Below, piece after piece: positions 1-64,000 of a stretch of 64,000 nt of DNA (within the stretch, counting starts at the first letter, position 1; each line of letters starts with the position of its first letter). The DNA comes from Candidatus Methylomirabilis limnetica (lineage in GTDB: Bacteria; Methylomirabilota; Methylomirabilia; Methylomirabilales; Methylomirabilaceae): the NCBI RefSeq assembly GCF_003044035.1, contig NZ_NVQC01000023.1, positions 77,301 through 141,300 on the forward strand. The letters are read 5' to 3'. The notes under the pieces were generated by a model, which did not search any database, was not told the DNA's origin, and was given only the letters and a program-made list of their open reading frames with translations. The translations under genes were made by a program, and so were the position numbers.

Positions 1-2
1 CC

Positions 3-107
3 TATCACGGCCGGACCTATGCCGAGGGGAAGAAGATTGGATGGAAGGATGGCATCGCCGCGCTCTATTACATCCTCCGCTTCCGGCTGTTCGATTGACG
101 CAAAGGG
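3..107 (+). CDS. 3' end of an unidentified upstream gene (partial; C-terminal ...[31 protein letters not shown])
   Basis: Open frame runs in from the window edge to a TGA at 105-107 and has protein-like composition. Product not recognised. Confidence 0.3.
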
Positions 108-179
108 CCACCGACCCGCGCCCCTTACCCTCCTCTGGCCGTCTCAAGGACGCGATCGGTGGACTGTGAAACGGTAGCC

Positions 180-1358
180 ATGAAAGTCATCGGGCTCATG
201 TCTGGGACGTCGGCGGACGGAATCGATGTCGCCCTTCTGGAGATCGGTATCAACAAAGGGCTGCCGCAGCTCCGGCTGCTGCGCTTCGCGGTATTTTCTT
301 TTCCCAACGGGCTCCGGGAGCGAATTTTGCGAGTGGCAGACGCTGGATCGGGTGCCACCTCTGAGATCTGTCGTTTGAATGTTCTGCTTGGTGAGCTTTT
401 CGCGAAAGCGGCAATCTCGGTGGCCCGGAGTGCCCGCGTGCCGCTACGGGACGTGGCGCTCATTGGTTCGCACGGGCAGACCATCGCCCACCTCCCTGAC
501 CCTGCGGTTGAACACGGGGTATCGGTCCGCTCCACGCTACAGATCGGGGAGTCATCAGTCATTGCCGAGCGGACTGGCGTCACGACTGTGGCCGACTTCC
601 GCCCTCGGGACATGGCGGCGGGCGGCGAGGGCGCGCCGCTCACCCCTTATTTGCATGCGCTGCTCTTTCGGCATCCTCGTCGGGACCGGATTGTCCTGAA
701 CCTGGGTGGGATCGCCAACCTCACCTTCCTGCCGAGGGGCCGCGGCCTGCGCGGCGTGTTGGCGTTTGACACGGGACCGGGCAATGTTTTGATCGATGGG
801 CTTGTGGCACGCCTGACCGGCGGCGCGATGAGCGTTGACCTGGATGGCCGGATCGCCGCCTCTGGGGAGGTAGATCCGCGTCTGCTGCGATGGCTCATGG
901 CTCATGCCTACTTTCGTCGCAAGCCACCCAAAAGCACGGGGCGGGAAGAGTTTGGGCCGACACTGATCGACGCCCTGCTCCGCCGCGCGGCAGCCCGTGG
1001 CATTACAGAGGAGGATCTAGTGGCAACTGTTACAGCCTTCACGGCGCAGTCGGTGGCGCTCCACGTCCGACGTGAACTTCCACACAATACCGTTTCGCCA
1101 GAACTGATCACCTGTGGCGGCGGGGCCAACAACCCGATGCTGATCAAGGGACTTGAAGCCGCGCTGCCTGAAAGCCGTCTCCTTTCCGCTGATGAGGCTG
1201 GCTTTCCAGGGCGGGCTATCGAGGCCTCAGCCTTCGCACTGCTCGCCTACCTCACCGCCCACGGCCTGCCAGGCAATCTGCCCCGCATCACCGGGGCGAC
1301 CCATAGCGCGATCCTGGGCAAGATCGTTCCGGGACGGGCATTTCAGGGGCTACGATGA
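180..1358 (+). CDS. anmK: anhydro-N-acetylmuramic acid kinase
   Basis: N-terminus MKVIGLMSGTSADGIDVAL is the hallmark AnmK ATP-binding motif. Length about 390 aa. Start moved to the internal ATG at 180. Confidence 0.85.
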   Translation: MKVIGLMSGTSADGIDVALLEIGINKGLPQLRLLRFAVFSFPNGLRERILRVADAGSGATSEICRLNVLLGELFAKAAISVARSARVPLRDVALIGSHGQTIAHLPDPAVEHGVSVRSTLQIGESSVIAERTGVTTVADFRPRDMAAGGEGAPLTPYLHALLFRHPRRDRIVLNLGGIANLTFLPRGRGLRGVLAFDTGPGNVLIDGLVARLTGGAMSVDLDGRIAASGEVDPRLLRWLMAHAYFRRKPPKSTGREEFGPTLIDALLRRAAARGITEEDLVATVTAFTAQSVALHVRRELPHNTVSPELITCGGGANNPMLIKGLEAALPESRLLSADEAGFPGRAIEASAFALLAYLTAHGLPGNLPRITGATHSAILGKIVPGRAFQGLR

Positions 1359-2092
1359 CAAATCCAGCGTACTATGAAGCCGTGGTTCGATTGCTCAGCG
1401 AGATCCAGCGAAGCCAGGCGGAGGCGATCGACCGGGCTGCCGATCTGATCTTCTCATCCCTCGTGGCTGACGGTGTCCTGCACATCTTTGGAAGTGGTCA
1501 CTCCCATTCAGTGGCCGAAGAGGCGTTCCATCGCGCTGGGGGGCTGGTTCCCGTCAATACCATGACCGAGCCGTTTCTGAGCCCGCTCACGTCTCCAAAG
1601 AAGAGCGGGCGGCTAGAGCGGCTCAGCGGCCTTGCGGTGATTCTACTCGACTACCACGATCCGCAGCCCGACGAGGTCCTCATCATCGTCTCCAACGCCG
1701 GGATCAACCCGGTCTCAGTCGAGTTAGCGTTGGAAGCGAAGAAGCGAGAACTTATGGTCATCGCGATCACGTCGCTCCGTCACTCCCAAGCCGTGGCCTC
1801 GCGCCATCCGAGCGGCCAGCGCCTCTTCGAGGTGGCTGACCTCGTTATCGACAACTACGGCGAGGCCGGCGATGGCGCCCTCACCTTCCCCGGCCTTACG
1901 GCGAAGGTGGGGCCGACCTCACTTATAGCCGGGGCCTTCATCGTCAACTCCATCGTCTGCGGCGTGGTGGCGCGATTCCTCGCGAAGGGGCTTACGCCGC
2001 CAGTCTATCTCAGCGCTAATCTACCAGGTGGCGATGAGCATAACCGCCAGCTTGAGGCGAAGTATAAAGGACGGATCAAATTATTGGGTTGA
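1355..2092 (+). CDS. SIS-domain sugar-phosphate isomerase-like protein (UPF0309-like)
   Basis: HIFGSGHSHSVAEEAF sugar-isomerase signature. ATGA overlap with anmK suggests an operon. It could act as a MurQ-like etherase, but that is not demonstrable from sequence. Confidence 0.65.
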   Translation: MTNPAYYEAVVRLLSEIQRSQAEAIDRAADLIFSSLVADGVLHIFGSGHSHSVAEEAFHRAGGLVPVNTMTEPFLSPLTSPKKSGRLERLSGLAVILLDYHDPQPDEVLIIVSNAGINPVSVELALEAKKRELMVIAITSLRHSQAVASRHPSGQRLFEVADLVIDNYGEAGDGALTFPGLTAKVGPTSLIAGAFIVNSIVCGVVARFLAKGLTPPVYLSANLPGGDEHNRQLEAKYKGRIKLLG

Positions 2093-2123
2093 GAAAGCGC
2101 CAGACTTGATTAGCCAACAAACC

Positions 2124-2163
2124 CAACCCCCCTTTGGCAAAGGGGGGGTACGGGGGGATTTCA
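2124..2163. repeat. poly-C/poly-G hairpin cluster (cccccctttggcaaaggggggg ... ggggggattt); candidate bidirectional terminator
   Basis: Inverted C-run and G-run, followed by a G-run and T-tract, in a 96-bp intergenic gap. Same motif at 7823, 12810 and 29733. Confidence 0.5.
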
Positions 2164-2188
2164 ACCGTGGGCGATTTTCTGAGCAACT

Positions 2189-3769
2189 ATGTATGATCTG
2201 ATAATTCGCGATGCGAACCTCATTGACGGGACTGGCGCCTCCGCACGACGCGCCGACCTTGCCGTCGTAGGTGACCGTATCGCAGAGATCGGGCATATCG
2301 CCCCATCCTTGGGGCATCGGGTGATCGAGGCGGCCGGCCTTACGCTTTCTCCCGGCTTCGTGGATATCCACTCGCACTCCGATTACCATCTCCTGCTTCA
2401 GCCGACGGCTGACAGCGCCGTTCGACAGGGGGTGACCCTCGAGATCGGGGGCAATTGCGGATATGCGGCCGCCCCGATATGGGGACCCTGGCTGGAAGAA
2501 CGGACGGCCACCTATCGTAACCTCTACGGCCTCGACCATGCCTGGCAGGCGGTGGCGGACTACTTCGCGCGACTGGAGGCGACTGGGATCTCCGAGAACT
2601 TCGGTCTCCTGATCGGTCATAACACGCTGCGGGGCTCAGCCATGGGCGGTGCTAACCGCCCGCCCTCATCGCAGGAACTTGAGGCGATGATCGAGGGAGC
2701 GCGACAAGGGATGGCCGAGGGCGCGCTTGGTTTGTCCACAGGTCTGGTGTATGCCCCGGCCTGCTTCTCCAGGCCTGACGAGCTTGCGATGATTGCAGCC
2801 GCAGTGCGGGAGGCTGGCGGCATCCTCACCTGCCACATGCGGAGCGAAGGCGACGGGCTGATCGAGGCGATCGATGAAATTATCGGAGTGGCGGAGAAGG
2901 CGGAAATCCCCCTTCAGATCTCTCACCTCAAGACATCTGGAGAGCGCAACTGGCCGAAGCTTCACGAGGCGCTTCGGCGTATTGAAGAGGCGCGAGCACG
3001 CGGCCTTGACGTTTCCTGCGACCGGTATCCCTACACTGCCTCCAACACCGGGCTTCAAGCGGTCCTGCCGGATTGGGCCTTAGAAGGCGGGCAACGGGAT
3101 CGGACCGAACGGTTAGGCAACCCGGCAGCGCGCGCCCGGATTACGCAGGAACTGACCACGCACTACCCACCTGATTACTGGTCCCGACTGATGATCTCCG
3201 AGGTCACGCGCGAGGAGAATCGACGGTATGAGGGATTGCGTGTCGCTGAGGCGGCGAAACTGGCCGAGACGCAGCCGGTCCACTTCGTCCTCGATCTGCT
3301 GCTAGCAGAGCAGATGCAGGTCGATGCTATCTTCTTTACCATGTGTGAAGAGAACCTGGAGGCGATCCTAGCACAGCCATATGCGATGATCGGGTCAGAC
3401 TCCGGGTGTCGCGGACACGAAGGTCCGCTCAGTCATGGTCGGCCTCATCCAAGAACCTTCGGGACCTTCCCGCGGGTGCTGGGCCACTTCGTGCGGGAAA
3501 GGCGTCTACTCGATCTGCCAACCGCCATCAGGAAGATGACCTGGGATCCTTGCCGCAAGCTCGGTATTCTGGACCGGGGACATCTGCAGCCTGGCTGCGC
3601 GGCCGACCTTGTCCTCTTCGACTCGGCGACCGTGTCGGACAGGGCGACCTACGAGGCCCCGTTACAGTACCCCACCGGTATCCATCACGTCTTCGTCAAC
3701 GGGGTCCCGGTCGTTGAGAGCGGCGAGCACACCGGTGCCAGACCCGGCCGCGTCGTGCGGAGGGCATGA
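2189..3769 (+). CDS. N-acyl-D-amino-acid deacylase family amidohydrolase (D-aminoacylase)
   Basis: MYDLIIRDANLIDGTG...GFVDIHSHSDY metal-binding motif of the D-aminoacylase/amidohydrolase family. 526 aa. Confidence 0.75.
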   Translation: MYDLIIRDANLIDGTGASARRADLAVVGDRIAEIGHIAPSLGHRVIEAAGLTLSPGFVDIHSHSDYHLLLQPTADSAVRQGVTLEIGGNCGYAAAPIWGPWLEERTATYRNLYGLDHAWQAVADYFARLEATGISENFGLLIGHNTLRGSAMGGANRPPSSQELEAMIEGARQGMAEGALGLSTGLVYAPACFSRPDELAMIAAAVREAGGILTCHMRSEGDGLIEAIDEIIGVAEKAEIPLQISHLKTSGERNWPKLHEALRRIEEARARGLDVSCDRYPYTASNTGLQAVLPDWALEGGQRDRTERLGNPAARARITQELTTHYPPDYWSRLMISEVTREENRRYEGLRVAEAAKLAETQPVHFVLDLLLAEQMQVDAIFFTMCEENLEAILAQPYAMIGSDSGCRGHEGPLSHGRPHPRTFGTFPRVLGHFVRERRLLDLPTAIRKMTWDPCRKLGILDRGHLQPGCAADLVLFDSATVSDRATYEAPLQYPTGIHHVFVNGVPVVESGEHTGARPGRVVRRA

Positions 3770-3772
3770 CCA

Positions 3773-4498
3773 ATGCGTCCGAGAATCGGAATCACGAGCT
3801 GGCATTATCGGGATGACGAAGAGCGGTGGGAGGCGGTACTGGAAGGTTACTCCCGCGCCGTCCTCGGCGCTGGTGGCTTGCCGCTGATCCTTCCTGTTGC
3901 CTCCGCGGAGCCTGCCCTGATCGAGGCATACCTGGAGACGATCGACGGGCTCATCTTGACCGGAGGGGCCGATATTCACCCCTCCTTTTATGGACAGACC
4001 GTTCTCGAACGATGCGGTGAGATCGACGAAGAACGCGATCGCTTCGAAATGGAGTTGGTTCGTGCGGCCCGCAATCGTGACCTGCCGCTCTTAGGGATCT
4101 GCCGCGGCCTCCAGGTCGTCAACGTGGCCCTGGGCGGCAGCCTATATCAGGACCTCTCTTACCGGCACGAGACCGACCCGGCCCACCAGAGCCCTCGCGA
4201 GCGGCGCGGGGAGCCAGCCCACGCGGTGGCGATTATGGAAGGCTCTCGCCTCGCTCAGTTGCTCGGTGTTCGAGAGTTGGACGTGACCAGCACCCACCAC
4301 CAGATCATCCGCGACCTGGCGCCCAATCTTACGGTCAACGCGGTCGCTCCAGACGGGGTCATCGAGGGGGTTGAGGGCGCTGGACGCTTTCTTCTCGCCG
4401 TCCACTGGCACCCCGAGCGGATGGTTACCCGCCACCCCGAGCAGCTCGCGCTCTTTCGGGCTCTCGTTGAGGCAGCCGGCACAGCCCATCGCCACTGA
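3773..4498 (+). CDS. gamma-glutamyl hydrolase-like class I glutamine amidotransferase (peptidase C26, PuuD-like)
   Basis: GICRGLQVVNVALGGSLYQD with catalytic Cys and downstream HHQ/HWHPE. Typical C26 length. Confidence 0.75.
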   Translation: MRPRIGITSWHYRDDEERWEAVLEGYSRAVLGAGGLPLILPVASAEPALIEAYLETIDGLILTGGADIHPSFYGQTVLERCGEIDEERDRFEMELVRAARNRDLPLLGICRGLQVVNVALGGSLYQDLSYRHETDPAHQSPRERRGEPAHAVAIMEGSRLAQLLGVRELDVTSTHHQIIRDLAPNLTVNAVAPDGVIEGVEGAGRFLLAVHWHPERMVTRHPEQLALFRALVEAAGTAHRH

Positions 4499-4593
4499 TT
4501 ACCTTGCTGTCGCACTGAGGGCAGCCACAAGGGCTGCCCCTACGTCCCGCGCAGCAAATCCCCCTTATACTCTCCCCGCACCGCTCTTCACCG

Positions 4594-5232
4594 CTACCCC
4601 ACGCACTCCTCCTTCGCAGCGGTAATGAGATCGTCGAAGGGCGGGGGTACGTCTTTGATCGGCTCATGCCAGCTCCTCCCCTGCTCCTTCTGCTTCTTAC
4701 GTAACGCAATCCACATAGTACACGGCCGACCGTTATGAAGCCAGAGCCGTAGGCCGATGCGCTCTGCATTGATCTCCTGACCTAGGGTATACTCTCTGCT
4801 CCCCACCATTCCATCCACAATTCCTGTCAGCAGGAGACCTCCAGGCACAACAGCGATAGCGGTCAGCTCTGCGGCCTGGCGACTGTCTGAAACATCCGTT
4901 TTGCTGACGGGATGGGCCAACAGGTCGTGACCGAGACTGTGGGCGATAAGCTGGGCCAACTCGTCGTCGGACGCATCATGAGCTGCCGGCTGGCTGATGT
5001 AAATGATGCCTGGGGCGATATTCCATTCGGAGGCCCGATCGTCGCCGACGATGTGGAACGCGAACGATCTTCGGCGAATACTCAACGGGAGCGTCTTCAG
5101 CAACATGTGAGCGCTCCGCTCCACGCGGATCTTTTCAGTGGGGGCAGAAAGGACTTGCAGACCGGCACCTGCACTGCACGCGGTGAGCGCCAGCATGCAG
5201 AAAGCTCCAACCGCTCGACCTAGACGCTTCAC
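4594..5232 (-). CDS. putative lipoprotein, M48-peptidase-like but possibly degenerate (AHSLGHD instead of HExxH)
   Basis: Signal peptide plus lipobox LALTACSA. Has an HxxxH-like motif but no Glu, so catalytic activity is doubtful. Confidence 0.4.
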   Translation of the reverse strand: MKRLGRAVGAFCMLALTACSAGAGLQVLSAPTEKIRVERSAHMLLKTLPLSIRRRSFAFHIVGDDRASEWNIAPGIIYISQPAAHDASDDELAQLIAHSLGHDLLAHPVSKTDVSDSRQAAELTAIAVVPGGLLLTGIVDGMVGSREYTLGQEINAERIGLRLWLHNGRPCTMWIALRKKQKEQGRSWHEPIKDVPPPFDDLITAAKEECVG

Positions 5233-6311
5233 GACCCCTTGTCGTCCATCCCGACGCTCTCGGCGAGGCGCCGGTGGGCATCACAGCCCACAACCGCGCG
5301 GATCTCCCCGGTGGATGCTGCCATCTTACGGTGCAGGTGCTGGGCCTTGGCATCGGCGATTCGTTTGCACGAAGCCAGCACCCGCGCCTCGGATAGCCGC
5401 CCGGTCTCTACCGCCTCGGTCACGACAACAAGCGCCTGTCGTTGCGCTGCCTCGTCCTCGCAGATCAGCATGAGATCGCCTCCGGCCTCAATGAACCGAA
5501 CAGCCGCCTCACCGGGATGGGTGCTGTCTGCGATCCCCTTCATCAAGAGGTCGTCACTAATGACCAGATTACGAAAGCCCAATTCCTGCCTTAGCAGATC
5601 GGTCAGAATACGTCGCGATAGCGTGGCCGGATGTTCCGGGTCCAGGGCAGGCAGCAGGAGATGAGCCGTCATCAGCGCCGGGATACCTGCCTTGATTGCG
5701 TATGCGAATGGGGCAAGTTCTACTGCCGAGAGGCGGCCAACGTCGTGCGGCACGACTGGCAGCGCCAGGTGAGAATCGACTGTCGTATCACCGTGGCCAG
5801 GGAAGTGCTTGCCTACCGCAATCACACCCTCGGACGCGAGCCCTCGGTAAAAGGCGATCCCATGTTGGGCCACCACCTGCGCGTCTGAACCGTAGCATCG
5901 ACCCGCCATGACCGGGTTTGCCGGATTGCTCAGGACATCAAGCACCGGCGCCATATTCATGTTGATCCCCACCACCATGAGCTCCCTGGCTATCGCGGAA
6001 GCCACCGCATGGGTCAGCTCGGTCGAGCCAACCGCTCCAACCGCTGAGGCGGATAGCCACCGGGTAAAGGGGGGTGCGAGGCGACTAACCTTCCCACCTT
6101 CCTGGTCAATAGCGAAAAAGAGTGGGGTCGGCGAGGCAACTTGTAGTGCGTTCGTAAGAGCCGCAATCTCCTCCGGATCGCCAAGGTTGCGCCCAAACAG
6201 GATCAAGCCGCCGGGAGTGAGGTCGCGCACGAAGGTCTTGAGGGCCTCGGATGGCGTGTGACCTTCAAACCCAAGGATGAAGAGCTGACCGATCGCCTCT
6301 CGCAGGGTCAT
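5229..6311 (-). CDS. nagZ: beta-N-acetylhexosaminidase (GH3)
   Basis: LFILGFEG, INMNMAPVLDV and KHFPGHGDTTVDSH motifs of NagZ/GH3. Fits a cell-wall recycling context with anmK. Confidence 0.85.
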   Translation of the reverse strand: MTLREAIGQLFILGFEGHTPSEALKTFVRDLTPGGLILFGRNLGDPEEIAALTNALQVASPTPLFFAIDQEGGKVSRLAPPFTRWLSASAVGAVGSTELTHAVASAIARELMVVGINMNMAPVLDVLSNPANPVMAGRCYGSDAQVVAQHGIAFYRGLASEGVIAVGKHFPGHGDTTVDSHLALPVVPHDVGRLSAVELAPFAYAIKAGIPALMTAHLLLPALDPEHPATLSRRILTDLLRQELGFRNLVISDDLLMKGIADSTHPGEAAVRFIEAGGDLMLICEDEAAQRQALVVVTEAVETGRLSEARVLASCKRIADAKAQHLHRKMAASTGEIRAVVGCDAHRRLAESVGMDDKGS

Positions 6312-7100
6312 CGCGCTTGTGCCTCCTTACTAAGGAAGGCCTGTCGAAAGGCCTCCAGGTCTGCGGGTTGGACCTCTGGCCACGTAGCCATCTGCCGGTA
6401 GAGCCCCTCGGGATCTGCGCGCACCTGGTCGAAGAGCTTGCTTGTCGCCTCAACTATTATGTTCACGCGCCTATCTATCAATGAGGTAATGAGCGGTGAC
6501 AGGAGCTTCGTCACGAAGTGGAAGAACGGATTATCGATCTGGAGGTAGAACTCCGGGTCGCTCTCCATCGAGGTCCGGCTCCCTTCCCGCACTTCACGAT
6601 ACTGCAGGATCAGGACCATCCGACTGGTAAAGCGGAGGAGGTTCGCAAGGGATCGAAACTCTCCCTGAAACCGATAGATGCGCTGATCGCCAGTCGCTGT
6701 GATCAACCTCGCTTCGCCTCTTAAGGCGCCACGGTCTTCGACCGTGTAGACGCCTTCCCCGACCTGAGTAACGGTGTACCGATCGAGGGGTGGGTGCAGG
6801 CGCCTGGCCAGTTGCGTCGCCAATGGCGGGTGACCCACCAGGAACTCGTAGGTTCGGCGATCTCCTGAAAACCGAATCCGCGGAATCTGCCGGCGCAGGG
6901 TCGGCTTCGCGATGATCTCAATCGTCTGAGGGTCCTCAATGGTCCGGCCGATGTCAACTGCGGCCTCCGCCTCGACCGGCCAGGCGAGGGCGGCAGACAG
7001 ATCAGTCAAGGGCAACGCGCGGAGTGCGGGGTACGGGGTGCGGGGCACTACAAGGAGACCAACGACCAAAATGAGGCCCAAACCAGGACTAGATGTCAGC
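6308..7100 (-). CDS. hypothetical membrane-anchored protein
   Basis: Long ORF with one N-terminal TM helix and no recognised motif. Upstream end trimmed to avoid overlap with the methyltransferase; true start uncertain. Confidence 0.35.
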
Positions 7101-7797
7101 ACGGACGACCCTGGTCGGCGCGCCGCACATAAGTTGGACGCTTCCGCATGAGGACGTGGAAGAAGCCGTTCAGTCCCTCGCGCTCCTCCTCGATCTCCAG
7201 GATCTCGCACCGGTCGCTGAAGATTTGGGCGAAGTCGCGCTTGACGAAGAAGTGGTCATAGTGGTTACGGTGGACCTGCCAGTTGCGTGTCCGCCGCTCT
7301 CCGGGATAGTGTTTGAACTTGGTGCTGAAGACCGTCAGGTGGAAGTACCCCCCTGGCTTCACAAGCCCCAGCACGCGGTCAAAATAGATCGGCCAGTCGG
7401 CCTTCTTGATGTGATGGAATACTCCGCTGTCCACGAGCGCATCAAAACTATCCGGCTTCAATGGCGGTGCAAGGGCATCTCCTAGCAGAAGCCTGATCCT
7501 TGGAGTGAGTCGCTTCTCACGTGCTCGCTGCGCAACTGTCCTCAGTGGTGCAGCCAGATAATCAAGGCCAACAGTAAAGAGTCCGGCCTTGGCGAAGAGG
7601 AGCACGTGCCGTCCCTCGCCACAACCCAGGTCGAGGACCCGACCACCCCCCTTACGCCGCTTCAGGAGATGCGACAAGCGGCTGACGGCCGGTGTCGGTT
7701 CAGTGGAAGGCCAGGGGGTCAGCCCGCCCGACTCGTAGACCTGCGCAAAGAAGTTCCGCTGCCGGGTGTATAACGCACTTTGCCACTCGGATCTCAT
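7096..7797 (-). CDS. class I SAM-dependent methyltransferase
   Basis: VLDLGCGEGRH motif I and LKPGGYFHL post-II region. Confidence 0.7.
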   Translation of the reverse strand: MRSEWQSALYTRQRNFFAQVYESGGLTPWPSTEPTPAVSRLSHLLKRRKGGGRVLDLGCGEGRHVLLFAKAGLFTVGLDYLAAPLRTVAQRAREKRLTPRIRLLLGDALAPPLKPDSFDALVDSGVFHHIKKADWPIYFDRVLGLVKPGGYFHLTVFSTKFKHYPGERRTRNWQVHRNHYDHFFVKRDFAQIFSDRCEILEIEEEREGLNGFFHVLMRKRPTYVRRADQGRPC

Positions 7798-7822
7798 GCT
7801 CGTGAAATCTCCGATACCAAAT

Positions 7823-7870
7823 TCCCCCGTACCCCCCTTTTACAAAGGGGGGGAACTGGGGGGATTTTTA
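7823..7870. repeat. poly-C/poly-G hairpin cluster (ccccccttttacaaaggggggg aactggggggattttt)
   Basis: Same architecture as 2124-2163, between two minus-strand genes. Confidence 0.5.
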
Positions 7871-8497
7871 ATGGGCGTGCGCACCAGCGGTCAAACTCTT
7901 CATGTAGGCTACTACGTCGATGAGCTGCTGGATGGTCATCGAATCGTTGTAGCTGGGCATCTTTGATTTGCCATCAGGACCGAGATATCCTTTATTTTCA
8001 GACTTATGGTGATTGATTCGCCAGGCCACGGAGGCGTTCGGATCGATCATCACCTCGACAAAATACTCCGCCGTGTGCATTGCTCCCATCCCCGAGAGAA
8101 CAGACCCCACATCTCCTTGTTCAGCTTTGGGTGAGGGAAAGTCTTCGCCACGCACTTCATGGCACTTGAAGCATTCGAAGTCGATAAAGACCTGCCGCCC
8201 GGCGTGATGATTTCCGGCCGGCATGGCAAACTGCCACCCTTTTGGCATCGCGAGGCCAGACTGCTGCTTCACTGGACCGCCAGGTTGCACCATCGTCTTC
8301 TGTGGGGGTGTCACCGCCGGATGATGGTGATGTTCACTGCTCATCTGGGGCTCAGCGCTCCACCCGCTCACAACCCGGAATGCTAGAAGACCACACGTTA
8401 AAACAACTCCGCCTATTAACGCCGCGCTTTTGAGAACATGGCGACCTTCGCGTCTTGCCTCTCTCCTCATTACCCACATTGTCTCGCTCCTTCTCAC
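7868..8497 (-). CDS. c-type cytochrome (monoheme, CFKCH)
   Basis: Single CxxCH (CFKCHE) and an N-terminal TM/signal segment. Start codon uncertain. Confidence 0.55.
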   Translation of the reverse strand: MRRSETMWVMRREARREGRHVLKSAALIGGVVLTCGLLAFRVVSGWSAEPQMSSEHHHHPAVTPPQKTMVQPGGPVKQQSGLAMPKGWQFAMPAGNHHAGRQVFIDFECFKCHEVRGEDFPSPKAEQGDVGSVLSGMGAMHTAEYFVEVMIDPNASVAWRINHHKSENKGYLGPDGKSKMPSYNDSMTIQQLIDVVAYMKSLTAGAHAH

Positions 8498-8530
8498 TCT
8501 CGATGATATCTTCTTGTTGCGAGGATTACT

Positions 8531-9058
8531 TTACGAGACAAAGACCCACACCGTGCCCCTCCATCGCTCGATCGAGCGTTCAACTGTGAGCTTGAGCCCC
8601 ACCCGATAAGGCGCCTCGATCGACTTGCCTCCTGACGCCACTGGCTTGCCGTCTTTGGCGAGGGCGATGACCGTCACCCGGATCGTGCTATTGGGCTCAA
8701 TGGTGGTGGGCTCCGTTGACGACCCGTCCGGCCCAGCCTTCACCCCAATCGGGTACGACATACTGTCTGCCGTGATGAATATCCCCTCTGTCCAGACCAC
8801 CCGGATAGTAGAGGCGGTAGGATTTGAGAAAGTGAGACTCACCTCTGCTGATCCAGCATTCGCTTGATCAATCTTGAACGGCACAGGACCCATCCCCTGG
8901 GCAGACTGAACCGTCACCTCATGCTTGAGCGGAGACAGCCTGATCGGAGACTTTATCGACCTGAGCTCTGGCGGCAGGAACTGACACCCTGACAGCCACA
9001 ACAGGGCCACCAACCCTCCCATACCTGCGATCCTCGACAAAACCCTATCAGACAACAT
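8531..9058 (-). CDS. hypothetical secreted/lipoprotein
   Basis: Signal peptide with LWLSGC lipobox. Beta-rich composition, no known motif. Confidence 0.4.
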   Translation of the reverse strand: MLSDRVLSRIAGMGGLVALLWLSGCQFLPPELRSIKSPIRLSPLKHEVTVQSAQGMGPVPFKIDQANAGSAEVSLTFSNPTASTIRVVWTEGIFITADSMSYPIGVKAGPDGSSTEPTTIEPNSTIRVTVIALAKDGKPVASGGKSIEAPYRVGLKLTVERSIERWRGTVWVFVS

Positions 9059-9145
9059 CCCTACCTCCTCCTCGGCTCTACCCCTTACCGTGTCCGGCGT
9101 TCGTCAAAGGCTGCTGCATATTGCTCGATCAGCCCTTCATCAGCA

Positions 9146-9216
9146 GTAACTACTCAGGTGTTTAGGCTGTAGGCTGAAGGCTGTTAGCCGCTGCGCATAG
9201 ACCGAATCAAGGCGCC
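9146..9216. repeat. MITE-like element, truncated copy (left TIR plus part of subtype-B core)
   Basis: gtaactactcaggtgtttaggctgtaggctgaaggctgttag followed by gcgcatagaccgaatcaaggcgc, matching the 37337 and 36024 copies. Confidence 0.6.
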
Positions 9217-9402
9217 CAGGACTTTCTTCTCCTCGGCCATCAGGCGGCGGACCAACTCCAAGGCCGCCTTGATCTGGGCGCTCCTCCACCGGCCACGCAT
9301 TGATCGCTGACGCATATCGCTGCTTTGGCCCCATGCCCGCCATCCGCCCTTTTTACCCTTGCAAGCAGAAATCTGTCACGCAAAAGCCCTCGGCCGGTCG
9401 CC

Positions 9403-10638
9403 CTAAAAAATTGAGGTCACCAGCAATAAGAGCGTGAGCACAACTATCACGAAGGCCGTTCCCCAGCCGATTAGGTTGGAGATCGGCGAGTTCACCTGCG
9501 CGCCCATGATCTTTCGGTCGTTGATCAGCAGGAGCATGAAGACCAGGACAGCCGGGAGCAGGATGCCGTTTAAGGTCTGGGAGAGATACATGATGGTGAT
9601 GAGCGGCGCCTTGGGCCAGAGGATCAGCAGCGCGCCGGCGCCCACCATGCTGAGGTAGATGCTGAAGAACCCGGGAGCCTCGCGAAAGGTCCGATTGATG
9701 CCCGTGTGCCAGCCAAGCCCCTCGCAGACCGCATAGGCGGTGGAGAGGGGCACGATGGCCGCGGAAAAGATGGAGGCGTTCAGCAGACCCACGGCAAAAA
9801 GGAGCGTGGCGTACTGGCCTGCGAACGGTTCGATCGCCATCGCAGCCTGTTCGGCCGTCTCGATCTGAATACCGTTCGCATTGAGGGTGGCACCGCACGC
9901 CACGATGATGAAGAACGCCACGGCTGACGCGACAATACTGCCTGTCCAAACATCGAACTTGACGTACCCATAGTCCTGGCGCCGAACTCCCTTATCGACG
10001 ATCGACGCCTGGATGTAGAACTGCATCCAGGGCGCAATGGTGGTTCCCACGAGGGTGATGAGCATAGTGAGATAGTCGCGCTCGATATGGAAGGTTGGCC
10101 TGGCAGTCTGCCGCAGGACGGTGGGCCAATTGGGGCTGGCCAGAAAGGCCGACACCAGATAGACGACATAGAAGAGGCTGGCGCCGAGGAAGATCCGTTC
10201 CACGAGGCGGTACGTCCCCTTGACGACCAACCAGCCCACCAGGAGCGCGGCCAGCGGCACCGTTGCGTATCGGCTCCACCCAAAGATCTCCATGCTCGCC
10301 GCCACGCCCGCGAATTCGGAAACGGTGTTGGCCAGGTTCGCCAGCACGAGAACCACCATCACGCCAACAGTGATCCGGACCCCAAACCGCTCGCGGATCA
10401 GCTCGGCCAACCCCTTGCCGGTCACGACCCCCATCCGCGAGCCCATCTCCTGGACGATGCCGAGGGCGATGGTGATGAACAACAGCGACCAGAGCAGACC
10501 ATAGCCGAACTGGGCGCCGGCAAGGGAATAGGTCGTGATCCCCCCCGCGTCCTGATCGACGCTGGCGGTAATGATCCCCGGGCCCATGATGGCGAGGAAA
10601 CGGAGGATCCGCCGCTTCTTGATCCGCGAAAGCCGCAT
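9403..10638 (-). CDS. NRAMP/SLC11-family transporter with NRMT-like (putative Mg2+) site substitutions
   Basis: Full NRAMP fold (GPGIITASVDQDAGG...AQFGYGLLW). The TM1 motif is DAGG where canonical is DPGN. The TM6 motif is TTIAPW where canonical is A-x-x-MPH. Confidence 0.8.
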   Translation of the reverse strand: MRLSRIKKRRILRFLAIMGPGIITASVDQDAGGITTYSLAGAQFGYGLLWSLLFITIALGIVQEMGSRMGVVTGKGLAELIRERFGVRITVGVMVVLVLANLANTVSEFAGVAASMEIFGWSRYATVPLAALLVGWLVVKGTYRLVERIFLGASLFYVVYLVSAFLASPNWPTVLRQTARPTFHIERDYLTMLITLVGTTIAPWMQFYIQASIVDKGVRRQDYGYVKFDVWTGSIVASAVAFFIIVACGATLNANGIQIETAEQAAMAIEPFAGQYATLLFAVGLLNASIFSAAIVPLSTAYAVCEGLGWHTGINRTFREAPGFFSIYLSMVGAGALLILWPKAPLITIMYLSQTLNGILLPAVLVFMLLLINDRKIMGAQVNSPISNLIGWGTAFVIVVLTLLLLVTSIF

Positions 10639-10662
10639 CGAGTGTCCTGGGTGGTGAAACGG

Positions 10663-11970
10663 TTAGATGTACTTTTTCGCTGCCCGTTGTTTCCATATCA
10701 TCGGGAGGAGTAGGTTCAGGACGTCATCGACAGTGACGATCCCTCTGAGCTCCCCCCCCTCATCCACCACCGGCACGGCCATTAGATTGTACCTGGTGAA
10801 GGTCTCGGTGACCTCGCGCAGGCCGGTCTCCGGCCGAACACTGATGGTTTGCCGCTCCATGATCTCATCAAGCCGCTGGCTCTGGTCGGCCAGGATCAGC
10901 TCCCGAAGGCTCAGTACCCCTACCAGCCGATCCAGGTCGTCGGTCACGTAGATGTAGTAGATAGTCTCGGCCTCGGCCCCCTCCACAGATCGGAGCCGAC
11001 CAATCACGTCGGCCACTAGGAAGTCTGGCCGCAGAGCAAACGCCTCTGTGGTCATGAGCCCACCGGCGGTATCTTCCTCGTGCGTGAGCAGCTCAACCAC
11101 ATCCTGGGCACCATCTTCCTCCATCGTATCGAGGAGCTCCTGCGCCTTCGCCTCCGGCAGGTCGCTCAAGATGTCGGCCGCCTCATCAGGCTCCATGCGC
11201 TCCAGGATATCGGCGGCCTGCTCACTCTCCATCATCTGGACCATCGAGGCTTGAACCTCCGGCTCCGTCTCGGTCAGCGTCTCGGCGGCGGTCTCTTCGT
11301 CTAAGGACTCCAACACCCCTGCTCGCTCGCTCGGACTGAGTTCCTCGATGATGTCGGCGATGTCAGCCGGATGCAGCTTCGCCAGTTTGGCATAGGTTGC
11401 GCGTCGCTTGGTCTTGGTCAGCTCAGTCTCTACCGGCTCGACAACATCCCAGGAGATCGTCTCACGTTCCAGGTGGGTCTTGAACAGGCTCGCGATCTGC
11501 TCAGCCATTGCCTCGGAGCCGAGATGCCTGAGTAGGCCACGCAGACCTGCCTCGACCGCCACAAGCTGCAGCCGCCCTTCTACCTCCTGGAATTCAAGAT
11601 CGTTGACCCGGATCACCTTGCAGCGCTTGGTATCCACCACCTTATGGTCCAGGAGGCTCTGCGCCAGCTCCATCTCCTCAGGCCGCAACGGAACAGGCTG
11701 AAGCGCCTTAGCCGCTTGAGACAGATGAATCGCCGCCGGCCCCCGCTCAATACGCGCCACAGCCTCCCACGGCAAAATCAGCTCTTCCTTCTCGGATGTC
11801 AGGATCGCGAGCTTGGTCACCGGGGGCAAGGCCCCCAACGGTAAGAGGATCAGGTCCTTAAGGTGACCCACAAGCTGCCCATCGGTATCGAGTACCGGAC
11901 AGCGACGCAACGCGGAGAAGAGGAGAGGCATACTCTCCGCCGGCATTTGACCCTCTACCTCCCCCTTCAT
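10663..11970 (-). CDS. MgtE N-terminal domain + tandem CBS-domain protein with no membrane pore
   Basis: Acidic MgtE_N helical region (EELSPSERAGVLESLDEETAAE...) followed by two CBS motifs. Ends at ...MIWKQRAAKKYI with no TM segments. 25 bp upstream of the NRAMP gene. Confidence 0.7.
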   Translation of the reverse strand: MKGEVEGQMPAESMPLLFSALRRCPVLDTDGQLVGHLKDLILLPLGALPPVTKLAILTSEKEELILPWEAVARIERGPAAIHLSQAAKALQPVPLRPEEMELAQSLLDHKVVDTKRCKVIRVNDLEFQEVEGRLQLVAVEAGLRGLLRHLGSEAMAEQIASLFKTHLERETISWDVVEPVETELTKTKRRATYAKLAKLHPADIADIIEELSPSERAGVLESLDEETAAETLTETEPEVQASMVQMMESEQAADILERMEPDEAADILSDLPEAKAQELLDTMEEDGAQDVVELLTHEEDTAGGLMTTEAFALRPDFLVADVIGRLRSVEGAEAETIYYIYVTDDLDRLVGVLSLRELILADQSQRLDEIMERQTISVRPETGLREVTETFTRYNLMAVPVVDEGGELRGIVTVDDVLNLLLPMIWKQRAAKKYI

Positions 11971-12590
11971 ATCTGACCGCTTCGCATGCCTCTGCGGACC
12001 AGCGCATTGAAGGTGGAGGAGTTGGCAATCTCCTTTTTGTAGATGAGCGGATCGTTCTGGAATCGTTTCTGGATGTAGCTGTCCACTCGATCCTTTAACT
12101 CGTATGGCAACGGTCTATCATCACCTGTAGTCTCAGACGTGTCAGCCGGATCGCCGTACATCGGGTGAAGCTTCCTTAGTGCTGCTGCCGCTTGCCCTGG
12201 TGTGTGACCCTCCCCTGACCCTTTTAGACAAATTGTATACCGCTGGAGCCCGTCAACCTTTTCGATGAGTACTCGCTCAATGGCAGGAAGATTCCACCAC
12301 CACCGTATATCTGCATCAGTCACACCTTCCTGTCTCTTCCTGGCAAGTTGTTCTTTAATGAGCGGATCTGTCGATTCTCGTTGAAGCAACTGATCTCCGG
12401 AATCTTGAGCCATGCCATCTGCCTTCGAGCGTTTCAACTCCTCTTTCGCGTCATGGATCATGTCTCTAGCGGTGCGTAGTGCCTCACTGGCCGGTATGCC
12501 CATCATCGACTCAAACATCCGAGCATGCGTTGCCTCAAGCTGCCGTTCGTAATCTGACTGCTTTAAAAACAGATCGGAAAGGAAGCCCAT
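11967..12590 (-). CDS. hypothetical protein
   Basis: ORF in an operon (4-nt overlap with the MgtE_N/CBS gene). No motif recognised. Confidence 0.4.
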   Translation of the reverse strand: MGFLSDLFLKQSDYERQLEATHARMFESMMGIPASEALRTARDMIHDAKEELKRSKADGMAQDSGDQLLQRESTDPLIKEQLARKRQEGVTDADIRWWWNLPAIERVLIEKVDGLQRYTICLKGSGEGHTPGQAAAALRKLHPMYGDPADTSETTGDDRPLPYELKDRVDSYIQKRFQNDPLIYKKEIANSSTFNALVRRGMRSGQI

Positions 12591-12625
12591 TGGTAACCCT
12601 CCCTACGATTTTTACAAACCACAAC

Positions 12626-12762
12626 GTAACTACTCAGGTAGATAGGCTGAAGGCTGAAGGCTTTTAGGGGTGAGTAATGCGCGATCAAAGAAAACTCAGA
12701 AAAGGTCTTGAATGGCTCGATTCGTGCCTTGCGAGATAATTTATAACCTTCAGCTCAGTTAC
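12626..12762. repeat. MITE-like element (subtype A core, right TIR degenerate)
   Basis: gtaactactcaggtagataggctgaaggctgaaggc ... ggtcttgaatggctcgattcgtgccttgcgagataatttataaccttcagc. Confidence 0.7.
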
Positions 12763-12809
12763 GGGTGGAAAAATCTCCCCCCGACTTAATACATGCCGGG
12801 GCAGGCTCT

Positions 12810-12880
12810 AGCCCCTCTTTTCCAAAGAGGGGGACTATCCGTTTCCCCCTTTGAAAAAGGGGGATTAAGGGGGATTTTAT
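12810..12880. repeat. poly-C/poly-G hairpin cluster (two hairpins plus gggggatttt)
   Basis: cccctcttttccaaagagggg and ccccctttgaaaaaggggg. Confidence 0.5.
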
Positions 12881-12944
12881 AAAAACATACCACATTTTAT
12901 TTAATGATTTCCCGCCTATCACTGAATGGTTACTTCTTTACGTT

Positions 12945-13072
12945 CATTTTCGTTGAGGGTCGATACCCTGCGGCTTGCCGCGAGTTCGTCATACCGGCGG
13001 AAGCCGGTATCCAACAGGGCCGACTGGATTCCCGCATATCCAGTACGGGGCAGGCTTGTCAAGCACGGAATG
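12945..13072. repeat. REP-2 structured repeat (multi-hairpin, reverse orientation)
   Basis: ggtcgataccctgcggcttgccgcgagttcgtcataccggcggaagccggtatcc...gtcaagcacggaatgac. Contains the 8-bp stem ataccggc-GGAA-gccggtat. Confidence 0.65.
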
Positions 13073-13168
13073 ACAATCAAAAGAAAAGGACATCTGGCGC
13101 ACTATCCTCGTTTGTCCGTAGGCAGGAACGCAGCACACCTGCCGCATAGGAGGCGCAAGTTCTGTAGC

Positions 13169-15484
13169 CTAGTGGGCGCGGCTGACCTCAGCCTTGTCCG
13201 CTACGTCATCCTCCTTCACGATCGAGCCTCGCTTGCTGAAGAGCACCGACAGCCCCAGGACGGTCACGCAGGTCAAAACGATAATAGACCGAGTGCCAAA
13301 CCCAATTTCACGGATGGCCAAGGGTGCGATCAGGATCGCGACCAGGTTCATGACCTTGATCATCGGGTTGATGGCCGGCCCTGCGGTGTCCTTGAACGGA
13401 TCGCCGACCGTATCGCCGATGACCGCAGCCTTATGACAGTCAGTTCCTTTGCCGCCGAACAGCCCCTCCTCGATCTTCTTCTTGGCATTGTCCCATGCCC
13501 CGCCGGTATTCGCGAGGAACACCGCCATTAGCTGACCGGTGAGAATCGCTCCGGCAAGGAAGCCGCCAAGCGCAGGCGCGCCGAAGGCGAACGCGACCAG
13601 GATCGGGCTGACAATCGAGAGGACGCCCGGTCCCAGCAGTTCCTTCTGCGCCGCAGCCGTCACGATCTCCACGCACCGACCGTAGTCGGGCTTCTCCTTA
13701 AACTCCATGATCCCCGGCTTCTCCCGGAACTGCCGACGGACCTCTTCAACCAGAAGAAAGGCCGCCCGGCTCACCGCCTGGATCGCAAAGGAGCAGAAGA
13801 GGAACGGAACCGCCCCACCGATCAGGAACCCGATGAAGACCTCTGGCAGGTTTACCTGGATCCCCGTCTCTAAGAGGTGCGCCTCGTCGATAAAGGAGCG
13901 GAAGAGGGAGACGGCCGCGATGACCGCGGTGGCGATGGCCAGCCCTTTCGTCAGGGCCTTGGTCGTATTGCCGACCGCGTCGAGCTTGGCGACAATCCGA
14001 TGTGCCTCAATTCCAGAGGGCGTCCTGGGGGCGTTCTTCAGCGCGCCAGACATCTCGAAGATGCCGCTGGCGTTGTCGGAAATGGGGCCGAAGGTATCTT
14101 CGGCCAGCACGAAGCCGGTGGTCGCCAGCAGCCCCAGCCCGGCCAGGGCGATCCCATAGGCTGACAGCGAAACGCTCCCACCGAAGATGCTGTATGCGCC
14201 AAAGATAGTTGCGGCGATGGCCAGGATGGCCCACACGCTCGACTCGAGGCCTGCGGCAAACCCGGAGAGGATCAGCGTCGCCGGCCCTGTCCGGCTGGCA
14301 TAGGCAATCTCGGTCACAGGCTTCTTGTCGGTCGCGGTGAAATACTCCGTCAGCCACGAGATCACCAGCGCCAGGGCGATCCCCATCGTATTGGCCAGAA
14401 AGACGCGCCACCAGAGTGTGCCGTACTTCGGGCTCACGATGTCGCCAAGGTAAAAGTAGCTCACAATGAAAAAGCCGACAACCGAACTGAGCGCAGCTAC
14501 CCAGAAGCCGAAGTTGATCGGCTTCATCGGGTTCATGTCGGGATCATCCTTGCCCCGAACGCACCAGGTGCCGAGGATCGAGCCGAAGACACCCACGGCG
14601 CGGATCAAGAGGGGATAGATGATCAGGGCCAGGACGACCTTGGAGGCGCTGGCAGTACCGCCGAACGACTCGACAAAGTCCTTATCCAACATGGCCCCGG
14701 CTCCCAGGATAATCGCCGCCACCAGCGTCACCTCGTACGACTCGAAGACATCGGCAGCCATCCCGGCGCAGTCGCCGACATTGTCGCCCACATTGTCGGC
14801 GATCGTGGCGGCGTTGCGCGGATCATCCTCCGGAATCCCCTTTTCAATCTTGCCGACCAGATCGGCGCCCACGTCAGCCGCCTTGGTGAAGATGCCTCCT
14901 CCCATACGCATGAACAGGGCGGCGAGCGACCCACCAAAGCCAAAGCCAACCAGAATCTTCATCGCATTCTCTTTGAACATCAGGAAGATGATGGTCGCGC
15001 CCAGGAGCCCAAGGCCGACGGTGAACATCCCCGAGACGGTCCCTGCCCTGAAGGCGATTTCCAGCGAGCTCTTGAAGCTATGGAGAGCGGCGGCGGCGGT
15101 TCGCACATTGCCTTTCACGGCCAGCAACATCCCGACGTATCCGGCGCCATAGGAGGCTGCGACTCCCATGAGAAAGGCAAACGCTACGCCAAGAGGTAGG
15201 AGCATCCCTTCATAAAGCGTACGATACATGAAGAAGAGGCCGATTGTGATGGCGATGACGAACCAGATCATCGTCTTAACCTGGCGCGCGAGATAGGCCA
15301 TCGCCCCCTCTTCAATCGCCCTGGCCACATCCTGCATCGCCTGGCTGCCAGGGTCTTCTTGCATCGTCTTTCTTGCCAGGTAGGCCCCATACCCCAGGGA
15401 GATAAAGGCCGAGACCAGGACTAACCAAAGGATCTTCCATTCCTGCGGGCCAAAGGCTGGCAGTGCAACGTTCGCTTCACTCAT
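13169..15484 (-). CDS. hppA: membrane-bound proton/sodium-translocating pyrophosphatase
   Basis: 771 aa, multi-TM, GDNVGDCAGMAADVFESYEV and DNVGD motifs. Confidence 0.9.
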   Translation of the reverse strand: MSEANVALPAFGPQEWKILWLVLVSAFISLGYGAYLARKTMQEDPGSQAMQDVARAIEEGAMAYLARQVKTMIWFVIAITIGLFFMYRTLYEGMLLPLGVAFAFLMGVAASYGAGYVGMLLAVKGNVRTAAAALHSFKSSLEIAFRAGTVSGMFTVGLGLLGATIIFLMFKENAMKILVGFGFGGSLAALFMRMGGGIFTKAADVGADLVGKIEKGIPEDDPRNAATIADNVGDNVGDCAGMAADVFESYEVTLVAAIILGAGAMLDKDFVESFGGTASASKVVLALIIYPLLIRAVGVFGSILGTWCVRGKDDPDMNPMKPINFGFWVAALSSVVGFFIVSYFYLGDIVSPKYGTLWWRVFLANTMGIALALVISWLTEYFTATDKKPVTEIAYASRTGPATLILSGFAAGLESSVWAILAIAATIFGAYSIFGGSVSLSAYGIALAGLGLLATTGFVLAEDTFGPISDNASGIFEMSGALKNAPRTPSGIEAHRIVAKLDAVGNTTKALTKGLAIATAVIAAVSLFRSFIDEAHLLETGIQVNLPEVFIGFLIGGAVPFLFCSFAIQAVSRAAFLLVEEVRRQFREKPGIMEFKEKPDYGRCVEIVTAAAQKELLGPGVLSIVSPILVAFAFGAPALGGFLAGAILTGQLMAVFLANTGGAWDNAKKKIEEGLFGGKGTDCHKAAVIGDTVGDPFKDTAGPAINPMIKVMNLVAILIAPLAIREIGFGTRSIIVLTCVTVLGLSVLFSKRGSIVKEDDVADKAEVSRAH

Positions 15485-15688
15485 ACAACGTGTCTCCTAT
15501 CATAGGGATCAATGGTCAGTTATTGAGCGTAGTGGATCCAACGCTTCTTTCCAGATTCCGTTCGCCCTGAGCCTGTCTAAGGGTGAAGCATTTCAACGGG
15601 TTGCGTTCATGGGTTCGACAAGCCTGTCCTGAGCCCAGCCGAAGGGCTCACCACGAACGGATTGTAAAGGCATGCGTGAGACGCTCCA

Positions 15689-17107
15689 CTAGTTACCAAA
15701 GAGGCCGAGCTGGTCCTGATCCTCCTCGGTAAAGGCAACCGGGTAGCAGCCGGTGAAACACGCGTTGCAGAAGCCCCCCCCACCCTGGGTTCCCTTCTCG
15801 GCGGACTGGTGCAATCCTTTCAGGCTCAGGTAGCCCAGGCTGTCGGCGTGAAGGTACCGCCGAATCTCCTCTGCGTCGTGCGTGGAGGCGATGAGCTCCT
15901 TGCGCGTTGGGGTGTCAATCCCGTAGTAACAGGGAAAAATCGTGGGGGGGGAGCTGATCCGTACATGGACCTCCGTAGCCCCGGCCGCCCGTATCATCGA
16001 CACGATCTTCCGACTGGTGGTTCCGCGGATAATAGAGTCGTCCACCACCACGACGCGTTTTCCCTCTAACACCTCACGGATGGCGTTGAGTTTGATCTTA
16101 ACCCCAAAATGCCTGATCGCCTGCTTAGGCTCGATAAAGGTCCGACCGACATAGTGATTGCGGATAAGGCCGTGTTCAAACGGCATGTGGGCCTCTTCGG
16201 CAAAACCAAGCGCTGCCGGAACTCCGGAATCGGGAACAGGAATCACCACGTCGGCCTCGACCGGGTACTCCCGCGCCAATTGTCTGCCAAGCTCTTTACG
16301 AATCCCCGCGACAGACCGACCAAATAAGAAGCTGTCCGGCCTGGCGAAGTAGACATACTCAAAGATACACTGAGACTTCGGTGCGGGTGGGAACGGAGAA
16401 AACGTGTGGACCCCACTTTCATTGATCAGGACGAATTCGCCTGGCTCTATGTCGCGGACGAAATCCGCCTCGATCAAATCGAAAGCGCAACTTTCGGACG
16501 CCAGGACCCACGCCTCACCAAGTTTGCCTAACGAGAGAGGACGAAAGCCGTAGGGATCCCGGATCCCCAGCAACTCGGTATCGTTCATGATGACCAGGGA
16601 GTAGGCACCCCGAACCTGGCTCAGTGCATCGACCGAAGCCTCCAGTAGGTTTGGCTCCCGTGAGCGAGCAATCAGGTGAACGATCACCTCGCTGTCGGTT
16701 GTAGAGTTGAAGATGGACCCTTGCGCCTCGAGATTGTCGCGGGTCTTCTCGGCGTTTGTCAGATTACCATTGTGCGCAAGGGCAAGCTGACCACGTTTGT
16801 AGCCGGCCAGCAGCGGCTGCGCATTCTTGACCTGCGAGGTCCCGGTCGTGGAGTAGCGGACGTGACCTATGGCAATCGCCCCTCTGAGGCGGCGAAGCTT
16901 GGTCTCAGAAAAGACGTCGGCAACCAGCCCCATGGCCTTTTCGAGATGCAGAGACTTACCGTCAGAGGCCGCAATCCCAGCGCTTTCCTGCCCCCTGTGC
17001 TGGAGCGCATACAGAGCCAGGTAGGCGAGGTTGGCGGCCTCCGAATGGCCATAGATCCCCACCACCCCGCACTCCTCGCGAAACTTATCGAACCTCAGCG
17101 TAGACAT
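15689..17107 (-). CDS. purF: amidophosphoribosyltransferase
   Basis: Propeptide plus CGVVGIYG Ntn Cys, and a PRTase motif. Confidence 0.9.
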
Positions 17108-17165
17108 AGAAACCAGCTTTCAGCTATCAGCAGCCAGCAATGCACGACTCCGCAGCAAGCTGCGG

Positions 17166-17346
17166 GGTTTCATCTTCTGTTCTGGCCCGTCATTCCGTAC
17201 TTGACACGCCTGCCCCGTACTTGATACGGCCTGCCCCGTACTCGATACGGGGGGGGAATCCAGCCGGGCCCTCTGGATACCGGCTTCTGCCGGTATGACG
17301 AACTTACGGCAAGCCGCAGGGAATGAACCCCCAGTGGATTCAAGAA
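17166..17346. repeat. REP-2 structured repeat (forward orientation, with duplicated gcctgccccgtacttgatacgg module)
   Basis: gtcattccgtacttgacacg...ggataccggcttctgccggtatgacgaact...gggaatgaacccccagtggattcaag. Confidence 0.65.
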
Positions 17347-17381
17347 TCAGCTATTGGAGGCTGACAGCTAATCGCTGCTTT

Positions 17382-18548
17382 TTACAGCACTCGCTTGAGG
17401 CCATGAATGGCCTGGCGGGTCCGGTGTTCGTTTTCCACCAGGGCGAATCGCACATACTCGTCCCCGTACTGTCCGAATCCGATCCCCGGGGACACGGCAA
17501 CCTTCGCCTTGTCGAGGAGGAACTTCGAAAATTCCAGAGACCCCATGGTCCGGTACGACTCAGGGATCTTTGCCCAGACAAACATGGTTCCCTTCGGCTT
17601 CGACAGATTCCACCCGATCCGGTTCAGCCCATCTACCAGCGCATCGCGCCGCGTCCGGTAGATCTCAACCGTCTGCCCCACGCATTCCTGCGGGCCGTTC
17701 AGCGCGACGATCGCCGCGATCTGGATCGGCTGGAACATCCCGTAATCCAGGTAGCTCTTGAGCCGCGTGAGGGCTGCGATGATCCGCGGATTGCCAACAC
17801 AGAAACCGACCCGCCAGCCCGGCATGTTGTAGCTCTTGGAGAGCGTAAAGAACTCCACCCCGATCTCCTTTGCCCCAGGTACTTGCAAGAGGCTTGGTGC
17901 CTGATAGCCATCAAAGGTCAGGTCCGCGTAGGCAAGATCGTGGATCAGGATCAGGTGGTGCTCCTGAGCGAACGCCACCACCTTTTCGAAAAAGGCGAGG
18001 TCCACGGTAGCGGTGGTGGGGTTGTGGGGAAAGCTCAGGATCAGCAGCTTGGGCGGTGGCCAGCTCTCCCGATGAGCAGCCATCAGCGCCCCATAGAAGT
18101 CGGTGCCCTCTTCAAGACGAACGCTGCGGACGTCCCCCCCGGCGATGATCACGGAGTAAGGGTGGATCGGGTAGGTCGGACTTGGCACCAATGCAACATC
18201 CCCGGGTTCCACTACCGCCAAGGCCAGATGCGAAAGTCCCTCCTTGGCGCCGATGGTCGCAATCGCCTCCCGCTCGGGATCGATCTCAACCCCATATCGC
18301 CGCCGATACCAATCAGCGATGGCCAGCCGGAGTTTCGTAATCCCGCGCGATGCGGAGTACCGATGATTCCGAGGGTTCCTGGCTGCCTCACAGAGCTTCT
18401 CGACGATGTGTGGAGGGGTTGGCAGGTCGGGGTTGCCCATCCCGAAGTCGATAATGTCATCGCCACGAGCGCGCGCCTTGACCTTCAGCTCATTCACGAT
18501 ATTAAAGACATACGGGGGCAACCGACTGATTCGGTGGAACTCCTCCAT
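17382..18548 (-). CDS. PLP-dependent aminotransferase, class I/II
   Basis: Fold I aminotransferase pattern with candidate PLP Lys in [15 protein letters not shown]. 388 aa. Confidence 0.8.
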
Positions 18549-18757
18549 CTGCGCTCCTTTTGGTCACCGTGGCGACCGCTCATCTCTATGGAAAACTCGC
18601 CCTCACGCTACCAAAAGGAGCTAATACTGTCAATATGAAAGAGGGCCTGTGCGGGTTCATGGTAGTCTGCGGGTGACTCCGGCGATGGCGGCGGGAATTG
18701 CGGATCAAGCGTGGGGAGTCGCTGATCTATTAGGGGGGATAAAGTGGACCAGAAGAG

Positions 18758-19009
18758 CTACCGAAGAAGAGGCAAATGCCTTTTCGCGCACTCCAACTCA
18801 ATTCCAAGTAGACGGGTCATCTGTCTGACGTGTCCAATTTGAATTACGGGATCCCGTCCCCCGTGTTCACCGGTTGGCAATCCGCGAAAAACAAGCCCAT
18901 TGTGATAAACCCAAAAATGATGCTTTTTCCGTTCGTATCTGAAGCCTGGGGCACAGGCAGTGAGCATTGCCAAGACGTTCTTAAACTCTACCTGCCCGAA
19001 CGATGACAA
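18758..19009 (-). CDS. HicA-like toxin (mRNA interferase family), putative
   Basis: 83 aa. KKHHFWVYHNG...LPTGEHGG...IQIGHVRQMTRLLGI resembles the HicA H-x-k-l-x-h-G...H-x-G...l-lkqlGl pattern. Confidence 0.4.
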   Translation of the reverse strand: MSSFGQVEFKNVLAMLTACAPGFRYERKKHHFWVYHNGLVFRGLPTGEHGGRDPVIQIGHVRQMTRLLGIELECAKRHLPLLR

Positions 19010-19020
19010 AGACCACCACG

Positions 19021-19494
19021 CTAGGCGGCTACGGCCATCTGCGGCTCTAAAACGTTATCCTTCGGGTTGAAGACACGCAACAGCTTCACCTGTACGGAAC
19101 GTGGGGAATTGGCGGGCCTTTTCTGGAGACCCTTAGAAAGAGCCTCAGCCGTGATCTTTCCAGCGCGAACATCAAGAACAGCGGCATGCCATTCTTCCTC
19201 TGTTGGACAATTTATCCCCTTGAAGAATCGACCCACTTCCGCCTTGAACGAATTGAAGTCCTTAGCGTCTTCGGCAATATCGAACAGAATGACGGTGAAT
19301 GCTTTTCGAAACTCGCGCTGCGCCTCCATGAATGTGGCACCTCCCGCCGACAAGTCGCCAGGCTGGACGCCATACATCCACCAACCGTCAGATTCCTCGA
19401 CCGCTAAGCCGCGACCATGAACGGTAATACCTGCCAAAAAGCCCTCTCCCGATACCTTATCCTGAAAAGTGAACAGCAAAGGATACTGATTCAT
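19021..19494 (-). CDS. HicB-like antitoxin (UPF0150/RNase H-like fold), putative
   Basis: 157 aa, immediately upstream of the HicA-like ORF. N-terminal YPLLFTFQD...GEGFLAGI...GATFMEAQREF resembles HicB. Confidence 0.35.
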   Translation of the reverse strand: MNQYPLLFTFQDKVSGEGFLAGITVHGRGLAVEESDGWWMYGVQPGDLSAGGATFMEAQREFRKAFTVILFDIAEDAKDFNSFKAEVGRFFKGINCPTEEEWHAAVLDVRAGKITAEALSKGLQKRPANSPRSVQVKLLRVFNPKDNVLEPQMAVAA

Positions 19495-19724
19495 GCGATA
19501 CCCTCATTGCTCAAACATTGATTGGTATATCTCTTAATTGCGATTTTTTATAGTATACCCCCAGACGACGCTGTCAAGAAAAATGTTATCTACAAGTTAA
19601 ATATGCTACCCCATAAGGTATTAACCAACATCCATGCCATGAGCAAAATCAGCCCAATCAAATTAGGACACTACCGAGGGCCTGAAGTAGGCCGCCGCGA
19701 AGCCTGATGTCCCGACGCGAAAGC

Positions 19725-19925
19725 TACATCCGTTCGGGAGCGGAGACGCCAAGCAACCCAAGCGTGTTGGCCATGACCACGCGAAGGGCGGCCACAAGCG
19801 CCAGGCGTGCATGCGCGAGATTCCTATCGGCGGAGATAATCCGATGGCGGGTATATGGTAGCCGTGAAACTGCGCGGCGAGGTCGTGCAGATAGATGGTG
19901 AGCCTGTGCGGCTCCAGCACCTCTG
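19725..19925 (-). pseudogene. displaced and decayed copy of the argS 3' end (last ~66 codons), frameshifted
   Basis: About 88% nucleotide identity to 28041-28240 (the true argS 3' end), starting exactly at the stop codon. A 2-bp insertion near 19853-19856 breaks the frame. Confidence 0.8.
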
Positions 19926-19933
19926 CAATTCGG

Positions 19934-22477
19934 CTAGACCGGTGAATTGAGCAGCTTCTTTAGATCATCTCGCCAGTCACGATCCGCGTATTCTCCCTCG
20001 TCCAGGACTTGAAAGCGGAATGTCTCGTCCCGGAAGTCTTCCGCGAGTTTCTGCCAGGGGACTTTCTGGCCAACTTTTTGAAAGTAGCTGCCCACCGTCC
20101 GCTTGTAGGTTGTGTCTTCGTTTCCTTTGAGATGCTTGCCCTTGCTTTCGACCACAACCACAGAGGCAACCGGCTTTTTATTGTGACCCTGTTGAACCAC
20201 GAAATCCGGATAAATCTTATTCCGCTTGTAGCCTTGGATCGAGAAACAATCCACACCAACGAGATTTCGATACCACCACAGGACTTCGGGATGCTTGTCG
20301 AGATACAGTGCGACCGACTTCTCGTACTCATTGAGGTCGTCCGGCACGTAATCAAAGAGGGACCGTTGGACCGGCTCGTGATCGACATGTATCAGCTTCT
20401 TTGTTCCCCGTATCTCAATCTTGGGTGGAATTTCAAAGCGCCCTTCCACACATTCAAGATAGAAGCCGAGCCGTTTGTTTTTGAACAGCGCCTCGAACGC
20501 TTCTTGCGTTTGACGGTCCGTCCCACGCTGGATCAATCCGACAATCTTTTCACGCACCTCAAACTTAACCAGTCCCAACCGGCCTGAAAGCTCCGGGGTG
20601 AGCTGATACAGACGATCAGTCACCCGACTGACGATCTCCCGTAGCTGCTTCTGGCTGAAGTAATTAAACGGCAGGCTGGCTACCAACCAGGCCTTCACCT
20701 GCTCATCAGTCTCCAGGGTAACAGATTCGCGTTCCGCCACACGCTCAAGATCATCTTGTTCAAGGGTCAGGCGATAGATGGAATCCTTTGCCGCTTCGAT
20801 CGCTGCCGTCATGTTCCAATCTATTCCGGCGTAATCGAACCGTGTGACATCGACCTGACTGAGCAAATGCCGGAAATAGTCGAGGACATCGTACGTGTCT
20901 CCGTGCTTGACGCAAAAGCGGGGCAGATAAATCTTACCCTCGAACTCCCGATAGTAACGGCGGAATTCTTCACGAATAGTAGTCACGCGCTTCTGTCCGG
21001 CTTTGCCGTCGTCCGTACTGCGGTCAACGACGCTGGCCGCGTCGCCTTCGTAGCCCTCCTGTTCCAGCGCCTTCTTGACCTCACGAGAAATATCCGCCGC
21101 CTTTCGCCGCAAACAAAACACATAGCTCTCGTTCAGCTCGTCGAACGGCGTCCTCTCCACATACGGCTGCCGAAGCACCCGCCCTACCAGTTGGGTCATA
21201 CTCTGCTGGCTGCCGGTGTTGTTCAGGGAGACCAGGATATAGGCGAAGGGGCAATCCCATCCCTCCTGCAAGGCTGCCTTGGTGATAATCCATTCCACGC
21301 GGCATCCTTCGGCGAGGAGATCAATGCCCTCAATATCGTCAGTGTCCGAGGTCTTGATGGCGATGGCCGATTCATGGACACCCTCTCTCTGCATCAGATG
21401 TTGCTTCACGTCTTCGCTGTGGACGAAGCCGCTGTCCCGCTGGTCCTTCCCTGTCCGTTCGACTTGGACCAGCACGATCGGGCGAATGAGTTTCTCGCTT
21501 TCCCTGTAATGCTTCTCCGCGAGTTTCGCTAAGTGCTCTCTCTTTTCTCGCGCCTGCGTCAGGCAATTCTTCCAAGACGGCTGGTTGGCGTTGGCGATGT
21601 TGATCGGCAACTTGATCATCTGTTCACCAAGCAGTTCTTTGCCGGTTACCCGAACGAGGACGTTGGCTTCCTTATGTGGCGTGGCGGACAGTTCGACCAC
21701 CACTGAGGCATTGAATCCCTCAATGGTCTTCCGAGCGAGCTCGCTGGTGGCCTTGTGTCCTTCGTCCAAGATGACCGGCGGCTCGCAGAGACGGACCAAG
21801 TTGCCTAGCGAGGTTTTGACCAACCTCTCGTCCTGGTCGTCGTCATCCCCCAGCATGTCTAGGTTCAGGAACTGAACCTTGAGCGCCCCGTGCTTTTCTG
21901 GATCATTTTCGGGCGGGAAATGCTGGACGATGTTGCCCCCGCTATCGCGGAAGAACTTGAGCTGCTCGCGCGTCTCGCGGTTGGTACTGGCGAGTTTCAG
22001 GAGTAGGATATTTAGGTTGCTGCGTAACTGCCCCGGCGTCAGGCGAAAAATCTCGTGCTTTTCCCACACCTCAATACGGCGTGACAGCACGAACTCCAAT
22101 GATTCGCGATAGAAGTGCCTACGGTCGCGAAGCGCCTTGAGCGTGTCCTTGTATATCTGATCGCTGGGAACCACCCACAACACCAACCCAGAGCCGTTGC
22201 GGTTCTTCAGAATAGTTTGATAGACAAGCCCAAGAATCTGAGTAGCCAGTAAAGTCTTCCCGCCGCCGGTGGGTACCTTGATGCAACACGTAGGGAGGTC
22301 TTTTCCTAGACCGTTCTTGCGTGGTCGATACTCGCCGGGCAGATGAAACAGTTTCTTCGCTTTATCCCAAGCAGCCAAGGATGCGTACTGACTCCCGGCC
22401 GTTTGCTCCGAAGCCAACGCGTCCAGAAAGAGTTTAACTTCGCTTATGACGCGTTCCTGATAACGCTTCAGTTGCAT
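19934..22477 (-). CDS. res: Type III restriction endonuclease Res subunit (SF2 helicase + nuclease)
   Basis: Walker A VPTGGGKT and DEGH box. 847 aa. Lies immediately downstream of mod. Confidence 0.85.
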   Translation of the reverse strand: MQLKRYQERVISEVKLFLDALASEQTAGSQYASLAAWDKAKKLFHLPGEYRPRKNGLGKDLPTCCIKVPTGGGKTLLATQILGLVYQTILKNRNGSGLVLWVVPSDQIYKDTLKALRDRRHFYRESLEFVLSRRIEVWEKHEIFRLTPGQLRSNLNILLLKLASTNRETREQLKFFRDSGGNIVQHFPPENDPEKHGALKVQFLNLDMLGDDDDQDERLVKTSLGNLVRLCEPPVILDEGHKATSELARKTIEGFNASVVVELSATPHKEANVLVRVTGKELLGEQMIKLPINIANANQPSWKNCLTQAREKREHLAKLAEKHYRESEKLIRPIVLVQVERTGKDQRDSGFVHSEDVKQHLMQREGVHESAIAIKTSDTDDIEGIDLLAEGCRVEWIITKAALQEGWDCPFAYILVSLNNTGSQQSMTQLVGRVLRQPYVERTPFDELNESYVFCLRRKAADISREVKKALEQEGYEGDAASVVDRSTDDGKAGQKRVTTIREEFRRYYREFEGKIYLPRFCVKHGDTYDVLDYFRHLLSQVDVTRFDYAGIDWNMTAAIEAAKDSIYRLTLEQDDLERVAERESVTLETDEQVKAWLVASLPFNYFSQKQLREIVSRVTDRLYQLTPELSGRLGLVKFEVREKIVGLIQRGTDRQTQEAFEALFKNKRLGFYLECVEGRFEIPPKIEIRGTKKLIHVDHEPVQRSLFDYVPDDLNEYEKSVALYLDKHPEVLWWYRNLVGVDCFSIQGYKRNKIYPDFVVQQGHNKKPVASVVVVESKGKHLKGNEDTTYKRTVGSYFQKVGQKVPWQKLAEDFRDETFRFQVLDEGEYADRDWRDDLKKLLNSPV

Positions 22478-22487
22478 GAGAGGATTG

Positions 22488-24158
22488 CTACTTCAAGTTG
22501 AACGGGACAATCATGGGCCGCACCGTCCGCTTCGTTTTCTGCTCAAACTTCGCCAGGTCATCACGGTGCACCCAAATTTTCTCACAGTAAACCACCAAGC
22601 TCCTGTTCTTCTCCATCTTGTCGAGACCCTTGAGCCATTCCATGTCCAATCGGCGGTCTTCCTGACCGTCTGGAGTGTAGAGCAGATAGTAACTGGTCCC
22701 GTGATGTTCACCGATCTTCCCGGTTTTCTCGTTCATCGCCTTCCGGTCGAAGTCTCGGCTGGTCTCCGTATAAAAGATGTACTTGGCGAGATCGTCATAG
22801 CCGGGCAACTGCTTGCCCCAATCGCGGTATTCACCGAAGAGCGGTTTGCCGACGCAGACATAGGCGAAGGAGCCGCCTAGCCCCGTAACTTTTTCTTTCT
22901 TACCCTTCGGGCTCGTATACGTAAACCCCTGAATGACCCGCCGGACCCGCTCCGCTGTGATCTTCTGGCAGATGTTGAACTTGTTCTTCTCCTGCTCTTT
23001 CATTTCGTAGGGAATCTGAACAAGAATAAACCTCCGGTTGCCGCCGTCTTCCTCGTTCAGCCTCAATACTGCATGAGCGGTCGTTCCGGACCCGGCAAAA
23101 GAGTCAAGAACAAAATCGTCTCCCACGGCTACCTGTGCCACCAAGTCCCGAATAAGTAGAGACGGCTTCGGGAAAGGTAATACTGTACCGATCTGGTCTC
23201 CAAATATTTGCCGTATCTCTTCCGTTCCGTCGCTGGTAAAGACTCCGTCAATCACACTCGGGAATCCGAGAACGCCTGATTCCAGTTCTTTAAGGAACAC
23301 CTTCTCTCGTGGCCGTCCTCCTGCTTTTCGTGGCCAAAAGATTCTTTCTTCGGCAATCTTTTGGTCCATCGTCGTCTTACTGCAAATCCATCCTGTTGCC
23401 GGAGGACATCGATACACCTCTTTAGTTTTGGGGTTAACAAAGTCGTAGTGAAGATTGGGTCGCTGTTCTTTAGTCGCTTTGCCTAAAAGGCTACAGCTTG
23501 TCCAATCACCACGTGTATCCTTGTCAGGATTGGAATATTTCGTCTCACTACGCCTTTTTCCAAGAAGCCGACCATCCGAGGATTTCCGATACGCCAGGAT
23601 GTATTCGTGGTCAACCGAAACTCCCGTTTTGGGTCGAGTGTCCGGGAAGTTTCTCGATTTCCAAATAAGCACACCCAGCCTGTTTTCTGGGCCGAAAATC
23701 TCATCCATCATCATCCGCAGATTGTGGACTTCGTTATCGTCGATACTGATGAATATGGCCCCATCGTCGCGAAGAAGTTCCTTCAATAGCTGGAGGCGCG
23801 GATACATCATGCAGCACCACTTATCGTGGCGAGTAGCGTCCTCTCCCTCTTTGCCCACCGCTCGCCCTATCCACTCTTTGAACTGCGGCTGAGTGAGGTT
23901 GTCGTTATAGACCCACCCTTCATTGCCGGTATTGTATGGCGGATCAATATAGATACACTTGATCCGTCCCGCGTGGGTGGGAAGAAGGGCCTTTAAGGCG
24001 ATGAGGTTGTCACCCTCGATGATGAGGTTGCCGTCGAGTGCTGGCTTCTCGCCCTTCCCTAGGACCGACAGCTTGGCGTCGAACTCCAGGGTATGGTGCG
24101 AAATCGTGTGGTGATAGCACTCAATCGCGGTCTTCCCTTTGAACTGCAAAACCGGCAT
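22488..24158 (-). CDS. mod: Type III R-M Mod DNA N6-adenine methyltransferase
   Basis: IYIDPPYN catalytic motif IV then LDSFAGSGTT motif I (beta-class order). 556 aa. Adjacent to res. Confidence 0.85.
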   Translation of the reverse strand: MPVLQFKGKTAIECYHHTISHHTLEFDAKLSVLGKGEKPALDGNLIIEGDNLIALKALLPTHAGRIKCIYIDPPYNTGNEGWVYNDNLTQPQFKEWIGRAVGKEGEDATRHDKWCCMMYPRLQLLKELLRDDGAIFISIDDNEVHNLRMMMDEIFGPENRLGVLIWKSRNFPDTRPKTGVSVDHEYILAYRKSSDGRLLGKRRSETKYSNPDKDTRGDWTSCSLLGKATKEQRPNLHYDFVNPKTKEVYRCPPATGWICSKTTMDQKIAEERIFWPRKAGGRPREKVFLKELESGVLGFPSVIDGVFTSDGTEEIRQIFGDQIGTVLPFPKPSLLIRDLVAQVAVGDDFVLDSFAGSGTTAHAVLRLNEEDGGNRRFILVQIPYEMKEQEKNKFNICQKITAERVRRVIQGFTYTSPKGKKEKVTGLGGSFAYVCVGKPLFGEYRDWGKQLPGYDDLAKYIFYTETSRDFDRKAMNEKTGKIGEHHGTSYYLLYTPDGQEDRRLDMEWLKGLDKMEKNRSLVVYCEKIWVHRDDLAKFEQKTKRTVRPMIVPFNLK

Positions 24159-24633
24159 CTGTCGTTGGACTCCTATGAGTTTGCTAGGGGAATGGGTGGA
24201 GGCTAGACCACGGCTAACTATCCGTCAAGCAAAAACAAAAAGGCTCGAATCGTTCCTAGTCGAACCTTCGCGAGAGGTTGAGGGTCAGGTTTTGACGTTA
24301 ACAATTGAAGTCCCTCACGTGAATAAACGGCCCTTATCCGTCCTCGCTCCCAATTCAGATGCGACTCCACCGCTCCCTGCCCGTTGGCCCATCTGCTCCC
24401 GTCGCCTCGCACGGTTCCGTCTGCCGAACGCCAAGTCGTCCGCTGCCCCAGGTATCGGTCACGCTGAGGAGATTACCGTTGAGATCGTACCCGAATTGGG
24501 TGAAACCGTTCAAGGGATCGTCGATGGCCCGAGCAATAAGTCAACACTCAAGTCTGACCCCGAATTTCTGACCCCTGTGTGATTGCAAGACCTGTCCCTC
24601 TAACCTCCGATCGATTTCGGCCGGGTCCGAATC

Positions 24634-27060
24634 CTATCGCCCGTGGCAGGCTTTATATTTCCTCCCGGAGCCGCACGGACAATGCTCATTCCTGCCAATC
24701 TTCCGCGACGAGGTCGCATGTATGACTTGCTGCTCGATGTGTGACCGGCCTCGAGAGAGCTCCGCTTCGGAGAAAGTGCTAGGCGTTATGATGCGAATCT
24801 TTCTTATGAGATAGGTGCTCTGATTCTTTAGTTGGACCACAAGCCATCTGGTGCTGCCGCCTTGTCGCATCCGCGCAGCGCACCTGACCAGTTCCTCATT
24901 GAAGTTGTTTTCCGAGGCATGGGTGACACTCAGCCCGATTGAGTTGCTGCTGAACGGCAGATGGAGACTTGGCTGTCTGCTTGCACTCCGTCTGCCCTCT
25001 AGAGCTACGAGATTCGCTTCGAACTCGTCTCTGCCTTCTTGGCCCATAGAAAAGAGGATCGAGGCGACCTCGAATCTCCCAGGCAAGCGAGATGTACTTA
25101 GTGCTTCTAAGAAGCCGCTCATCTTTGGGGGTAGGTTCTGTTCCGGAACGCGTGGAGACTCGCCGGCGTAACGTGCAGCAAAATAGAAGTCGATGTGCTT
25201 CATATAGGAAGGATCAAACGACATGTGATCCATTCCTCTGATGGGCAGCTCGTGGTATTGGTTCAGCTTCTGATAGAGGGCGACATGCTCTATTTCGTCA
25301 TGCTGCGACATGACGGTCTCTGATGATGCCTGGAGTCGCTGCTCCAAGAAATGCACGAACTGGAGATCCTTACCAATAAAGAGCTCGGCGACGATTCGAA
25401 GGTCATCAATTGATATGTGCCACGGAAAGGACTTACTGAGTCCCGGGTCGAGGATGGATAGCACAGCGATCTTGGCGCCGACCCAACCAAGGAACTCTCG
25501 GGTAACTACAACCCGAAAGACTCTCCGGTAGTCGGCGATGCGCAGTCTATGTACGACGTTCTTTCCTGACTCATCGTAGAAGACAGTTTCGGGTTGGGAC
25601 TTGATGTAACGCTCAGCTCTTTCTGATTGACGCTGGCCCGCGATGATCAGGTCAGAAAGATCGCTCGCTAGGCTTTTCGGGGCGCCTCGGCTCGCCGCGC
25701 CCGACAGGCCGCCGGATTTGACTTCGACGAGAAAGAGAAGATCATCGACGCCCAACATGATGTCTAATTCGGTCAGGTCGCCAGGACGGTCGGGATTCGG
25801 ATAATAGACCTGCTCAAAGACAAAATCCGGTCGAAGCACACTACTCAAGAGCTCCTTCGATACCTTCTCGATGTGATCCGAATGTTTCTTCGCCATCATC
25901 GTGCCGTCGCCAGCTCTCTTGCTGAGAAGGTCTCCTTCAATGATCTCGGCAATGCGATCTTCGAATCCTGAGTGATAGAACGAATAGAACCGATCGCCGA
26001 CCTGGAGAAACGGCTTGAAGTGCCAAAGGGAGTCGGACAACGGACTCAGGTCATCGTGCTTTGTTAGCGTCGGATCTCGGAGAACTGCTTCTCCTGGCCT
26101 GACTGACAACGTCGATAGAAGTGATCTCGGAAGCGACGTCAAATCGGTTATGTCGAAGATTGCCGGCGTGAAAGTTAGTCGAGCTTTCTCTTGCGCCTCG
26201 GTATGAGCGTCTGCAAACTCGGGTGACGCAACCGCTTGTCTGGTGCGCTCCATGTTCTCTTCCGTGGCGTCTGAGTCCACGGCATACCCTTTCTCTCTGA
26301 GGCGCTCCATCAGGGCATTCGTAGCGCTCATGGCGTCGGCGTATCTGCCCAGCACTCCTGTCTTTTGATACTCCTCGAGGGCCTGTAGTCCGTGCATCAG
26401 GTCCTCGACGCTAATTCCATAGAGCTTCTTGATCCACGGCTCGTAGGGAAACAGTGAGTCTTTCCAATAGTCCCGAAGGAAGAAGGGATAGCGTTGGACC
26501 CGGATCGCTAGCCTAGCCGTGTCCAAATGAAATCGAAGGTCGTCGATTTCAGAAGGCGGAGTCGCCTCAGTCCTTCTTGTAAAGAGATACTGTTGTGTTA
26601 GACGCAGGACATCGAGCGTGAGCGACCAGACCGCCTCCCACTCTTCCTCAGTCGGCTCAGCCCCGGTCGTGTTCGCTTCTGTTCGCGCGATCAGGTACTG
26701 CAAATACTCCACGCCCGGCAGAGAGAATGACTCTTCAGGACCAAACTCGTTCTCAGAGCGGTACTTCAAGAATAGAGGCAGCAGCACGTAGGCGGCGCGG
26801 TGCAGCAGCAGAACAGCATCGTACTTGTGGATCAGGTCCTGGAGGTTGCCAACTTTCTCTGCCAGCTCCTCGTGAATTCTCCTGTTCGCGTCCGCCGCTC
26901 TCCTCAGAAACTCGCGGTGCTCTTCCGGGGTCGACTGGTTCGAGAGCAAAACACTTCGCCCATAGCGGGCGATACTCAGTGGCCCACGGCTAACAACTTC
27001 ATCGGGCGTTGGGCGAATCCACTTCGTTCTGCCCTTTTTTCGGCTGCTCTTCTTTCCCAT
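24634..27060 (-). CDS. large uncharacterised protein: basic N-terminus, central PD-(D/E)xK nuclease-like motif, C-terminal SEC-C zinc motif
   Basis: 808 aa. Central ...FEQVYYPNPDRPGDLTELDIMLGVDDLLFLVEVKSGG (E..D..EVK). C-terminus GRNEHCPCGSGRKYKACHGR. N-terminus MGKKSSRKKGRTKW. Confidence 0.6.
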   Translation of the reverse strand: MGKKSSRKKGRTKWIRPTPDEVVSRGPLSIARYGRSVLLSNQSTPEEHREFLRRAADANRRIHEELAEKVGNLQDLIHKYDAVLLLHRAAYVLLPLFLKYRSENEFGPEESFSLPGVEYLQYLIARTEANTTGAEPTEEEWEAVWSLTLDVLRLTQQYLFTRRTEATPPSEIDDLRFHLDTARLAIRVQRYPFFLRDYWKDSLFPYEPWIKKLYGISVEDLMHGLQALEEYQKTGVLGRYADAMSATNALMERLREKGYAVDSDATEENMERTRQAVASPEFADAHTEAQEKARLTFTPAIFDITDLTSLPRSLLSTLSVRPGEAVLRDPTLTKHDDLSPLSDSLWHFKPFLQVGDRFYSFYHSGFEDRIAEIIEGDLLSKRAGDGTMMAKKHSDHIEKVSKELLSSVLRPDFVFEQVYYPNPDRPGDLTELDIMLGVDDLLFLVEVKSGGLSGAASRGAPKSLASDLSDLIIAGQRQSERAERYIKSQPETVFYDESGKNVVHRLRIADYRRVFRVVVTREFLGWVGAKIAVLSILDPGLSKSFPWHISIDDLRIVAELFIGKDLQFVHFLEQRLQASSETVMSQHDEIEHVALYQKLNQYHELPIRGMDHMSFDPSYMKHIDFYFAARYAGESPRVPEQNLPPKMSGFLEALSTSRLPGRFEVASILFSMGQEGRDEFEANLVALEGRRSASRQPSLHLPFSSNSIGLSVTHASENNFNEELVRCAARMRQGGSTRWLVVQLKNQSTYLIRKIRIITPSTFSEAELSRGRSHIEQQVIHATSSRKIGRNEHCPCGSGRKYKACHGR

Positions 27061-27171
27061 GAGGTCTCAAATCAGAATTATCAGAGAAGCCGTGGAGTTG
27101 CACAAAGAAAGGGGGAGGCTAGGCAACATATCGTGTAGCCAGGGGTCAGCCCCCATAATCTTGTGAGTTTG

Positions 27172-27621
27172 TCAGTTCTTGACCTCCAATTCGCGTAACG
27201 GCACGACAATGCTATGACCCCTCAGCTTTTTCACCATGACCTCGTCGGCAGTGATGAGCGGGTATCCCAGTTGCTCACCAAGAGCCACATAGAGGGCGTC
27301 ATAGATGGTGATCTTGTAGGCCCAGGCAATGGCGTTGGCTTTACGCAGTAGTTGAAAATCAGTATCTGTGACATTGAGGTGTAACCCTTCAAGCCCGGCT
27401 ATGGCTCTTGCTCCATGCTCCTCCTTGGCCCTTGAACCGAAGCGGATCGCGTTGAGAACCTCCAAGAAGGTGAGTTCCGTCACATAGATGGTGCAGCGCC
27501 CTGATACATGGAACTCTTTGAGCGCCAGAGCCCGGTCTCGGTCAGGTTCATCGTGCTCAACAAACCATTTAATGAGAACCGACGCATCTACCACGTAACC
27601 CTGGTGATATGCGGGTATCAT
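27172..27621 (-). CDS. vapC: PIN-domain toxin VapC
   Basis: YVVDASVLIKW (Asp1), LTFLEVLN (Glu), IYDALYVALGE and ITAD acidic residues. 4-nt overlap with the upstream antitoxin gene. Confidence 0.75.
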   Translation of the reverse strand: MIPAYHQGYVVDASVLIKWFVEHDEPDRDRALALKEFHVSGRCTIYVTELTFLEVLNAIRFGSRAKEEHGARAIAGLEGLHLNVTDTDFQLLRKANAIAWAYKITIYDALYVALGEQLGYPLITADEVMVKKLRGHSIVVPLRELEVKN

Positions 27622-27890
27622 CGATCTCCCTTTAAATTTGTATCGCGGAAGCGGCGAATGATCGCTACGGGATCCCAATCCCCAAGCTCTTTAGCCAGGT
27701 CATCAATCCTATGGGAGGCCTCCTGCATCTTCTCCCGCTTTTCCTCTTCTTCCCGCTTCTTCCGTTTCGCCTGCAAGTATTCTTCTAGCGCAGCCTGAAT
27801 GAGAGCGCTGCGATTGGTTCCCTCATCTTTCGCCTCCTCGTTGATCTCATCGAGCAATGCATCTTTCAAGAAAACGTTTACGCGTGCCAT
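27618..27890 (-). CDS. vapB: ribbon-helix-helix (CopG-like) antitoxin VapB
   Basis: MARVNVFLKDALLDEINEEAKDEGTNRSALIQAALEEY, an RHH N-terminus. ATGA overlap with vapC. Confidence 0.7.
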   Translation of the reverse strand: MARVNVFLKDALLDEINEEAKDEGTNRSALIQAALEEYLQAKRKKREEEEKREKMQEASHRIDDLAKELGDWDPVAIIRRFRDTNLKGDR

Positions 27891-28039
27891 GACGCACCTC
27901 CTATAACATCACTAAAGCACATCACCGATGTGTTGTCAAGTATGTTTTAGTGCGACAATCCCTTATTTAAGAAATGCTTAGTGATATCAAGAAGTTGAGA
28001 GAGGGGCGAGGAAAGAATTGCGTAATCGTGACCGTGCAA

Positions 28040-29713
28040 CTACATCCGTTCGGGAGCGGAGACGCCCAGCAACCCAAGCGCGTTGGCCATGACCACGCGA
28101 AGGGCAGCCACCAGCGCCAGGCGAGCGCGCGTGAGATTCCTATCGGCGGAGATAATGCGATGGCGGGTATAGTAGCCATGAAACTGCGCGGCGAGGTCGT
28201 GCAGATAGGTGGTGAGTCTGTGCGGCTCCAGCGCCTGCGCCGCCCCGATCACCAGTTCCGGGTAGAGCGCCAGTTGCTTAATCAACCCGATCTCTTCCTG
28301 CAGATCGAGCGACTCGAGGGCATCCTCTGGGGTGGGAGCTGGAAACTGAGCCTTTGCCGCCTGCCGGAGAATGCTGCACAGGCGTGTGTGCGCGTACTGC
28401 ACGTAGTAGACGGGGTTTTCCTCGGACGCCGACTTGGCGAGCTCCAGGTCAAAGTCCAAATGGCTGTCGCACCGTCTGGTGAGAAAGATGAAGCGCGCCG
28501 CATCACGGCCCACCTCCTCAACCAGCTCGTCCATCATCACGAACTGCCCGGATCGCTTGGACATCCGGACCTGCTCGGTCCCTCGCATTAAACGGACGAG
28601 CTGCACGATCAGGACCCTGAACGCCTCGGGAGGATGGTCGAGCGCCTGCATTGCAGCCCGCATCCGCGCAATGTAGCCATGGTGGTCCGGGCCCCAGAGA
28701 TCGATCACCTGGTCAAACCCGCGAGCGAACTTGTCCTGGTGATAGGCGATGTCCGGAAGAAAATAAGTGATATCGCCGTCGCCCTTCACAAGGACCCGGT
28801 CTTTATCATCGCCAAAGGCGGTCGAGCGAAACCACAGGGCGCTCTCATGCTCATAGAGGAAGCCGCGCTCCCGCAGCGCCTCCATCACCCGCTCTGGCTC
28901 GCGGCGTTCCCGCAGGGCCCGCTCGCTAAACCACCCATCAAAGGTGACCCCGTATGCCTCAAGCGAGGCCCGCTGCCAGCGGAGGATCCGCTCGACCGCA
29001 AAGCGACCCAGTCGATCGCGGCGCTCCGGCTCCGGCGCTAAGAGCGCCTCGGGCCCGTGCTGCTCCAGAAACTCGCGGGCCAGATCGATCAGATAGTCAC
29101 CCGGATAGGCCTCCTCTGGCATGGGGCAGTCCTCACCCAGGCGCTGACGGCACCGCACCTCCATCGCCAACGCGAGGTTGCGGAATTGGTTCCCCGCATC
29201 GTTCACATAGTACTCGCGGTACGGCCGATGCCCGATGGCCTCTAAGAGCCTAGCGATGGCATCACCGATCGCCGCGGCCCTGGCACTGACCACGACGAGC
29301 GGGCCGGTCGGATTCGCGCTGACAAACTCCACGAGTACGCGGCGCCCGCCGCCGACATCAGCCCTGCCGTACGTCGATCCAGCTCGGAGGATCTCCTGAA
29401 CGAGATGACGCCAGAACGGCCTGGCGATAAAGAAGTTCAGATAGCCGGCGCCCGCCACCTCGACGCGATCGACCAGATCGGAAGGAAATGTTGCTGAGGC
29501 GGCAATCTGGAGCGCGATCTCGCGAGGCTTCTGCCTCAGCGCTTTCGCCAGGCCGAAGGCCAGCGTGGTAGAGAGATCGCCGAAGGCCTGGTCGCTCGGA
29601 TATTCCCACGTAAGCTGTGCGGGAGCATCCTGCGCAAGCCCGCTCTCTAAACCAGCCTGCTTGATGGCGGTCAGAAGCGATTTCGTCAGGTTTGTTTTGA
29701 GAGCACTAATCAT
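28040..29713 (-). CDS. argS: arginine--tRNA ligase
   Basis: 557 aa, class I aaRS with KMSKS-like MSKRSG. Anticodon-binding C-terminus ends in ...APERM. Confidence 0.9.
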   Translation of the reverse strand: MISALKTNLTKSLLTAIKQAGLESGLAQDAPAQLTWEYPSDQAFGDLSTTLAFGLAKALRQKPREIALQIAASATFPSDLVDRVEVAGAGYLNFFIARPFWRHLVQEILRAGSTYGRADVGGGRRVLVEFVSANPTGPLVVVSARAAAIGDAIARLLEAIGHRPYREYYVNDAGNQFRNLALAMEVRCRQRLGEDCPMPEEAYPGDYLIDLAREFLEQHGPEALLAPEPERRDRLGRFAVERILRWQRASLEAYGVTFDGWFSERALRERREPERVMEALRERGFLYEHESALWFRSTAFGDDKDRVLVKGDGDITYFLPDIAYHQDKFARGFDQVIDLWGPDHHGYIARMRAAMQALDHPPEAFRVLIVQLVRLMRGTEQVRMSKRSGQFVMMDELVEEVGRDAARFIFLTRRCDSHLDFDLELAKSASEENPVYYVQYAHTRLCSILRQAAKAQFPAPTPEDALESLDLQEEIGLIKQLALYPELVIGAAQALEPHRLTTYLHDLAAQFHGYYTRHRIISADRNLTRARLALVAALRVVMANALGLLGVSAPERM

Positions 29714-29732
29714 AGGATGAGTAATTCCTCAG

Positions 29733-29829
29733 AAAATCCCCCCCACCTTAATCCTCCCCCTCCGAAGGGGGAGGAGTCTGCCTGAGATGTCCCTTCCCCC
29801 CATGAGGGGGAAGGTGAGGATGGGGGGGC
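29733..29829. repeat. poly-C/poly-G hairpin cluster (three hairpins)
   Basis: aaaatcccccccacc, ccccctccgaagggggagg, cccccatgaggggg. Lies between the argS start and the PGM/PMM end. Confidence 0.5.
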
Positions 29830-29866
29830 GAAGTTGCCGTTTCATACGTCGTGGTGCGGTAGCGCC

Positions 29867-31345
29867 TCACGGCATATTCCTCTGAATCTTATCGGCGCAC
29901 GCCTTCGCCCAGTCGAGCAATCTAGAAACCTGGCTCTGGGTCGGCGCCTCGGCGTAGAGGCGAAGCACGGGCTCTGTCCCTGACGGCCGGATGAGCAGCC
30001 AGCCTCCGTCTGCCCCGACCAGCTTCACGCCATCCAGGGTCTGAACCTCTTTCACTCGCCACTCGTCGATATGGGTTGGTGGGTCGCTCGCAACGCGTCG
30101 CCCGAGTTCCGCCCCGTCTTCAGACCGAGCCAGTTGCAGGTCAAGACGCCGATAGCAATGGGGTCCCACCTTCGCCTCCAGCTCCCCGAGTAACACCCCA
30201 AGCGGTTTCTTTTCTGTCGCCATACACTCCAGCAGCAGCAACGCACTGACAATCCCATCCCGCTCAGGGATGTGCCCGGCAAACCCAATCCCCCCGCTCT
30301 CCTCTCCCCCGATCAGAAACGGCTCCCCTCGCATGACCTCGGCAATGTGCTTGAATCCGATCGGGGTGACCGCAAGCCGCAGGCCATGGCTCGCCGTCAA
30401 CCGGTCGATCATCGTGGTGGTGGAAAAGCTCTTGATCACCGTTCCAGAGAGTCCGCGCCTGGTTACCAGATGCTGCAGCAGCAATGCAAAGACCTGGTGC
30501 GGCGTGACATATGACCCAGTCTCATCGATGACCCCCAGGCGATCGCCGTCGCCGTCAAAGGCCAGCCCAATCTTTCTCGACTCGTTCAGATCCCTGACCC
30601 GTTCGGCGAGCTCTCCGAGACTCGCGCCCAGCGGTTCAGGAGGCACCCCCCCAAACCACGGGTTGATCTCCGCGTGAATCTCCTCGGCCTTCAGACCGAT
30701 CTGTCGAAGCATCGCCGCCACAATGCCCTGCGCCGCCCCGTACATCGGATCGATGACAACATGAATTCCTGAGCGGCCGATACGCTCCATATCGACCAGA
30801 GTACGTAGCCGCTCCTGATACTGCGGGAGGGGATCGAATGGATTGATCGCGCCCACTGTCGTCTGGTCCGTCGAAGGAGAGGCGCCCTCCGGCCGAACCC
30901 CGAGATCTCCCGAGAGGCGACGGACCTCTACCTCGATCTGATCGGTCAAGGTCGTCGTCGCGCAGCCGCCATCGGCTATGCGGACTTTCAACCCGTTGTA
31001 GGATGGAGGATTGTGACTGGCAGTGACCATCAGTCCACCCCGCGCCTTGAGAACCGGGATAGCGCACGCCAACATTGGGGTGGTAACGTGAGAGGTCGTG
31101 AGGCGAACCTCTACGCCGAGAGCGGTAAGAGCGTCAGCTGCTGTCTGCGCGAACCGACGGGAGAGAAAGCGGGTATCGTGACCGACGGCGACGAGGAAGC
31201 GCTGGCCTTCAGGATGGCTCGCTCGAAGGGTTGCAGCTACAGCGCCGGCAACCAGTCGAACGCCCTCAAAGGTGAAATCCCTGGCGATGACTCCCCGCCA
31301 ACCGTCCGTCCCAAAGCGGATCTGCAGCGGCGCAGACATCAGCAC
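29867..31345 (-). CDS. phosphohexomutase (phosphoglucomutase/phosphomannomutase family)
   Basis: FGTDGWRG N-terminus and TASHNP active-site Ser loop. Confidence 0.8.
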   Translation of the reverse strand: MLMSAPLQIRFGTDGWRGVIARDFTFEGVRLVAGAVAATLRASHPEGQRFLVAVGHDTRFLSRRFAQTAADALTALGVEVRLTTSHVTTPMLACAIPVLKARGGLMVTASHNPPSYNGLKVRIADGGCATTTLTDQIEVEVRRLSGDLGVRPEGASPSTDQTTVGAINPFDPLPQYQERLRTLVDMERIGRSGIHVVIDPMYGAAQGIVAAMLRQIGLKAEEIHAEINPWFGGVPPEPLGASLGELAERVRDLNESRKIGLAFDGDGDRLGVIDETGSYVTPHQVFALLLQHLVTRRGLSGTVIKSFSTTTMIDRLTASHGLRLAVTPIGFKHIAEVMRGEPFLIGGEESGGIGFAGHIPERDGIVSALLLLECMATEKKPLGVLLGELEAKVGPHCYRRLDLQLARSEDGAELGRRVASDPPTHIDEWRVKEVQTLDGVKLVGADGGWLLIRPSGTEPVLRLYAEAPTQSQVSRLLDWAKACADKIQRNMP

Positions 31346-31487
31346 CCGCAGTTAGGTTCAATGCTGTTCACTTTAGCCGTTCGTGGTGAGCCTGTCGAAC
31401 CACAATTACCCTTCGACAAGCTCAGGGCGAACGGCGTGGGGCTTAAGTGAACAGTATTGCAGTTGGGTGACGGGAAACGGATCGGGA

Positions 31488-31841
31488 TCATCGCGTGAGG
31501 GGGTAGCCTTGCTTGAGCCAGGCAATGGTTCCCCCTTCAAGGTTGTAGATCTGCGTCCTACCGATGGCCGCCGCAACCTCGCAGGCCACTGCGCTCCGGA
31601 TTCCTTCGGCGCACACGAAGATGATGCCGTCCTGCTGGAGCAGCTCTCGCGGGCGATTCATCAGCGTTCCCAGAGGGATATGCACGGACTCGGCGATATG
31701 CCCCTGGCTCCACTCCGCCGACTCCCGCACATCGACCACGACCATGCCCCCTTTATCGATCAGCCCCTTGGCCGTTCCCGGGGTGATGCGATCAAATGGA
31801 TCCTGGAACTCCTCTTTCGATATCATACCTTCCCTTCCCAA
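31488..31841 (-). CDS. rhodanese-like domain protein
   Basis: 117 aa with active-site loop CAEGIRS. Confidence 0.7.
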   Translation of the reverse strand: MGREGMISKEEFQDPFDRITPGTAKGLIDKGGMVVVDVRESAEWSQGHIAESVHIPLGTLMNRPRELLQQDGIIFVCAEGIRSAVACEVAAAIGRTQIYNLEGGTIAWLKQGYPLTR

Positions 31842-31959
31842 GTTTGACGATGTATCGCCGCATCAACCGCAACAGAGGAAACCGCATGCCCTCGCAGTAA
31901 GTCACTACACGCGTATAATAGCGCATCGTCCTCCCTTGCTTCAAGGACGATGCGCGGCT

Positions 31960-33051
31960 TTACTCCTCCAGGAAGTTCTGAACGCCTCGATAGAGTAGGA
32001 GGCGGTTCTTCTCCAGTATGGCGTAATGGGTTGAATCCCCAATGTCCAAGCGCCGCTTGGATGGCGCCGATGTGAGCTTCTGGAGGAGCTCTTCAGCGGC
32101 CTCGTTGCTTATCAACTCTTCGGCGCTCCCTCGAACGATCATGGTCGGTGCCTTGATCCTCGCTGGATCGAACAACGATCGGCCCGCGTGGATTTCGTGC
32201 CAATCGATGTACGGGCCGTTGGGAACCTGGATCGATTCCGGAGTGCGTTGTTTGGCTGTGGGGTCGGAGTTCAAGAGTGTGCTGATCCAAGCATCAATGA
32301 CCTCCCTGTCTCGCCAGTCATCCTGGAGTTCCGCCTTGATCCATCCATCCCACTGCTCAAGCATTGCCTTCCGAGATAGATAGCGATAGGCCCCCATTTC
32401 AAAATGCGGTCGATCGGTGTTGGTCGGGTCGCCGAACGTACTGACGAAGGTAGAATTCTTCCCATAAATCGCCCCGTACATCACCAGTTTATTCACCTTT
32501 TCCGGATGCATCGTCGCATACAGGGCGGACCAGGAAGCGCCAATAGAGTGTCCGATGATGTTGACTTTATCCACCTTTCGCTTGGAACGGATGTAATCGA
32601 CGGCAACATCAATATCCCGCATCACCTGATCCGCTCGAACCAGGGGAAGGTTCTGTTCCGGAGATTCCTTCATTTCCGGTGGCCTGGTCGAGCGTCCGAA
32701 TCCCCTGATATCCACGGTAAAAGCGTCAAAGCCGCGTTCGGCCACATACTCCAACCAGGAATATCCGGGAAGCGCAAGGTCAAAAATGACTGAGCCAGGG
32801 CCTGGAAGACCATGGACGAACAGGACCACATTCTCTTTGGTAATCTTTGGCAAGTTCGAGAGCCGCTTCTCTCGAACGAACAGTTTGACCCCCTGATCCC
32901 TGCCCTGCACCAAAAATTCCTCCTTGACGATGGCGTTCTCCTGCTCCGCCGCACCCACTGCAGAAGCGCTTATCGCGACAACCGCTAACGCCACTCGACA
33001 CATCCTGCCGATTCGCAACCAGTGATCCATCCTGCTCTCCTTTCTCCGCAT
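31960..33051 (-). CDS. secreted alpha/beta-hydrolase
   Basis: Signal peptide plus GHSIGAS nucleophile elbow. Confidence 0.65.
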   Translation of the reverse strand: MRRKESRMDHWLRIGRMCRVALAVVAISASAVGAAEQENAIVKEEFLVQGRDQGVKLFVREKRLSNLPKITKENVVLFVHGLPGPGSVIFDLALPGYSWLEYVAERGFDAFTVDIRGFGRSTRPPEMKESPEQNLPLVRADQVMRDIDVAVDYIRSKRKVDKVNIIGHSIGASWSALYATMHPEKVNKLVMYGAIYGKNSTFVSTFGDPTNTDRPHFEMGAYRYLSRKAMLEQWDGWIKAELQDDWRDREVIDAWISTLLNSDPTAKQRTPESIQVPNGPYIDWHEIHAGRSLFDPARIKAPTMIVRGSAEELISNEAAEELLQKLTSAPSKRRLDIGDSTHYAILEKNRLLLYRGVQNFLEE

Positions 33052-33132
33052 ATTCTATCGAAGCACCAATGTCTTATCTATTGAAGGCCCATCATTATAA
33101 GGCTAGAAGAGGCAGGAGTGTCAACTTCTTTT

Positions 33133-33272
33133 GTAACTACAGGTAGATAGACTGAAGGCTGAAGGCTGTTAGTGGTAGGAACCGAGAAGGTCTTGAACGG
33201 CTCGATTCGTGTCTTGCGAGATATTTATAACCTTCAGTCTTCAGCCTTCAGCCTAAACACCTGGGTAGTTAC
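33133..33272. repeat. MITE-like element, complete (subtype A)
   Basis: Left TIR gtaactacaggtagatagactgaaggctgaaggct. Right TIR agccttcagcctaaacacctgggtagttac. Confidence 0.75.
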
Positions 33273-33293
33273 ACTGATACCAGTGATTGCCAT

Positions 33294-34187
33294 TTGCCTC
33301 TGGGACCTGATTTTCTTATAATACGATCTATGAGTCAGGTAGATGACCTTCGAAGCGTCAGCCGCCAGGTAACCAAAAAGAGCGGCTCGAACTTCTACTA
33401 CTCCTTTCTCTTCCTCCCAAAGCCAAAACGCGAGGCGATGTACGCCGTCTACGCCTTCTGTCGGTTGAGCGACGATCTGGTGGATGAGTCAAAGGCTGGA
33501 GGCGATCCCTCGGCCGCGCTGACCCGATGGAGAAAAGCGCTCGATACCTACTTTCAGGACGGCGTTGGGCCCCCTGTCATCATGGCTGTTGGCCAAGCCG
33601 CGTGCCGGTTCAATATCCCAAAGGTCTACTTCGAGGAGCTGCTCAATGGCATGGAGATGGATCTCACGCGCGCCAGATATGCGACGCTTGACGAACTCTA
33701 CCCGTACTGCTACCGCGTGGCGTCGATTGTAGGCCTCATCTGCATCGAAATCTTTGGCTACACCAATCCGCAGACAAAGACGTACGCCGAACAACTGGGC
33801 ATTGCCTTTCAACTGACCAACATTATTCGGGATGTGGGTGTTGATGCACAACGAGGACGGATCTACCTTCCGCAGGATGAGTTGAAGCAGTTTGGATATT
33901 CTGAAGAAGAGCTGCTGGCCGGACGATACAACCGCGCCTTCATGGAGCTGATGCAGTTTCAGTGTGAGCGAGCCCGAGGCTTTTTTCACGCAGCCTCAGC
34001 CGCGTTGTCGGCAGAGGATGAGCGGTCGCTGCTGGCCGCAGAGATCATGCGGGCTATTTACTACCGCCTGTTGCTCAGAATCGAAGCGCAACAGTACGAT
34101 GTCTTCCGCGGGGATATCACTCTTGGTAAACCCCGGAAGCTTTTGTTGGCCGGCGGTCTGTGGCTCCGATCGATACTGCGCTTTTAG
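33294..34187 (+). CDS. squalene/phytoene synthase family enzyme (HpnC/HpnD-like)
   Basis: YYSFLFLP...AVYAFCRLSDDLVDE first Asp-rich motif and NIIRDVGVD second motif. Confidence 0.8.
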   Translation: MPLGPDFLIIRSMSQVDDLRSVSRQVTKKSGSNFYYSFLFLPKPKREAMYAVYAFCRLSDDLVDESKAGGDPSAALTRWRKALDTYFQDGVGPPVIMAVGQAACRFNIPKVYFEELLNGMEMDLTRARYATLDELYPYCYRVASIVGLICIEIFGYTNPQTKTYAEQLGIAFQLTNIIRDVGVDAQRGRIYLPQDELKQFGYSEEELLAGRYNRAFMELMQFQCERARGFFHAASAALSAEDERSLLAAEIMRAIYYRLLLRIEAQQYDVFRGDITLGKPRKLLLAGGLWLRSILRF

Positions 34188-34204
34188 TGTAATGTCCCCT
34201 GAGT

Positions 34205-34346
34205 CTCTTTGCTTTGATTGTCATTCCGGGCTTGATAAGCCTGCCCCGTACTTGATACGGGGGGAATCCAGTCGGGCCCTATGGATACCGGCTTCCGCCG
34301 GTATGACGAACTCGCGGCAAGCCTCGGGGAATGAACCCCCAGTGGA
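34205..34346. repeat. REP-2 structured repeat fused to a MITE remnant
   Basis: gtcattccgggcttgataagcc...ggataccggcttccgccggtatgacgaactcgcggcaagcc...gaacccccagtggattcaaga. Confidence 0.65.
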
Positions 34347-34433
34347 TTCAAGATCTTTCTGAAGTTTTGCGTGATCACGCATGACTTACACCTAACAGCC
34401 TTCAGTCTTCAGCCTATCTACCCGAGTAGTTAC
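34347..34433. repeat. MITE-like element, internal region plus right TIR only (left half replaced by REP-2)
   Basis: tctttctgaagttttgcgtgatcacgcatgacttacacctaacagccttcagtcttcagcctatctacccgagtagttac. Confidence 0.7.
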
Positions 34434-34473
34434 GCTGAAACATCTACACGGCAGAGACGGGGTCACGTCCTGA

Positions 34474-35070
34474 TTAGCGACCCTTACCGTGGTGGTCAAT
34501 CCCAATGTGGGCTTTGATGAACTTGACGATCCGCGCCTCGTCAAACTCATCAAACTTGTCGATCCTGCCCCATGCCGTCAGCGCAATCTTTCGATCCAGT
34601 CCGGTGTATGGCGCAAGGATAACGTGATCGTACCGCTCGGCAATCGCGGTGAGCTGTTTGATCAGGTCAGGGCAATCCTGACAGAAGTAGTTGATCGCCA
34701 CGCCGCCATCTTCGAGATTGTGAACCTGCATCTCCTTCGGGACCGGTTCGCTGTGAACGCCCCATTTTGCCACCCCGGCAGCATGAGGTCCAGAGGTTGG
34801 TGGATCGCTATTGTACGGCGGATGAGGGGTACCGAGGGCAACGTGGGGGCTCGGCAGGGTCGCAACGGAGGTCCAGCTCACCTTCTCCGTCATCTTGCCG
34901 TAACCCCAATAGGCGGCAACCATCAGAACGACCGCAATGGCGGAATAGAGCCCGATCTGCCCCATAACCCCCTGACGTCGCTTCGCTCTTTCCGCCTCAG
35001 CACGTTCCTGCTTTGCCTTTTGGTTAGCCTCTTTCTTGATTTGCGATTTCGCGATCTGCGGCTTTGCCAT
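34474..35070 (-). CDS. DUF3105-like membrane-anchored protein
   Basis: Lys-rich N-terminus, one TM, then HNLEDGGVAINY, which resembles the DUF3105 HNLEHG core. Confidence 0.5.
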   Translation of the reverse strand: MAKPQIAKSQIKKEANQKAKQERAEAERAKRRQGVMGQIGLYSAIAVVLMVAAYWGYGKMTEKVSWTSVATLPSPHVALGTPHPPYNSDPPTSGPHAAGVAKWGVHSEPVPKEMQVHNLEDGGVAINYFCQDCPDLIKQLTAIAERYDHVILAPYTGLDRKIALTAWGRIDKFDEFDEARIVKFIKAHIGIDHHGKGR

Positions 35071-35118
35071 CCACCCCCCTTTAATATTATCGCTGTGAGA
35101 CCGGCCTTGAACGCCAGG

Positions 35119-36003
35119 CTATTTGCTTCCTCCACTCTTCCGACGGTTGCCGACACCCTTACGCTCGACCGGCTGCGGCGTTTCTGGAGTGGCGACCAGT
35201 GTAAGCACCTCGCTAGCCGCCTCCTCGATCGATTTGCAGCTCATATCGATGACCGGCCAGCCCGCCTTGCGGAAGAGTGACCGGCTGTATGAAAGCTCAG
35301 CGCGCACATCCTCCACCTTCGCGTAGGCTTCAGCCGCAGGCGCAAGCTTGCGCTCGAGTCTGTCCCGCCGCAGATCCACCAGCCGTTCCACCCCCACAAT
35401 GAGCCCAACGATTCGGCCCTGATCGATCGTCATCAACCGGCCTGGCAGCGGAAGATGTAAGATCACGGGGACGTTCGCAACTCGCCACCCCTTTCCCGCC
35501 AGGTAGAGGCTCAACGGAGTCTTGGAGGTTCGTGAGACGCCGACGAAGACGATCTCGGCGCGGTCTAGGCCAAGCGGGTCCTGGCCGTCGTCGTGCTTGA
35601 AAGTATATTCGATAGCCTCGATTCGTTGGAGGGACTCCTGCCCTAGTTGTCGGAATAGACCGGGCTGCACAAGCGGGGGCATACACAACTGGTTGCTCAG
35701 GCGAAGCAGCAGCGGCCCGATCAGGTCGATGGTCTCTACCCCTCGCTCCCGTCCCTCCCGTAACAGGACATGCCTAAGCTCCTCTGACACCAGGGTATGC
35801 ACAATGATCCCTTTGTTCGCTTGGGCAGTCTCAATCGCACGTCGCACCTCACCCACCGTCCGGATATTGGGAAGACGGCAGATCTCCACCTCTGCCACCT
35901 GAAACTGAGCCAGCGCGGCACGGACAACCAGTTCCGCGGTGGCGCCGGTGGCGTCGGAAACGATAAAGATCTGATAACGGCCTCCGGATGAGGAGCGGTT
36001 CAT
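35119..36003 (-). CDS. PEP synthetase / pyruvate-phosphate dikinase regulatory protein (bifunctional kinase-pyrophosphorylase, DUF299)
   Basis: P-loop GVSRTSKTPLSLYLA and N-terminal IFIVSDATGATAE. 294 aa. Confidence 0.8.
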   Translation of the reverse strand: MNRSSSGGRYQIFIVSDATGATAELVVRAALAQFQVAEVEICRLPNIRTVGEVRRAIETAQANKGIIVHTLVSEELRHVLLREGRERGVETIDLIGPLLLRLSNQLCMPPLVQPGLFRQLGQESLQRIEAIEYTFKHDDGQDPLGLDRAEIVFVGVSRTSKTPLSLYLAGKGWRVANVPVILHLPLPGRLMTIDQGRIVGLIVGVERLVDLRRDRLERKLAPAAEAYAKVEDVRAELSYSRSLFRKAGWPVIDMSCKSIEEAASEVLTLVATPETPQPVERKGVGNRRKSGGSK

Positions 36004-36023
36004 AGCGGCTATCCTATCATCCC

Positions 36024-36189
36024 GTAACTACTCAGGTAGATAGACTGTAGGCTTTTAGACTGTAGGAACGCACCATGCGAGACCATACCAAGCCGAGAGC
36101 GCGTGAACTGGCCGACGAAGCGCCCTGATTCGGTCCGTGCGCAACTACTAACAGCCTTCAGCCTACAGCCTAAACACCTGAGTAGTTGC
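36024..36189. repeat. MITE-like element, complete (subtype B core, encodes MRDHTKPRARELADEAP on +)
   Basis: gtaactactcaggtagatagactgtaggc ... gcctacagcctaaacacctgagtagttgc. Core is the reverse complement of the 37337 copy. Confidence 0.75.
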
Positions 36190-36199
36190 CTCATCCCCA

Positions 36200-36649
36200 T
36201 TACAGTTCGAGGAGGACCGCCACTTCGTCGCAGCGGTACAACTTGCTGCAATTGAGGCAATCCTTCCACACCTTCTCTGGCAGTGTCAACTTGTCAACTA
36301 CGTGAAATCCAAGGCGCTCAAAGAAAGTCGGCTTATAGGTCAGGGCAAAGACTCGCCTCATCGGGAGGTCTTTCGCTGTGGCGATGCAGGCCTCGGTCAC
36401 TGCCCGACCGATCCCCTTCCCCTGGTACTCCGGCCAGACGGCCAGCGATCGAACCTCAGCCAGGTCTGCCCCGTAAACGAAGAGCGAGCACACTCCGGCA
36501 ATTAGCCCGTCCTGCTCAAAGACCTGAAAATCGCCGACCCGATCGTAGAGCTCCTGCGGCGCCAGTGGTAACAGTTCGCCCTTGCCGGCGTAGGCATTCA
36601 CCAAGCGCGCAATTGCCGGAACATCGGTCGTCTTCGCCTTCCTGACCAT
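36200..36649 (-). CDS. GNAT family N-acetyltransferase
   Basis: 149 aa with acetyl-CoA binding QGKGIGRAV motif A. Confidence 0.7.
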   Translation of the reverse strand: MVRKAKTTDVPAIARLVNAYAGKGELLPLAPQELYDRVGDFQVFEQDGLIAGVCSLFVYGADLAEVRSLAVWPEYQGKGIGRAVTEACIATAKDLPMRRVFALTYKPTFFERLGFHVVDKLTLPEKVWKDCLNCSKLYRCDEVAVLLEL

Positions 36650-36879
36650 GCGCTACTTCACCTGTCTGCGTGCGACTTGTCTTCGTGCGGCGCGCTGGCA
36701 TGGGTGCGGTCCGCCGCTATCGCCCCCTCACCGTATGATCCATCGATCCTTAGAACGGCATTCGCCACTACGCTCCTACTATCCTCGCCATTGTGAGGCG
36801 CACCCCGAATCTGAAAAGGTATTATTTGCCCGCTAGCGGAAACTGTCAAGGGAACTCTTAGACGGCAGATCCAACAGCT

Positions 36880-37314
36880 TTACTCACGAGGCCCTCGCCC
36901 CTCTCCCACCTTTTTTCCGGCCTTCGCGTGGAAGCGTGTGAGGTCAACAATGACCCGCTCGTGCTGACACTCGGCAATCTTCTCCACCTCGTCGAAGGCC
37001 TCGATCCGGAAAGTGAGACGCCGTCCATCAATCTGCGTCAGTGTCGCCACCACCTTCACCATAAGCCCGATCGGGGTTGGCGCCAGGTGCGTCATCTTTA
37101 TGATGCTGCCGACTGTGCCCTGCCCATCCGACAGATGCGGCTGCACGCTGGCTGTCGCCACCTCCTCCATCCACTCGACCACAACCGGCGTGGTAAGCAC
37201 ATGGACCAACGGGTTGCCATGCCGGTCGGCCGCCTCGGCCCCGGTCACCCTCCAGGCCCTCTCACACGTCATCCCTTCATGCAGGCTCATCGACTCCTCC
37301 CATCTCGGGCGCAT
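36880..37314 (-). CDS. hotdog-fold thioesterase (FlK/fluoroacetyl-CoA thioesterase-like)
   Basis: About 140 aa. Pattern GNPLVHVLTTPVVVEWMEEV...GTVGSIIKMTHLAPTPIG typical of FlK-like hotdog proteins. Confidence 0.55.
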   Translation of the reverse strand: MRPRWEESMSLHEGMTCERAWRVTGAEAADRHGNPLVHVLTTPVVVEWMEEVATASVQPHLSDGQGTVGSIIKMTHLAPTPIGLMVKVVATLTQIDGRRLTFRIEAFDEVEKIAECQHERVIVDLTRFHAKAGKKVGEGRGPRE

Positions 37315-37336
37315 TGTGCCGGTTGTCTCTGGACGC

Positions 37337-37504
37337 GTAACTACTCAGGTGTTTAGGCTGTAGGCTGAAGGCTGTTAGTCTTTGCGCATGGACCGAATCA
37401 AGGCGCACTTCGTCGGCCAGTTCAAACGCTCTGAGCTTGGCATGGTCTCGCATGGCGCGTTCCTACAGTCTAAAAGCCTACAGTCTATCTACCTGAGTAG
37501 TTAC
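37337..37504. repeat. MITE-like element, complete (subtype B, inverted relative to 36024)
   Basis: gtaactactcaggtgtttaggctgtaggctgaaggctgttag...ctacagtctatctacctgagtagttac. Confidence 0.75.
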
Positions 37505-37732
37505 TTGGGCGCAATAATACTTGACAGGCTCAGGAAGAGTGACTAGATTGAGCCGGTTTTGCTGAACTCCATACCCTGCGTGCTCCATGCTATCACACGA
37601 ACATGCCTGTGAGAGCGAAGGTCTTCATTGCGCCCGCCAACTTGACGAAATACGCTGACCGGGATAGCATCCTAACAGGCGTGCTGGCGCCAAGGTGACC
37701 AACGAGCCTCGCTGATCCGAGCATACTGTACC

Positions 37733-39685
37733 GTGAGGCAATCTGTGCCTACAATCGAGGAAGAGAGCGGAACGACCGTCTTGCGGCGAACCGCCGAACA
37801 CCAGCCGCCTCGCTCGTGGCGAAGTTGGCTGATCGGGCGTCCACTCCGGACCGCCGATGCCCCTGATCAGGCCATCGGAAAGACGGTCGGCTTGGCCGTC
37901 TTCGCCTCCGACGCGCTGTCATCGACCGCATACGCGACCGATGAGATTCTGTTCGTCCTGGCCGCCGCTGGAACCGCCGCACTCGTCTACGCCCTTCCGA
38001 TCTCGCTGGCCATAGTGGCACTGCTGGCCATTGTCACGCTCTCGTATTTGCAGACGATACATGCCTATCCAGGAGGCGGCGGAGCCTACATTGTGGCTCG
38101 TGACAACCTGGGAGGATTCCCATCCAAGATCGCCGGCGCGTCGCTGCTTACCGACTATATCCTCACCGTGGCCGTTTCAGTCGCTTCGGGCGTGGCCCAA
38201 CTAACCTCAGCGTATCCGTCAATTTTTCCCTACCGAGTGCCGTTAGCCATCGGGATGGTGCTGGTCATGATGGTCGTCAACCTGCGCGGCGTCAAAGAAT
38301 CCGGCGCGATTCTCGCTATACCCAGCTATTTCTTCTTGGCTATGATGCTTCTGACCATAGGCAGCGGCCTCAGTCAGTACATGATGGGGAGCCTCCATAC
38401 CGTAGTGAACCCGCCGCAGGGAAGGGAACATGTCGCGCAATCGATCTCACTCTTCCTGATTCTCCATGCCTTTTCCAATGGCACTACAGCCCTGACCGGG
38501 GTGGAGGCTATCTCTAACGGGGTCCCTGCGTTTAAGGAGCCACGTAGCCGCAATGCAGGCATCACGCTGATCTGGATGTCTGCCATTCTGGGCACGCTGT
38601 TCCTGGGCGTTACCTTCCTGGCCGGCAAAATGGGCGCGACGCCTTCGGAGACAGAAACGGTGATCTCGCAACTGGCGCGTACGGCCCATGAGGGACGGGG
38701 CTACCTGTACATCTTCACCATCGCCGCCACAACCCTTATCCTGATCATGGCGGCCAATACGGCCTATGCCGGATTCCCGCGGTTGAGCGCCCTGCTGGCG
38801 GCGGATGGCTTTTTGCCCCGGCCGCTCACTTACCGGGGAAGCCGACTCGTCTACTCGCGAGGCATTGTGGCGCTGGCCCTCATCGCCTCACTCCTGATCT
38901 GGCTGTTTCAGGCCAGCGTCAACGCGCTGATCCCGCTCTATGCCATTGGCGTCTTCCTCTCCTTCACGCTTGCCCAGGCCGGCATGGCGCACCGCTGGTG
39001 GAAGGCCGGACATCTCTCGCCAGAGCAGGAAGCCCAAGAGCATGGCTCAATACTCCGTCACGACCCGCGCTGGGCACTAAAGATGGTGATCAACGGCTTT
39101 GGCGCGCTCTGTACGGCCGGGGTCATGCTGATCTTTACCGTCACAAAGTTTCGCGATGGGGCGTGGCTCGTGATCCTGTTGGTGCCGATTCTCGTGGCGA
39201 TATTCTCTGCCATCCATTCCCATTACCGGGACTTGGCCGCCCACCTTTCATTGGAACAGTATGGTGGGCCGCCTCGAATCTCGCGTCAGCGTGTGATCCT
39301 GGCGATTAGTGGTGTGCATCGCGGGACGCTGGCGGCGCTCCGCTATGCCCGAACATTGTCCGACGATATTACGGCCGTGCATATCTGCACCGACCCCGTC
39401 GAGGCCGAGACGCTGAATCGGAAATGGGAATCGTGGGGCGATGGAATCCGCCTGGTCGTACTTGATTCCCCTTACCGGTTGTTCCTGGAACCCTTATTGG
39501 GGTATATCGAGGAGATTGCCGCACGGCGCCAGCCGAACGAGATTATCACCATCGTCGTGCCGCAGTTTGTCCCCCGCCACTGGTGGCACAACCTCCTACA
39601 CAACCAGACCGCGATGCTGCTCAGACTAATGCTGTTGTTCAAGCCAGGGATCGTGATTATTGACGTACCCTATCAGATAGAGTAA
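37733..39685 (+). CDS. APC-superfamily permease with a C-terminal cytoplasmic extension
   Basis: 12-TM region with ASDALSSTAYATDEI start, plus about 180 aa of extra C-terminal domain. Confidence 0.7.
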   Translation: MRQSVPTIEEESGTTVLRRTAEHQPPRSWRSWLIGRPLRTADAPDQAIGKTVGLAVFASDALSSTAYATDEILFVLAAAGTAALVYALPISLAIVALLAIVTLSYLQTIHAYPGGGGAYIVARDNLGGFPSKIAGASLLTDYILTVAVSVASGVAQLTSAYPSIFPYRVPLAIGMVLVMMVVNLRGVKESGAILAIPSYFFLAMMLLTIGSGLSQYMMGSLHTVVNPPQGREHVAQSISLFLILHAFSNGTTALTGVEAISNGVPAFKEPRSRNAGITLIWMSAILGTLFLGVTFLAGKMGATPSETETVISQLARTAHEGRGYLYIFTIAATTLILIMAANTAYAGFPRLSALLAADGFLPRPLTYRGSRLVYSRGIVALALIASLLIWLFQASVNALIPLYAIGVFLSFTLAQAGMAHRWWKAGHLSPEQEAQEHGSILRHDPRWALKMVINGFGALCTAGVMLIFTVTKFRDGAWLVILLVPILVAIFSAIHSHYRDLAAHLSLEQYGGPPRISRQRVILAISGVHRGTLAALRYARTLSDDITAVHICTDPVEAETLNRKWESWGDGIRLVVLDSPYRLFLEPLLGYIEEIAARRQPNEIITIVVPQFVPRHWWHNLLHNQTAMLLRLMLLFKPGIVIIDVPYQIE

Positions 39686-39701
39686 AAGTAAGCGTTCAGC
39701 A

Positions 39702-39878
39702 GTAACTACTCAGCAGTAACTACTCAGGTGTTTAGGCTGAAGGCTGAAGACTGAAGGCTCTGCATTATCTCGCAAGGCACGAATCGAGCCATTCAAGATC
39801 TTTTCGGAGTTTTGTATGATCACGCATGACTTACTTCTAAAAGCCTTCAGCCTTCAGCCTATCTACCTGAGTAGTTAC
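39702..39878. repeat. MITE-like element, complete (subtype A), with 14-bp tandem duplication of the left tip
   Basis: agtaactactcagc agtaactactcaggtgtttaggctgaaggctgaagactgaaggc...ccttcagccttcagcctatctacctgagtagttac. Confidence 0.75.
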
Positions 39879-40040
39879 GTTCAGCAGTCAGCCGTCAGCT
39901 TTCAGCAACAACAAGGAAAGAACGAAAATGGCCGACCATTTCCAAATCAAAAGCTTGGACCTCTGTGGTTAGTTTGCCTCATCTTGCTGACGGCTGAGCG
40001 CTGACCGCTGAATGCTATTTTCTGAGGAGCAGAACACGCT

Positions 40041-40700
40041 ATGCATATCATTATCGTGGGGTGTGGGCGGGTAGGCACAGAGCTGGCTTATCGGCTATTC
40101 CAGAAGGGACATCAGGTGGCGGTAATCGACCAGGTAGCTGCCTCCCTGAGTAACCTGTCCGCAGAGTTCCGTGGACACACAGTGCAAGGTGAAGCGCTGG
40201 CCGCAGATGTGCTGCGCCGAGCGGGCATTGAGCAAGCCGATGGTCTCGCCGCCGTCACCAACTCCGACTCGCTTAACGCGGTGGTAGCGCACGTGGCGCG
40301 GACCGTCTATCACGTACCCCAGGTCGTCGTCCGCAACTATCATCCGCGCTGGCGAGCTTTACATGAGGCCTTTGGCTTCCAAGTGGTCAGCTCGACCAGT
40401 TGGGGCGCACAACGCATCGAAGAACTGCTATACCCCTCGTTCGCTCGATGCGTATTCTCGGCAGGCAATGGCGAAGTTGAGATCTACGAACTGGTCGTGC
40501 CTGAGGCTTGGTACGGTCGGTCCCTCCAGGATCTCCTTCCCGCAGGCGAGTGTCTGGCCGTGGCGTTGTCCCGCGCAGGCAAGGCCATGCTCCCCTCTTC
40601 TGAGGACCGTCTCGAGGCGGGCGATATTGTACACCTGAGCGCCACCATGGCAGGGATCGACACGTTGCGTAAGCGGCTGCAGACGCCGCAAGGGGGGTAG
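40041..40700 (+). CDS. trkA: TrkA/KtrA-type K+ transport regulatory subunit (RCK N- and C-domains)
   Basis: MHIIIVGCGRVGTELA Rossmann GxGxxG. Confidence 0.8.
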   Translation: MHIIIVGCGRVGTELAYRLFQKGHQVAVIDQVAASLSNLSAEFRGHTVQGEALAADVLRRAGIEQADGLAAVTNSDSLNAVVAHVARTVYHVPQVVVRNYHPRWRALHEAFGFQVVSSTSWGAQRIEELLYPSFARCVFSAGNGEVEIYELVVPEAWYGRSLQDLLPAGECLAVALSRAGKAMLPSSEDRLEAGDIVHLSATMAGIDTLRKRLQTPQGG

Positions 40701-40701
40701 C

Positions 40702-41385
40702 ATGTTTGTGCTGATCGCCGGCGGAGGCCGAACTGCTTCACACCTGGCCACCCTCTTGCTGGCTCGCCAGCACGAGGTCCGACTTATCGAGCACCGACGG
40801 GACGTCCTCTCACGTCTTCACCACGAGTTGCCCACCGAGGTGATCTACGAAGGCAACCCCACCGATCCACAAGTATTGGAACGGGCCGATATCCGTCGGG
40901 CGAAGGTGTTAGCTGCGTGCACCTCTTCCGATGAAGATAATCTCTCGCTCTGCTTCTTTGCCCGCACCCTCTATCGGGTGCCCCGTACTATCGGCTGGAT
41001 CAACAATCCCCGCACCGCTTGGCTCTTCGACGAGAAGTTCCACGTAGACGTGGCCCTCAACCAGGCGCAGATCTTTAGCAGTCTGATCGAAGAAGAGATG
41101 TCGCTCGGCGATATGATGACACTGCTCAAATTGCGGAGGGGCCGCTATTCCCTGGTAGAGGAGAAGATCCCCCCGGGCGCCCGCGCTCTGGGTATCGCTA
41201 TCAAGGACCTGCGCTTGCCGCCGGATTCGGTGATCGCCACCATCATCCGGGACGGGCAGCTCCTCATTCCGCGCGGGGATACCCGATTTGAAGTTGGGGA
41301 TGAGGTGCTCGCGATTGCAGATCATGAAGGCACCGAAGAGCTCGCCGGCCTGTTCGGCCGACCGGATGCGCAACAGAAGACGTAA
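40702..41385 (+). CDS. trkA: second TrkA/KtrA-type RCK protein
   Basis: MFVLIAGGGRTASHLA Rossmann. Tandem with the first copy, 1-nt spacing. Confidence 0.8.
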   Translation: MFVLIAGGGRTASHLATLLLARQHEVRLIEHRRDVLSRLHHELPTEVIYEGNPTDPQVLERADIRRAKVLAACTSSDEDNLSLCFFARTLYRVPRTIGWINNPRTAWLFDEKFHVDVALNQAQIFSSLIEEEMSLGDMMTLLKLRRGRYSLVEEKIPPGARALGIAIKDLRLPPDSVIATIIRDGQLLIPRGDTRFEVGDEVLAIADHEGTEELAGLFGRPDAQQKT

Positions 41386-41435
41386 CTACTTAGGCGTTTA
41401 GACTGAAGGCTGAAGACTGAAGGTTATACATTCAA
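41383..41435. repeat. MITE left TIR only (opens a 1.1-kb low-GC insert)
   Basis: gtaactacttaggcgtttagactgaaggctgaagactgaaggtt, then unrelated low-GC sequence. Confidence 0.65.
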
Positions 41436-41691
41436 ACGATAGTTGCTCTGAAGTATCAGCCTCAACATACGGCCCTTCGTTTTTCGACTTAAAGGCCATC
41501 GTTTCATAGTAACGCCCACCTGCGCCAATAGTGTCTAGTGCCTCCTTACTGCGGAACGCACCAACCGTCGAGACAACAATCCCTTCCTTTCCGTTTTCCA
41601 GTAGAGTGTTGCGCCTAAACATGCAGCGAGACGCACAAATAAAGTGTCCTGCCCACCCTCTTTCAGTTCTCTTTACCATTGTGTCCTCCAA
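41398..41691 (-). CDS. hypothetical protein (low-GC cassette ORF)
   Basis: 97-aa ORF in a 48%-GC segment. No motif recognised. Confidence 0.3.
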   Translation of the reverse strand: MEDTMVKRTERGWAGHFICASRCMFRRNTLLENGKEGIVVSTVGAFRSKEALDTIGAGGRYYETMAFKSKNEGPYVEADTSEQLSFECITFSLQPSV

Positions 41692-41746
41692 TCGCGCCCT
41701 CGTGTACAGGCGTCTCCATCACCTCACCCCCGCTCTCAGTAGCCCC

Positions 41747-42094
41747 TTACTCCCTCCCCCAACACTCCCCCAATTCTCCTCCCACACCACCCCCCTCCAA
41801 CACCCAGCTAAGCTCTATCACCGCCTGCTCCGCCCGTATACAATTCTCACCAGCAGCTCTGCCCTCGCGTAGCTCGTGATCAAATCTTTCTCGATACCAG
41901 GCGAGTCGTGCGCGTATCTCCTGCTCAGTTCTCAGAGCCAAAAGCCGTTTGAAAGTGTAGATGAGAAGTGATATGAAAAATATGAGTAACCAATACTCGT
42001 CTACCCAGCGTCCCAACCACGTGTCAAAAACGTATTCCCTTAAGAAGAACTCAATAGCTTGAGTGCCAGCGTAAATAGCCTCAATGATGGTCAT
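41747..42094 (-). CDS. hypothetical small membrane protein (low-GC cassette ORF)
   Basis: 115 aa with one hydrophobic helix (YWLLIFFISLLIYTF). Confidence 0.3.
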   Translation of the reverse strand: MTIIEAIYAGTQAIEFFLREYVFDTWLGRWVDEYWLLIFFISLLIYTFKRLLALRTEQEIRARLAWYRERFDHELREGRAAGENCIRAEQAVIELSWVLEGGGVGGELGECWGRE

Positions 42095-42261
42095 GGCGTC
42101 ACCTCACCCCCGCTTTCACTAACCATCGCCCACGCTTAACCTGCGTCACCCCTCGTGCCTGCCGCGCCTGTAGCTGCTTGAGTGATAGCGCCATAGCATG
42201 AGCCTCACATAAGCTCGCAAGACGCGAATCAAGTCAATGAACTACCCCGCAGCAAGCTGCT

Positions 42262-42385
42262 TCGGTATCGTCTTCTGTTCTGGCCCGTCATTCCGTGCTT
42301 GACACGGAATCCAGCCGGGCCCTCTGGATACCGGCTTCCACCGGTATGACGAACTCGCGGCAAGCCGCGGGGAATGAACCCCAGT
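42262..42385. repeat. REP-2 structured repeat fused to a MITE remnant
   Basis: cttctgttctggcccgtcattccgtgcttgacacggaatccagccgggccctctggataccggcttccaccggtatgacgaactcgcggcaagccgcgggg. Confidence 0.65.
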
Positions 42386-42477
42386 AGATTCAAGACCTTC
42401 TCGGTAACTCTTCTTTCGGAAACCCTGTGATTACCCCTAACAGCCTTCAGCCTTCAGCCTATCTACCTTGTAGTTAA
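42386..42477. repeat. MITE internal remnant plus right TIR (closes the low-GC insert)
   Basis: ...ccctgtgattacccctaacagccttcagccttcagcctatctaccttgtagttaac. Confidence 0.65.
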
Positions 42478-43250
42478 CAGCCCAGTCGATCGAGGAAGGC
42501 TTCAATGCCTCGGTTCACCTCGTCCGGCTGCTCCATCATGACCATGTGGCTGGCAGCGGGAACGAGTTGAAGCTGCGATCCGTTGATCTGGCTATGCAGA
42601 TACTCGGCGTATTTGGGTGGCGTCACCAGGTCGTCGGTCCCGCAGATCACAAGCGCTGGAATGGAGACCGCCTTCACCTGCTCCATGAGATCAAAGGCAT
42701 CGCACGCCAGAAGGTCTCCCTCGATCACTGGGATCGAGATGCGCAGCATAGCGTCGGCATCCTGCTTCAGCACCTCCGCCGGGGTGCCTGGCGCGTGCAC
42801 CAATTTGATTATCAGATCGACCGCTCGCCCTGCGTCGTCTCGAAGTCCCGCGAGGATCTGCGGCTGCACCCGCAGCCTTACTCCGCTCCCTACCAGCACA
42901 ATCGCCGCAAGCAGCTCAGGGTAGGCCAAGGCAATACTCTGGGTAATCGCCCCGCCCATCGAGTGGCCCACCATGACGATTCGATCAAGACCCAAGGCCG
43001 CGATACACCCCTTGACGATGTCGCGGTAGGCCTCGATCCGATCGGCTCCGCTCCCGTTCGAATCGCCATGCCCAGGGAGGTCCACGGCGATGGCCTTCCG
43101 CCGCCGTCCCAACGACTTGAGCTGCTGGAGCCACACCTGATGGCTCCCACCCGCCCCGTGGATGAAGACGATCGGTGACAGATGGCTCGCCAGACTTGGA
43201 CCTTGTTCAACGAAGTGGATACGAGTGCGCCCAACCTGTACGTACGGCAC
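42474..43250 (-). CDS. alpha/beta-hydrolase
   Basis: GHSMGG nucleophile elbow. 258 aa. Confidence 0.7.
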   Translation of the reverse strand: MPYVQVGRTRIHFVEQGPSLASHLSPIVFIHGAGGSHQVWLQQLKSLGRRRKAIAVDLPGHGDSNGSGADRIEAYRDIVKGCIAALGLDRIVMVGHSMGGAITQSIALAYPELLAAIVLVGSGVRLRVQPQILAGLRDDAGRAVDLIIKLVHAPGTPAEVLKQDADAMLRISIPVIEGDLLACDAFDLMEQVKAVSIPALVICGTDDLVTPPKYAEYLHSQINGSQLQLVPAASHMVMMEQPDEVNRGIEAFLDRLGC

Positions 43251-43259
43251 GTCCCGCCT

Positions 43260-44258
43260 CTACGTCTCTTCAGATTTCAACGCCCTGCTCAGGAGACTCA
43301 CCACCGCCTCCCGGGGCGATCGATGCTCGAAGAATACGGCATAGCTTTCCCGGCAGATTGGCATGTCTACGGAGAAGCGCTGCGCAAGCTCGACCGCAGC
43401 CTTCGAGGCATTGACCCCTTCCTTCACAGTCGGGCTACGCTGTAGCAGCTCGGAGAGCGCCGCACCCTTGCCCAGCGCCAGCCCAAGTTGCCGGTTTCGC
43501 GAGAGGTCCCCGGTACATGTCAGCACGAGGTCCCCAAGCCCAGCCAGCCCGGCGAATGTCTCGGCGCGCGCGCCCATCGCGACGCCCAGCCGGGTCATTT
43601 CGCGTAACCCCCTTGTGATGAGAGCAGCCACCGCATTGTGCCCCAGTCCAAGACCGTCCACTATCCCAGCGGCGATGGCAATCACGTTCTTGATCGCCCC
43701 CCCCAACTCCACGCCCAACGGATCGCTCCCGGCATACACGCGAAAGGTTGGGGTGCTCAGCAAGTCCTGAACCCGTAAAGCCGCTTCCGCCTCCTCAGAC
43801 GCCGCGACCGCCGCCGTTGGCAGTCCTCCGCTCACCTCCTTCGCGAAGGTGGGACCTGAGAGCACGGCCACCGTCCTCAAGTGGGGAGCGACGTCATGCA
43901 TGACCTGAGATATGGTCATGCAACTAATTGGTTCTAGCCCCTTTGTTGCGCTTACCAAAACCGTAGATGGATCAACGAACGGAAGTAGGTTTGTAAACAC
44001 CGAACGGAACACATGAGAAGGAGTGACCAGCAGAAGGGCCGAGCAGCCTCGGGCGACCTCAGTGAGTGAAGCCGTGATCTCAAGCGCCGCTGGCAGTTTA
44101 ACCCCCGGCAGATAGAGGCTGTTCTCGCGCTCCCTCGCCATTGTCACGGCGAGATCACGCTCATGGACCCAGAGGCTGACCGAGTGCCCTTTCTCGGCTA
44201 ACAGCTTGGCGAGCGTGGTCCCCCAGGCTCCGGCTCCGACGACGCCGATCCGCTCCAT
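43260..44258 (-). CDS. gpsA: NAD(P)H-dependent glycerol-3-phosphate dehydrogenase
   Basis: MERIGVVGAGAWGTTLA Rossmann N-terminus (start moved to the internal ATG). Lies downstream of lgt. Confidence 0.85.
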   Translation of the reverse strand: MERIGVVGAGAWGTTLAKLLAEKGHSVSLWVHERDLAVTMARERENSLYLPGVKLPAALEITASLTEVARGCSALLLVTPSHVFRSVFTNLLPFVDPSTVLVSATKGLEPISCMTISQVMHDVAPHLRTVAVLSGPTFAKEVSGGLPTAAVAASEEAEAALRVQDLLSTPTFRVYAGSDPLGVELGGAIKNVIAIAAGIVDGLGLGHNAVAALITRGLREMTRLGVAMGARAETFAGLAGLGDLVLTCTGDLSRNRQLGLALGKGAALSELLQRSPTVKEGVNASKAAVELAQRFSVDMPICRESYAVFFEHRSPREAVVSLLSRALKSEET

Positions 44259-44277
44259 CACCCTGCTCCTATCCGCG

Positions 44278-45060
44278 CTAAAACCGCTTGGAAGCAACAC
44301 GCAACCAGGCAAGTCCGGTAAGAGAGAGGGCGATCAAGCCGAGGCTCATAACCTGCGCCGCGCGTAAGGGCCCCAGCATCAGACTGTCGATGCGGAGCCC
44401 TTCGACGAAGAATCGGCCGATAGAGTACAACCCCACGTAACAGAGCAGCAGCGCGCCAGGGGTCCGCTCTAGCCGCCGGCAAAGCACGAGGTAGAGAATC
44501 GCGAAGACCAGGAGGTTCCACAACGATTCGTACAGGAACGTCGGATGGAAATACTCGAAGGCGGCCAGATCGGGCGGCCGGTGGTACGGCTCGATGTAAA
44601 GCTTCCACGGCAGATCGGTCGGGATCCCAAAGGCCTCCTGATTGAAAAAGTTTCCCCACCGACCAATCGCCTGCCCGAGCGGAAGCGAAGTGGCCATGAT
44701 ATCCATGTAGGTCAGCGCGGGCAGCTTCTTCCGGACGGTATAGATGGCCGTAGCCAGTGCCCCAGCCAGGAGACCGCCGTGTATGGCGAGCCCCCCCTCC
44801 CACACCGCCAGGATCTTCAGCGGCCTCGTGCCGTAATAACCCCAATTGAACAGAACGTAGTATAGCCGCGCGCCTAGTAAGCCCCACATCACGCCGCACA
44901 CGATAACGTTGAGGAGCTGATCAGGATCCTCCCCCCGGCGGATCGCCTCGCGGTTCGCAAGTGTGGTCCCCAGCAGGACAGCGGTGGCGAAGAGCAGGCC
45001 ATACCAACGAATGGAAAGCGGGCCGATCTGCATGACAAATGGACCAGGCGATGCGAACAT
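44278..45060 (-). CDS. lgt: prolipoprotein diacylglyceryl transferase
   Basis: Multi-TM. IRWYGLLFATAV N-terminus and the Lgt signature region GARLYYVLFNW. Confidence 0.85.
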   Translation of the reverse strand: MFASPGPFVMQIGPLSIRWYGLLFATAVLLGTTLANREAIRRGEDPDQLLNVIVCGVMWGLLGARLYYVLFNWGYYGTRPLKILAVWEGGLAIHGGLLAGALATAIYTVRKKLPALTYMDIMATSLPLGQAIGRWGNFFNQEAFGIPTDLPWKLYIEPYHRPPDLAAFEYFHPTFLYESLWNLLVFAILYLVLCRRLERTPGALLLCYVGLYSIGRFFVEGLRIDSLMLGPLRAAQVMSLGLIALSLTGLAWLRVASKRF

Positions 45061-45303
45061 TCAGACCTCAGTAGGGGTTGGCGTCAGATTTCTCAGCGGG
45101 TTACGTTCGGGCTCACTCTAGCCAAAAATCGAGTGAAGTCAAGGTAAATTTCGGCACGCGGAGCGCTTCCTCCGCCGCTTGTTCTTCCGGGCCACCCACA
45201 GCCGCTTGGCGCCGATGCGGGAGGCCGCCTACACCATCAAGACGCATTGGACAGGAGTGCTCCGCGCTTTACCGAATCTTCTCCCCCGGGAGACTCGATC
45301 ATT

Positions 45304-47160
45304 CTACACATACGCATTGGCGGCATACTGTTGGACCATCCGGTGCGTGTTGAAAAACGACGCATTAAACGCGATCGTTTGCCGCATGATATCGAGCCAT
45401 CTGTCCCGGTCCCGGTAAAACATCGGGACGATCACCGTTCGCAGCTTGTGATACAGCTCCTGAGCATCTCGGCCGTTCACCGAATCCGAATCAGAGTGAT
45501 TCGTGAGACCAGGCCCGATAGACCATCCCGTCACACCCTCGATATGACCCTCAATCCACCAGCCATCGAGAACGCTGAAGCTTGGGACCCCGTTGTGAGC
45601 AGCTTTCATGCCCGAGGTGCCGGAGGCCTCCAGCGGACGCAAGGGGGTGTTCAACCAGAGGTCTACACCGGAGGTAAGCAGCCTGCCAAGCTCCATGTCG
45701 TAATTCTCAAGATAGGCGATTGAGATCTGATCCTTCAGTTGCCGTGCAAAATGAAACACTCGCCGAATCAGGTCCTTCCCAGGCTCATCCTTCGGATGCG
45801 ATTTCCCCGCAAAGACGAGTTGGATCGGGCCGACGGTGCCGGCGATCTCCATTAATTTACCGGGATCGGAAAATACCAGATCGGTCCGCTTGTATAGCGT
45901 CGCGCGTCGGGCAAACCCGATGGTGAGCACGTCAGGCTTCAAAGCCATCCCGGTCCGCCGATGCACCTCCTCGATCAACCGCCCCTTGGCCTCAACGTGG
46001 GCCTCCCATATCTCGCTCTTCGGGATGCTGATGGCGTACCGGAGCGAGAAAGAATCATTGACCCATCCGGCGATGTGACGATCGTAGAGCTTCTTAAAGC
46101 TATCGCAGGTCCAGGTGAATGAATGAACTCCATTGGTGATGGAATCGATAGAATAGCCTGGAAACATCTCTTGTGAGACTTCTCCGTGCTTCTTCGCTAC
46201 TCCGTTTACGTACTGGCTCAGGTTCAGCGCGAGAAGCGTCATGTTCAGGCGTTCCCCGCCCCCCAGCATCCGCATGAGCTCCAGCGGCACAGGTTCCCCG
46301 AGAACGCTCTTCACCAGGTCATACGAGAACTGATCGTGACCGGCCGGGACGGGTGTGTGCGTTGTGAAGACACAGCGGCTTCTGACACTATCGAAATCCC
46401 ACGCGTGAGGAGCACTCTCCCGCTGCTCTCGCAACAGCTCCAGAGTCAGGAGACTGGCATGGCCTTCGTTCAGGTGAAATCTTTGTAGTTGCGTGTACCC
46501 GAGCGCTCGGAGCATCCGGACGCCTCCCATGCCCAGGATGATCTCCTGAGCCAGGCGGTATCGTTCGTCCCCACCGTAGAGAGAAGCGGTCAACTCCCGG
46601 TCAGGGGGCGTATTCTCATCGACGTTTGTGTCCAGAAGGATCAAGGGAACCGAATATCCAGTATAGCCTGTAATGTCATACTGCCAGGCCCTGACGACCA
46701 CGGACCGGTTTTCAATCGGCACTTGAACGGTGACCGGAAGCAGGCGCACATAGCGGGAAGGCTCCCATCCAACCGGGAGTTCTTGCTGGTTCCCCCATTC
46801 GTCCAGTTTTTGATCGAAGTACCCCTTGGCATACAGGAGGCTTACAGCCACAGTCGGAATCGTGATATCGGCGCAGGACCTCAGGGTGTCCCCCGCCAGC
46901 ACTCCTAAGCCGCCGCTGTACGTCGGCATACGGGGATCCACGGCCACCTCCATCGAAAAGTAGGCAATCCGTCGAGTGGTGTCGGCATCGCCCGGGGTGC
47001 TAGCTGGAGTTGCTGCGGCATACTTTTCGGGATCGGCCAGGAAGGTCCGCTTGCAGAGATCAGAGCAGAAGGCGTACGCCTTACTCTGGTGGAAGACTAT
47101 GAAGCCCTCCTCGGCACGGGCCACCATCCCACACACCGGGTCTTTGTCGACATTCGCCAC
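45304..47160 (-). CDS. alpha-glucan (glycogen/maltodextrin) phosphorylase, GT35, with an N-terminal YHS/TRASH-like metal-binding domain
   Basis: N-terminus DPVCGMV...AFCSDLCKRTFLADPEKY (YHS) fused to YFSMEV...GGLGVLAGD...NEGHA of the alpha-glucan phosphorylase family. Confidence 0.75.
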   Translation of the reverse strand: MANVDKDPVCGMVARAEEGFIVFHQSKAYAFCSDLCKRTFLADPEKYAAATPASTPGDADTTRRIAYFSMEVAVDPRMPTYSGGLGVLAGDTLRSCADITIPTVAVSLLYAKGYFDQKLDEWGNQQELPVGWEPSRYVRLLPVTVQVPIENRSVVVRAWQYDITGYTGYSVPLILLDTNVDENTPPDRELTASLYGGDERYRLAQEIILGMGGVRMLRALGYTQLQRFHLNEGHASLLTLELLREQRESAPHAWDFDSVRSRCVFTTHTPVPAGHDQFSYDLVKSVLGEPVPLELMRMLGGGERLNMTLLALNLSQYVNGVAKKHGEVSQEMFPGYSIDSITNGVHSFTWTCDSFKKLYDRHIAGWVNDSFSLRYAISIPKSEIWEAHVEAKGRLIEEVHRRTGMALKPDVLTIGFARRATLYKRTDLVFSDPGKLMEIAGTVGPIQLVFAGKSHPKDEPGKDLIRRVFHFARQLKDQISIAYLENYDMELGRLLTSGVDLWLNTPLRPLEASGTSGMKAAHNGVPSFSVLDGWWIEGHIEGVTGWSIGPGLTNHSDSDSVNGRDAQELYHKLRTVIVPMFYRDRDRWLDIMRQTIAFNASFFNTHRMVQQYAANAYV

Positions 47161-47229
47161 AGGATCACCCCCTTTTGGGCTGGTCTGGATCGCTTGAAAG
47201 AACCGATTCGTCGCCGAAGCTGCGCCCGG

Positions 47230-47820
47230 TCATGACCCAGGGGCAGGGGCAAAGGCGGCCTCGAGCTGCGCCAGGACAGCGGCCTCGGCATTCGAAACCT
47301 TTGAACCTATGCCGAACACGCCGCCGCTCGCGCTGGCCACCGTACGCGCTCGTTCCAACAAGCCTGCCTTAAGGCGAGCGGCTCCATCAGGCCCGAGATG
47401 CTCGCACATCCCCTGGACCAGGTACGTCCATGCAGTGAGGAGCTTGGGGTCCGGTCGGCGATCGAGCCAAGCTTCTAGCAAGGCATACTCGGTGGATCCG
47501 CGGGCGACTCCCGAGTCGCCCGCACGGTCGAGGATCGCGCGGCGCTCCTTGGCATCGAGCGTGCCATCGGCCCATGCCACCTCGACGAGCGGGACGATTA
47601 ATAGCGCAGTGACCGTCTCTGCCCGGATCCCCAACGCCATCAACCTGTCGAGAACCGCAGGCTTGGTGATGCCCGTGGCCTTGGCGAGGGCCTCCCGGGT
47701 CGTCTCGGCGACCTTCAGCTCGTTCAGCCGCTCGATCAGCCGCTGGTCCTCGCGGTGGAAGAATTCGTCCTCGAGATCCCGCCCGCGATCCCGCAGGCTC
47801 TCCGGCTCCTGTAGCGTCAT
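47230..47820 (-). CDS. TerB-like (tellurite-resistance / DjlA N-domain-like) protein
   Basis: AWADGTLDAKERRAIL is typical of the TerB-like helical fold. 196 aa. Confidence 0.45.
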   Translation of the reverse strand: MTLQEPESLRDRGRDLEDEFFHREDQRLIERLNELKVAETTREALAKATGITKPAVLDRLMALGIRAETVTALLIVPLVEVAWADGTLDAKERRAILDRAGDSGVARGSTEYALLEAWLDRRPDPKLLTAWTYLVQGMCEHLGPDGAARLKAGLLERARTVASASGGVFGIGSKVSNAEAAVLAQLEAAFAPAPGS

Positions 47821-47850
47821 CGGTCTTCCCTCCCTGTTTCTCGCGAGTCC

Positions 47851-49299
47851 CTACTTCACCTCATCGACTACGATCATGTTGTGTCCGGTGGCGGTCCAAT
47901 GGGTGCTCGCAACGAGTACGACCCGGTCTCCAGGACGAAGCAAGTCTCGTTCGCGAGCCCAGTCAGTCACGCGCCTCAGCAGTTCGCCGCTGTCGTGGGC
48001 TTCTGAAAAGTGGAGCGGGGTTACGCCCCAGTATAGGCTCATGCGACGAACAGTGGCTTCGTGATGACTGATGCCCAGAACCGGGGTGCGGCTGCGTTGC
48101 TTCGACAGCAACAGGGCGGTGTTGCCGTCCCGGGTGGCCACGAGCACAAGCGTGGCCCGGATCTCCTCCGCAAGACGGCTCGTCGCCTCGACGATGCCGT
48201 CGATGATCGACGACGCAGCCTTGGGCGAGCGAACTCCTGGCTCTGGGCCGACCAATGGCTCGATCATCGGCTCCGTTTCGCGCGCGATGGACCCCATCAT
48301 CGCCACGGCCTCCACCGGATAGTGGCCGATCGCGGTCTCAGCAGAGAGCATGAGGGCGTCGGAGCCGTCGAGGATAGCGTTCGCCACGTCAGTGGCCTCC
48401 GCACGAGTGGGCAGCCGACTCGACCGCATGCTCTCGAGCATGTGTGTTGCGGTGATGACAGGGACTCGCGCTTGCCGGCATCGCCGGATGATCTGCTTCT
48501 GCACTCCGGCGATCCGCGCGATGTCGATCTCAACGCCGAGGTCCCCGCGCGCCACCATGATGGCGTCGGCCTCGTGGATGATCTCGTCCAGGGCCTCGAC
48601 CGCCTCGGCCCTCTCTATCTTTGCTACGATCCGGGCGCCGGAGTCGAGGCGCCGGAGCTCGTCACGCAGCTCGCGCACGTCCTCCGGGCGGCGGACGAAG
48701 CTGAGACCGAAGAAGTCGACGGAATGCCCGGCCGCCCAGCGCACGTCGCCATAGTCCTTCTCGGTGAGCGCTCCACCCGGCAACTGGACGCCCGGCACAT
48801 TGATGCCGGCGCCCGAGCGAATCTCGCCGGGCTGGACGACACGGCAGACGACGGCGCCTTCCTGCTTCTCTTCGACCCGCATCGAGACCAGGCCGTCGAC
48901 CAACAATACCACGTCCCCGACCTCCAACTGTTGAACCAGCGCGCGGTGGCTCGACGTCAGATCATTTGGCCCGCGCGCCGCCGCTGGGTAGACGACGATG
49001 CGGAACCGGTGGCCAATCTCACAATTCACGCTCCCGCCGGCGATCGGCCCCAGCCGAATTTTCGGCCCGCCCAAGTCAGCCAGAATGGCCAGCGGACGAT
49101 CGAGATCCTCGCTGACCCGACGAATCCGTCCGATGACGGCTTCATGCCAGTCACGCCGGCCGTGGGCCATATTGAGCCGGAACAGGGCGACGCCGGCCTC
49201 GACGAGTTGAGTCAATCGCTCGACCGTTTCACTCGCCGGACCGATGGTCGCGACAATCTTGGTCTTTGTGCTGATAAGGGGCTTGGCGGTCAGGCTCAC
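47851..49299 (-). CDS. pyk: pyruvate kinase
   Basis: TKIVATIGPAS...LFRLNMAHG N-terminal signature and MVARGDLGVEI motif. Confidence 0.9.
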   Translation of the reverse strand: MSLTAKPLISTKTKIVATIGPASETVERLTQLVEAGVALFRLNMAHGRRDWHEAVIGRIRRVSEDLDRPLAILADLGGPKIRLGPIAGGSVNCEIGHRFRIVVYPAAARGPNDLTSSHRALVQQLEVGDVVLLVDGLVSMRVEEKQEGAVVCRVVQPGEIRSGAGINVPGVQLPGGALTEKDYGDVRWAAGHSVDFFGLSFVRRPEDVRELRDELRRLDSGARIVAKIERAEAVEALDEIIHEADAIMVARGDLGVEIDIARIAGVQKQIIRRCRQARVPVITATHMLESMRSSRLPTRAEATDVANAILDGSDALMLSAETAIGHYPVEAVAMMGSIARETEPMIEPLVGPEPGVRSPKAASSIIDGIVEATSRLAEEIRATLVLVATRDGNTALLLSKQRSRTPVLGISHHEATVRRMSLYWGVTPLHFSEAHDSGELLRRVTDWARERDLLRPGDRVVLVASTHWTATGHNMIVVDEVK

Positions 49300-49608
49300 G
49301 CGAGTGTCCGCTGAGTGGGATTCGCTACCGCCCGCATTATACCACGGAGCACGATGCCTCGGTGAGAAGGGCCACGGAATCCGCCCGTGCTCTCTTCGTT
49401 TGCCATGGTTCCACCTCTAGCTTTCCCCCTCGTGAAGGGTCTGTGTCGCGCCAGTTCGCGCGAGCTGCCGGCCCCTCCAGACCTCGAAGATGACGGGGCA
49501 CACGACCAGATCGAGGATGAACGACGTGACAACGCCACCGATCATGGGGGCGGCGCTCCGCTTCATGACGTCCGCGCCGGCGCCGTGGCTCCACATGATC
49601 GGAATAGT

Positions 49609-52236
49609 TCAACACACCAAGGCCGGCGCGTTCCGCCGGTCGGCCCTCCGCTTCAACCATTTCTCCCCCTCAACGGCAAAAAAGATGACAGAAGATACCC
49701 CAAGGGCCAGAGCCAGCTCCACAGGGCTCAGGGGTTCGGTCTTGAAGATGCCGTTTAGGATCGGGAGGTAGATGGTGGCCATCTGCAGAAGAAACGTCAG
49801 GACGACCGCCCCCAGAAGCGGTATGTTGGTCAGAAGCCCCTGGGTCAACAGCGATTCCCGCTCCGAGCGGATGGCGAGCACATGGCCCAACTGGGATAGA
49901 CAGAGGACGGTGAAGACCACGGTCTGCCAGTGGGCGGACCCGATGGAGGTGAACCACCCCTCCGCGCTTAGTGTCAGGGCTGCCATCAAGAGTCCCACCC
50001 AGATGACGTGGATGCCCAGGCCATGGGAGAAGACCCCCTCCTGCGGCGGTCGTGGGGGCCGCCCCATGACATCCCTCTCCTCCGGCTCCGCCGCCAGCGC
50101 AAGGCCGGGCAGACCATCTGTTACGAGATTGATCCAGAGGATTTGAATCGGAAGGAGCGGAATCGGTAATCCGAAGAAGGGTGCAAGGAAAATGGTCCAA
50201 ACCTCGCCTGAGTTAGTGGTCAACCCGTACTTGATGAACCGCCGCATGTTGTCGTAGATCTTCCGCCCCTCTCGCACCGCCCGGACGATGGTGGCGAAAT
50301 TATCGTCCAGCAGGATCATGGAGCTGGCCTCTTTCGCCACATCGGTGCCGGTTATTCCCATGGCCACCCCGATGTCAGCCTGCTTTAGCGCCGGGGCGTC
50401 ATTGACCCCGTCACCGGTCATGGCCACGAACTCCCCCCGGGCCTGAAGCGCCTTGACAATCTTCAGCTTTTGCTCCGGCGCGACCCGCGCATATACCCGC
50501 ACCTTCTCGACCCGCGCCTCAAGCTCATGTTGGGAAAGGGTGGCCAGCGCGGGCCCGGTCATGACGGCATCGCCGTCGTCGTCCAGGATCCCGAGCCGCC
50601 GGGCGATGGCCCGGGCCGTCAGAGCATGATCGCCAGTGATCATCACGGGGATGATGCCGGCCGCGCGGCACGTAGCGACCGCCTCGCGCGCCTCCTCGCG
50701 GGGCGGATCCATGATCCCCACGAAACCAAGCAGCGTCAGCTCCCGCTCCACCGTTTCCGGAGTTACCGTCGCCGGCAGGGCCGCCCACCGGCGCAGACCC
50801 ACGGCGAGCACCCGGAGCCCGTCCGCTGCCATCCGCTCGCTGATTGTCTCGAGGTGGTCCCGCCGGATCTCGACCGTTCCCGACGAGGTCAACATCTGTG
50901 AGGATCTTTCGATGATGACCTCGACCGCCCCCTTGGTAAAGGAGACGAAGCCGCCTGCCGGGTCCCGGTGCAGGGTCGTCATGCACTTGCGCTCCGAATC
51001 GAAGGGGATCTCCGCCACCCGGGGATAGTCCTTCTCGACCTCCCGCTTCTCCATCCCAGCCAGCCTGGCGGCCATGAAGAGCGCCGCCTCCGTCGGATCC
51101 CCAACGATCACTTCCGCGGTATTGACGCTGGCGTCGTTACTGAGCGCCATTGCACGAAGGAACTCGTCCCAAGGGTCGCCGGATCCGGGAGCGGAGACGA
51201 TGGTCCCATCGCAATAGAACTCCTCTACTTGCATCCGGTTCATGGTCAGCGTGCCGGTCTTGTCGGAACAGATGTAGGTCACAGACCCCAGGGTCTCCAC
51301 GGCAGGGAGCTTCCGCACCAGTGCCTTCTTCTGCACCATCTTCCTCGCGCCGATGGCCAGAGAGATGGTGACGACTGCGGGAAGGGCTTCCGGGATGGCG
51401 GCCACAGCCAGGCTGCCGGCCGTCAGGAACATGAGGAGGGGAGCCTCGCCGCGCAGAATCCCCGCCATGAAGATGATGGCGCAGATAGCCAGGGCAGCGA
51501 TCGCCAGGTGCCGACCGAAGCCGGCCAACCGCTTCTGCAGCGGAGTCTTGCCTTCGCCTGTTTTCTGAAGCAGAGTGGCGATCTTCCCGAATTCGGTCTG
51601 CATGCCGGTCGCCACCACCACCCCGCTTCCCCGCCCGTACGTCGCAACCGTCCCCTTGTAGGCCATGTTTTTCCGATCGCCGACCGAAAGCAACTCTTCA
51701 TGGAGCGGTGCTGTCACCTTTTCGACAGGAACGGACTCCCCGGTGAGGGCGGCCTCGTCAATCCTGAGCTGCGCCATATCGAAGAGTCTCAGGTCCGCGG
51801 GCACGATCGCGCCGGCTTCGAGGATGACGACATCCCCCGGAACAACATCCGACGCCGGGATCACCGCTCTCCCTCCGTTCCGGAGAACTACGGCGGCAGG
51901 AGCGGCCATGGCCCTCAGTGCCTCCATGGCCCGTTCGGCCCGGTACTCCTGGACGAAGCCGATCACCGCATTCAGAATGACGATCGCCACTATGGCGATC
52001 GTATCCTTTGCCTCACCGATCACGCCCGAGACAACAGCGGCGGCCAGCAGGACAAGGATCATAAAGTCGGTGAACTGGTCGAAGAACATCCCCAGAGGCG
52101 TCCGCCGTTTCCCTTCCGCGAGCACGTTAGGACCGTGCTCGCAGAGTCGGCGCTCCGCCTCTGTCGTCGTGAGACCTTCGACGGATGTCCTCAGTGCGTC
52201 GACAACCGCCTGGGTGGATTGCTGATGCCAAGTCAT
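49609..52236 (-). CDS. P-type cation-transporting ATPase (P2-type, Ca2+/cation)
   Basis: ICSDKTGTLT phosphorylation site, MITGDH, TGDGVNDAPAL. 875 aa, 10 TM. Confidence 0.9.
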   Translation of the reverse strand: MTWHQQSTQAVVDALRTSVEGLTTTEAERRLCEHGPNVLAEGKRRTPLGMFFDQFTDFMILVLLAAAVVSGVIGEAKDTIAIVAIVILNAVIGFVQEYRAERAMEALRAMAAPAAVVLRNGGRAVIPASDVVPGDVVILEAGAIVPADLRLFDMAQLRIDEAALTGESVPVEKVTAPLHEELLSVGDRKNMAYKGTVATYGRGSGVVVATGMQTEFGKIATLLQKTGEGKTPLQKRLAGFGRHLAIAALAICAIIFMAGILRGEAPLLMFLTAGSLAVAAIPEALPAVVTISLAIGARKMVQKKALVRKLPAVETLGSVTYICSDKTGTLTMNRMQVEEFYCDGTIVSAPGSGDPWDEFLRAMALSNDASVNTAEVIVGDPTEAALFMAARLAGMEKREVEKDYPRVAEIPFDSERKCMTTLHRDPAGGFVSFTKGAVEVIIERSSQMLTSSGTVEIRRDHLETISERMAADGLRVLAVGLRRWAALPATVTPETVERELTLLGFVGIMDPPREEAREAVATCRAAGIIPVMITGDHALTARAIARRLGILDDDGDAVMTGPALATLSQHELEARVEKVRVYARVAPEQKLKIVKALQARGEFVAMTGDGVNDAPALKQADIGVAMGITGTDVAKEASSMILLDDNFATIVRAVREGRKIYDNMRRFIKYGLTTNSGEVWTIFLAPFFGLPIPLLPIQILWINLVTDGLPGLALAAEPEERDVMGRPPRPPQEGVFSHGLGIHVIWVGLLMAALTLSAEGWFTSIGSAHWQTVVFTVLCLSQLGHVLAIRSERESLLTQGLLTNIPLLGAVVLTFLLQMATIYLPILNGIFKTEPLSPVELALALGVSSVIFFAVEGEKWLKRRADRRNAPALVC

Positions 52237-52405
52237 TACGTCTCCGCTGTGACAGGGGTCGGAATCATCAGCCTCGAGGGTGTGTGGATCTGTGCTCCTG
52301 TGCCCGAGGCCGGCTGATCTTCTTCCCTTGCAACTCTTACCGAGTGTTCGCGCCGCACAGCGGGAGCGCAGCGGACGCTGTAAGCCGTCGTCTGGACAGC
52401 CTCGG

Positions 52406-53755
52406 TCAGGTGGTGCATTTTGCCGAGGAGACGGGCCTTGGAAGCAGCCAAAACAAGAGCAGGGTCCCTATCACCGCGGACAATGCCGACCCAGACAGAA
52501 TCCCCACCTTGGCGGCGTTGAGCAATACGCCCTCCAACGCCAAGCCTGCGATGAATAGCGCCATGGTGAAGCCGATACCTGCCAGTATGCCGCCCGCTGT
52601 AAGTATGCTCCAGTTCACACCCTCAGGCAGCTTGGCAATGCCCAAGCGCACCGCCAGCCAACTAAAACTTACAATGCCTACAGGCTTGCCGACTCCTAGG
52701 CCTACCATGACCGCCACCGCAACGGGTTCACGAAAGTCCGTGAGGTTGATCGATACCCCAGCATTTGCCAACGCAAAGAGGGGCATGATCACAAAGCTCA
52801 CCCACGGGTGCAGTGCGGTCTCAAGCCGTTCAAGGGGGGACAAAATCTCTCGTGCCGCCACCTGGATATCACGCAACGCCGCGTGGTTCTTCCCCTCATT
52901 ACTCCAGCGTTCCCCTTCAACATACGCAGTAAACTGCTGGACGATCGCGTGCAGGCGGCCCGCACTGACCCACACATGGGCCGGCGTGAGCAGACCCAAG
53001 ATCACGCCGGCAATCGTGGCATGGACCCCGGATGCATGGAACGCCAACCAGATCACCGTCCCAACGATGCAATAGATCGGGACACTGCGCACCCCAAGGC
53101 GGGCCAGTCCTCTCACGACACCAAGACCCAGCAAGCCCAAGAAAAGCGCAGCGAGGTTGATGTGGCTTGTATAGCCGATAGCGATGACGAGGATGGCGCC
53201 GACGTCGTCAGCGATCGCCAGCGAAAGGAGGACAATACGCAAGCCCTGCGGGACCCGTGTCCCCAAGACCGCCAGACAACCAACGACAAAAGCGATGTCG
53301 GTCGCCATGGGAATACCCCAGCCGCGCTCGCCGGGCTGTCCGAGTTGGCCCGCGAGATAGAGAGTAGCCGGTACGACCATGCCGCCCGCCGCTGCAATGA
53401 TGGGGAGCGCGGCCGTTCGCATGTCCCTGAGTTCCCCGAGTACTAATTCGCGTTTGACTTCTAAGCCAACCACGAAAAAGAAAATCGCCATGAGACCGTC
53501 GTTGATCCAATGCCTTAAAGAGTGGTTCATCTCAAACGTACCAAACGTGAGACCGAATGGAGTCTTCCACAGGCCCAGAAATGCATTTGCCAAAGGTGAG
53601 TTGGCGAGAGCGAGCGCAAGACATGTAGCAAAAAGCAGGAGAAACCCACTGGCTGCCTCGATACGCAAAAAGCGCGCGAGCGGCTCGATGATGCGATCGA
53701 CCGGTTTCGCGGGCAGGCGAGCCAGGTCGTTGGAGTGTTGAGGTTGTTGCAACAT
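52406..53755 (-). CDS. nhaA: Na+/H+ antiporter NhaA
   Basis: NhaA fold (LAIADDVGAIL, VGLLAGIGFTM). Start set to the MLQQP ATG at 53755. The ORF extends 39 codons further upstream without a clear RBS. Confidence 0.75.
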   Translation of the reverse strand: MLQQPQHSNDLARLPAKPVDRIIEPLARFLRIEAASGFLLLFATCLALALANSPLANAFLGLWKTPFGLTFGTFEMNHSLRHWINDGLMAIFFFVVGLEVKRELVLGELRDMRTAALPIIAAAGGMVVPATLYLAGQLGQPGERGWGIPMATDIAFVVGCLAVLGTRVPQGLRIVLLSLAIADDVGAILVIAIGYTSHINLAALFLGLLGLGVVRGLARLGVRSVPIYCIVGTVIWLAFHASGVHATIAGVILGLLTPAHVWVSAGRLHAIVQQFTAYVEGERWSNEGKNHAALRDIQVAAREILSPLERLETALHPWVSFVIMPLFALANAGVSINLTDFREPVAVAVMVGLGVGKPVGIVSFSWLAVRLGIAKLPEGVNWSILTAGGILAGIGFTMALFIAGLALEGVLLNAAKVGILSGSALSAVIGTLLLFWLLPRPVSSAKCTT

Positions 53756-54013
53756 ACTGCGGCACCCAATTCTGACAAGGTCTCTGCCGGTAGAGTCGAA
53801 GAAGGGTGCGGTGGTCTTAGGAACGGGGAATCGCTGTTGTCGGAAGCCTTCGCTGCTGTACCGGCGCCTCAATCCGTCCCATCACTCCGTCTCCCGACTC
53901 TGCTCATCGAACCGGACGTGCGGATTTACCGCATCCGGCTCTCCGACTGGTATTACACACCAGGACCCACGCAGGCGGCGTCACCCGTGGCGCTCCTAGC
54001 GTGGGGATACGCA

Positions 54014-54436
54014 CTACTCCTGCTGAATCGAACCCAGGTAGTCGGTGAGGGCTCGTGAGTGCAGAAGCGAGGTGTAGGCAGGGTAGCCTTCACGTCGATG
54101 CTCATCCTCGAACACCGCCCCCCAGACAGGCATCTCCCTGGTCCCATGCTCGGCCACTGCGCGCCGGCCGTCGATGATTTGCATCACATAGCTCTCATCA
54201 AATCGCCCGTCGTAGCGCTTCGAGATCAGCCGAAGGTCGGATGGGTGTCGCCGCATGGATGCTGCCACCGAACCGTTTCCGTCTCCTGACTCGCCGTGAC
54301 ATGAGGCGCAATGCCGAAGATAGAGGGCCTGTCCGGTAACCGGCTCCGAAGCGCCACGGCACGAGACGAGCATCGGACTGACAGCGAACGCGAGGACAGC
54401 GGTTCCCTTAGCGATTCTAGTTAGCCTCGCGATCAT
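54014..54436 (-). CDS. class I monoheme cytochrome c
   Basis: Signal peptide, CASCHG heme site, distal Met in MPVWG. Confidence 0.65.
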   Translation of the reverse strand: MIARLTRIAKGTAVLAFAVSPMLVSCRGASEPVTGQALYLRHCASCHGESGDGNGSVAASMRRHPSDLRLISKRYDGRFDESYVMQIIDGRRAVAEHGTREMPVWGAVFEDEHRREGYPAYTSLLHSRALTDYLGSIQQE

Positions 54437-54594
54437 CCCAAGCCCTCCTTTGCGCCGTCCAACGTTGACCTAACGGGCGTACAAAAGCCGAGGGAAGCGT
54501 CGCTATTGCACGTCCGTGTTGAGCGAATTGTTAAGCTGCTTGCCGTTGAAGTAGGAAACTCGGAACTCGTCCACGATTCTCTCAAACGCGCTCC

Positions 54595-54879
54595 CTACTC
54601 GACGTCGCGGTAGGAATTCTCACTCCCCCAGACATTGGGAACTTTTGGGGCAAAAGGGTCGTTCCACCACTCCTTGCCGTCTACGAAGAATTTGTACTCA
54701 TATCGACCAGGCTCTAAGGATAGTGAGATGATCCAGACCGTCTGGAGGCCGTCGTAGACCATCGGGTGATCCGACACATTCCAGCCGTTGAAATCCCCTG
54801 CCAGGGTCACCGACTGGGCTCCAGGGCAGTGGAAGCTGAAGCTTACGACCTTTCCCATCGCGAATCCTCCCAGCCCCAC
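54595..54879 (-). CDS. stand-alone CBM48 / AMPK-beta-type glycogen-binding mini-protein (copy 1)
   Basis: 94 aa. VTLAGDFNGWN...PGRYEYKFFVDGKEWWNDP is the CBM48 glycogen-binding signature. Confidence 0.55.
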   Translation of the reverse strand: MGLGGFAMGKVVSFSFHCPGAQSVTLAGDFNGWNVSDHPMVYDGLQTVWIISLSLEPGRYEYKFFVDGKEWWNDPFAPKVPNVWGSENSYRDVE

Positions 54880-54962
54880 TTCTCGTATAAGCCGTCTGAA
54901 GTGTCTATCCGGATTCCATCGGTCATGATCCGGCCGACCAGGGCGGCGATGAAATATATCGC

Positions 54963-55922
54963 TTATTTAGCTACAGATCCTGATGACTGATCGCCTACCC
55001 CCTTGCTCTCCTTGCTCTCCCTGCTCCCTCTGCTCTCCCTGCTCTCCCTGCTCCCCTTGATCTCCCTACTCTCCTGCGGCCCACCTACGCCAATAAACGG
55101 CACAGCCCCAGCGCCTGTAACCTGGGGAAGTATGCCATTCCATTTGTCTATAGCCCGGAGATTGGCCTCTATCTTTCTCAGTTCTATCAGGTCCGGTGAA
55201 ATATTTGCTTTCTGCAGCCTCAGGGACTCTGCCTCTGCCCTGGCTGCTGTAATCGTCTGCTCTGCCTCTACCTTTATCCTGTCCAGGTCTCTCTTTGCCT
55301 TCAGTGCAAGCTGTTCTGCTGTCTGCTTTGCCTCAATAGCCTCAGTAAATACTCGTGAGAAGCTGAATGTGACAATAGAAAACGCATCCACTACTATGTT
55401 ATACGCTAGGAGTCTTTCTGAAAGGGCTGCTCTTATTGCCTCGCTTACCGCTGGCCTCTTTGTGATAAGCTCTTCCGCTGTGTATTTGGCCGACACCGCC
55501 TTCATTACCTCTTGTATTGCAGGGTCTATAATACGCACCTTGAACTGAACTCCAAGCGTTTGATAGACAACATTTGCCTTCTCAGGTAGGATATGATAGT
55601 TAAGCGCAACCGACAAAGTCACATCCTGAAGATCAGCCGATGCAGATGCGGCATCAGTCACTGCCTTCTGAACCTTGACATCCATTGGGATAACGCTTTG
55701 CATTATAGGCACCCTGAAATGCAGTCCTTCTCCAAGCACAATCTCTTGAACAGCGCCAAAATTAAGGACAACCCCTCTTTCACCTGCACCAATCTGAACC
55801 CATGGATGTAAAATCATAAAACCGACCAGAATTGCTGCAAACATCAGCGCTAGCATCACAGGGCCTTTCATCAGTACAGACTGCACTGCCTTCTTGGCCA
55901 TGAAGATCTCTCTCTCATCCAT
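54963..55922 (-). CDS. SPFH/band-7 (prohibitin/HflC-like) protein with a C-terminal SRE(S/G) low-complexity tail
   Basis: N-terminal TM then GERGVVLNFGAV...HFRVPIMQSV SPFH core. C-terminus ...KGSRESRESRGSRESKESKG. Confidence 0.8.
   Translation of the reverse strand: MDEREIFMAKKAVQSVLMKGPVMLALMFAAILVGFMILHPWVQIGAGERGVVLNFGAVQEIVLGEGLHFRVPIMQSVIPMDVKVQKAVTDAASASADLQDVTLSVALNYHILPEKANVVYQTLGVQFKVRIIDPAIQEVMKAVSAKYTAEELITKRPAVSEAIRAALSERLLAYNIVVDAFSIVTFSFSRVFTEAIEAKQTAEQLALKAKRDLDRIKVEAEQTITAARAEAESLRLQKANISPDLIELRKIEANLRAIDKWNGILPQVTGAGAVPFIGVGGPQESREIKGSRESRESRGSRESKESKGVGDQSSGSVAK
55000..55072. repeat. 9-nt tandem repeat (agggagagc/ctccctgct, about 7 units) encoding the SRES tail of the SPFH protein
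   Basis: cttgctctccttgctctccctgctccctctgctctccctgctctccctgctcc. Confidence 0.6.
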
Positions 55923-55976
55923 TCTATATACCCCTTCCGGCTCTATGAGCCTACGCGAAACAACTTGATCAACTTA

Positions 55977-56507
55977 ACCGCTTCGACTTCTTTAGCTTTC
56001 TGAGCTTGATCGTATAGTTCCATTCCCCGTGGAACTTATGGGGGTTCGATGTTGAGAGCGGCCAGTTCCTCATTCGAGACCTTGATCTTGAGGGAATACT
56101 CCCGTGTGTCCAGCTTGGCTTTGACCTTCAATCCTGTCTTGGGCATGGTCGCACCGATCTGTTGTACCACAACTTCATGGCTCATCAACGGACGCTCTCT
56201 CCAATTCATGCTGATGTAGGAAAATAACCGATATTCGATCTTGTTCCACCTTCTTGGTGTCGACCGAGATGATGGGGTCGCCCGCCTTCAAGAAATGATG
56301 AACGTGACGACTGAGATGCTGAAATTGCCGGTCGTGATCTGGATAGGCCGCGCCTTCCGCCAGCGTTTTCATGATGCTCTGGTCTCTCAGGGCGATCGGC
56401 TTGCGATCGCCGCCCGTCGCTCGGACCCCGCACCCTGCCGCTACCTGGCGGCTCATCTCCTCGCGCTCAGCGAAGGTGAGTCTCTTGTAAGTTGTCATCC
56501 AGCACAA
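55977..56507 (-). pseudogene. decayed ISAzo13-family (DDE_Tnp_ISAZ013) transposase remnant, internally deleted and frameshifted
   Basis: Minus strand encodes ...PIISVDTKK... and C-terminal ...LNIEPP*(frameshift) HKFHGEWNYTI. The C-run at about 56023-56027 causes the frameshift. The whole remnant is under 180 aa versus about 400 aa expected. Confidence 0.5.
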
Positions 56508-56855
56508 CTCCTTTCTCTTGAGCTATCCCAGGATACAGGTGTTGCGCTAGAAACTTGAACTCAGGTTAAAAAAAAGCCGCCTCCGCCTCTCGCGGATGGC
56601 GGCCCGACCACCCTCTGTCCTCCGAAAATAGCTAGACGCTATCTCCGGACCCCTCTGGAATAACCTGTCACAACGTTATGTCCTAAGAAGTCATTTTGAT
56701 GATCGGCGACAACCTCACAACACCCTACGAAGAGACCATTCGATGCGAACATGCGACCTCAGCAGGCGTCAGCTTCAGATGTGTCGACGCGTTACACTAA
56801 CGCTCACTATAGCCCTAAATCGAGTGCAGTCAAGGTCAATCAGGCTCTGTGCCCC

Positions 56856-57140
56856 CTACTCGATATCGAGGTATGAATTCTCACTCCCCCAGACATTGGG
56901 AACTTTTGGTGCGGAGGGGTCGTTCCACCACACCCGACCATCCACGAAGAACTTGTACTCGTATCGGCCAGGCTCTAACGGAAGCGCGACGGTCCATACC
57001 TCCTGGATGCCGTCATAGACCATCGGGTGGGCCGACACATTCCAGCCGTTGAAATCCCCCGCCAGGATGACCGACCCGGCTCCAGGACAGCGAAAGCTGA
57101 AGCTGGCAATCCTTCCCATAGCCAATCCCTCTGTCATCAA
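56856..57140 (-). CDS. stand-alone CBM48 glycogen-binding mini-protein (copy 2, paralogue of 54595-54879)
   Basis: 94 aa, about 80% identical to copy 1 (VILAGDFNGWN...PGRYEYKFFVDGRVWWNDP). Confidence 0.55.
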   Translation of the reverse strand: MMTEGLAMGRIASFSFRCPGAGSVILAGDFNGWNVSAHPMVYDGIQEVWTVALPLEPGRYEYKFFVDGRVWWNDPSAPKVPNVWGSENSYLDIE

Positions 57141-57570
57141 TGCTCATGTAGCGCGCCCAAGGTTTCTGCGCGGAGCTAATTCATGCTGAGCTCATCAGTG
57201 ATGAAATTACACAATGGATCGCAAATAGGCAAGTTCTTTATGCCTGGAACGTACCGCGCGATTCCCTGGAGAGCTCGCAGGTCTTAACGGCTACTCTGGT
57301 TAATCTGAAACGTCTGAACTGCACAGCATGGGAGGTGGGATGGCGAAGGCATACTGCAGCGGATGTGGGATCACACCGGTAGATCCTTCAGCGTCGCTAC
57401 CAGCGCCCGTGGTGACTGGTCGACTCCGGCCAGCACCGTAATCTGGGCGCACGACACGTACTGCTTGGGAATTCAACTGGACCTCGGTCCCTCTGGTGAG
57501 GGCTCCAGTCGGTTAATCCTTTCGGTTACAGAACTGCCTCCTCGACAGAAAGGTGTGGTAGAATACAACC

Positions 57571-57759
57571 ATGATACAGAAGATTACCAGGAAATATCAC
57601 TTGCAAGAGCACGCCACCACACAAGCTGACTTAGCCTACTGGCTGAGTAAAACGCCCGAAGAACGCGTCGCTACCGTCGACTATTTGCGCGGACAATATT
57701 ATGGAAACGCAACCAGACTTCAGAGAGTTGCTCGCGTTGTTCAGCGCCCACCGCGTTGA
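57571..57759 (+). CDS. small hypothetical ORF overlapping the start of the downstream nucleotidyltransferase gene (possible antitoxin partner or misframed leader)
   Basis: 62-aa ORF with a 59-nt overlap. No motif recognised. Confidence 0.2.
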   Translation: MIQKITRKYHLQEHATTQADLAYWLSKTPEERVATVDYLRGQYYGNATRLQRVARVVQRPPR

Positions 57760-58147
57760 GCACCTGATTGTCGGCGGGTATGCGCTCGCCTTTCACGGCG
57801 CACCACGTTTCACCGGCGACCTTGATATCCTCGTGAGGCCTGATGCGGCCAATGCTCAACGCATCGTCACCGCACTCGAGGCCTTCGGCTTCACCTCCGT
57901 GGGCCTGACTCCAAACGATTTTGAGCACGTGGATCAGGTCATACAACTCGGTACACCTCCTGTGCGCATAGATCTGATCACCTCGATCACTGGTGTCTCC
58001 TGGGACGAGGCGTGGGCAGGCAGGACCGCTGGGCGCTACGGGGATATTCCGGTGTACTACATTGGCCGGGCACAGTTTATTGCCAACAAACGTGCGACTG
58101 GTAGAATGAAGGACATCGCGGACTTGGAAGTGCTCGGGGAAGCGTAA
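57701..58147 (+). CDS. minimal nucleotidyltransferase-fold protein (MNT-like)
   Basis: VGGYALAFHGAPRFTGDLDILV fits the NTase GS-x9-13-DhDh motif. 148 aa. Confidence 0.5.
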   Translation: METQPDFRELLALFSAHRVEHLIVGGYALAFHGAPRFTGDLDILVRPDAANAQRIVTALEAFGFTSVGLTPNDFEHVDQVIQLGTPPVRIDLITSITGVSWDEAWAGRTAGRYGDIPVYYIGRAQFIANKRATGRMKDIADLEVLGEA

Positions 58148-58247
58148 AGCCAAGTACATACTATGCGCTAAAAACCCAACCTCTACCCACACGAGACCCG
58201 AAAGAACCGAATATAGATTAACAGCGCAACCCGTTTATTGGCCTGTC

Positions 58248-58401
58248 GTAACTGCTCAGGTAGATAGACTGAAGGCTGAAGGCTTTTAGGGGTAAGCCGC
58301 GTGATTATTTAAAACCCCGAGAAGGTCTTGAGGGGCTCGATTCGTGTCTTATGAGATAATTTAGAGCCTTCAGCCTTCAGCCTAAACACCTGAGTAGTTA
58401 C
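58248..58401. repeat. MITE-like element, complete (subtype A, same orientation as 12626)
   Basis: gtaactgctcaggtagatagactgaaggctgaaggc...gccttcagccttcagcctaaacacctgagtagttac. Confidence 0.75.
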
Positions 58402-58516
58402 AATCCGAGATATCATCTGAGAAAAGGCGCTGGAGCGTTTATACGCTCGTGTAAGGGACGATGCGCCACACTGGAGGCTCTTTCACGTGCTACACAGGCC
58501 CAAGGGAAAATCCCTC

Positions 58517-59125
58517 ATGTTTGCCGCGACCCTGTTACTGCTTCAGGCAGCCTCTTTAGGGACGGGTGAGTCAGCAACCACTGGACTTACGGCAGGTGAA
58601 TTAACCAGGATGGAAAAGGGTGGCGTGGTGGTCAAGACAGATACCTACCCCACGGGGGACGGCGCGCGCGGCGCCAAAGTCAAAGCCTACTGCATCATTA
58701 ACAAGCCACCGGACGTCGCGTGGGCGGTCATGCTGGACTATCATAAGTTCGACGAATTTATGCCGCGGCTCGAGAAGGTTGAGGTTCTGGAAAAGACAAC
58801 AAGCACCATGAAGGTCACCGAGACGGTTCGCGTTCCGCTCGGCGTGATCAGCTATACGATCGATCTGATTTTTACGCCCGCGCAGAGGACAGTGAACTGG
58901 ACGCTGGATAAATCGAGGAAACACGATATCGCGGAGACGTTCGGTGCGTGGGAGATCCTCCCGTATAGACAGGATAAGACCATTCTTCGATACACAACCA
59001 CCTTGAACAGCGGCTTCTTTGTCCCCAGGTTAGTGGAAGAATTCCTGATCAGGAACGATTTGTCTGATGCGCTGTTGGGCCTGAAGCAGCGCACCGAATC
59101 CGACGGGACGTGGAAGAAGAAATGA
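58517..59125 (+). CDS. secreted SRPBCC (START/Bet v1-like) domain protein
   Basis: Signal peptide, then a polyketide-cyclase/SRPBCC-like beta-rich domain (VAWAVMLDYHKFDEFMP...). Confidence 0.5.
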   Translation: MFAATLLLLQAASLGTGESATTGLTAGELTRMEKGGVVVKTDTYPTGDGARGAKVKAYCIINKPPDVAWAVMLDYHKFDEFMPRLEKVEVLEKTTSTMKVTETVRVPLGVISYTIDLIFTPAQRTVNWTLDKSRKHDIAETFGAWEILPYRQDKTILRYTTTLNSGFFVPRLVEEFLIRNDLSDALLGLKQRTESDGTWKKK

Positions 59126-59161
59126 GACGTGCGTAGCAGTCGCACCGCCTTTGCGGCGCCT

Positions 59162-60373
59162 CTACTCGACGTAGACGATTAGCTGCACGCCCATAAGGAT
59201 CACGAAGAGAGCCGGAACCAACCCCCACCAGCGTTGTTTCATAATCCCTAACGTTCCCATGAGATACGTCATACCGGCAAGGAGCGCGGTGACCCCCTCG
59301 GTCGTGTGAGGCGAATTGGCTCGCCCGACGTAGTTGAAGTTGCTGATCGGATGCAGATGGAATAACAGGGTCACCCCTCCCATGATGGCGAGCCACGGAA
59401 AGATCATTCCCCATATCGAATGAGAGAGTATACGGCGCGCCCGCAGCCATTCCACAGACCCCATGGCGAGGACGATGATGCCGGAGAGCTTATGCTCGAT
59501 GGCCTCCCGGTCACCCAGGAGTTCGGTCAGCGTCTTTGGGCCGAACGGCCAATACTCCGGGTCGCTCCGGTAAAGGATAAACATTGCTACGCTTAGCGTC
59601 AGCAGAGGCCATAGATGGGCGAACCTGGACTTCTGACCTCCCCAGAGGGCGGAGCCTGTCATCGCCATACCCATGACGAGTACCAGCCATCCGGAAAAGT
59701 GATGGTTAAAGTTCGAGAACTCCGTATGCGCTTTCCATGTCTCCCAGCTTCCCGCTTCGTCCGGCGGGATCGTTCGATCATCGAACGGGGCCAGAAGAGG
59801 GTTCATGCTTGCGAACAACCCGTACGGATTCGGGTACCAGATCCAGAGACGGATAGCCCACATGTCCGGATACCAGGCAGTGAATGAGCTTTTCGTCTCA
59901 GGATGAATCTGAGGGCAGCCTTCTCGGGATAGTGATCGATATTCCTGCCAGTCCGCATAGCGACAGATCGCCAGGCTCCGATCCCAGTCTATTCCGGTAA
60001 ACGGGCTCTCGGCGGGACGGGCTCCAGCGGCTGTATATTTCAGCGCAACCAGTTGCCATTGCCCCTGCCTCTCGGTGTAAAGTAGTGTGGAGGGGTGGGC
60101 ATAATCAATTTGCGTGATACCTGCCTTGTAAAAGTGGTAGCCTTCTAACGGCACATTTCCCGATATCTGCACGTACCCATCCGCTTTCGCCTGCTCCAGG
60201 TCCTGATACCGCGAAGTGGACGTCCGAATATCGGCGAGAAGTCTCGCGAGGGCGAAGTCCTTTTCCGGCTCCTTCGCGTACCAGTGCCCATGATTCATAT
60301 AATAGTCAGAGCCCCAGGCCAGGCCACCGGCCAGCAGCGTGATGACCACAAACGCGATGAGTTGTCTCTTCAC
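59162..60373 (-). CDS. hypothetical membrane protein (periplasmic N-domain + 5-6 C-terminal TM helices, His-rich)
   Basis: Signal/TM start, W/Y-rich soluble region, then a hydrophobic C-terminal half. No known motif. Confidence 0.45.
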   Translation of the reverse strand: MKRQLIAFVVITLLAGGLAWGSDYYMNHGHWYAKEPEKDFALARLLADIRTSTSRYQDLEQAKADGYVQISGNVPLEGYHFYKAGITQIDYAHPSTLLYTERQGQWQLVALKYTAAGARPAESPFTGIDWDRSLAICRYADWQEYRSLSREGCPQIHPETKSSFTAWYPDMWAIRLWIWYPNPYGLFASMNPLLAPFDDRTIPPDEAGSWETWKAHTEFSNFNHHFSGWLVLVMGMAMTGSALWGGQKSRFAHLWPLLTLSVAMFILYRSDPEYWPFGPKTLTELLGDREAIEHKLSGIIVLAMGSVEWLRARRILSHSIWGMIFPWLAIMGGVTLLFHLHPISNFNYVGRANSPHTTEGVTALLAGMTYLMGTLGIMKQRWWGLVPALFVILMGVQLIVYVE

Positions 60374-60504
60374 GTACCCTCCTCCTTGTCAGCCGATCGA
60401 ACCACGGCAACATCCCCGCTTCATATTCCCCGCCGGATGCCGCCTCTAAGCCAAATGGTCTTCATCCCCGCGAAGCTTGTCCCCGCATGCTTGAAACGGG
60501 GAGC

Positions 60505-60575
60505 GGCAATCCAGAGAGGCGCTGGATTCCCCCGTATCAAGTACGTGGCAGGCTTGTCAAGCCCGGAATGACACC
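60505..60575. repeat. REP-2 structured repeat, partial copy
   Basis: ggattcccccgtatcaagtacgtggcaggcttgtcaagcccggaatgac. Confidence 0.5.
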
Positions 60576-60729
60576 CAAGCACAGAGATACAAAGTTGTCA
60601 TTGCGAACGAGGTGAAGCAATCTCGCAGATTGCCACGCACCCTGCTGGTGCTCGCAATGACAGAAAGAAGCTAGTGATTGTGCAGTCTATCGCTGTTCTT
60701 GGGTAACAAACTGTCTGCTGTTCGCCGCA

Positions 60730-62055
60730 TCACGACACCGTTTGATTCTTCGCGAAGAGGATATAGGACCTTGCTCGGCCCTCACGGATGGCCTGCTCGA
60801 CCAGGGCCCGAGGCTCCTTCGCCTTGACTCTTGGCAGGATCGCCTCGAAGAACTGGATGTAGAAATCGTCTGGCACCACGACTACGGAGGCACGCATTGT
60901 GAGCCCCGCCCGGTCGATGGTTCTCGCGTAGCGAACAGTACGGCTTTTACCGGACGCAATCCTGGTGTCAAAGAGTTCTTGTGTCAGATCAAGCGTGACC
61001 TCTCGCCCGATCCGTTCCTCTTGCACACTCTCATTCACCTGCTTACCATCCGTATCTACTAACTCCCATCGGACTATGATCTTCGGCGTAACGTAGGTTG
61101 GGACATGATGCCCAACCCCGGTATTAGCCAGCGTGATTTCAGCCTGAACTTGCTCGCCGACCTGGTAGCGCTCCTTATTTACCGAAAGACGGACGGATAC
61201 GCCTTGCTTGACCATCTCAGGATCATGGATCCCCCGCCATAGATGCCGCCGCTCCGGCATATGGCAGCCCTGACAGGTCATCCCTCCCAGCGCATACGGC
61301 CCCTCTTTCCATTCATTATAGGTGTTTTCGAGCAGCTTACCGTTCAGGGCAGACCCACTCGGCTCGAACTGGTGGCACCCTTTGCAGAACTCGGATCGCT
61401 CAAAGGCCGCCGTCCTGATGGCGCCGGCGTGGGGGAGCTGTGCTACCGGAGCGGAATTCTCAATCGAGCCGTCCCGCTTTGGCGGCCCGAAGCGCTGGTG
61501 CTTCCGAACATGGCACCCGGCACAGGTCAGACCCTTTTGCTGCAGCGAGGCCGAAAAGGCGCGGTTCGTTTTGAACTTCAACGCGGTGCTGCCCCAGACC
61601 CCTGACGCGCTCGGCAATGGCGTCGCAACGGCGCGGCGCTTCTTGAACAGAGAGGGGGAACCACCGCCTTTCTTCACGACCTTCTCCTGCTGCTCGGTGA
61701 GAGGAGCATGACAACTGTAGCAGAGGATCGCCATATTGGGATCACCATGGATAAACTCCATCGTCTGGCCTATCACGCCCGGCCCCATACTTTTACTGTG
61801 GAGGCTGCTGCTCCAATCCTCGTACTGAGTTCGATGGCAGACGGCGCAACTTTCCGGGTCAAGAGATGCCTCTATCGACGAGAAATGGGCGGGCGGCTTA
61901 CCTTGAGGCGGGATGGGCGTCTGCCAATGGCGCGTGAGAAACTCAAGCTGCGCGTCGTCATCGGCAGCGGGTGGCGGGTCTTTCATCGCCCATGCGCCAA
62001 CCGAAAGCCCCAGGCCTGCGATCACGACAGCGGTATACAGAAGAAGCCGTTTCAT
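60730..62055 (-). CDS. pentaheme c-type cytochrome (secreted)
   Basis: Five CxxCH: CAVCH, CYSCH, CAGCH, CKGCH, CQGCH. Signal peptide MKRLLLYTAVVIAGLGLSVGAWA. Start set at 62055 because the upstream in-frame 77 codons are the translated REP-2 repeat. Confidence 0.75.
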   Translation of the reverse strand: MKRLLLYTAVVIAGLGLSVGAWAMKDPPPAADDDAQLEFLTRHWQTPIPPQGKPPAHFSSIEASLDPESCAVCHRTQYEDWSSSLHSKSMGPGVIGQTMEFIHGDPNMAILCYSCHAPLTEQQEKVVKKGGGSPSLFKKRRAVATPLPSASGVWGSTALKFKTNRAFSASLQQKGLTCAGCHVRKHQRFGPPKRDGSIENSAPVAQLPHAGAIRTAAFERSEFCKGCHQFEPSGSALNGKLLENTYNEWKEGPYALGGMTCQGCHMPERRHLWRGIHDPEMVKQGVSVRLSVNKERYQVGEQVQAEITLANTGVGHHVPTYVTPKIIVRWELVDTDGKQVNESVQEERIGREVTLDLTQELFDTRIASGKSRTVRYARTIDRAGLTMRASVVVVPDDFYIQFFEAILPRVKAKEPRALVEQAIREGRARSYILFAKNQTVS

Positions 62056-62065
62056 TCTCGTCGAG

Positions 62066-62215
62066 GGTCGATACCCTGCGGCTTGCCGCGAGTTCGTCAT
62101 ACCGGCGGAAGCCGGTATCCAGAGGGCCCGACTGGATTCCGTGTCAAGCACGGAATGACGGGCCAGTACAGAAGTCGATACCCCGTAGCTTGCCGCGGGG
62201 TAGTTCATCGATGGC
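62066..62215. repeat. REP-2 structured repeat (reverse orientation, plus an extra partial unit)
   Basis: ggtcgataccctgcggcttgccgcgagttcgtcataccggcggaagccggtatcc...gtcaagcacggaatgacgggccagtacagaag. Confidence 0.65.
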
Positions 62216-62224
62216 GCCCACTCC

Positions 62225-62893
62225 TTACCTCTTGCGGGGCGTCTTGCCGGCGTCCAAAAGGATTCCGATGAGCCTCTGAGCATCATCTCCCGCCCAATCC
62301 CTCGGCCCGATGCTCCCAGCCACGACCTTCCCGTCGCGATTGATCAGGAGCCGGGTTGGCGTGGCGCGAACCCCGTACAGGTTGGCGACGCTTGAGCTGG
62401 TGTCCACAAGAGCGGGAAAGGTGAGCTTATGCTTGAGCACATAGTTCCGGACCTGGTCGGGCGGCTCGGCGATGTTCACTGCGAGCACGACGAAATCGTT
62501 CTTCTGAAACTGCTGGTAGAGGCGCTCGAGTGAGGGAAACTCCCTCAGGCAATAGCCTCACCAGGTTGCCCAGAAGGTCAGGAAGACGACCTTTCCACGC
62601 TGGTCAGCCAGCCGGACCGACTTCCCTGACACGTCCTGGAGTGTAAAGTCGGGAGCAACCGATTCGTTTCGGAGCTTAATGAACCCGAGGGCTTCCAGGG
62701 AACTATCTATGGAGACGGTTTCCTGACCAGCGCCGACAGAGATAACCGGGGAGGCGACGAGCATACAGCCGAGTAAAAGAACGGCCACCCACCCAGGGCT
62801 CTTTCTTGAGAGGTGTCGGTTTATCTTCACTGCCTTACTCTCACTTCTTGCTACCCACTGTCGCTGGTCTTGCGCCAGCTCTGAGCCAATCAT
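62225..62893 (-). CDS. TlpA/ResA-like thiol:disulfide oxidoreductase, candidate selenoprotein (in-frame TGA at 62558-62560 replaces the first Cys of the CxxC motif)
   Basis: Single reading frame ...[48 protein letters not shown]...LTFPALVD, thioredoxin-fold TlpA-like on both sides of the TGA. N-terminal TM anchor. Hairpin 11 nt downstream of the TGA. Confidence 0.65.
62532..62546 (-). promoter_or_regulatory. candidate bacterial SECIS hairpin (GAGGGA-GUU-UCCCUC) 11 nt 3' of the in-frame UGA
   Basis: Perfect 6-bp stem with a GUU loop beginning 11 nt after the UGA. This is the spacing of the minimal E. coli fdhF SECIS. Confidence 0.5.
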
Positions 62894-62903
62894 AGTTCAT
62901 AAG

Positions 62904-63058
62904 TAACTACTCAGGTGTTTAGGCTGAAGACTGAAGGTTCTAAATTATCTCGCAAGGCCCGAATCGAGCCATTCAAGATCTTTTCTGAGTTTTCTTTGAT
63001 CACGCATGACTTACCCCTAAAAGCCTTCAGCCTTCAGCCTATCTACCTGAGTAGTTAC
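62904..63058. repeat. MITE-like element, complete (subtype A)
   Basis: gtaactactcaggtgtttaggctgaagactgaagg...ccttcagccttcagcctatctacctgagtagttac. Confidence 0.75.
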
Positions 63059-63059
63059 A

Positions 63060-64000
63060 ATACCCCCGCCCATGAAGGCTGGACAGGATCATTTTCCACT
63101 TCAGCTCGTTTTGACAACGCAAAAGGGACCCACCGTGATAAAGCAAAAGGAACCCACCTCTGTTCAGTGATAGTCGGGCCTGTGGGAAGCATGGGAAAGC
63201 CGGAGGCTTTTCCATGCTGCGGTCGAAATCCGCACTGGTTGCGGGTCGTTACCACAGCGGGACGCTTCACAGGCCTGTCGCCTTCCTTCCGTTTGATACC
63301 TTGAGACTCTCGCACCAGAATCTCTCGCACTAGGATCGCCCAGCAACAACGATCGATGAGACGACCCTCAGCTCGTTCGTAGTGTCACGCCCCGCCGCGT
63401 CGATCCATCGGATCAGGATTAGGTAGTAGCCACAACACGAGGAGCAGGCTTGTGAGCCAGGCTCTTCTGCTTCAGGCTGTCCGTGAATCGGATACTCTCC
63501 CAGCCGAACTCGTGGATCGCACAGTGATGGGTGAGCCGATCCAACAGGGCCGCCGTGAGCGAGGCATCGCCGAAGACGCTCGTCCAGTGCGCAAAGGCCA
63601 GGTTCGACGTCACGATCATCGACCCCTTCTCGTAGCGATCTGAAAAGACCTGGAACAACAGTTGGGCCCCCTCGGCAGAAAAGGGGATGTAGCCAACCTC
63701 GTCGATGATGAGGAGCTCATAGCGCGACAGCCTGGCTAACTCGCGCGTGAGCTGCCGCTCCTCTCTCGCCTCGATCAGCGTAGTGGTCAGGTGCGCAGCA
63801 GTCGTGAACAGCACCCGATACCCCTTACGGCAGGCCTCGACACCCAAGACCGTGGCCGCATGCGTCTTTCCCGTACCGTGCTTCCCTAACAGGACCAGGT
63901 TCTCCCGCCGGCTGATGTACTGACACTCAGCGTACGCGCGCACCTGGGTGACCTCGAATCCCGGCCACTTGGTCAGGTCCGTCGTCTCCAGGGTCCTCAG
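63060..64000. mobile_element. IS21-family insertion sequence, right-hand end (terminus with short direct repeats, plus istB). Continues beyond the window.
   Basis: istB helper ATPase gene, with repeated aaagg(g/a)acccacc motifs at 63120-63160 in the sub-terminal region, as in IS21 ends. Confidence 0.6.
63419..64000 (-). CDS. istB: IS21-family transposition helper ATPase IstB (5'-partial, runs off the window)
   Basis: Walker A LLGKHGTGKTHAA and Walker B LLIIDEVGY. The frame stays open to position 64000. Confidence 0.8.
   Translation of the reverse strand: MRTLETTDLTKWPGFEVTQVRAYAECQYISRRENLVLLGKHGTGKTHAATVLGVEACRKGYRVLFTTAAHLTTTLIEAREERQLTRELARLSRYELLIIDEVGYIPFSAEGAQLLFQVFSDRYEKGSMIVTSNLAFAHWTSVFGDASLTAALLDRLTHHCAIHEFGWESIRFTDSLKQKSLAHKPAPRVVATT

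Follow-up and report, generated by a model that had tools for sequence, protein, structure and literature searches.

NRAMP-related Mg2+/Mn2+ transporters (NRMTs) constitute a fourth class of prokaryotic Mg2+ importers. The signature of their metal site (DxxG / TxxA(T)) was defined by Ramanadane et al. (2022, eLife). The protein from Eggerthella lenta (EleNRMT; PDB 7QIA, 7QIC, 7QJI and 7QJJ) transports Mg2+ and Mn2+, and not Ca2+, without coupling to protons (a property that its authors extend to the clade), and its residue T224 is needed for the interaction with Mg2+. EleNRMT was studied alone, and its paper discusses no partner protein. Since NRMTs are, according to the EleNRMT work, uncoupled, something must prevent the overload of the cell with Mg2+, and the protein encoded next to them, conserved and derived from MgtE, has been an obvious choice for such a ‘brake’ since 2014.

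In that year an ancillary MgtE-like gene was described beside most nrmT genes (Shin et al. 2014, PLoS Genet, PMC4072509); feedback regulation was proposed for the ancillary protein, metal-chaperone activity was given as an alternative role, and the examples were Ca_c0685/Ca_c3329 of Clostridium acetobutylicum and Acp2976/Acp2977 of Acidobacterium capsulatum. The only published test was a co-expression of the A. capsulatum pair, in which Mg2+ rescue became no better; that assay scored improvement, and was therefore blind to a brake. The A. capsulatum NrmT, whose gene has no riboswitch, fully rescued a Bacillus subtilis Mn2+-uptake mutant, gave Mg2+ rescue only at low-millimolar concentrations, and is described there as behaving mainly as a Mn2+ importer. 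Transport by NRMTs does not require the companion, as seen both in the B. subtilis complementation (PMC4072509) and in proteoliposomes containing EleNRMT.

The gene pair and the idea of its regulation were already published in 2014, and the copy examined here, from a Methylomirabilis-like bacterium (NC10/Methylomirabilota), is not new in kind: it shares with the pairs of Shin et al. the same two genes, the same gene order and the same feedback idea. Within the literature searched, no direct test of the MgtE-derived neighbour as a brake was found, and nothing beyond Shin et al. linked a PRC-barrel with MgtE or Nramp, or an NRMT with CBS domains. What goes beyond that literature is the conservation, in the partner family, of a tandem PRC-barrel and of a basic tail at the C terminus, the retention by the partner of the ligands of the MgtE sites Mg4, Mg6 and Mg7 together with the loss of those of Mg5, Mg2 and Mg3, and a set of relatives of about 600 residues that carry an MgtE membrane domain, of which those with a degenerate pore are paired with NRMTs as well. 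Each of these features offers a handle on the question of the brake.

Features of the nrmT locus, numbered within the window (the whole stretch of 64,000 nucleotides that was analysed)
Feature	Position	Strand	Basis or remark
nrmT, NRAMP-related Mg2+/Mn2+ transporter (NRMT clade), 411 aa	9403..10638	-	Pfam Nramp and alignment to EleNRMT
TM6 metal-site motif T199-T-I-A202-P-W204 (TxxA)	10027..10044	-	Identical to EleNRMT T224-T-I-A227-P-W229; AxxMPH in canonical NRAMPs
TM1 metal-site motif D30-A-G-G33 (DxxG)	10540..10551	-	Aligned with EleNRMT D55..G58; DPGN in canonical NRAMPs
Intergenic spacer, 24 nt, with an AGGA ribosome-binding site separated by 8 nt from the nrmT ATG	10639..10662	-	Sequence inspection
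Companion gene, coding for a soluble protein derived from MgtE, with a tandem PRC-barrel, the MgtE N domain and CBS pair, and a basic tail	10663..11970	-	Domain searches
Short basic C-terminal tail LPMIWKQRAAKKYI	10666..10707	-	Replaces the acidic plug helix and membrane domain of MgtE
CBS pair (aa 305-421) with D416, N395 and N419	10708..11058	-	Pfam; alignment to T. thermophilus MgtE
MgtE N domain (aa 199-300) with E230, D262 and D266	11071..11376	-	Pfam MgtE_N; alignment to 2yvy/2yvx
PRC-barrel-like repeat 2 and helical linker (about aa 99-180)	11431..11676	-	hhalign, conservation profile, AF2
PRC-barrel 1 (about aa 15-98)	11677..11928	-	Pfam PRC PF05239, AF2, Foldseek
Upstream ORF, 207 aa, without family assignment	11967..12590	-	Its stop lies in a 4-nt overlap with the longest companion ORF

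The transporter and its metal site

The nrmT product matches the Pfam Nramp family (PF01566; E 9e-93) from position 1 to position 356 of the 357 in the model, and falls short of the score cutoffs that NCBIfam sets for its MntH models. Its best solved relative is EleNRMT (7qia; E 2.9e-111, 375.6 bits), to which it aligns without gaps over residues 8-410, at about 46% identity across 403 residues, whereas the next best NRAMP structure is reached at E 2e-26 and all of the others score 96 bits or less.

The sequence-only reading that preceded this analysis had noticed DAGG in place of DPGN in TM1 and TTIAPW in place of AxxMPH in TM6, had taken the combination for the pattern of an NRMT-like Mg2+ transporter, and had proposed an alignment with EleNRMT and canonical NRAMPs as a check. 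That alignment bears the description out. When the protein is aligned by HMMER with canonical NRAMP structures, DAGG (residues 30-33) falls on D-P-G-N (‘dpgn’) and TTIAPW (residues 199-204) on A-x-x-M-P-H (‘avvmph’), and the substitutions therefore lie at the metal site itself; the resulting pattern equals the DxxG / TxxA(T) signature by which NRMTs were defined (Ramanadane et al. 2022), and EleNRMT is far closer than any canonical NRAMP. The site is shared with EleNRMT in its Asp and Gly of TM1, its Thr and Ala of TM6 and its Trp in place of His, and both proteins have the conserved Glu of alpha-3 (Glu108, corresponding to EleNRMT Glu133) and the conserved Gln of alpha-10 (here Q354). The TM6b histidines of the proton pathway are absent, the first position being W204 and the second I209 (Ile), which is the same loss as that described for EleNRMT. 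Judged by its sequence, the product is an NRMT, nearer to the characterised NRMTs than to canonical NRAMP/MntH proteins, and its physiological substrate would be Mg2+ rather than Mn2+.

Architecture of the companion protein

Both open reading frames lie on the minus strand where the earlier reading had placed them, with the companion gene directly upstream of nrmT; the gap between them, given there as 25 bp, measures 24 nt. The longest companion ORF encodes 435 residues. Translation probably begins at the ATG at 11946 (M9), which gives 427 residues, is preceded by GGGGGAGG, and fits homologues of 425 residues.

The description of this protein as an MgtE N domain and CBS pair without a pore also held, with matches to MgtE_N (E 1.7e-27) and to two CBS domains (E 3e-20) and none to the pore domain PF01769; the protein stops 14 residues past its second CBS domain. 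It covers positions 11-251 of the 450 in the full MgtE model (TIGR00400), with a score (181.8) below the cutoff of 232.75. Alignment to the cytosolic domain of Thermus thermophilus MgtE (2yvy/2yvx) gives E 8e-39, and a Foldseek search with the full-length model reaches the same domain at E 1e-18; that search returned MgtE and CBS matches only, at an rmsd of about 9 Å that comes from domain orientation. The companion is not an MgtE channel, the five-helix pore domain with its PX6GN motif and its Mg1 ligand Asp432 being absent. A basic tail resembling LPxxWKKR is found in most of 68 companion orthologues. The MgtE_N region of the companion is very acidic.

Comparison with T. thermophilus MgtE (2YVY/2YVX/2ZY9) indicates which parts of the regulatory apparatus have been kept. 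Homology extends over the N domain and the CBS pair, and the ligands of Mg4 (D262 and D416, for D91 and D247), Mg6 (D266, for D95) and Mg7 (E230, for E59) are conserved; in contrast, the Mg5 ligands D226 and D250 have become N395 and N419, the plug helix is lacking, as are its sites Mg2 and Mg3 and the pore, and the companion has gained its N-terminal tandem PRC-barrel and its C-terminal basic tail. Across the 68 orthologues, D95 is retained in 67, D91 in 55, D247 in 52, and E59 (as Glu or Asp) in 51. The CBS pair was also considered as an MgtE-like sensor of ATP: the phosphate and ribose contacts are kept, and the ATP-contacting Y170, R187 and D188 of MgtE correspond to Y339, R356 and E357, whereas F227 and N203 have been replaced by L396 and E372, the adenine-stacking Phe227 being Phe in just 13 of the 68 orthologues and N203 not being conserved. 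Binding of ATP by the companion looks unlikely from these residues.

The region that precedes the MgtE N domain had been described as an unassigned leader of 130 residues. It is longer than that (about 185-190 residues), and can be assigned, through Pfam, hhalign and AF2, as two PRC-barrel-like repeats. The first is matched by the Pfam PRC family (PF05239) only marginally in the companion itself (22.0 bits, against a cutoff of 21.2); the same domain is precomputed for most companion homologues, is clearer in relatives (down to E 2.6e-12), and is modelled by AF2 with a pLDDT of about 90-95. When the N-terminal module was classified with a separate model of residues 1-192, Foldseek returned PRC-barrel proteins exclusively (CdpB1/B2, RimM, RC-H subunits and MTH1859), at E values of only 5e-4 to 5e-2. 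The second repeat is related to the first by hhalign (first half of the module against second half, E 2e-5) and is predicted to contain beta strands at residues 109-140, within a stretch (residues 100-180) modelled at the lower confidence of pLDDT 61-81; it carries the best conserved N-terminal motif of the companion family, LLDkQvVD..G.KVvRVNDl. To Shin et al. the partner is a homologue, called ‘small’, of the cytoplasmic domain of MgtE; the tandem PRC-barrel of about 185 residues goes unmentioned in the portions of their report considered here.

Conservation of the pair

In a set of NRMT loci drawn from archaea and from a wide range of bacterial phyla, the companion is adjacent in 72 of the 78 that could be assessed, and missing from that position in six; in 67 it is the next gene upstream in the same orientation, and the two genes overlap slightly or are separated by a short gap. 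A pairing that recurs so often is not due to chance. When proteins without transmembrane segments were picked solely by their N-terminal module, all five preceded a gene with the NRMT signature. The distance matrices of companion and NRMT are correlated (Mantel r 0.73, with none of 1000 permutations as high), a mirror-tree result that reflects shared history and does not tell co-inheritance from co-adaptation. The sequence-only reading, which had called for such an analysis of co-occurrence and co-evolution, had suggested that the sensor regulates, or partners with, the transporter; the adjacency across phyla and the correlated divergence support ‘partners with’, and regulation of the NRMT by the companion is what we infer in addition.

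An M-box Mg2+ riboswitch upstream is frequent in the NRMT clade and does not define it. Such riboswitches were found in three of 11 sampled loci, the orthologues there being 53-56% identical to the nrmT product. At the gathering threshold of Rfam, the whole window contains no match to the M-box (RF00380) or to another leader RNA, and a search for leader RNAs at E<=5 between 11800 and 13300 gave no M-box and one spurious miRNA match only; in this respect the Methylomirabilis locus resembles that of A. capsulatum.

A proposed mechanism and its alternatives

It is reasonably probable that the nrmT locus of this NC10 bacterium encodes an NRMT importer together with a pore-less, MgtE-derived Mg2+ sensor that brakes uptake. 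The transport site (Asp30, Gly33, Thr199, Ala202 and Gln354) would be enlarged and free of methionine, and would admit largely hydrated Mg2+, and also Mn2+; because the NRAMP proton pathway is absent, the transporter is most likely an uncoupled importer driven by the membrane potential. The companion would correspond to an MgtE paralogue with PRC-barrels that has lost its pore and kept the whole of its cytosolic apparatus. Probably a dimer formed through its CBS pair, as in MgtE, it would bind cytosolic Mg2+ at acidic sites that bridge its N and CBS domains (D262/D416, D266 and E230), and this binding would make it switch between two states, one open and one compact. Docking of the companion on the cytoplasmic face of the NRMT, by way of the PRC-barrels and/or the basic tail, would then throttle uptake when Mg2+ is replete, as a brake, acting after translation, on a uniporter that would otherwise be unregulated; both the physical contact and this direction of regulation are presumed from the features set out above. 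Since the locus has no M-box riboswitch, the brake may be its main Mg2+-responsive control.

The gating of a membrane transporter by a separate, soluble subunit that senses a ligand is familiar from the RCK rings of KtrA and TrkA, which act on KtrB and TrkH. The NRMT pair resembles these systems in having its sensor encoded beside the transporter as a proposed gate; the folds are unrelated, and the comparison is an analogy only. A brake of the kind proposed would offer an example of the reuse of a sensor domain across unrelated transporter folds.

That the pair is primarily a manganese system, in which a riboswitch-less NRMT imports Mn2+ in vivo and the companion senses Mn2+ or another divalent ion, seems unlikely. 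The A. capsulatum precedent (a riboswitch-less NrmT with an MgtE-like neighbour, giving full rescue for Mn2+ and rescue for Mg2+ only in the low-millimolar range), the carriage of Mn2+ by EleNRMT alongside Mg2+, and the lack of an M-box anywhere in the window would all accord with it; against these stand the full DxxG/TxxA signature, including Thr199 (the equivalent of the EleNRMT threonine needed for interaction with Mg2+), the control of close orthologues by Mg2+ riboswitches, and the MgtE Mg2+-site ligands kept in the companion. The same ligands weigh upon the quite unlikely case that the companion is not a gate, and serves instead as a metal acceptor, chaperone or buffer, or as a factor for the assembly or localisation of the NRMT, with its PRC-barrels as generic protein-interaction modules: the conserved residues are those of the regulatory interdomain sites of MgtE and not a new high-affinity site. 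A chaperone, moreover, would be of little obvious use for a metal present in the cytosol at millimolar concentrations, and in the related long forms a membrane anchor and plug helix are still present, the arrangement of a gating apparatus. These points are to be balanced against the chaperone activity that Shin et al. themselves named, the acidity of the MgtE_N region, the presence of the assembly factors RimM and CdpB among the structural matches of the PRC-barrels, and the ability of NRMTs to dispense with the companion for transport.

It is most improbable that the two genes are adjacent without functional coupling, the companion being an independent CBS-domain sensor of nucleotides or energy that travels with nrmT. 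CBS pairs do commonly bind adenine nucleotides, and Y339, R356 and E357 retain three of the MgtE contacts to ATP (Y170, R187 and D188); yet the position of Phe227 is occupied by Leu in the companion (and by Phe in only 13 of 68 orthologues), N203 is not conserved, adjacency holds in 72 of 78 loci spanning bacteria and archaea, and all nine of the TM-less and degenerate-pore forms chosen through their N-terminal module are NRMT-adjacent.

Possible origin of the companion

The long relatives, which are represented by database sequences only, combine PRC, MgtE_N, CBS and PF01769 domains in about 600 residues. They share with the companion its soluble architecture and N-terminal module, and differ from it in keeping the acidic plug helix and the five-helix MgtE membrane domain, neither of which the companion has. 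In most of them the motifs of the pore have been lost (GN from PX6GN, and D432). All four of the degenerate-pore forms examined are paired with an NRMT gene, which lies downstream as at the Methylomirabilis locus, and the single intact-pore form examined is unpaired.

It can be suggested tentatively that an MgtE channel with PRC-barrels was converted, step by step, into a regulatory subunit dedicated to NRMTs, and that the companion stands at the end of this series. The series may have led from a lone, long MgtE with an intact pore, through a membrane-anchored form beside an NRMT that had lost the GN motif and Asp432 and kept its plug helix, to the TM-less form with its basic tail. Were this so, the NRMT uniporters of bacteria and archaea would generally be two-component complexes, whose Mg2+ sensor was inherited from a different family of Mg2+ channels and whose PRC-barrels serve as the docking element.

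Flanking genes and regulatory signals

Searches of Pfam and NCBIfam assigned no family to the 207-aa ORF upstream of the companion or to a 175-aa ORF downstream. Neither occurs in any of the 80 NRMT loci from lineages other than NC10, and both were on these grounds rejected as core components. A terminator-like site was sought between the companion and nrmT, and none was found. A scan for promoters and terminators gave counts that are not above the shuffled expectation; a promoter-like site within it, at 12894-12922, is a weak lead. The 207-aa ORF also lies upstream of the pair in M. oxyfera; as an additional, NC10-specific gene it distinguishes the Methylomirabilis locus from the pairs of Shin et al., and in NC10 alone the transcription unit may begin with it.

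Identity of the transporter and its companion

The gene nrmT encodes a full-length member of the Nramp family (PF01566, E 9e-93), whose best match among all PDB sequences, by a wide margin, is the NRAMP-related Mg2+ transporter (NRMT) of Eggerthella lenta, EleNRMT (7QIA and related entries; E 2.9e-111, 375.6 bits); no canonical NRAMP does better than E 2e-26. Residues 8-410 align without gaps to residues 33-435 of EleNRMT, and pairwise identity is approximately 46%. The clade is defined by replacement of DxxN in TM1 by DxxG, and of A/CxxM in TM6 by TxxA/T (Ramanadane et al. 2022); the corresponding motifs here are D30-A-G-G33 and T199-T-I-A202, with W204 and I209 occupying both proton-pathway histidine positions and with Glu108 and Gln354 kept (Glu133 and Gln379 of EleNRMT). 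The sequence-only reading had placed the DAGG and TTIAPW substitutions at the metal site, and alignment with EleNRMT and canonical NRAMP structures bears this out, since they lie directly over DPGN and AxxMPH rather than outside that site. Given the EleNRMT match and the DxxG/TxxA residues, assignment of the protein to the NRMTs is near certain. EleNRMT accepts Mg2+ and Mn2+, not Ca2+, lacks H+ coupling, and loses its interaction with Mg2+ in the T224A mutant; for the window transporter, we infer Mg2+ as the substrate on sequence grounds.

The companion, read earlier as an MgtE N-domain and CBS pair without a pore, has that composition: Pfam finds MgtE_N at residues 199-300 (E 1.7e-27), two CBS domains and no membrane domain (PF01769), and the NCBIfam MgtE model aligns only over its positions 11-251 of 450, scoring below cutoff. 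The protein matches the cytosolic domain of Thermus thermophilus MgtE (TtMgtE) at E 8e-39, and cytosolic structures of MgtE head the list of matches to its AlphaFold2 model (mean pLDDT 80.5). Its identity as an MgtE-derived protein is, like that of the NRMT, near certain. The N-terminal leader, formerly left unassigned, is a conserved module; a profile comparison aligns its first half with its second (hhalign E 2e-5), and Pfam gives it a marginal PRC-barrel match at residues 19-42. A separate model of residues 1-192 (pLDDT above 90 over residues 20-100, the second repeat being modelled with less confidence) matched PRC-barrel proteins exclusively in Foldseek (archaeal CdpB1/B2, RimM, photosynthetic reaction-centre H subunits and MTH1859), at modest E-values of 5e-4 to 5e-2. 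The protein ends in a short basic tail, LPMIWKQRAAKKYI, which takes an LPxxWKKR-like form in most of 68 orthologues.

Organization of the locus

The two genes are immediately adjacent, as originally described, although the spacer measures 24 nt rather than 25; it contains an AGGA ribosome-binding site, and a scan of it found no terminator-like site. For the companion, the ATG at 11946 is the most probable start codon. It follows GGGGGAGG, and the resulting product of 427 aa has nearly the length of the nearest homologues (425 aa), which are from Candidatus Methylomirabilis / NC10 (identity up to 92%). A third ORF, without a family in Pfam or NCBIfam, precedes the pair; the same three-gene order is found in M. 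oxyfera, and the ORF is absent at all 80 NRMT loci from other lineages.

Coordinates of the features (window positions unless a locus handle is given; L handles denote loci from other genomes)
Feature	Position	Strand	Remark
Transporter ORF	9403-10638	-	411 aa
Companion ORF	10663-11970	-	435 aa as longest ORF
Third ORF	11967-12590	-	207 aa; abuts pair, 4-nt overlap with longest companion ORF
Intergenic region	12600-13168		578 nt
Promoter-like A/T-rich site	12894-12922		within intergenic region
nhaA-I RNA match	56594-56652	-	RF03057
Third ORF, M. oxyfera (FP565575)	L081 5191-5814		upstream of pair
Toxin-antitoxin-like small genes, M. oxyfera	L081 237-4832		HepT, HigB, PemK, RHH, HTH_3
RadC gene, M. 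oxyfera	L081 8566-9303		inserted just downstream of nrmT
M-box	L022 4451-4616		before companion
M-box	L047 4444-4614		before companion
M-box	L055 5554-5720		Peptococcaceae; directly before companion-less NRMT
NRMT paired with P0148	L087 5006-6259		variant site

Further upstream, the intergenic region separates the third ORF from an H+-pyrophosphatase gene; C5/G5-rich stretches able to form hairpins occur at several places in it (ccccctttttcaaaggggg and cccctctttggaaaagagggg among them), and it matches no RNA family. The toxin-antitoxin-like cluster upstream of the M. oxyfera operon occupies the place of the pyrophosphatase gene.

Conservation of the pairing

With patterns drawn from the window/EleNRMT alignment, one genome was scanned for each GTDB species; this returned at least 592 loci of NRMT type, and the 80 best come from many bacterial phyla and from two archaeal lineages. 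A single adjoining ORF with the N-terminal module, MgtE_N and CBS pair is present at 68 of these 80, beyond which truncated copies occur at contig ends. In total, the companion adjoins NRMT in 72 of 78 assessable loci, in 67 of them immediately upstream on the same strand, at estimated spacings of approximately -19 nt (a slight overlap) to 269 nt. At the remaining six it is absent within 6 kb; four come from Nitrospirota or unclassified MAGs, Magnetobacterium and Magnetominusculus among them (L031, L032, L034, L046), and two from Firmicutes (L055, L069). Pairwise distances of transporter and companion correlate across the 68 loci (r 0.73, reached by none of 1000 permutations), which establishes shared history and not necessarily co-adaptation.

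In the reverse direction, the N-terminal 190 aa alone gave 974 matches at E<=1e-3 among 1.84 billion cluster representatives, and in all five TM-less matches viewed in genomic context an Nramp gene with the DAGG and T-x-x-A/T signature follows. The same search returned a class of approximately 600 aa (representatives P0137-P0266) that combines PRC, MgtE_N, CBS and the MgtE membrane domain (Pfam). Among 17 of these aligned to TtMgtE (P0230 poorly), most keep the acidic plug-helix motif and lack both the GN of PX6GN and the pore ligand Asp432; P0157 alone keeps both. In a small context sample, an NRMT-signature gene lies immediately downstream of all four degenerate-pore forms (P0148, P0161, P0153 and P0179; loci L087, L088, L090 and L091) and is absent downstream of the single intact-pore form, P0157 (L089). 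Such a pattern is what an MgtE paralogue would leave if it became an NRMT partner, then lost its pore and finally its membrane domain. In the NRMT paired with P0148, Cys stands where TxxA has its first Thr (GCTIAPW), and the conserved TM3 Glu is replaced by Asn.

MgtE regulatory sites and possible function

Mg2+ sites assigned by Maruyama et al. 2018 were mapped through the companion-TtMgtE alignment and checked across the 68 orthologous companions.

Counterparts of TtMgtE Mg2+ ligands in the companion
TtMgtE	Site	Companion	Orthologues (n=68)
D95	Mg6	D266	D in 67
D91	Mg4	D262	D in 55
D247	Mg4	D416	D in 52
E59	Mg7	E230	E or D in 51
D226	Mg5	N395	D in only 8
D250	Mg5	N419	D or E in 48

The plug-helix ligands E258 and D259 (Mg2, Mg3) have no counterparts in that alignment. 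The preferred model, held with slightly better than even confidence, is that the companion would act as an Mg2+-responsive cytoplasmic subunit and restrain the NRMT, an uncoupled importer.

Its chief competitor is a role of the pair in Mn2+ homeostasis in this organism. Shin et al. 2014 (PMC4072509), who named NrmT, found the riboswitch-less A. capsulatum protein to be mainly an Mn2+ importer and saw no better Mg2+ rescue when its partner was co-expressed; the window likewise contains no M-box riboswitch. In the same study, two C. acetobutylicum genes complement for Mg2+. Of 11 orthologous loci sampled, 3 have an M-box upstream (131-137 bits), which, as Shin et al. reported, ties the NRMT clade to Mg2+ independently. 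A less probable alternative is a chaperone or assembly factor. Also less probable is a nucleotide sensor merely co-inherited with nrmT: the ATP-contacting Tyr170, Arg187 and Asp188 of MgtE are retained as Y339, R356 and E357, while adenine-stacking Phe227 is replaced by Leu, just 13 of the 68 orthologues having Phe there, and Asn203 is unconserved.

The observation is confirmed and its interpretation, an Mg2+-sensing partner for NRMT, supported, yet the latter is an independent rediscovery, because the hypothesis was already published by Shin et al. 2014. Neither the EleNRMT paper nor a later paper on SLC11 evolution discusses the partner, and a literature search found none joining PRC-barrels with MgtE or Nramp, or NRMT with CBS. 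The further gain is modest and lies in recognizing the leader as PRC-barrels, in showing which MgtE sites are retained, and in the relatives with a degenerate pore.

The sole Rfam match in the window is to the nhaA-I RNA family (a riboswitch, per Rfam), which covers the full model and scores 46.3 bits, the gathering score being 37.

Follow-up and report, generated by a model that had tools for sequence, protein, structure and literature searches.

A defence and toxin–antitoxin island bracketed by two copies of the argS 3' end in Candidatus Methylomirabilis limnetica

How did an 8.1-kb block of accessory genes come to lie between two copies of the 3' end of argS in Candidatus Methylomirabilis limnetica? 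A first-pass annotation of the 64-kb stretch of DNA analysed here (the window) had proposed that two argS-derived direct repeats bracket an island. We located these repeats at positions 19724–19925 and 28040–28240, with the argS stop codon at one edge of each. The copies are identical at 183 of 196 positions (93.4%; the pairwise alignment spans 196–198 nt) and differ by one 2-bp indel; thus, the repeat was real and the earlier identity of ~88% was too low. BLAST gave 92.5% identity over 199 columns (E ~1e-79). Coordinates below refer to the window, and the features are on the minus strand unless noted.

The right copy (28040–28240) is in frame and forms the last ~66 codons of an intact argS (28040–29713), which encodes an arginyl-tRNA synthetase of 557 aa, the length of its orthologues. 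All three domains (Pfam Arg_tRNA_synt_N, tRNA-synt_1d and DALR_1) were found, the DALR domain being matched in full (1–117 of 117), and the protein was 95% identical in amino acids to that of a Ca. Methylomirabilis MAG. The left copy (the orphan, 19724–19925) extends from −197 to the stop; its frame is broken by a 2-bp insertion and it encodes 4–5 amino-acid changes found in no orthologue. The earlier description of an intact attached copy and a dead distal copy therefore holds. The 13 substitutions between the copies are mostly synonymous, with 8 of them at third codon positions. On the plus strand, the argS stop codon TAG appears as CTA at the start of each copy. The stop codon is the exact end of both copies, and on the other side their similarity ends ~197 nt upstream of the stop. 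Further, the DNA adjoining the two stop codons is unrelated from the first base. The 8 nt past the orphan stop (19716–19723; CTTTCGCG in gene orientation) are identical to the post-stop sequence (flank A) of empty alleles in two relatives (L095 and L099). This match is not significant as an unanchored local alignment and counts only because it lies directly beside the stop codon. The orphan is thus a decaying, displaced argS 3' end that has kept these 8 nt of an L095/L099-type downstream flank.

Tandem duplication of the argS end in situ, a dispersed repeat of the REP type or an assembly artefact would explain the existence of two copies and nothing more. We consider these explanations refuted, with hardly any probability left to them. 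The unrelated post-stop sequences and the 13 differences argue against tandem duplication. The window contains exactly two copies, both of them argS coding sequence; its dispersed MITE-like repeat families lie elsewhere and are not related to them. The repeat is thus derived from argS, as the first-pass annotation held, and belongs to no REP family. An artefact was dismissed because the whole structure is 99.96–100% identical in five independent assemblies (L081, L082 and L091–L093) and because the orphan junction was found again, at ~94% identity, in a different lineage (L098). The L098 orphan has neither the frameshift nor the amino-acid changes of the window orphan.

The bracketed block carries vapBC, a gene for an 808-aa PD-(D/E)xK/SEC-C protein and the mod and res genes of a Type III system, and this cargo is as named in the first-pass annotation. 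Its composition is foreign: GC content was 0.534 compared with 0.590, and the tetranucleotide distance was 0.243 compared with 0.119 ± 0.024 (maximum 0.169) in 77 equal-sized windows. The attached argS copy is followed by a post-stop sequence (flank B, 27965–28039) that is common to island-free Methylomirabilis species (BLAST, 82–86% identity to L114/L115 and L116–118). Next to it are the genes for a VapB-like RHH antitoxin of 90 aa (27618–27890; Pfam RHH_1, 4.5e-08, RHH_5 and CcdA) and a VapC-like PIN toxin of 149 aa as called in L081 (27172–27621; Pfam PIN, 1.6e-14; the ORF reaches to 27678). The PIN-domain toxin gene is thus preceded by that of a small RHH antitoxin, and the two genes overlap, as in VapBC modules. 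The gene for the 808-aa protein follows (24634–27060; SEC-C was the only Pfam match).

A spacer containing the mod promoter region (24159–24633, no strand assigned) separates this gene from mod; the upstream homology of mod to L119 extends to 24262, and a plus-strand ORF of 135–147 aa in the spacer is doubtful and had no family matches. Mod (methyltransferase, 556 aa, 22488–24158; Pfam N6_N4_Mtase, PADLOC MTase_III 1e-143) and Res (restriction subunit, 847 aa, 19934–22477; Pfam ResIII, PADLOC REase_III 3e-138) are encoded by adjacent genes, as in Type III restriction-modification systems. Homologues of Res with 88–89% amino-acid identity were each accompanied by Mod, in two unrelated contexts, and nucleotide homology of mod-res stops 5 nt past the res stop codon. 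Similarly, homologues of the 808-aa protein (40–66% identity) occur in many phyla and in varied contexts, and the gene was found by itself in a conjugative region and next to other toxin–antitoxin (TA) genes. The junction between the res stop and the orphan is 8 nt (19926–19933, no strand assigned), as read directly from the sequence, and the same junction is present in L098. Since the res stop codon lies only 8–14 nt from the orphan, there is no attachment-site arm.

The first-pass annotation had also reported an island without an integrase, and our searches agree. No recombinase domains were detected in the island ORFs. Among the called genes in ~1–62.2 kb of the window (Pfam labels) there was no integrase, and only DDE transposase fragments were present, at ~56.0–56.5 kb. 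These fragments are unrelated to the island. No recombinase was seen among the ORFs of the variable DNA that follows argS in L094, L097, L100, L102, L104, L005 and L083, and no integrase or integrase remnant was found in any spacer version examined across the genus. Because the intergenic gaps of the island do not exceed ~150 bp, the mod promoter spacer excepted, the island has no free space for an integrase gene. A tRNA scan detected no tRNA genes in the window, and there were no Rfam matches at 15–32 kb. Two degenerate patterns of the argS 3' end, by which a phage attP was sought, had no matches in viral contigs, and no autonomous element that uses an argS attachment site was found in 80 genome loci, 11 metagenome loci or protein-anchored contigs. 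Literature searches for argS as an attachment site returned nothing useful, the matches being swamped by 'ARGs', and found no paper on Methylomirabilis islands.

On the far side of the orphan is an AT-rich region (19495–19715), noted before and real (GC ~0.49), which is the promoter region of a gene for a 157-aa protein and holds a promoter-like site facing that gene (TTGACA-16-TACTAT, 19577–19550, minus strand). The 157-aa protein (19021–19494) is a member of an uncharacterised but widespread family whose N-terminal fold is HicB/UPF0150-like. An 83-aa ORF (18758–19009) is its putative partner in the pair that the first-pass annotation called HicAB-like; this ORF had no family matches and is not called as a gene in L081, and its region is 98.9% identical in L098. 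The 157-aa module as a whole is 98–99% identical between the window and L098, in contrast to only 93% for the flanking core DNA. Given this high identity against ~7% divergence of the core, the module moved between lineages recently. The 98–99% block takes in neither the orphan (94%) nor the 3' end of res (91.5%).

We compared the region between argS and its conserved left neighbour, a Class I/II aminotransferase gene (17382–18548; Pfam Aminotran_1_2, 2.5e-60), in relatives. Every allele that extends far enough has the aminotransferase gene as the neighbour of argS, and the promoter region of this gene (18549–18649) forms the constant proximal boundary of the variable spacer, homology being regained at GGCCCTCTTTCATATTGACAG in all alleles. 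The shorter alleles expected by the first-pass annotation exist: argS and the aminotransferase promoter are separated by 215 bp in L095 and L099 and by 50 bp in L096 and L101. The carriers are 91–94% and ~77% relatives and do not belong to the species of the window. The same spacer has at least six other fillings, which are mostly TA cassettes. Judging from these alleles, the argS–aminotransferase spacer is a recombination hot spot in which Methylomirabilis lineages swap TA and defence cassettes.

Flank B was also present past argS (65–85 nt) in M. oxyfera (L114/L115), L116, L113 and L005, none of which has the duplication; it was 82–86% identical in L114/L115 and L116–118 and alignable in L113 and L005. 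When flank B was aligned locally with the 50-nt spacer found in empty alleles of the outgroup, the result was not convincingly above shuffled sequences (18–251 of 2000). In L113, vapBC occupies the same position (~78% nucleotide identity) without a duplication, and homology to the window stops at ~27202. A search for argS orphans in L113, L114 and L116 found none. L083 contains an independent argS relic, extending from −235 to −150, which is located after a hicBA-like cassette and is followed by remnants of an L094-type post-stop flank. The 5' edges of the two orphans are at different nucleotides (~−197 in the window and ~−235 in L083), no more than ~40 nt apart, and both fall at the upstream edge of the argS stretch that is most conserved in nucleotides (−220 to −141, 80 nt), a block 96–100% identical across the genus. 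Further, segments of mod are duplicated around cargo in L119 (281-nt repeat, 90%) and L120 (192-nt repeat, 86%), with no integrase among the called genes at these duplications. Four contigs end inside the last 200 nt of argS (MAG contigs L001, L002 and L004 and metagenome contig L097).

We asked which of the two copies is foreign. Codon-position analysis, a distance matrix of the 196 nt and sliding-window identity gave conflicting or weak signals: the matrix gave no indication, and identity along argS showed no clear recombination breakpoint. Where both orphans differ from the attached copy, they match L001, the closest relative, at five of six sites. Because flank B is present in M. oxyfera and related species, we abandoned the idea that the attached copy had arrived with the island. 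Neither parental allele was recovered, and a search through Res homologues for res followed by other DNA yielded unrelated contexts only.

We tentatively regard the joining of two versions of the locus without a dedicated integrase as the best explanation of the duplicated argS end, with a confidence that falls a little short of even. In the recombination pathway that we infer, two different versions of the locus would have been joined in the lineage of the window. One segment would begin inside argS ~197 nt before the stop and comprise the argS end, its usual downstream flank, vapBC, the 808-aa nuclease gene and mod-res; this segment now completes the essential argS gene. The remaining argS end, together with its own flank and a HicB-like module, would have come to lie 8.3 kb further down; there it would no longer be under selection, and it is decaying, as seen from the frameshift and the unique amino-acid changes. 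The first join may have been made by host homologous recombination anchored in the argS block from −220 to −141. The second would have been illegitimate or 'additive', that is, homology-facilitated illegitimate recombination or the single-crossover insertion of a circularised fragment.

The observations that favour this pathway are the absence of an integrase, recombinase or remnant from the island, the 64-kb window and every spacer allele; the occurrence of flank B and vapBC in species without an argS orphan; and a mosaic cargo of independently mobile modules, in which the 808-aa gene and mod-res are each found separately elsewhere. The closeness of the res stop to the orphan (8–14 nt), the second displaced argS end in L083, the integrase-free duplications at mod and the recent exchange of the 157-aa module between the window and L098 point in the same direction. 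Further, each orphan lies downstream of new cargo and is followed by the flank of another allele (CTTTCGCG in the window, L094-type remnants in L083), and the joint is at the border of the block of high homology (argS −220 to −141), where both orphan edges are found. [quoted passage not shown] The argS locus resembles these arrays in having a displaced 3' end orphaned downstream of new cargo. However, the displaced ends of the arrays are polymorphic toxin domains that are kept for their immunity genes, whereas argS encodes an essential tRNA synthetase, its two ends specify nearly identical peptides and no function is evident for the orphan. Against the pathway, such recombination was rare in experiments (PMC5361080) and usually deletes rather than duplicates recipient DNA, neither parental alleles nor a clear argS breakpoint were found, and the same footprint, an intact gene with a displaced end on the far side and a TA module at one end, is classic for integrase-mediated 3'-end insertion as well. 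In addition, larger alleles with an integrase could be systematically unassembled and thus have been missed, because four contigs break in the last 200 nt of argS.

That footprint could have been left by a site-specific element (prophage-, ICE- or IME-like) that entered ~200 nt before the argS stop with a replacement 3' end and whose integrase was lost, or which was mobilised in trans, so that it is now fixed as a CIME-like island. We consider this possible but unlikely. It accommodates direct repeats around foreign DNA with argS restored, empty sites in relatives and the 8 nt of L095/L099 flank kept by the orphan. The substitutions at third codon positions (8 of 13) look as if each copy once formed a working argS end in a separate lineage, the 5' edges of the two independent orphans lie no more than ~40 nt apart, and the four contig breaks hint at further duplications. 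Precedents exist. In E. coli, icd reportedly remains intact through a supplied replacement 3' end of ~165 nt with mainly silent differences, and the displaced end is said to survive at the far junction as a pseudo-fragment. The integration sites of phage 21 and e14 lie within icd (PMC12803456), and in streptococci, CIMEs are flanked by attL and attR, have lost integration and transfer genes and, through accretion, often form stacks at a conserved gene's 3' end (PMC5704250). Like phage 21 and e14, the argS segment lies in the 3' part of a housekeeping gene; unlike these prophages, which have their own integrase beside the attachment site, it has no integrase, no phage genes and a mosaic cargo, and the flank of the argS 'replacement' is normal chromosomal sequence in sister species. 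Like CIMEs, it lies at a conserved gene 3' end and lacks integration and transfer genes, and its flanking repeats may be att sites. However, CIMEs are recognised through autonomous ICEs or IMEs at the same attachment site, and none was found for Methylomirabilis argS; moreover, their att repeats are short and nearly identical, whereas the argS repeats are 200 nt long and 93% identical.

The first-pass annotation had favoured a degraded integrative element with a replacement end, a view that our results bear out only in part. Foreign DNA, argS-derived repeats and empty alleles were all found, but no recombinase lies beside the repeats, in the window or in any spacer version, and no viral contig matched the two argS 3' patterns. 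The supposed arm (flank B), like vapBC, occurs in duplication-free species; the cargo was found elsewhere as separate modules and not as a coherent unit; the res stop abuts the orphan and leaves no room for an attachment-site arm; and the orphan edges are at different nucleotides (~−197 and ~−235). The footprint is equally that which integrase-free displacement of the 3' end would leave.

The events may also have run in the opposite direction, likewise without an integrase: vapBC, the 808-aa gene and mod-res would be resident, and DNA from a relative, with its homology anchor on the aminotransferase/purF side, would have delivered a fragment of the argS 3' end plus its flank and the HicB-like module and been joined illegitimately just after res. 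This would fit flank B as a genus-wide neighbour of argS, the position of vapBC in L113, the match of the orphans to L001 at five of six sites and the 98–99% identity of the 157-aa module between lineages with ~7% core difference. We nevertheless judge it improbable. The orphan and the res 3' end are outside the 98–99% block, so the 157-aa module may have been transferred on a separate, recent occasion; a donor allele with argS, flank A and the 157-aa gene was not found; and the data are symmetrical with respect to direction.

Returning to displacement without an integrase, the L083 relic and the mod duplications in L119 and L120 suggest that such 'gene-end displacement', anchored in the 80-nt argS block, may be recurrent. 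It is rather doubtful, though conceivable, that in NC10 the 3' end of an essential gene serves as a recurrent integrase-free landing pad, where argS-anchored host recombination adds an argS end plus defence/TA cargo and orphans the earlier ends. The partial duplications of mod suggest that displacement could be a general route to defence islands. Defence-island hot spots are single intergenic positions between conserved genes at which the defence/TA cargo varies between lineages. The argS spacer resembles them in its varied cargo and its empty alleles; it differs in that they are usually described without a duplicated gene end, whereas here one allele and a second relic record the joint.

Thus, the island is real but a fairly ordinary genomic island. 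It documents a multi-allelic defence/TA hot spot, one allele of which preserves the recombination joint, in a methane-oxidising genus that is uncultured and of environmental importance. If the two versions were joined without an integrase, gene-end displacement would not be confined to polymorphic toxin loci and could seed defence islands beside core genes; this would also explain the breaks of MAG contigs at the argS end in the genus. If instead a site-specific element was responsible, argS would join the protein-gene 3' ends that are used as attachment sites. The practical consequence is small either way: the orphan argS fragment and the candidate stand-alone PD-(D/E)xK/SEC-C defence gene should be annotated.

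The 808-aa protein has a central nuclease fold of the PD-(D/E)xK type in its AlphaFold2 model (pLDDT 87), with residues D433, E446 and K448 invariant; the SEC-C zinc motif (Pfam) is at its C terminus. Local Foldseek matches were to VC1899, Can2, Card1 and R.BspD6I. The nuclease-type fold and the varied stand-alone contexts ruled out a hidden recombinase, and the gene is a stand-alone accessory gene and a candidate for a role in defence.

When window positions 19700-19950 and 28015-28265 were aligned, a direct repeat with sharp borders was observed. The repeat finder returned two segments (19724-19855/28040-28171 and 19854-19922/28168-28236, each 93% identical) offset by 2 bp. The copies were identical at 183 of 196 positions over their common region, with one 2-bp indel, so the 88% identity stated in the first-pass annotation was too low. 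The right copy (28040-28240) is the 3' end of argS (28040-29713, minus strand), a complete 557-aa ORF in which all three ArgS domains are present and DALR is matched end to end; this attached copy is intact, as had been described. In the left copy (19724-19925; the orphan), two additional bases disrupt the reading frame. When these are removed, the same 65 residues are encoded with four or five changes absent from every orthologue, in agreement with the earlier reading of a dead fragment carrying a 2-bp insertion. Third codon positions hold 8 of the 13 substitutions between the copies. One border falls exactly at the argS stop codon, where the similarity ends as proposed, and the other ~197 nt before it. 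The repeat is present twice in the window, and the true dispersed repeats of the window are unrelated sequences. The whole structure was 99.96-100% identical across five independent assemblies, and the orphan junction was also found in another lineage (L098, ~94% identity). Thus, the repeat structure is neither chance nor artefact. Tandem duplication, a REP repeat and an assembly artefact were excluded.

The copies bracket an island of ~8.1 kb in a Candidatus Methylomirabilis (NC10) genome, whose ArgS has its top match (95%) in a Methylomirabilis MAG. Every island gene is co-directional with argS. Domain searches recovered the accessory genes listed earlier, namely vapBC (RHH antitoxin and PIN toxin), an 808-aa gene (24634-27060) whose product has a C-terminal SEC-C motif as its sole Pfam match, and Type III mod and res. 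The island deviates from the remainder of the window both in GC content (0.534 vs 0.590) and in tetranucleotide distance (0.243, >5 SD beyond 77 equal-sized windows). The tRNA scan detected no tRNA gene in the window, and no Rfam match was found in the searched region (15-32 kb). The island had been described as lacking an integrase, and none was found among the called genes covering ~62 kb of the window, where the sole transposase-type genes are DDE fragments at ~56.0-56.5 kb.

The model of the 808-aa protein is confident (pLDDT 87). The structure search found no whole-chain PDB match; the central domain showed local matches to the PD-(D/E)xK nucleases VC1899, Can2, Card1 and R.BspD6I, and D433, E446 and K448 are invariant throughout the family. 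The PD-(D/E)xK/SEC-C label given earlier is therefore reasonable. The family is highly conserved (40-66% identity) in distant phyla (Accumulibacter, Omnitrophica, CPR lineages and Polyangiaceae), and its members are always stand-alone genes in varying neighbourhoods, such as alone in a T4SS region or beside other TA pairs. A PADLOC model matched the SEC-C tail at most. The protein is a candidate single-gene defence system.

Low GC extends leftward past the orphan to ~18650. This stretch covers an AT-rich region, already noted in the first-pass annotation, that is promoter-like, together with an 83-aa ORF and the gene of a 157-aa protein. Of the HicAB-like pair proposed there, one partner may tentatively keep the label and the other is putative, since the 157-aa protein had no HMM matches and is one member of a large family, still uncharacterised, with 729 cluster representatives. 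This module (18650-19494) is 98-99% identical to L098, whereas the adjoining aminotransferase gene is 93% and the res end 91.5% identical. The values point to a recent separate transfer of the module between lineages and, judged from the difference between module and aminotransferase gene, recombination at the argS-aminotransferase locus is active.

Alleles of the spacer between argS and the aminotransferase gene were gathered using a degenerate repeat pattern, exact-protein look-ups and ArgS homologues, and the spacer genes of the loci L083, L113, L114 and L116 were labelled by domain search. The spacer is empty in L095 and L099 (91-94% nucleotide identity to the window; 215 bp) and in L096 and L101 (about 77%; 50 bp). 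In L083 (93%) it carries a hicBA-like pair and then DUF433, and in L094 (about 92%) it spans 2.8 kb with DUF433 at its end. It is occupied by vapBC, T5orf172/MUG113, DUF4258 and a 69-aa gene in L113 (ArgS 86%), by a Phd-like antitoxin and an AbiEii-like protein in L114 and L115 (M. oxyfera; ArgS 85%), and by DUF4258 and the 69-aa gene in L116-118 (ArgS 86%). Contigs L005, L097, L100, L102 and L104 (77-86%) carry other DNA and stop short of the aminotransferase gene. In all complete alleles homology resumes at one point, ~10 nt upstream of the -35 box in the promoter of the aminotransferase gene. No recombinase is encoded in any of these alleles. Shorter alleles, as expected earlier for an empty site, occur in relatives, and the repeat is not of the REP type, so neither outcome named earlier as refuting the island reading was observed. 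Taken together, these sequences portray the spacer as a multi-allelic hot spot rather than as the site of a single insertion.

The 215-bp spacer (L095, ~853-1067; L099, ~4470-4684) contains a near-perfect GC-rich palindrome of ~60 nt (GGGCGGGCATAAACCCC...GGGGTTTATGCCCGCCC) and, immediately after the argS stop, the hairpin GCGAAG-CGGAAGC-CTTCGC; this 'empty' spacer is thus not a pristine ancestral sequence. The T5orf172/MUG113 protein in the spacer of L113, which represents another species (13075-13818), has a homing-endonuclease-associated HNH repeat and may be a free-standing homing nuclease located at this site.

The 8 nt directly after the orphan, CTTTCGCG, are the 8 nt after the argS stop in the L095/L099 empty alleles. 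This match at first suggested the classic model, in which the native end would have been displaced and the element would have brought the attached one. The model was complicated by relatives free of an orphan. The 65-85 nt directly after the stop of the attached copy (27965-28039; flank B) share 82-86% identity with the sequence behind the argS stop in M. oxyfera and L116-118 and are also alignable in L113 and L005; no argS orphan was found in these carriers. Further, L113 has vapBC in the same position (78% nucleotide identity), with other cargo behind it. In L113, a MITE-like insertion of ~260 nt (~11697-11960; palindrome GGTCGGGTTAGCGCAGCGTAACCCGAC) splits flank B between argS and vapB. Sequence ancestry was ambiguous as well: a 196-nt distance matrix placed the attached copy, the two orphans, L001 and L005 at 11-13 differences from one another, and sliding windows along argS revealed no clear breakpoint. 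These data are thus compatible with either direction of the event; a reverse-direction displacement, integrase-free and anchored at the aminotransferase side, seems quite improbable to us.

L083 contains argS -235 to -150 (nt before the stop) downstream of its hicBA-like pair, followed by remnants of an L094-type post-stop flank; this relic is a second displaced argS end with different cargo. Three MAG contigs (L001, L002, L004) and a metagenome contig (L097) from different Methylomirabilis lineages end inside the last 13-172 nt of argS, which suggests that repeats or population heterogeneity there routinely break assemblies. We counted the relic and the contig breaks in favour of a recurrent event at the argS end. 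The orphan edges, ~-197 and ~-235, map to the upstream border of the argS block with the highest nucleotide conservation (-220 to -141, 96-100% identical genus-wide; preceding block, 74-81%). Homologous recombination between diverged lineages finds its best anchor in such a block. Because the block would suit an att core equally, the edge position is neutral between mechanisms.

Two contigs with unrelated gene neighbourhoods, L119 and L120, carry a mod-res pair with 88-89% aa identity to that of the island, and nucleotide homology ceases 5 nt past the res stop. Upstream of intact mod, L119 carries a 281-nt, 90% direct repeat of the mod 5' end (6169-6449 vs 8334-8614) around a 1.9-kb insert with HTH/Peptidase_M78 and DUF3368 genes, and L120 a 192-nt, 86% repeat of an internal mod segment (7580-7771 vs 8550-8741) around an HTH gene. 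No integrase was found among the called genes at these duplications. They follow the same pattern as argS, a gene segment duplicated around cargo, and favour a general integrase-free process.

As the origin of the island, we tentatively favour a homology-anchored displacement of the argS 3' end without an integrase. Two hot-spot alleles would have been joined by homology-facilitated illegitimate recombination or by additive insertion of a circularised fragment, a process also put forward for the arrays of orphans at rhs, CDI and T6SS loci (PMC5361080). The first-pass annotation had proposed a degraded integrative element, and the repeats and empty sites agree with it; a site-specific element that either lost its integrase or is itself mobilised in trans would resemble phage 21 and e14 in icd (PMC12803456) or a CIME (PMC5704250). 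This is the main alternative, which we consider somewhat unlikely. A discrete integrase-borne unit is at odds with the lack of an integrase among the window genes and in every spacer allele, with flank B being ordinary chromosomal sequence in sister species, with modular cargo (the 808-aa gene and mod-res occur separately elsewhere), with the mere 8-14 nt from the res stop to the orphan, and with the absence of the argS end from the viral contigs searched. Known kinds already include islands lying between copies of a gene end, hot spots for defence genes and displaced ends left as orphans; new here is an example from an under-studied phylum. Its one unusual trait is that the displaced end derives from an essential tRNA synthetase, with a recombinase visible in no allele.

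The window also contains at least two families of dispersed intergenic repeats (70-140 nt, both orientations, 80-95% identical), at 9146-9215, 12622-12754, 12943-13091, 17133-17345, 33133-33276, 34203-34437, 36024-36187, 37337-37504, 39716-39881, 42235-42484, 58247-58404, 62051-62215 and 62903-63061. One family terminates in GTAACTACTCAGGT and the other includes CCGGTATGACGAAC...GCAAGCCGC; the repeats resemble MITE/REP-type elements belonging to this genome and bear no relation to the argS repeat. A 300-nt direct repeat (54590-54889 and 56851-57150, 81% identity) corresponds to two 87-aa CBM_48/AMPK1_CBM genes, which enclose a Band_7 gene together with two fragments of DDE_Tnp_ISAZ013 transposases (~56036-56498). 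Between purF and the aminotransferase gene, the 21-nt unit GCCTGCCCCGTACTTGATACG occurs twice in tandem (17208-17249, 95% identity).

Follow-up and report, generated by a model that had tools for sequence, protein, structure and literature searches.

What is the 808-residue protein encoded between a Type III restriction-modification (R-M) system and a VapBC toxin-antitoxin pair in the 64,000-nucleotide stretch of Candidatus Methylomirabilis limnetica DNA analysed here (the window), and what might it do for its host? From the sequence alone, the earlier note described it as a nuclease with a terminal zinc motif that fits no named defence family. Analysis of the gene, its predicted structure and its homologues points, as the probable reading, to a self-contained, horizontally mobile and autoinhibited sensor-nuclease for immunity to phages or mobile elements.

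The gene and its island at argS

The open reading frame at 24634..27060 extends from an ATG to a stop codon on the minus strand, as seen in the ORF list and translation. It is real, since an identical protein is deposited in GenBank/RefSeq (PTL35517.1 / WP_107563030.1) and hundreds of full-length homologues exist, among them ones of 40-94% identity. The locus contains the following features:

19724..19922, minus strand: island border 2, a duplicated, non-functional argS 3' end including the TAG stop (blastn against sister genomes, window alignment)
19934..22477, minus strand: res of the Type III R-M system (PADLOC REase_III, E 2.6e-138; Pfam ResIII), context
22488..24158, minus strand: mod of the Type III R-M system (PADLOC MTase_III, E 1.2e-143), context
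24634..27060, minus strand: NERD-nuclease/SEC-C gene (WP_107563030.1, CLG94_09620), complete, 808 aa, 92 kDa, stop codon at 24634-24636
27172..27621, minus strand: VapC (PIN) toxin (PIN PF01850, E 1.6e-14), context and not a functional part
27618..27890, minus strand: VapB-like RHH antitoxin (from sequence; the orthologue in sister genome L044 has RHH Pfam matches), context
28040..28236, minus strand: island border 1, the genuine argS 3' end, forming a direct-repeat arm (local alignment)

The placement in an argS island, between the Type III R-M system and VapBC, agrees with the earlier note: mod and res lie directly downstream, PIN/VapC and RHH/VapB directly upstream, the gene is on the same strand as mod-res, and the island borders can now be defined as argS 3'-end repeats. 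The island spans 8.1 kb, and a 197-bp stretch of the argS 3' end is duplicated at its borders. In local alignment the two arms are identical at 184 of 197 positions, and the copy at border 2 forms an att-like scar just beyond res. The GC content of the island is ~0.52, against ~0.60 in the flanks. Within the toxin-antitoxin pair, the probable ATG of vapC at 27621 overlaps the vapB stop. The island contains no integrase, no Rfam family matched in it at E <=0.1, and promoter and terminator scans of it gave counts at or below the shuffled expectation. Three sister Methylomirabilis contexts with the argS-aminotransferase-purF backbone lack the 808-aa gene. Outside the island, a plus-strand 447-aa ORF at 17295-18638 was rejected as spurious, the real gene there being the minus-strand aminotransferase at 17382-18548.

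The compact layout, with the gene on the same strand as mod-res, directly upstream of mod and downstream of vapBC within one repeat-bounded island, could suggest a third subunit or accessory of the Type III R-M system or of VapBC. This is very improbable. Adjacency to a Type III system was seen in this window only, among ~35 non-redundant loci, with other R-M types recurring by the homologues, so the family does not display the conserved co-occurrence with mod and res that would mark an extra Type III subunit. The closest relatives (59-65% identity) have other surroundings, namely a T4SS element, ABC transporters and HigBA. Furthermore, in sister genome L044 VapBC stands at argS although the gene is missing there, and the gene and mod are 475 bp apart. 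Because the Type III neighbour is particular to the window and the closest relatives lack it, the adjacency to the Type III R-M system and VapBC is incidental, not functional.

Domain architecture of the 808-residue protein

The AlphaFold2 (AF2) model, family alignments and profile searches divide the protein into five regions, all on the minus strand:

27016..27060, minus strand: Lys/Arg-rich disordered N-terminal tail, residues 1-15 (K/R content, pLDDT <50)
26026..27015, minus strand: putative sensor/regulatory N-terminal region, residues 16-345 (AF2 secondary structure)
25381..26025, minus strand: NERD-type PD-(D/E)xK nuclease core, residues 346-560 (conserved E398, E431, D433, E446, K448, Q478, R481)
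24703..25380, minus strand: helical segment followed by an alpha/beta C-terminal domain, residues 561-786
24637..24702, minus strand: SecA-type metal-binding domain (SEC-C motif), residues 787-808 (PF02810 and SecA peptide match)

The three modules recognised in the earlier note are all present. Its Lys/Arg-rich N-terminus corresponds to MGKKSSRKKGRTKW (residues 1-14), in which seven of the 14 residues are Lys or Arg and the pLDDT of the AF2 model is below 50; the tail (residues 1-15) is weakly conserved, with alignment gaps of 14-37%. Its central E...D-x12-EVK core lies at residues 415-451 (FEQVYY...ELDIMLGVDDLLFLVEVKSGG), with the spacing D433-x12-E446-V-K448, and its terminal SEC-C motif at residues 793-808 (HCPCGSGRKYKACHGR), with a significant PF02810 match. 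Between the tail and the core, residues 16-345 are modelled as a three-stranded beta-meander (21-41), a nine-helix domain (45-300) and a conserved linker, for which Pfam and PDB searches found no relatives. On the other side of the core, the helical segment is conserved and carries a D588-E589-x2-H592 motif, while the alpha/beta domain (~641-786) is variable. In family alignments, variability is highest in the flanking domains and the nuclease core and SEC-C module are conserved; one of the regions that differ most is the N-terminal helical part, with 16% identity in distant members.

In line with the claim that the protein fits no named defence family, Pfam, NCBIfam, PADLOC and PHROGs profiles matched it within the 20-residue SEC-C tail only, and PDB sequence and profile searches returned only SecA/YchJ zinc peptides. 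The hidden ATPase that the earlier note proposed to look for is ruled out, as a motif scan found no Walker A motif in the protein.

The nuclease core is supported by conservation. Across 61 relatives with 20-43% identity, D433 is invariant and E398, E431, E446 and K448 are at least 90% conserved, so the motif is not a chance match. The predicted structure displays the alpha-beta-beta-beta-alpha-beta core fold of the PD-(D/E)xK superfamily, with the D...(D/E)xK residues on strands 2-3 and an acidic residue on helix 1. The nuclease fold suspected in the earlier note is thus borne out at the level of the model, in which the core is a PD-(D/E)xK nuclease predicted to be catalytically competent through E398, D433, E446 and K448.

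Assignment to the NERD group rests on the relatives, because the 808-aa protein itself lies below the Pfam threshold: it gave no match to NERD (PF08378) even at E <=1, the gathering threshold being 22.1 bits. Over the equivalent region, NERD matches were obtained for 32 of 61 full-length relatives (best E 2.8e-9), with P0250 (23.4 bits) and P0222 (22.3 bits) above the threshold. Aligning the family profile with one bona fide NERD protein, a Colwellia neighbour, hhalign paired the correct D...ExK strands, but not significantly. As judged from these sequence comparisons, NERD membership of the protein holds at the family level, by transitive homology through its relatives.

Searching the PDB with the predicted structure, Foldseek found nothing at E <=1e-3 and no global structural relative. 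The strong structural neighbours of the core are all DNA endonucleases, the best being the Type IIS cleavage domains (N.BspD6I/R.BspD6I, FokI) and HindIII, with which it shares 7-11% sequence identity and no global similarity (Foldseek TM <=0.2, E >0.01). Judged by these structural neighbours, DNA would be the favoured substrate, and RNA is possible. Unlike the Type IIS enzymes and HindIII, the 808-aa family travels with no cognate methyltransferase.

A stand-alone PD-(D/E)xK nuclease with no cognate methyltransferase across its loci, often adjoining R-M systems of Types I, IIG, III and ISP and structurally closest to the cleavage domains of restriction endonucleases, could be a solitary Type IV-like restriction endonuclease, cutting the modified DNA of invaders with no need of a trigger. 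Such enzymes are recognised by a modified-DNA reader and/or an NTPase motor. However, Pfam, NCBIfam and PADLOC searches found no recognised reader of modified bases (SRA, EVE/YTH, Mrr_N, DUF3427 and similar) and no GTPase or ATPase motor, and the motif scan found no Walker A. The N-terminal domain, a helical bundle that could not be assigned, may still hold an unrecognised reader. We therefore regard this alternative as quite unlikely.

The SEC-C module and its possible partners

The C-terminal module, an unusual feature for a candidate single-gene immunity protein, scores 32.4 bits with PF02810 (cut-off 20.4, E 8e-8), and its 22 residues align to the SecA zinc peptides 1sx0 (E 2.9e-6) and 1ozb. 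The ligands C794-x-C796-x8-C805-H806, with S798, reproduce the exact CXCX8CH pattern, and the tail keeps the conserved Ser and KYK residues of the SecA-type metal-binding domain (MBD). SEC-C is present in 58 of the 61 relatives, and no other part of the protein is conserved as strongly: distant members still share 64% identity in it. It is nonetheless not essential to the family, as Bacillus and Exiguobacterium homologues lack the tail.

SecA, YecA and YchJ have in common with the 808-aa protein the identical CXCX8CH ligands, the conserved Ser and the basic/aromatic residues. The likeness is restricted to the last 22 residues, the protein having neither the SecA ATPase nor UPF0149 or UPF0225. 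The UniRef name 'Preprotein translocase subunit SecA' is therefore a mis-annotation. Together with the occurrence of SEC-C in SecA, YecA and YchJ, this label might suggest a housekeeping factor, either a SecA-related translocation factor or chaperone or a DNA-repair nuclease. We give this hardly any credence: besides the confined likeness and the missing ATPase motif, sister genomes lack the gene at this locus, and the family has a patchy distribution over phyla, is carried by plasmids and has often decayed into pseudogenes.

A different reading of the tail is that the SecA-type MBD docks the protein on the ribosome, where the NERD domain would cleave RNA (phage RNA, mRNA, rRNA or tRNA) and translation would be shut down during infection. 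The protein, stationed on the ribosome or on another universal polyanionic partner, would then sense infection at the ribosome, as a translation-coupled or abortive-infection defence and not by DNA restriction. The exact zinc pattern with its Ser and KYK residues and the strong conservation of the module are consistent with this, and the NERD domain of the stand-alone defence protein ZwsA has been shown to be an RNA endonuclease. SEC-C is moreover kept in CPR, Bacteroidota and Acidobacteriota. To our knowledge, SecB is usually absent from these lineages, so that retention of SEC-C there points to a universal partner. The MBD of SecA, which binds Zn/Fe, binds both SecB and ribosomes, and this binding relieves autoinhibition; the same role has been proposed for YecA and YchJ (bioRxiv 10.1101/613315). 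Against it, the strong structural neighbours of the core are all DNA endonucleases, the Bacillus and Exiguobacterium homologues dispense with SEC-C, and the similar zinc motif of YchJ has been linked to DNA binding (PMC13377102). On balance, a ribosome-associated RNA nuclease appears doubtful.

SEC-C motifs can occur in defence proteins, since Rugutis, a single-gene anti-phage protein of a lactococcal plasmid that has been experimentally validated, carries one (PMC11381338). By its published description, Rugutis has 359 aa, an N-terminal SEC-C motif and no reported nuclease domain (PMC11381338), and identity with the 808-aa protein was rejected on size and motif position. The SEC-C tail also matched the PADLOC prokaryotic E2 and E1-E2 models.

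Homologues, known defence nucleases and the proposed function

The family comprises ~900 clusters at 50% identity, patchily distributed over many phyla: Proteobacteria, Bacteroidota, Acidobacteriota, Verrucomicrobiota, Gemmatimonadota, NC10, Bacillota and CPR/Patescibacteria. Homologues were found on seven plasmids and in no phages, carriage includes conjugative or mobilisable plasmids, and several copies are degraded or disrupted by IS elements. The family is accessory and horizontally mobile.

Around the homologues, R-M systems (Type III, Type I, Type IIG, Type ISP and MmeI) occur together with CBASS, AbiJ, AbiTii, Abi_alpha, AbiE, AbiV and Lit, with PARIS-like AAA_15/DUF4435, HipA, HigBA and VapBC, and with DrmD, BrxH (DISARM/BREX helicases), CHAT and SAVED; further recurrent neighbours are serine recombinases, transposases and T4SS genes. 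The commonest neighbour families are, qualitatively, R-M, Abi, CBASS, toxin-antitoxin, DISARM/BREX helicases and recombinases, in a locus sample biased to long contigs. Some homologues (L005, L049) have ordinary housekeeping genes as neighbours, and no defence gene could be recognised close by. The mainly housekeeping setting that the earlier note had named as evidence against defence is not what we find: the homologues reside, again qualitatively, in defence islands, plasmids and integrative/conjugative elements. A neighbourhood of known defence genes combined with an accessory, mobile distribution, as expected of a defence system in general, is thus observed at this qualitative level, and the genomic context makes a defence function credible.

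All-against-all clustering of 729 neighbouring ORFs from 38 loci revealed no recurring partner gene family. A ~315-aa downstream gene occurs only in a CPR subclade and not in the window, and a serine recombinase with an unassigned ~450-aa gene belongs to one recurrent mobile-element backbone. The gene is stand-alone, without a conserved partner.

The same surroundings could be read as service to the mobile element instead of the host, for example by keeping out rival plasmids or ICEs, by stabilising the element post-segregationally or by processing its DNA. Large serine recombinases are near the gene in 10 loci (~6 independent), other loci have a Y1 transposase directly upstream, adjacent T4SS genes or surrounding IS elements, and conjugative or mobilisable plasmids carry family members. 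However, the family is not tied to any particular recombinase, relaxase or transfer gene, many of its members reside in chromosomal defence islands where transfer genes are missing, and the island of the window has no integrase. Carriage on mobile elements is the norm for defence genes, so this context cannot separate defence from element service, and competition between elements is also a form of defence. We consider element service unlikely.

Precedents for a single-protein, autoinhibited PD-(D/E)xK/NERD defence nuclease are Upx (PMC13099982), Shedu (bioRxiv 10.1101/2023.08.10.552793) and ZwsA (bioRxiv 10.64898/2026.04.06.716636). ZwsA (Zowangsin), a stand-alone NERD-domain endonuclease from Pseudomonas aeruginosa, resembles the 808-aa protein in plan: both are single-gene multidomain effectors in genomic islands, with auxiliary domains on both sides of the nuclease and an identical E...D-x12-E-x-K spacing (E535/D567/E580/K582 in ZwsA, E398/D433/E446/K448 here). 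ZwsA, which cleaves the genomes of ssRNA phages, has a VHS-DUF647-NERD-S4 architecture of ~82 kDa with the NERD near the C-terminal quarter, whereas here the NERD is central in a 92-kDa protein that ends in SEC-C, and no VHS, DUF647 or S4 Pfam domain was found in the protein or 60 relatives. Membership of the same family was rejected on this architecture, ZwsA being compared by its published description. Upx (Gao_Upx; PDB 9wuf) is a single-protein, dual PD-(D/E)xK anti-phage nuclease, defined by its PADLOC profile and a ~1200-aa NTD-MD-CTD dual-nuclease architecture, and the 808-aa protein has neither. In Shedu SduA the nuclease is C-terminal, whereas here it is central and followed by ~360 further residues and the SEC-C tail; the protein has no DUF4263 (PF14082) or PADLOC Shedu match. 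NERD domains are also found in defence contexts at the N-terminus of PglW (Pgl/BREX type 2) and in the NERD-helicase partners of UG34 reverse transcriptases (PMC9009780, PMC9226505), but these are fused to a kinase or helicase in multi-gene systems, whereas the 808-aa family is stand-alone and without an NTPase.

By analogy with these precedents, the autoinhibited sensor-nuclease we favour would be a single polypeptide in which a NERD-type PD-(D/E)xK nuclease is flanked by two variable domains, a helical one on its N-terminal and an alpha/beta one on its C-terminal side, with a SecA-type Zn/Fe-binding module capping the C-terminus. The flanking domains, to which our searches assigned no known fold and whose sensor and autoinhibitory roles we infer, would restrain the nuclease until it is triggered by a cue from a phage or plasmid; metal-dependent cleavage of nucleic acid would then stop the invader or the infected cell. 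SEC-C may act as a docking or regulatory element, binding a polyanionic partner such as the ribosome or nucleic acid or contributing to autoinhibition as in SecA.

In the literature searched, we found neither the combination of NERD with SEC-C nor a report of phage or plasmid protection by any family member, and the family did not appear under its RefSeq product name or in recent discovery papers (DefensePredictor, modularity networks). It also escapes PADLOC, whose database (PADLOC-DB) dates from 2023, so that a system named since then may have gone unnoticed. Even without confirmation of defence, the analysis puts the SecA mis-annotation right and records, for Methylomirabilis, a clean hotspot of integration at the 3' end of argS. 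Should the ribosome-docked alternative prove true, it would provide a new logic for single-protein defence and the first functional explanation for the recurrence of SEC-C on defence proteins (Rugutis, PADLOC E2, E1-E2). If the favoured sensor-nuclease is validated, it would be a second, architecturally distinct NERD-domain defence effector, and a tractable system for SecA-type zinc modules outside protein export and for how large autoinhibited nucleases sense infection. The proteins now annotated only as 'SEC-C metal-binding domain-containing protein' or SecA would then constitute a widespread family of single-gene immune nucleases.

Domain architecture and predicted fold

The gene under study is a single long ORF in the ORF list of the window, with an ATG start and a product (mass 92 kDa, pI 6.5) identical, by exact look-up, to the public record PTL35517.1 / WP_107563030.1 of Candidatus Methylomirabilis limnetica (NC10).

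24634..27060 (-): gene of the NERD-nuclease/SEC-C protein, 808 aa

All strings quoted in the earlier note occur in the translation: MGKKSSRKKGRTKW forms the N-terminus, FEQVYY...ELDIMLGVDDLLFLVEVKSGG spans residues 415-451 and gives D433-x12-E446-V-K448, and HCPCGSGRKYKACHGR, whose residues were checked, forms the C-terminus. The SEC-C motif claimed for this end is matched by Pfam PF02810 over the last ~20 residues (32.4 bits against a cut-off of 20.4), as an exact CXCX8CH SecA-type metal-binding domain that keeps the conserved serine. The rest of the protein has no match in Pfam, NCBIfam, PADLOC (PADLOC-DB version from 2023) or PHROGs, in agreement with the earlier view that it fits no named defence family, and PDB sequence searches matched only SecA and YchJ zinc peptides. 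Database labels read 'hypothetical', 'SEC-C metal-binding domain-containing protein' and, in UniRef, 'Preprotein translocase subunit SecA'. The last name (UniRef100_A0A2T4TWP1) rests on the 22-residue SEC-C motif and was rejected; this mis-annotation probably spreads across the family.

The AlphaFold2 model, built from a 51-sequence alignment and, like all structures here, a prediction, is confident, with a mean pLDDT of 88.8 and a pTM of 0.86.

Segments of the protein in the AlphaFold2 model
Residues 1-15: disordered basic tail
Residues 21-41: small beta-meander
Residues 45-300: nine-helix domain
Between the nine-helix domain and the core: conserved linker
Residues ~383-550: alpha-beta-beta-beta-alpha-beta core
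Residues 551-640: conserved helical segment
Residues 641-786: alpha/beta domain
C-terminal end, after the alpha/beta domain: SEC-C knuckle

Foldseek returned no global structural relative at E ≤1e-3. The structural neighbours are N.BspD6I (score 11.1), the Upx defence nuclease (10.6, 241 residues aligned), the R.BspD6I small subunit (9.9), HindIII (8.6), FokI (8.2), AF1548 (8.1), Shedu SduA (7.5) and Can2 (7.4). Among 61 relatives with 20-43% identity, D433, Q478, D553, R575 and E589 are invariant, while E398, E431, E446, K448, R481, D588 and the SEC-C cysteines are at least 90% conserved; the catalytic residues are under strong constraint. The NERD profile PF08378 matches the equivalent region in 32 of these relatives (best E 2.8e-9), two of them above the gathering score, and the protein itself lies below the Pfam threshold; judged from sequence, NERD membership therefore holds at the family level, transitively through the relatives. 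SEC-C, the most conserved element, is present in 58 of the 61, and Pfam revealed no further recurrent domain. A motif check found no Walker A, and the hidden ATPase that the earlier note had proposed to look for is absent.

Taken together, the protein belongs to the PD-(D/E)xK superfamily with a bona fide SEC-C module, and is predicted to be an intact, conserved NERD/PD-(D/E)xK nuclease with a full catalytic set. The PD-(D/E)xK core proposed earlier is borne out by the predicted fold and the conserved catalytic residues, and the three-module description stands, with the core refined to NERD-type.

Distribution and neighbourhoods of the family

A word-indexed search retrieved 136 homologues, nearly all full length (~800 aa, 40-94% identity), from Accumulibacter, Omnitrophota, Polyangiaceae and several CPR lineages. 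An exhaustive profile search gave 901 representatives of 50%-identity clusters at E <1e-30 and 2675 at E <1e-10, with the full architecture kept in nearly all of the best 150 matches. Scanning species-representative genomes yielded 30 loci in Gamma-, Alpha-, Beta- and Deltaproteobacteria, Bacteroidota, Acidobacteriota, Verrucomicrobiota, Gemmatimonadota, Saccharibacteria and Bacillota. Cultured carriers include Terasakiella pusilla DSM 6293, Colwellia sp., Rhodohalobacter sulfatireducens, Bacillus wiedmannii, B. cereus and Exiguobacterium. In Bacillus and Exiguobacterium the homologues measure ~730 aa and have neither a SEC-C tail nor an N-terminal meander. By tblastn, the family occurs on seven plasmids (hosts Photobacterium, Aliarcobacter, Rhizobium, Bradyrhizobium, Lactococcus and Exiguobacterium); the 50,697 phage records contain no member.

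Four homologue loci (L019, L020, L023 and L034) hold fragments or pseudogenes. On the Lactococcus plasmid pUCCL637D (locus L040, 5358-8718), which also carries AbiEi/AbiEii, an IS30 insertion splits a family member into a 640-aa 'NERD domain-containing protein' and a 146-aa 'SEC-C metal-binding domain-containing protein'. Accessory genes with a fast turnover typically show such patchiness and decay, and a housekeeping role is very improbable. We note that this split gene amounts to a natural knockout within a collection of dairy strains already screened for anti-phage systems.

When 729 neighbouring ORFs were clustered across 38 loci, no gene family proved to travel with the nuclease; only two neighbours recur, a mobile-element backbone with a serine recombinase and a ~315-aa gene of a CPR subclade. 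The large serine recombinase lies near the homologue in 10 loci, about six of them independent. Service to a mobile element, to which this backbone would correspond, is an unlikely explanation.

The backbone (L001, L016, L023/L025/L026) combines the recombinase with an unassigned ~450-aa protein and a ~166-aa protein in Accumulibacter, Gemmatimonadetes and Parvibaculum/Rhodobiaceae; in Parvibaculum-type loci the homologue survives only as a C-terminal remnant. The ~315-aa gene of the CPR/Saccharibacteria subclade (L005/L006 12426-13379, L014 12352-13281, L017 2082-3068) overlaps or abuts the homologue 3' end, with 40-79% identity between loci. It has no Pfam match, is absent from the window and may be a lineage-specific partner.

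The annotated contexts are, judged qualitatively, dominated by defence and mobile-element genes.

Neighbours at individual homologue loci
L001: CBASS with serine recombinase
L002: Abi_alpha, AAA_15/DUF4435 pair, Type ISP enzyme, HipA
L004: T4SS coupling protein, ImmA/IrrE
L005: Y1 transposase
L007: recombinase beside smpB, DUF3800
L009: AbiTii, Type III CBASS, E1/E2 system, AAA_13

The three closest relatives on long contigs lie with a conjugative T4SS, at a plain chromosomal site, and with HigBA and AAA_21/DUF4276. Plasmid neighbours comprise a Lit-family exclusion protein, AbiE, AbiV, HEPN-MNT, HEPN/Toprim, SAVED and Hok/Gef, and one Verrucomicrobia locus holds a CHAT protease. Among the 135 nearest ORFs of 24 further loci, the commonest Pfam families are ResIII and DEAD (6 each), N6_Mtase (4), HsdM_N and SWI2_SNF2 (3 each), and MmeI, HSDR_N, Methylase_S, Resolvase, Phage_integrase and PIN (2 each). 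PADLOC identified Type I R-M, DrmD, BrxH, mad2, PbeA and AbiJ at further loci, and HsdR lies directly upstream of the homologue in one Saccharibacteria locus and in Bacillus wiedmannii. Type IV-like restriction is likewise an unlikely reading, slightly less probable than service to a mobile element.

In Colwellia sp. MB3u-45 (L033, 9191-9979), a 263-aa canonical NERD protein (PF08378 E 2.4e-33) with a topoisomerase-type C4 zinc ribbon lies directly upstream of the homologue, placing two different NERD-plus-zinc-module nucleases side by side.

The argS island

The gene's setting between a Type III R-M system and VapBC, beside argS, is as the earlier note described, with PADLOC support for mod-res. 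The VapB/VapC pair lies directly upstream with an ATGA start-stop overlap, followed by argS and phosphoglucomutase (PGM).

22488-24158 (-): Type III methyltransferase (mod), directly downstream of the nuclease gene, PADLOC E 1e-143
19934-22477 (-): Type III restriction subunit (res), PADLOC E 3e-138
28040-28236 (-): last 197 bp of argS
19724-19922 (-): duplicate of the argS 3' end, immediately beyond res
19663-19920: 85-aa ORF, argS pseudo-fragment from the duplicated 3' end

The direct repeat (184/197 identical, TAG stop kept in the copy) delimits an 8.1-kb island of VapB, VapC, the nuclease gene, mod and res, so that the 'argS island' is real and its borders are defined; it is a classic scar of site-specific integration into a housekeeping-gene 3' end. 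GC falls from ~0.60 to ~0.52 across roughly 18.5-28 kb. The island contains no integrase and no Rfam match, and the window no tRNA gene. Three sister Methylomirabilis contexts share the order PGM - argS - [variable slot] - aminotransferase - purF - H+-PPase at 84-93% DNA identity, and all lack the nuclease gene and mod-res. Their slots hold VapBC plus DUF433/DUF5615 only (L044) or MazE with or without an HNH protein (L045-L047), and in L044 a shorter copy of the argS 3' end (~90 bp) follows VapC. In Methylomirabilis the 3' end of argS seems to be a hotspot where integration recurs.

Among the loci examined, Type III R-M adjoins the homologue nowhere but in the window. Hence the gene is stand-alone, and that it lies between VapBC and mod-res is incidental. 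An accessory function for R-M or VapBC, which that placement would suggest, is hardly credible.

Several other features of the region were recorded. The 475-bp non-coding gap from the nuclease stop to the mod start (24159-24633) has no Rfam match and no convincing promoter or terminator call. The 447-aa ORF at 17295-18638 (+), with no family match, is spurious; the true gene (17382-18548, -) encodes a 388-aa aminotransferase kept in sister genomes beside purF/H+-pyrophosphatase. Two small adjacent ORFs in the variable slot outside the island, 19021-19494 (157 aa) and 18758-19009 (83 aa), both (-), match no Pfam family at E ≤0.01 and do not resemble the DUF433/DUF5615 pair that sister genomes have at that position; the 83-aa product is HicA-like by eye only (…KKHHFWVYH…), and the two may form a further toxin-antitoxin pair. 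A dispersed intergenic repeat of ~120-130 bp, in at least six copies (about 12941-13090, 17189-17333, 34213-34341, 42306-42381, 60522-60573 and 62051-62140; 81-93% identity), contains the GC-rich palindrome CCGGCGGAAGCCGG, occurs in sister Methylomirabilis genomes too and resembles a REP or MITE element.

Relation to known nucleases and proposed function

Upx is an autoinhibited single-protein nuclease relieved by a phage protein (PMC13099982), a comparable logic is outlined for the single-protein nuclease Shedu (bioRxiv 10.1101/2023.08.10.552793), and ZwsA is a stand-alone NERD-domain effector in which mutation of the E/D/E/K residues abolishes defence (bioRxiv 10.64898/2026.04.06.716636). 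By analogy, our protein would work like these three but is a member of none of their families: size and domain order differ from all of them, it has no PADLOC or DUF4263 match that would place it with Upx or Shedu, and its family lacks the VHS, DUF647 and S4 domains of ZwsA as published. Rugutis, a 359-aa lactococcal anti-phage protein, likewise carries a SEC-C motif in a validated defence protein; its description, with the motif at the N-terminus, identifies it as a different protein. In the library of papers searched, there is no mention of NERD and SEC-C together, of the RefSeq product name or of this architecture.

The gene needs no dedicated partner, moves horizontally and resides among defence genes; its product is probably a defence nuclease in the general sense, and the circumstantial evidence for a defence role of the family is good. 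In line with the logic established for Upx, Shedu and ZwsA, we propose a single-protein immune effector in which the variable N- and C-terminal domains would keep the nuclease inactive until a signal derived from an invader is perceived, releasing it to cleave nucleic acid. As for the substrate, the structural neighbours are DNA endonucleases and hint at DNA, but a NERD domain can act as an RNA endonuclease, as shown by ZwsA (bioRxiv 10.64898/2026.04.06.716636). The SEC-C module of SecA is a Zn- or Fe-binding element that also binds SecB and ribosomes and contributes to autoinhibition (bioRxiv 10.1101/613315). Here the module may serve for docking or regulation on ribosomes, as it does in SecA, bind nucleic acid as a zinc knuckle, a role suggested for YchJ, or contribute to the autoinhibition. 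A ribosome-tethered RNase, which the SecA and ZwsA parallels would allow and the DNA endonuclease neighbours do not point to, is improbable to much the same degree as service to a mobile element.

Single-protein PD-(D/E)xK immune nucleases are already known, so that the protein is not categorically new, and candidate nucleases in defence islands are common. The protein represents an uncharacterised, widespread, stand-alone NERD-nuclease/SEC-C family, made worthwhile and easily testable by its SecA-type module, its breadth, including CPR bacteria, and its homologues in cultured strains.
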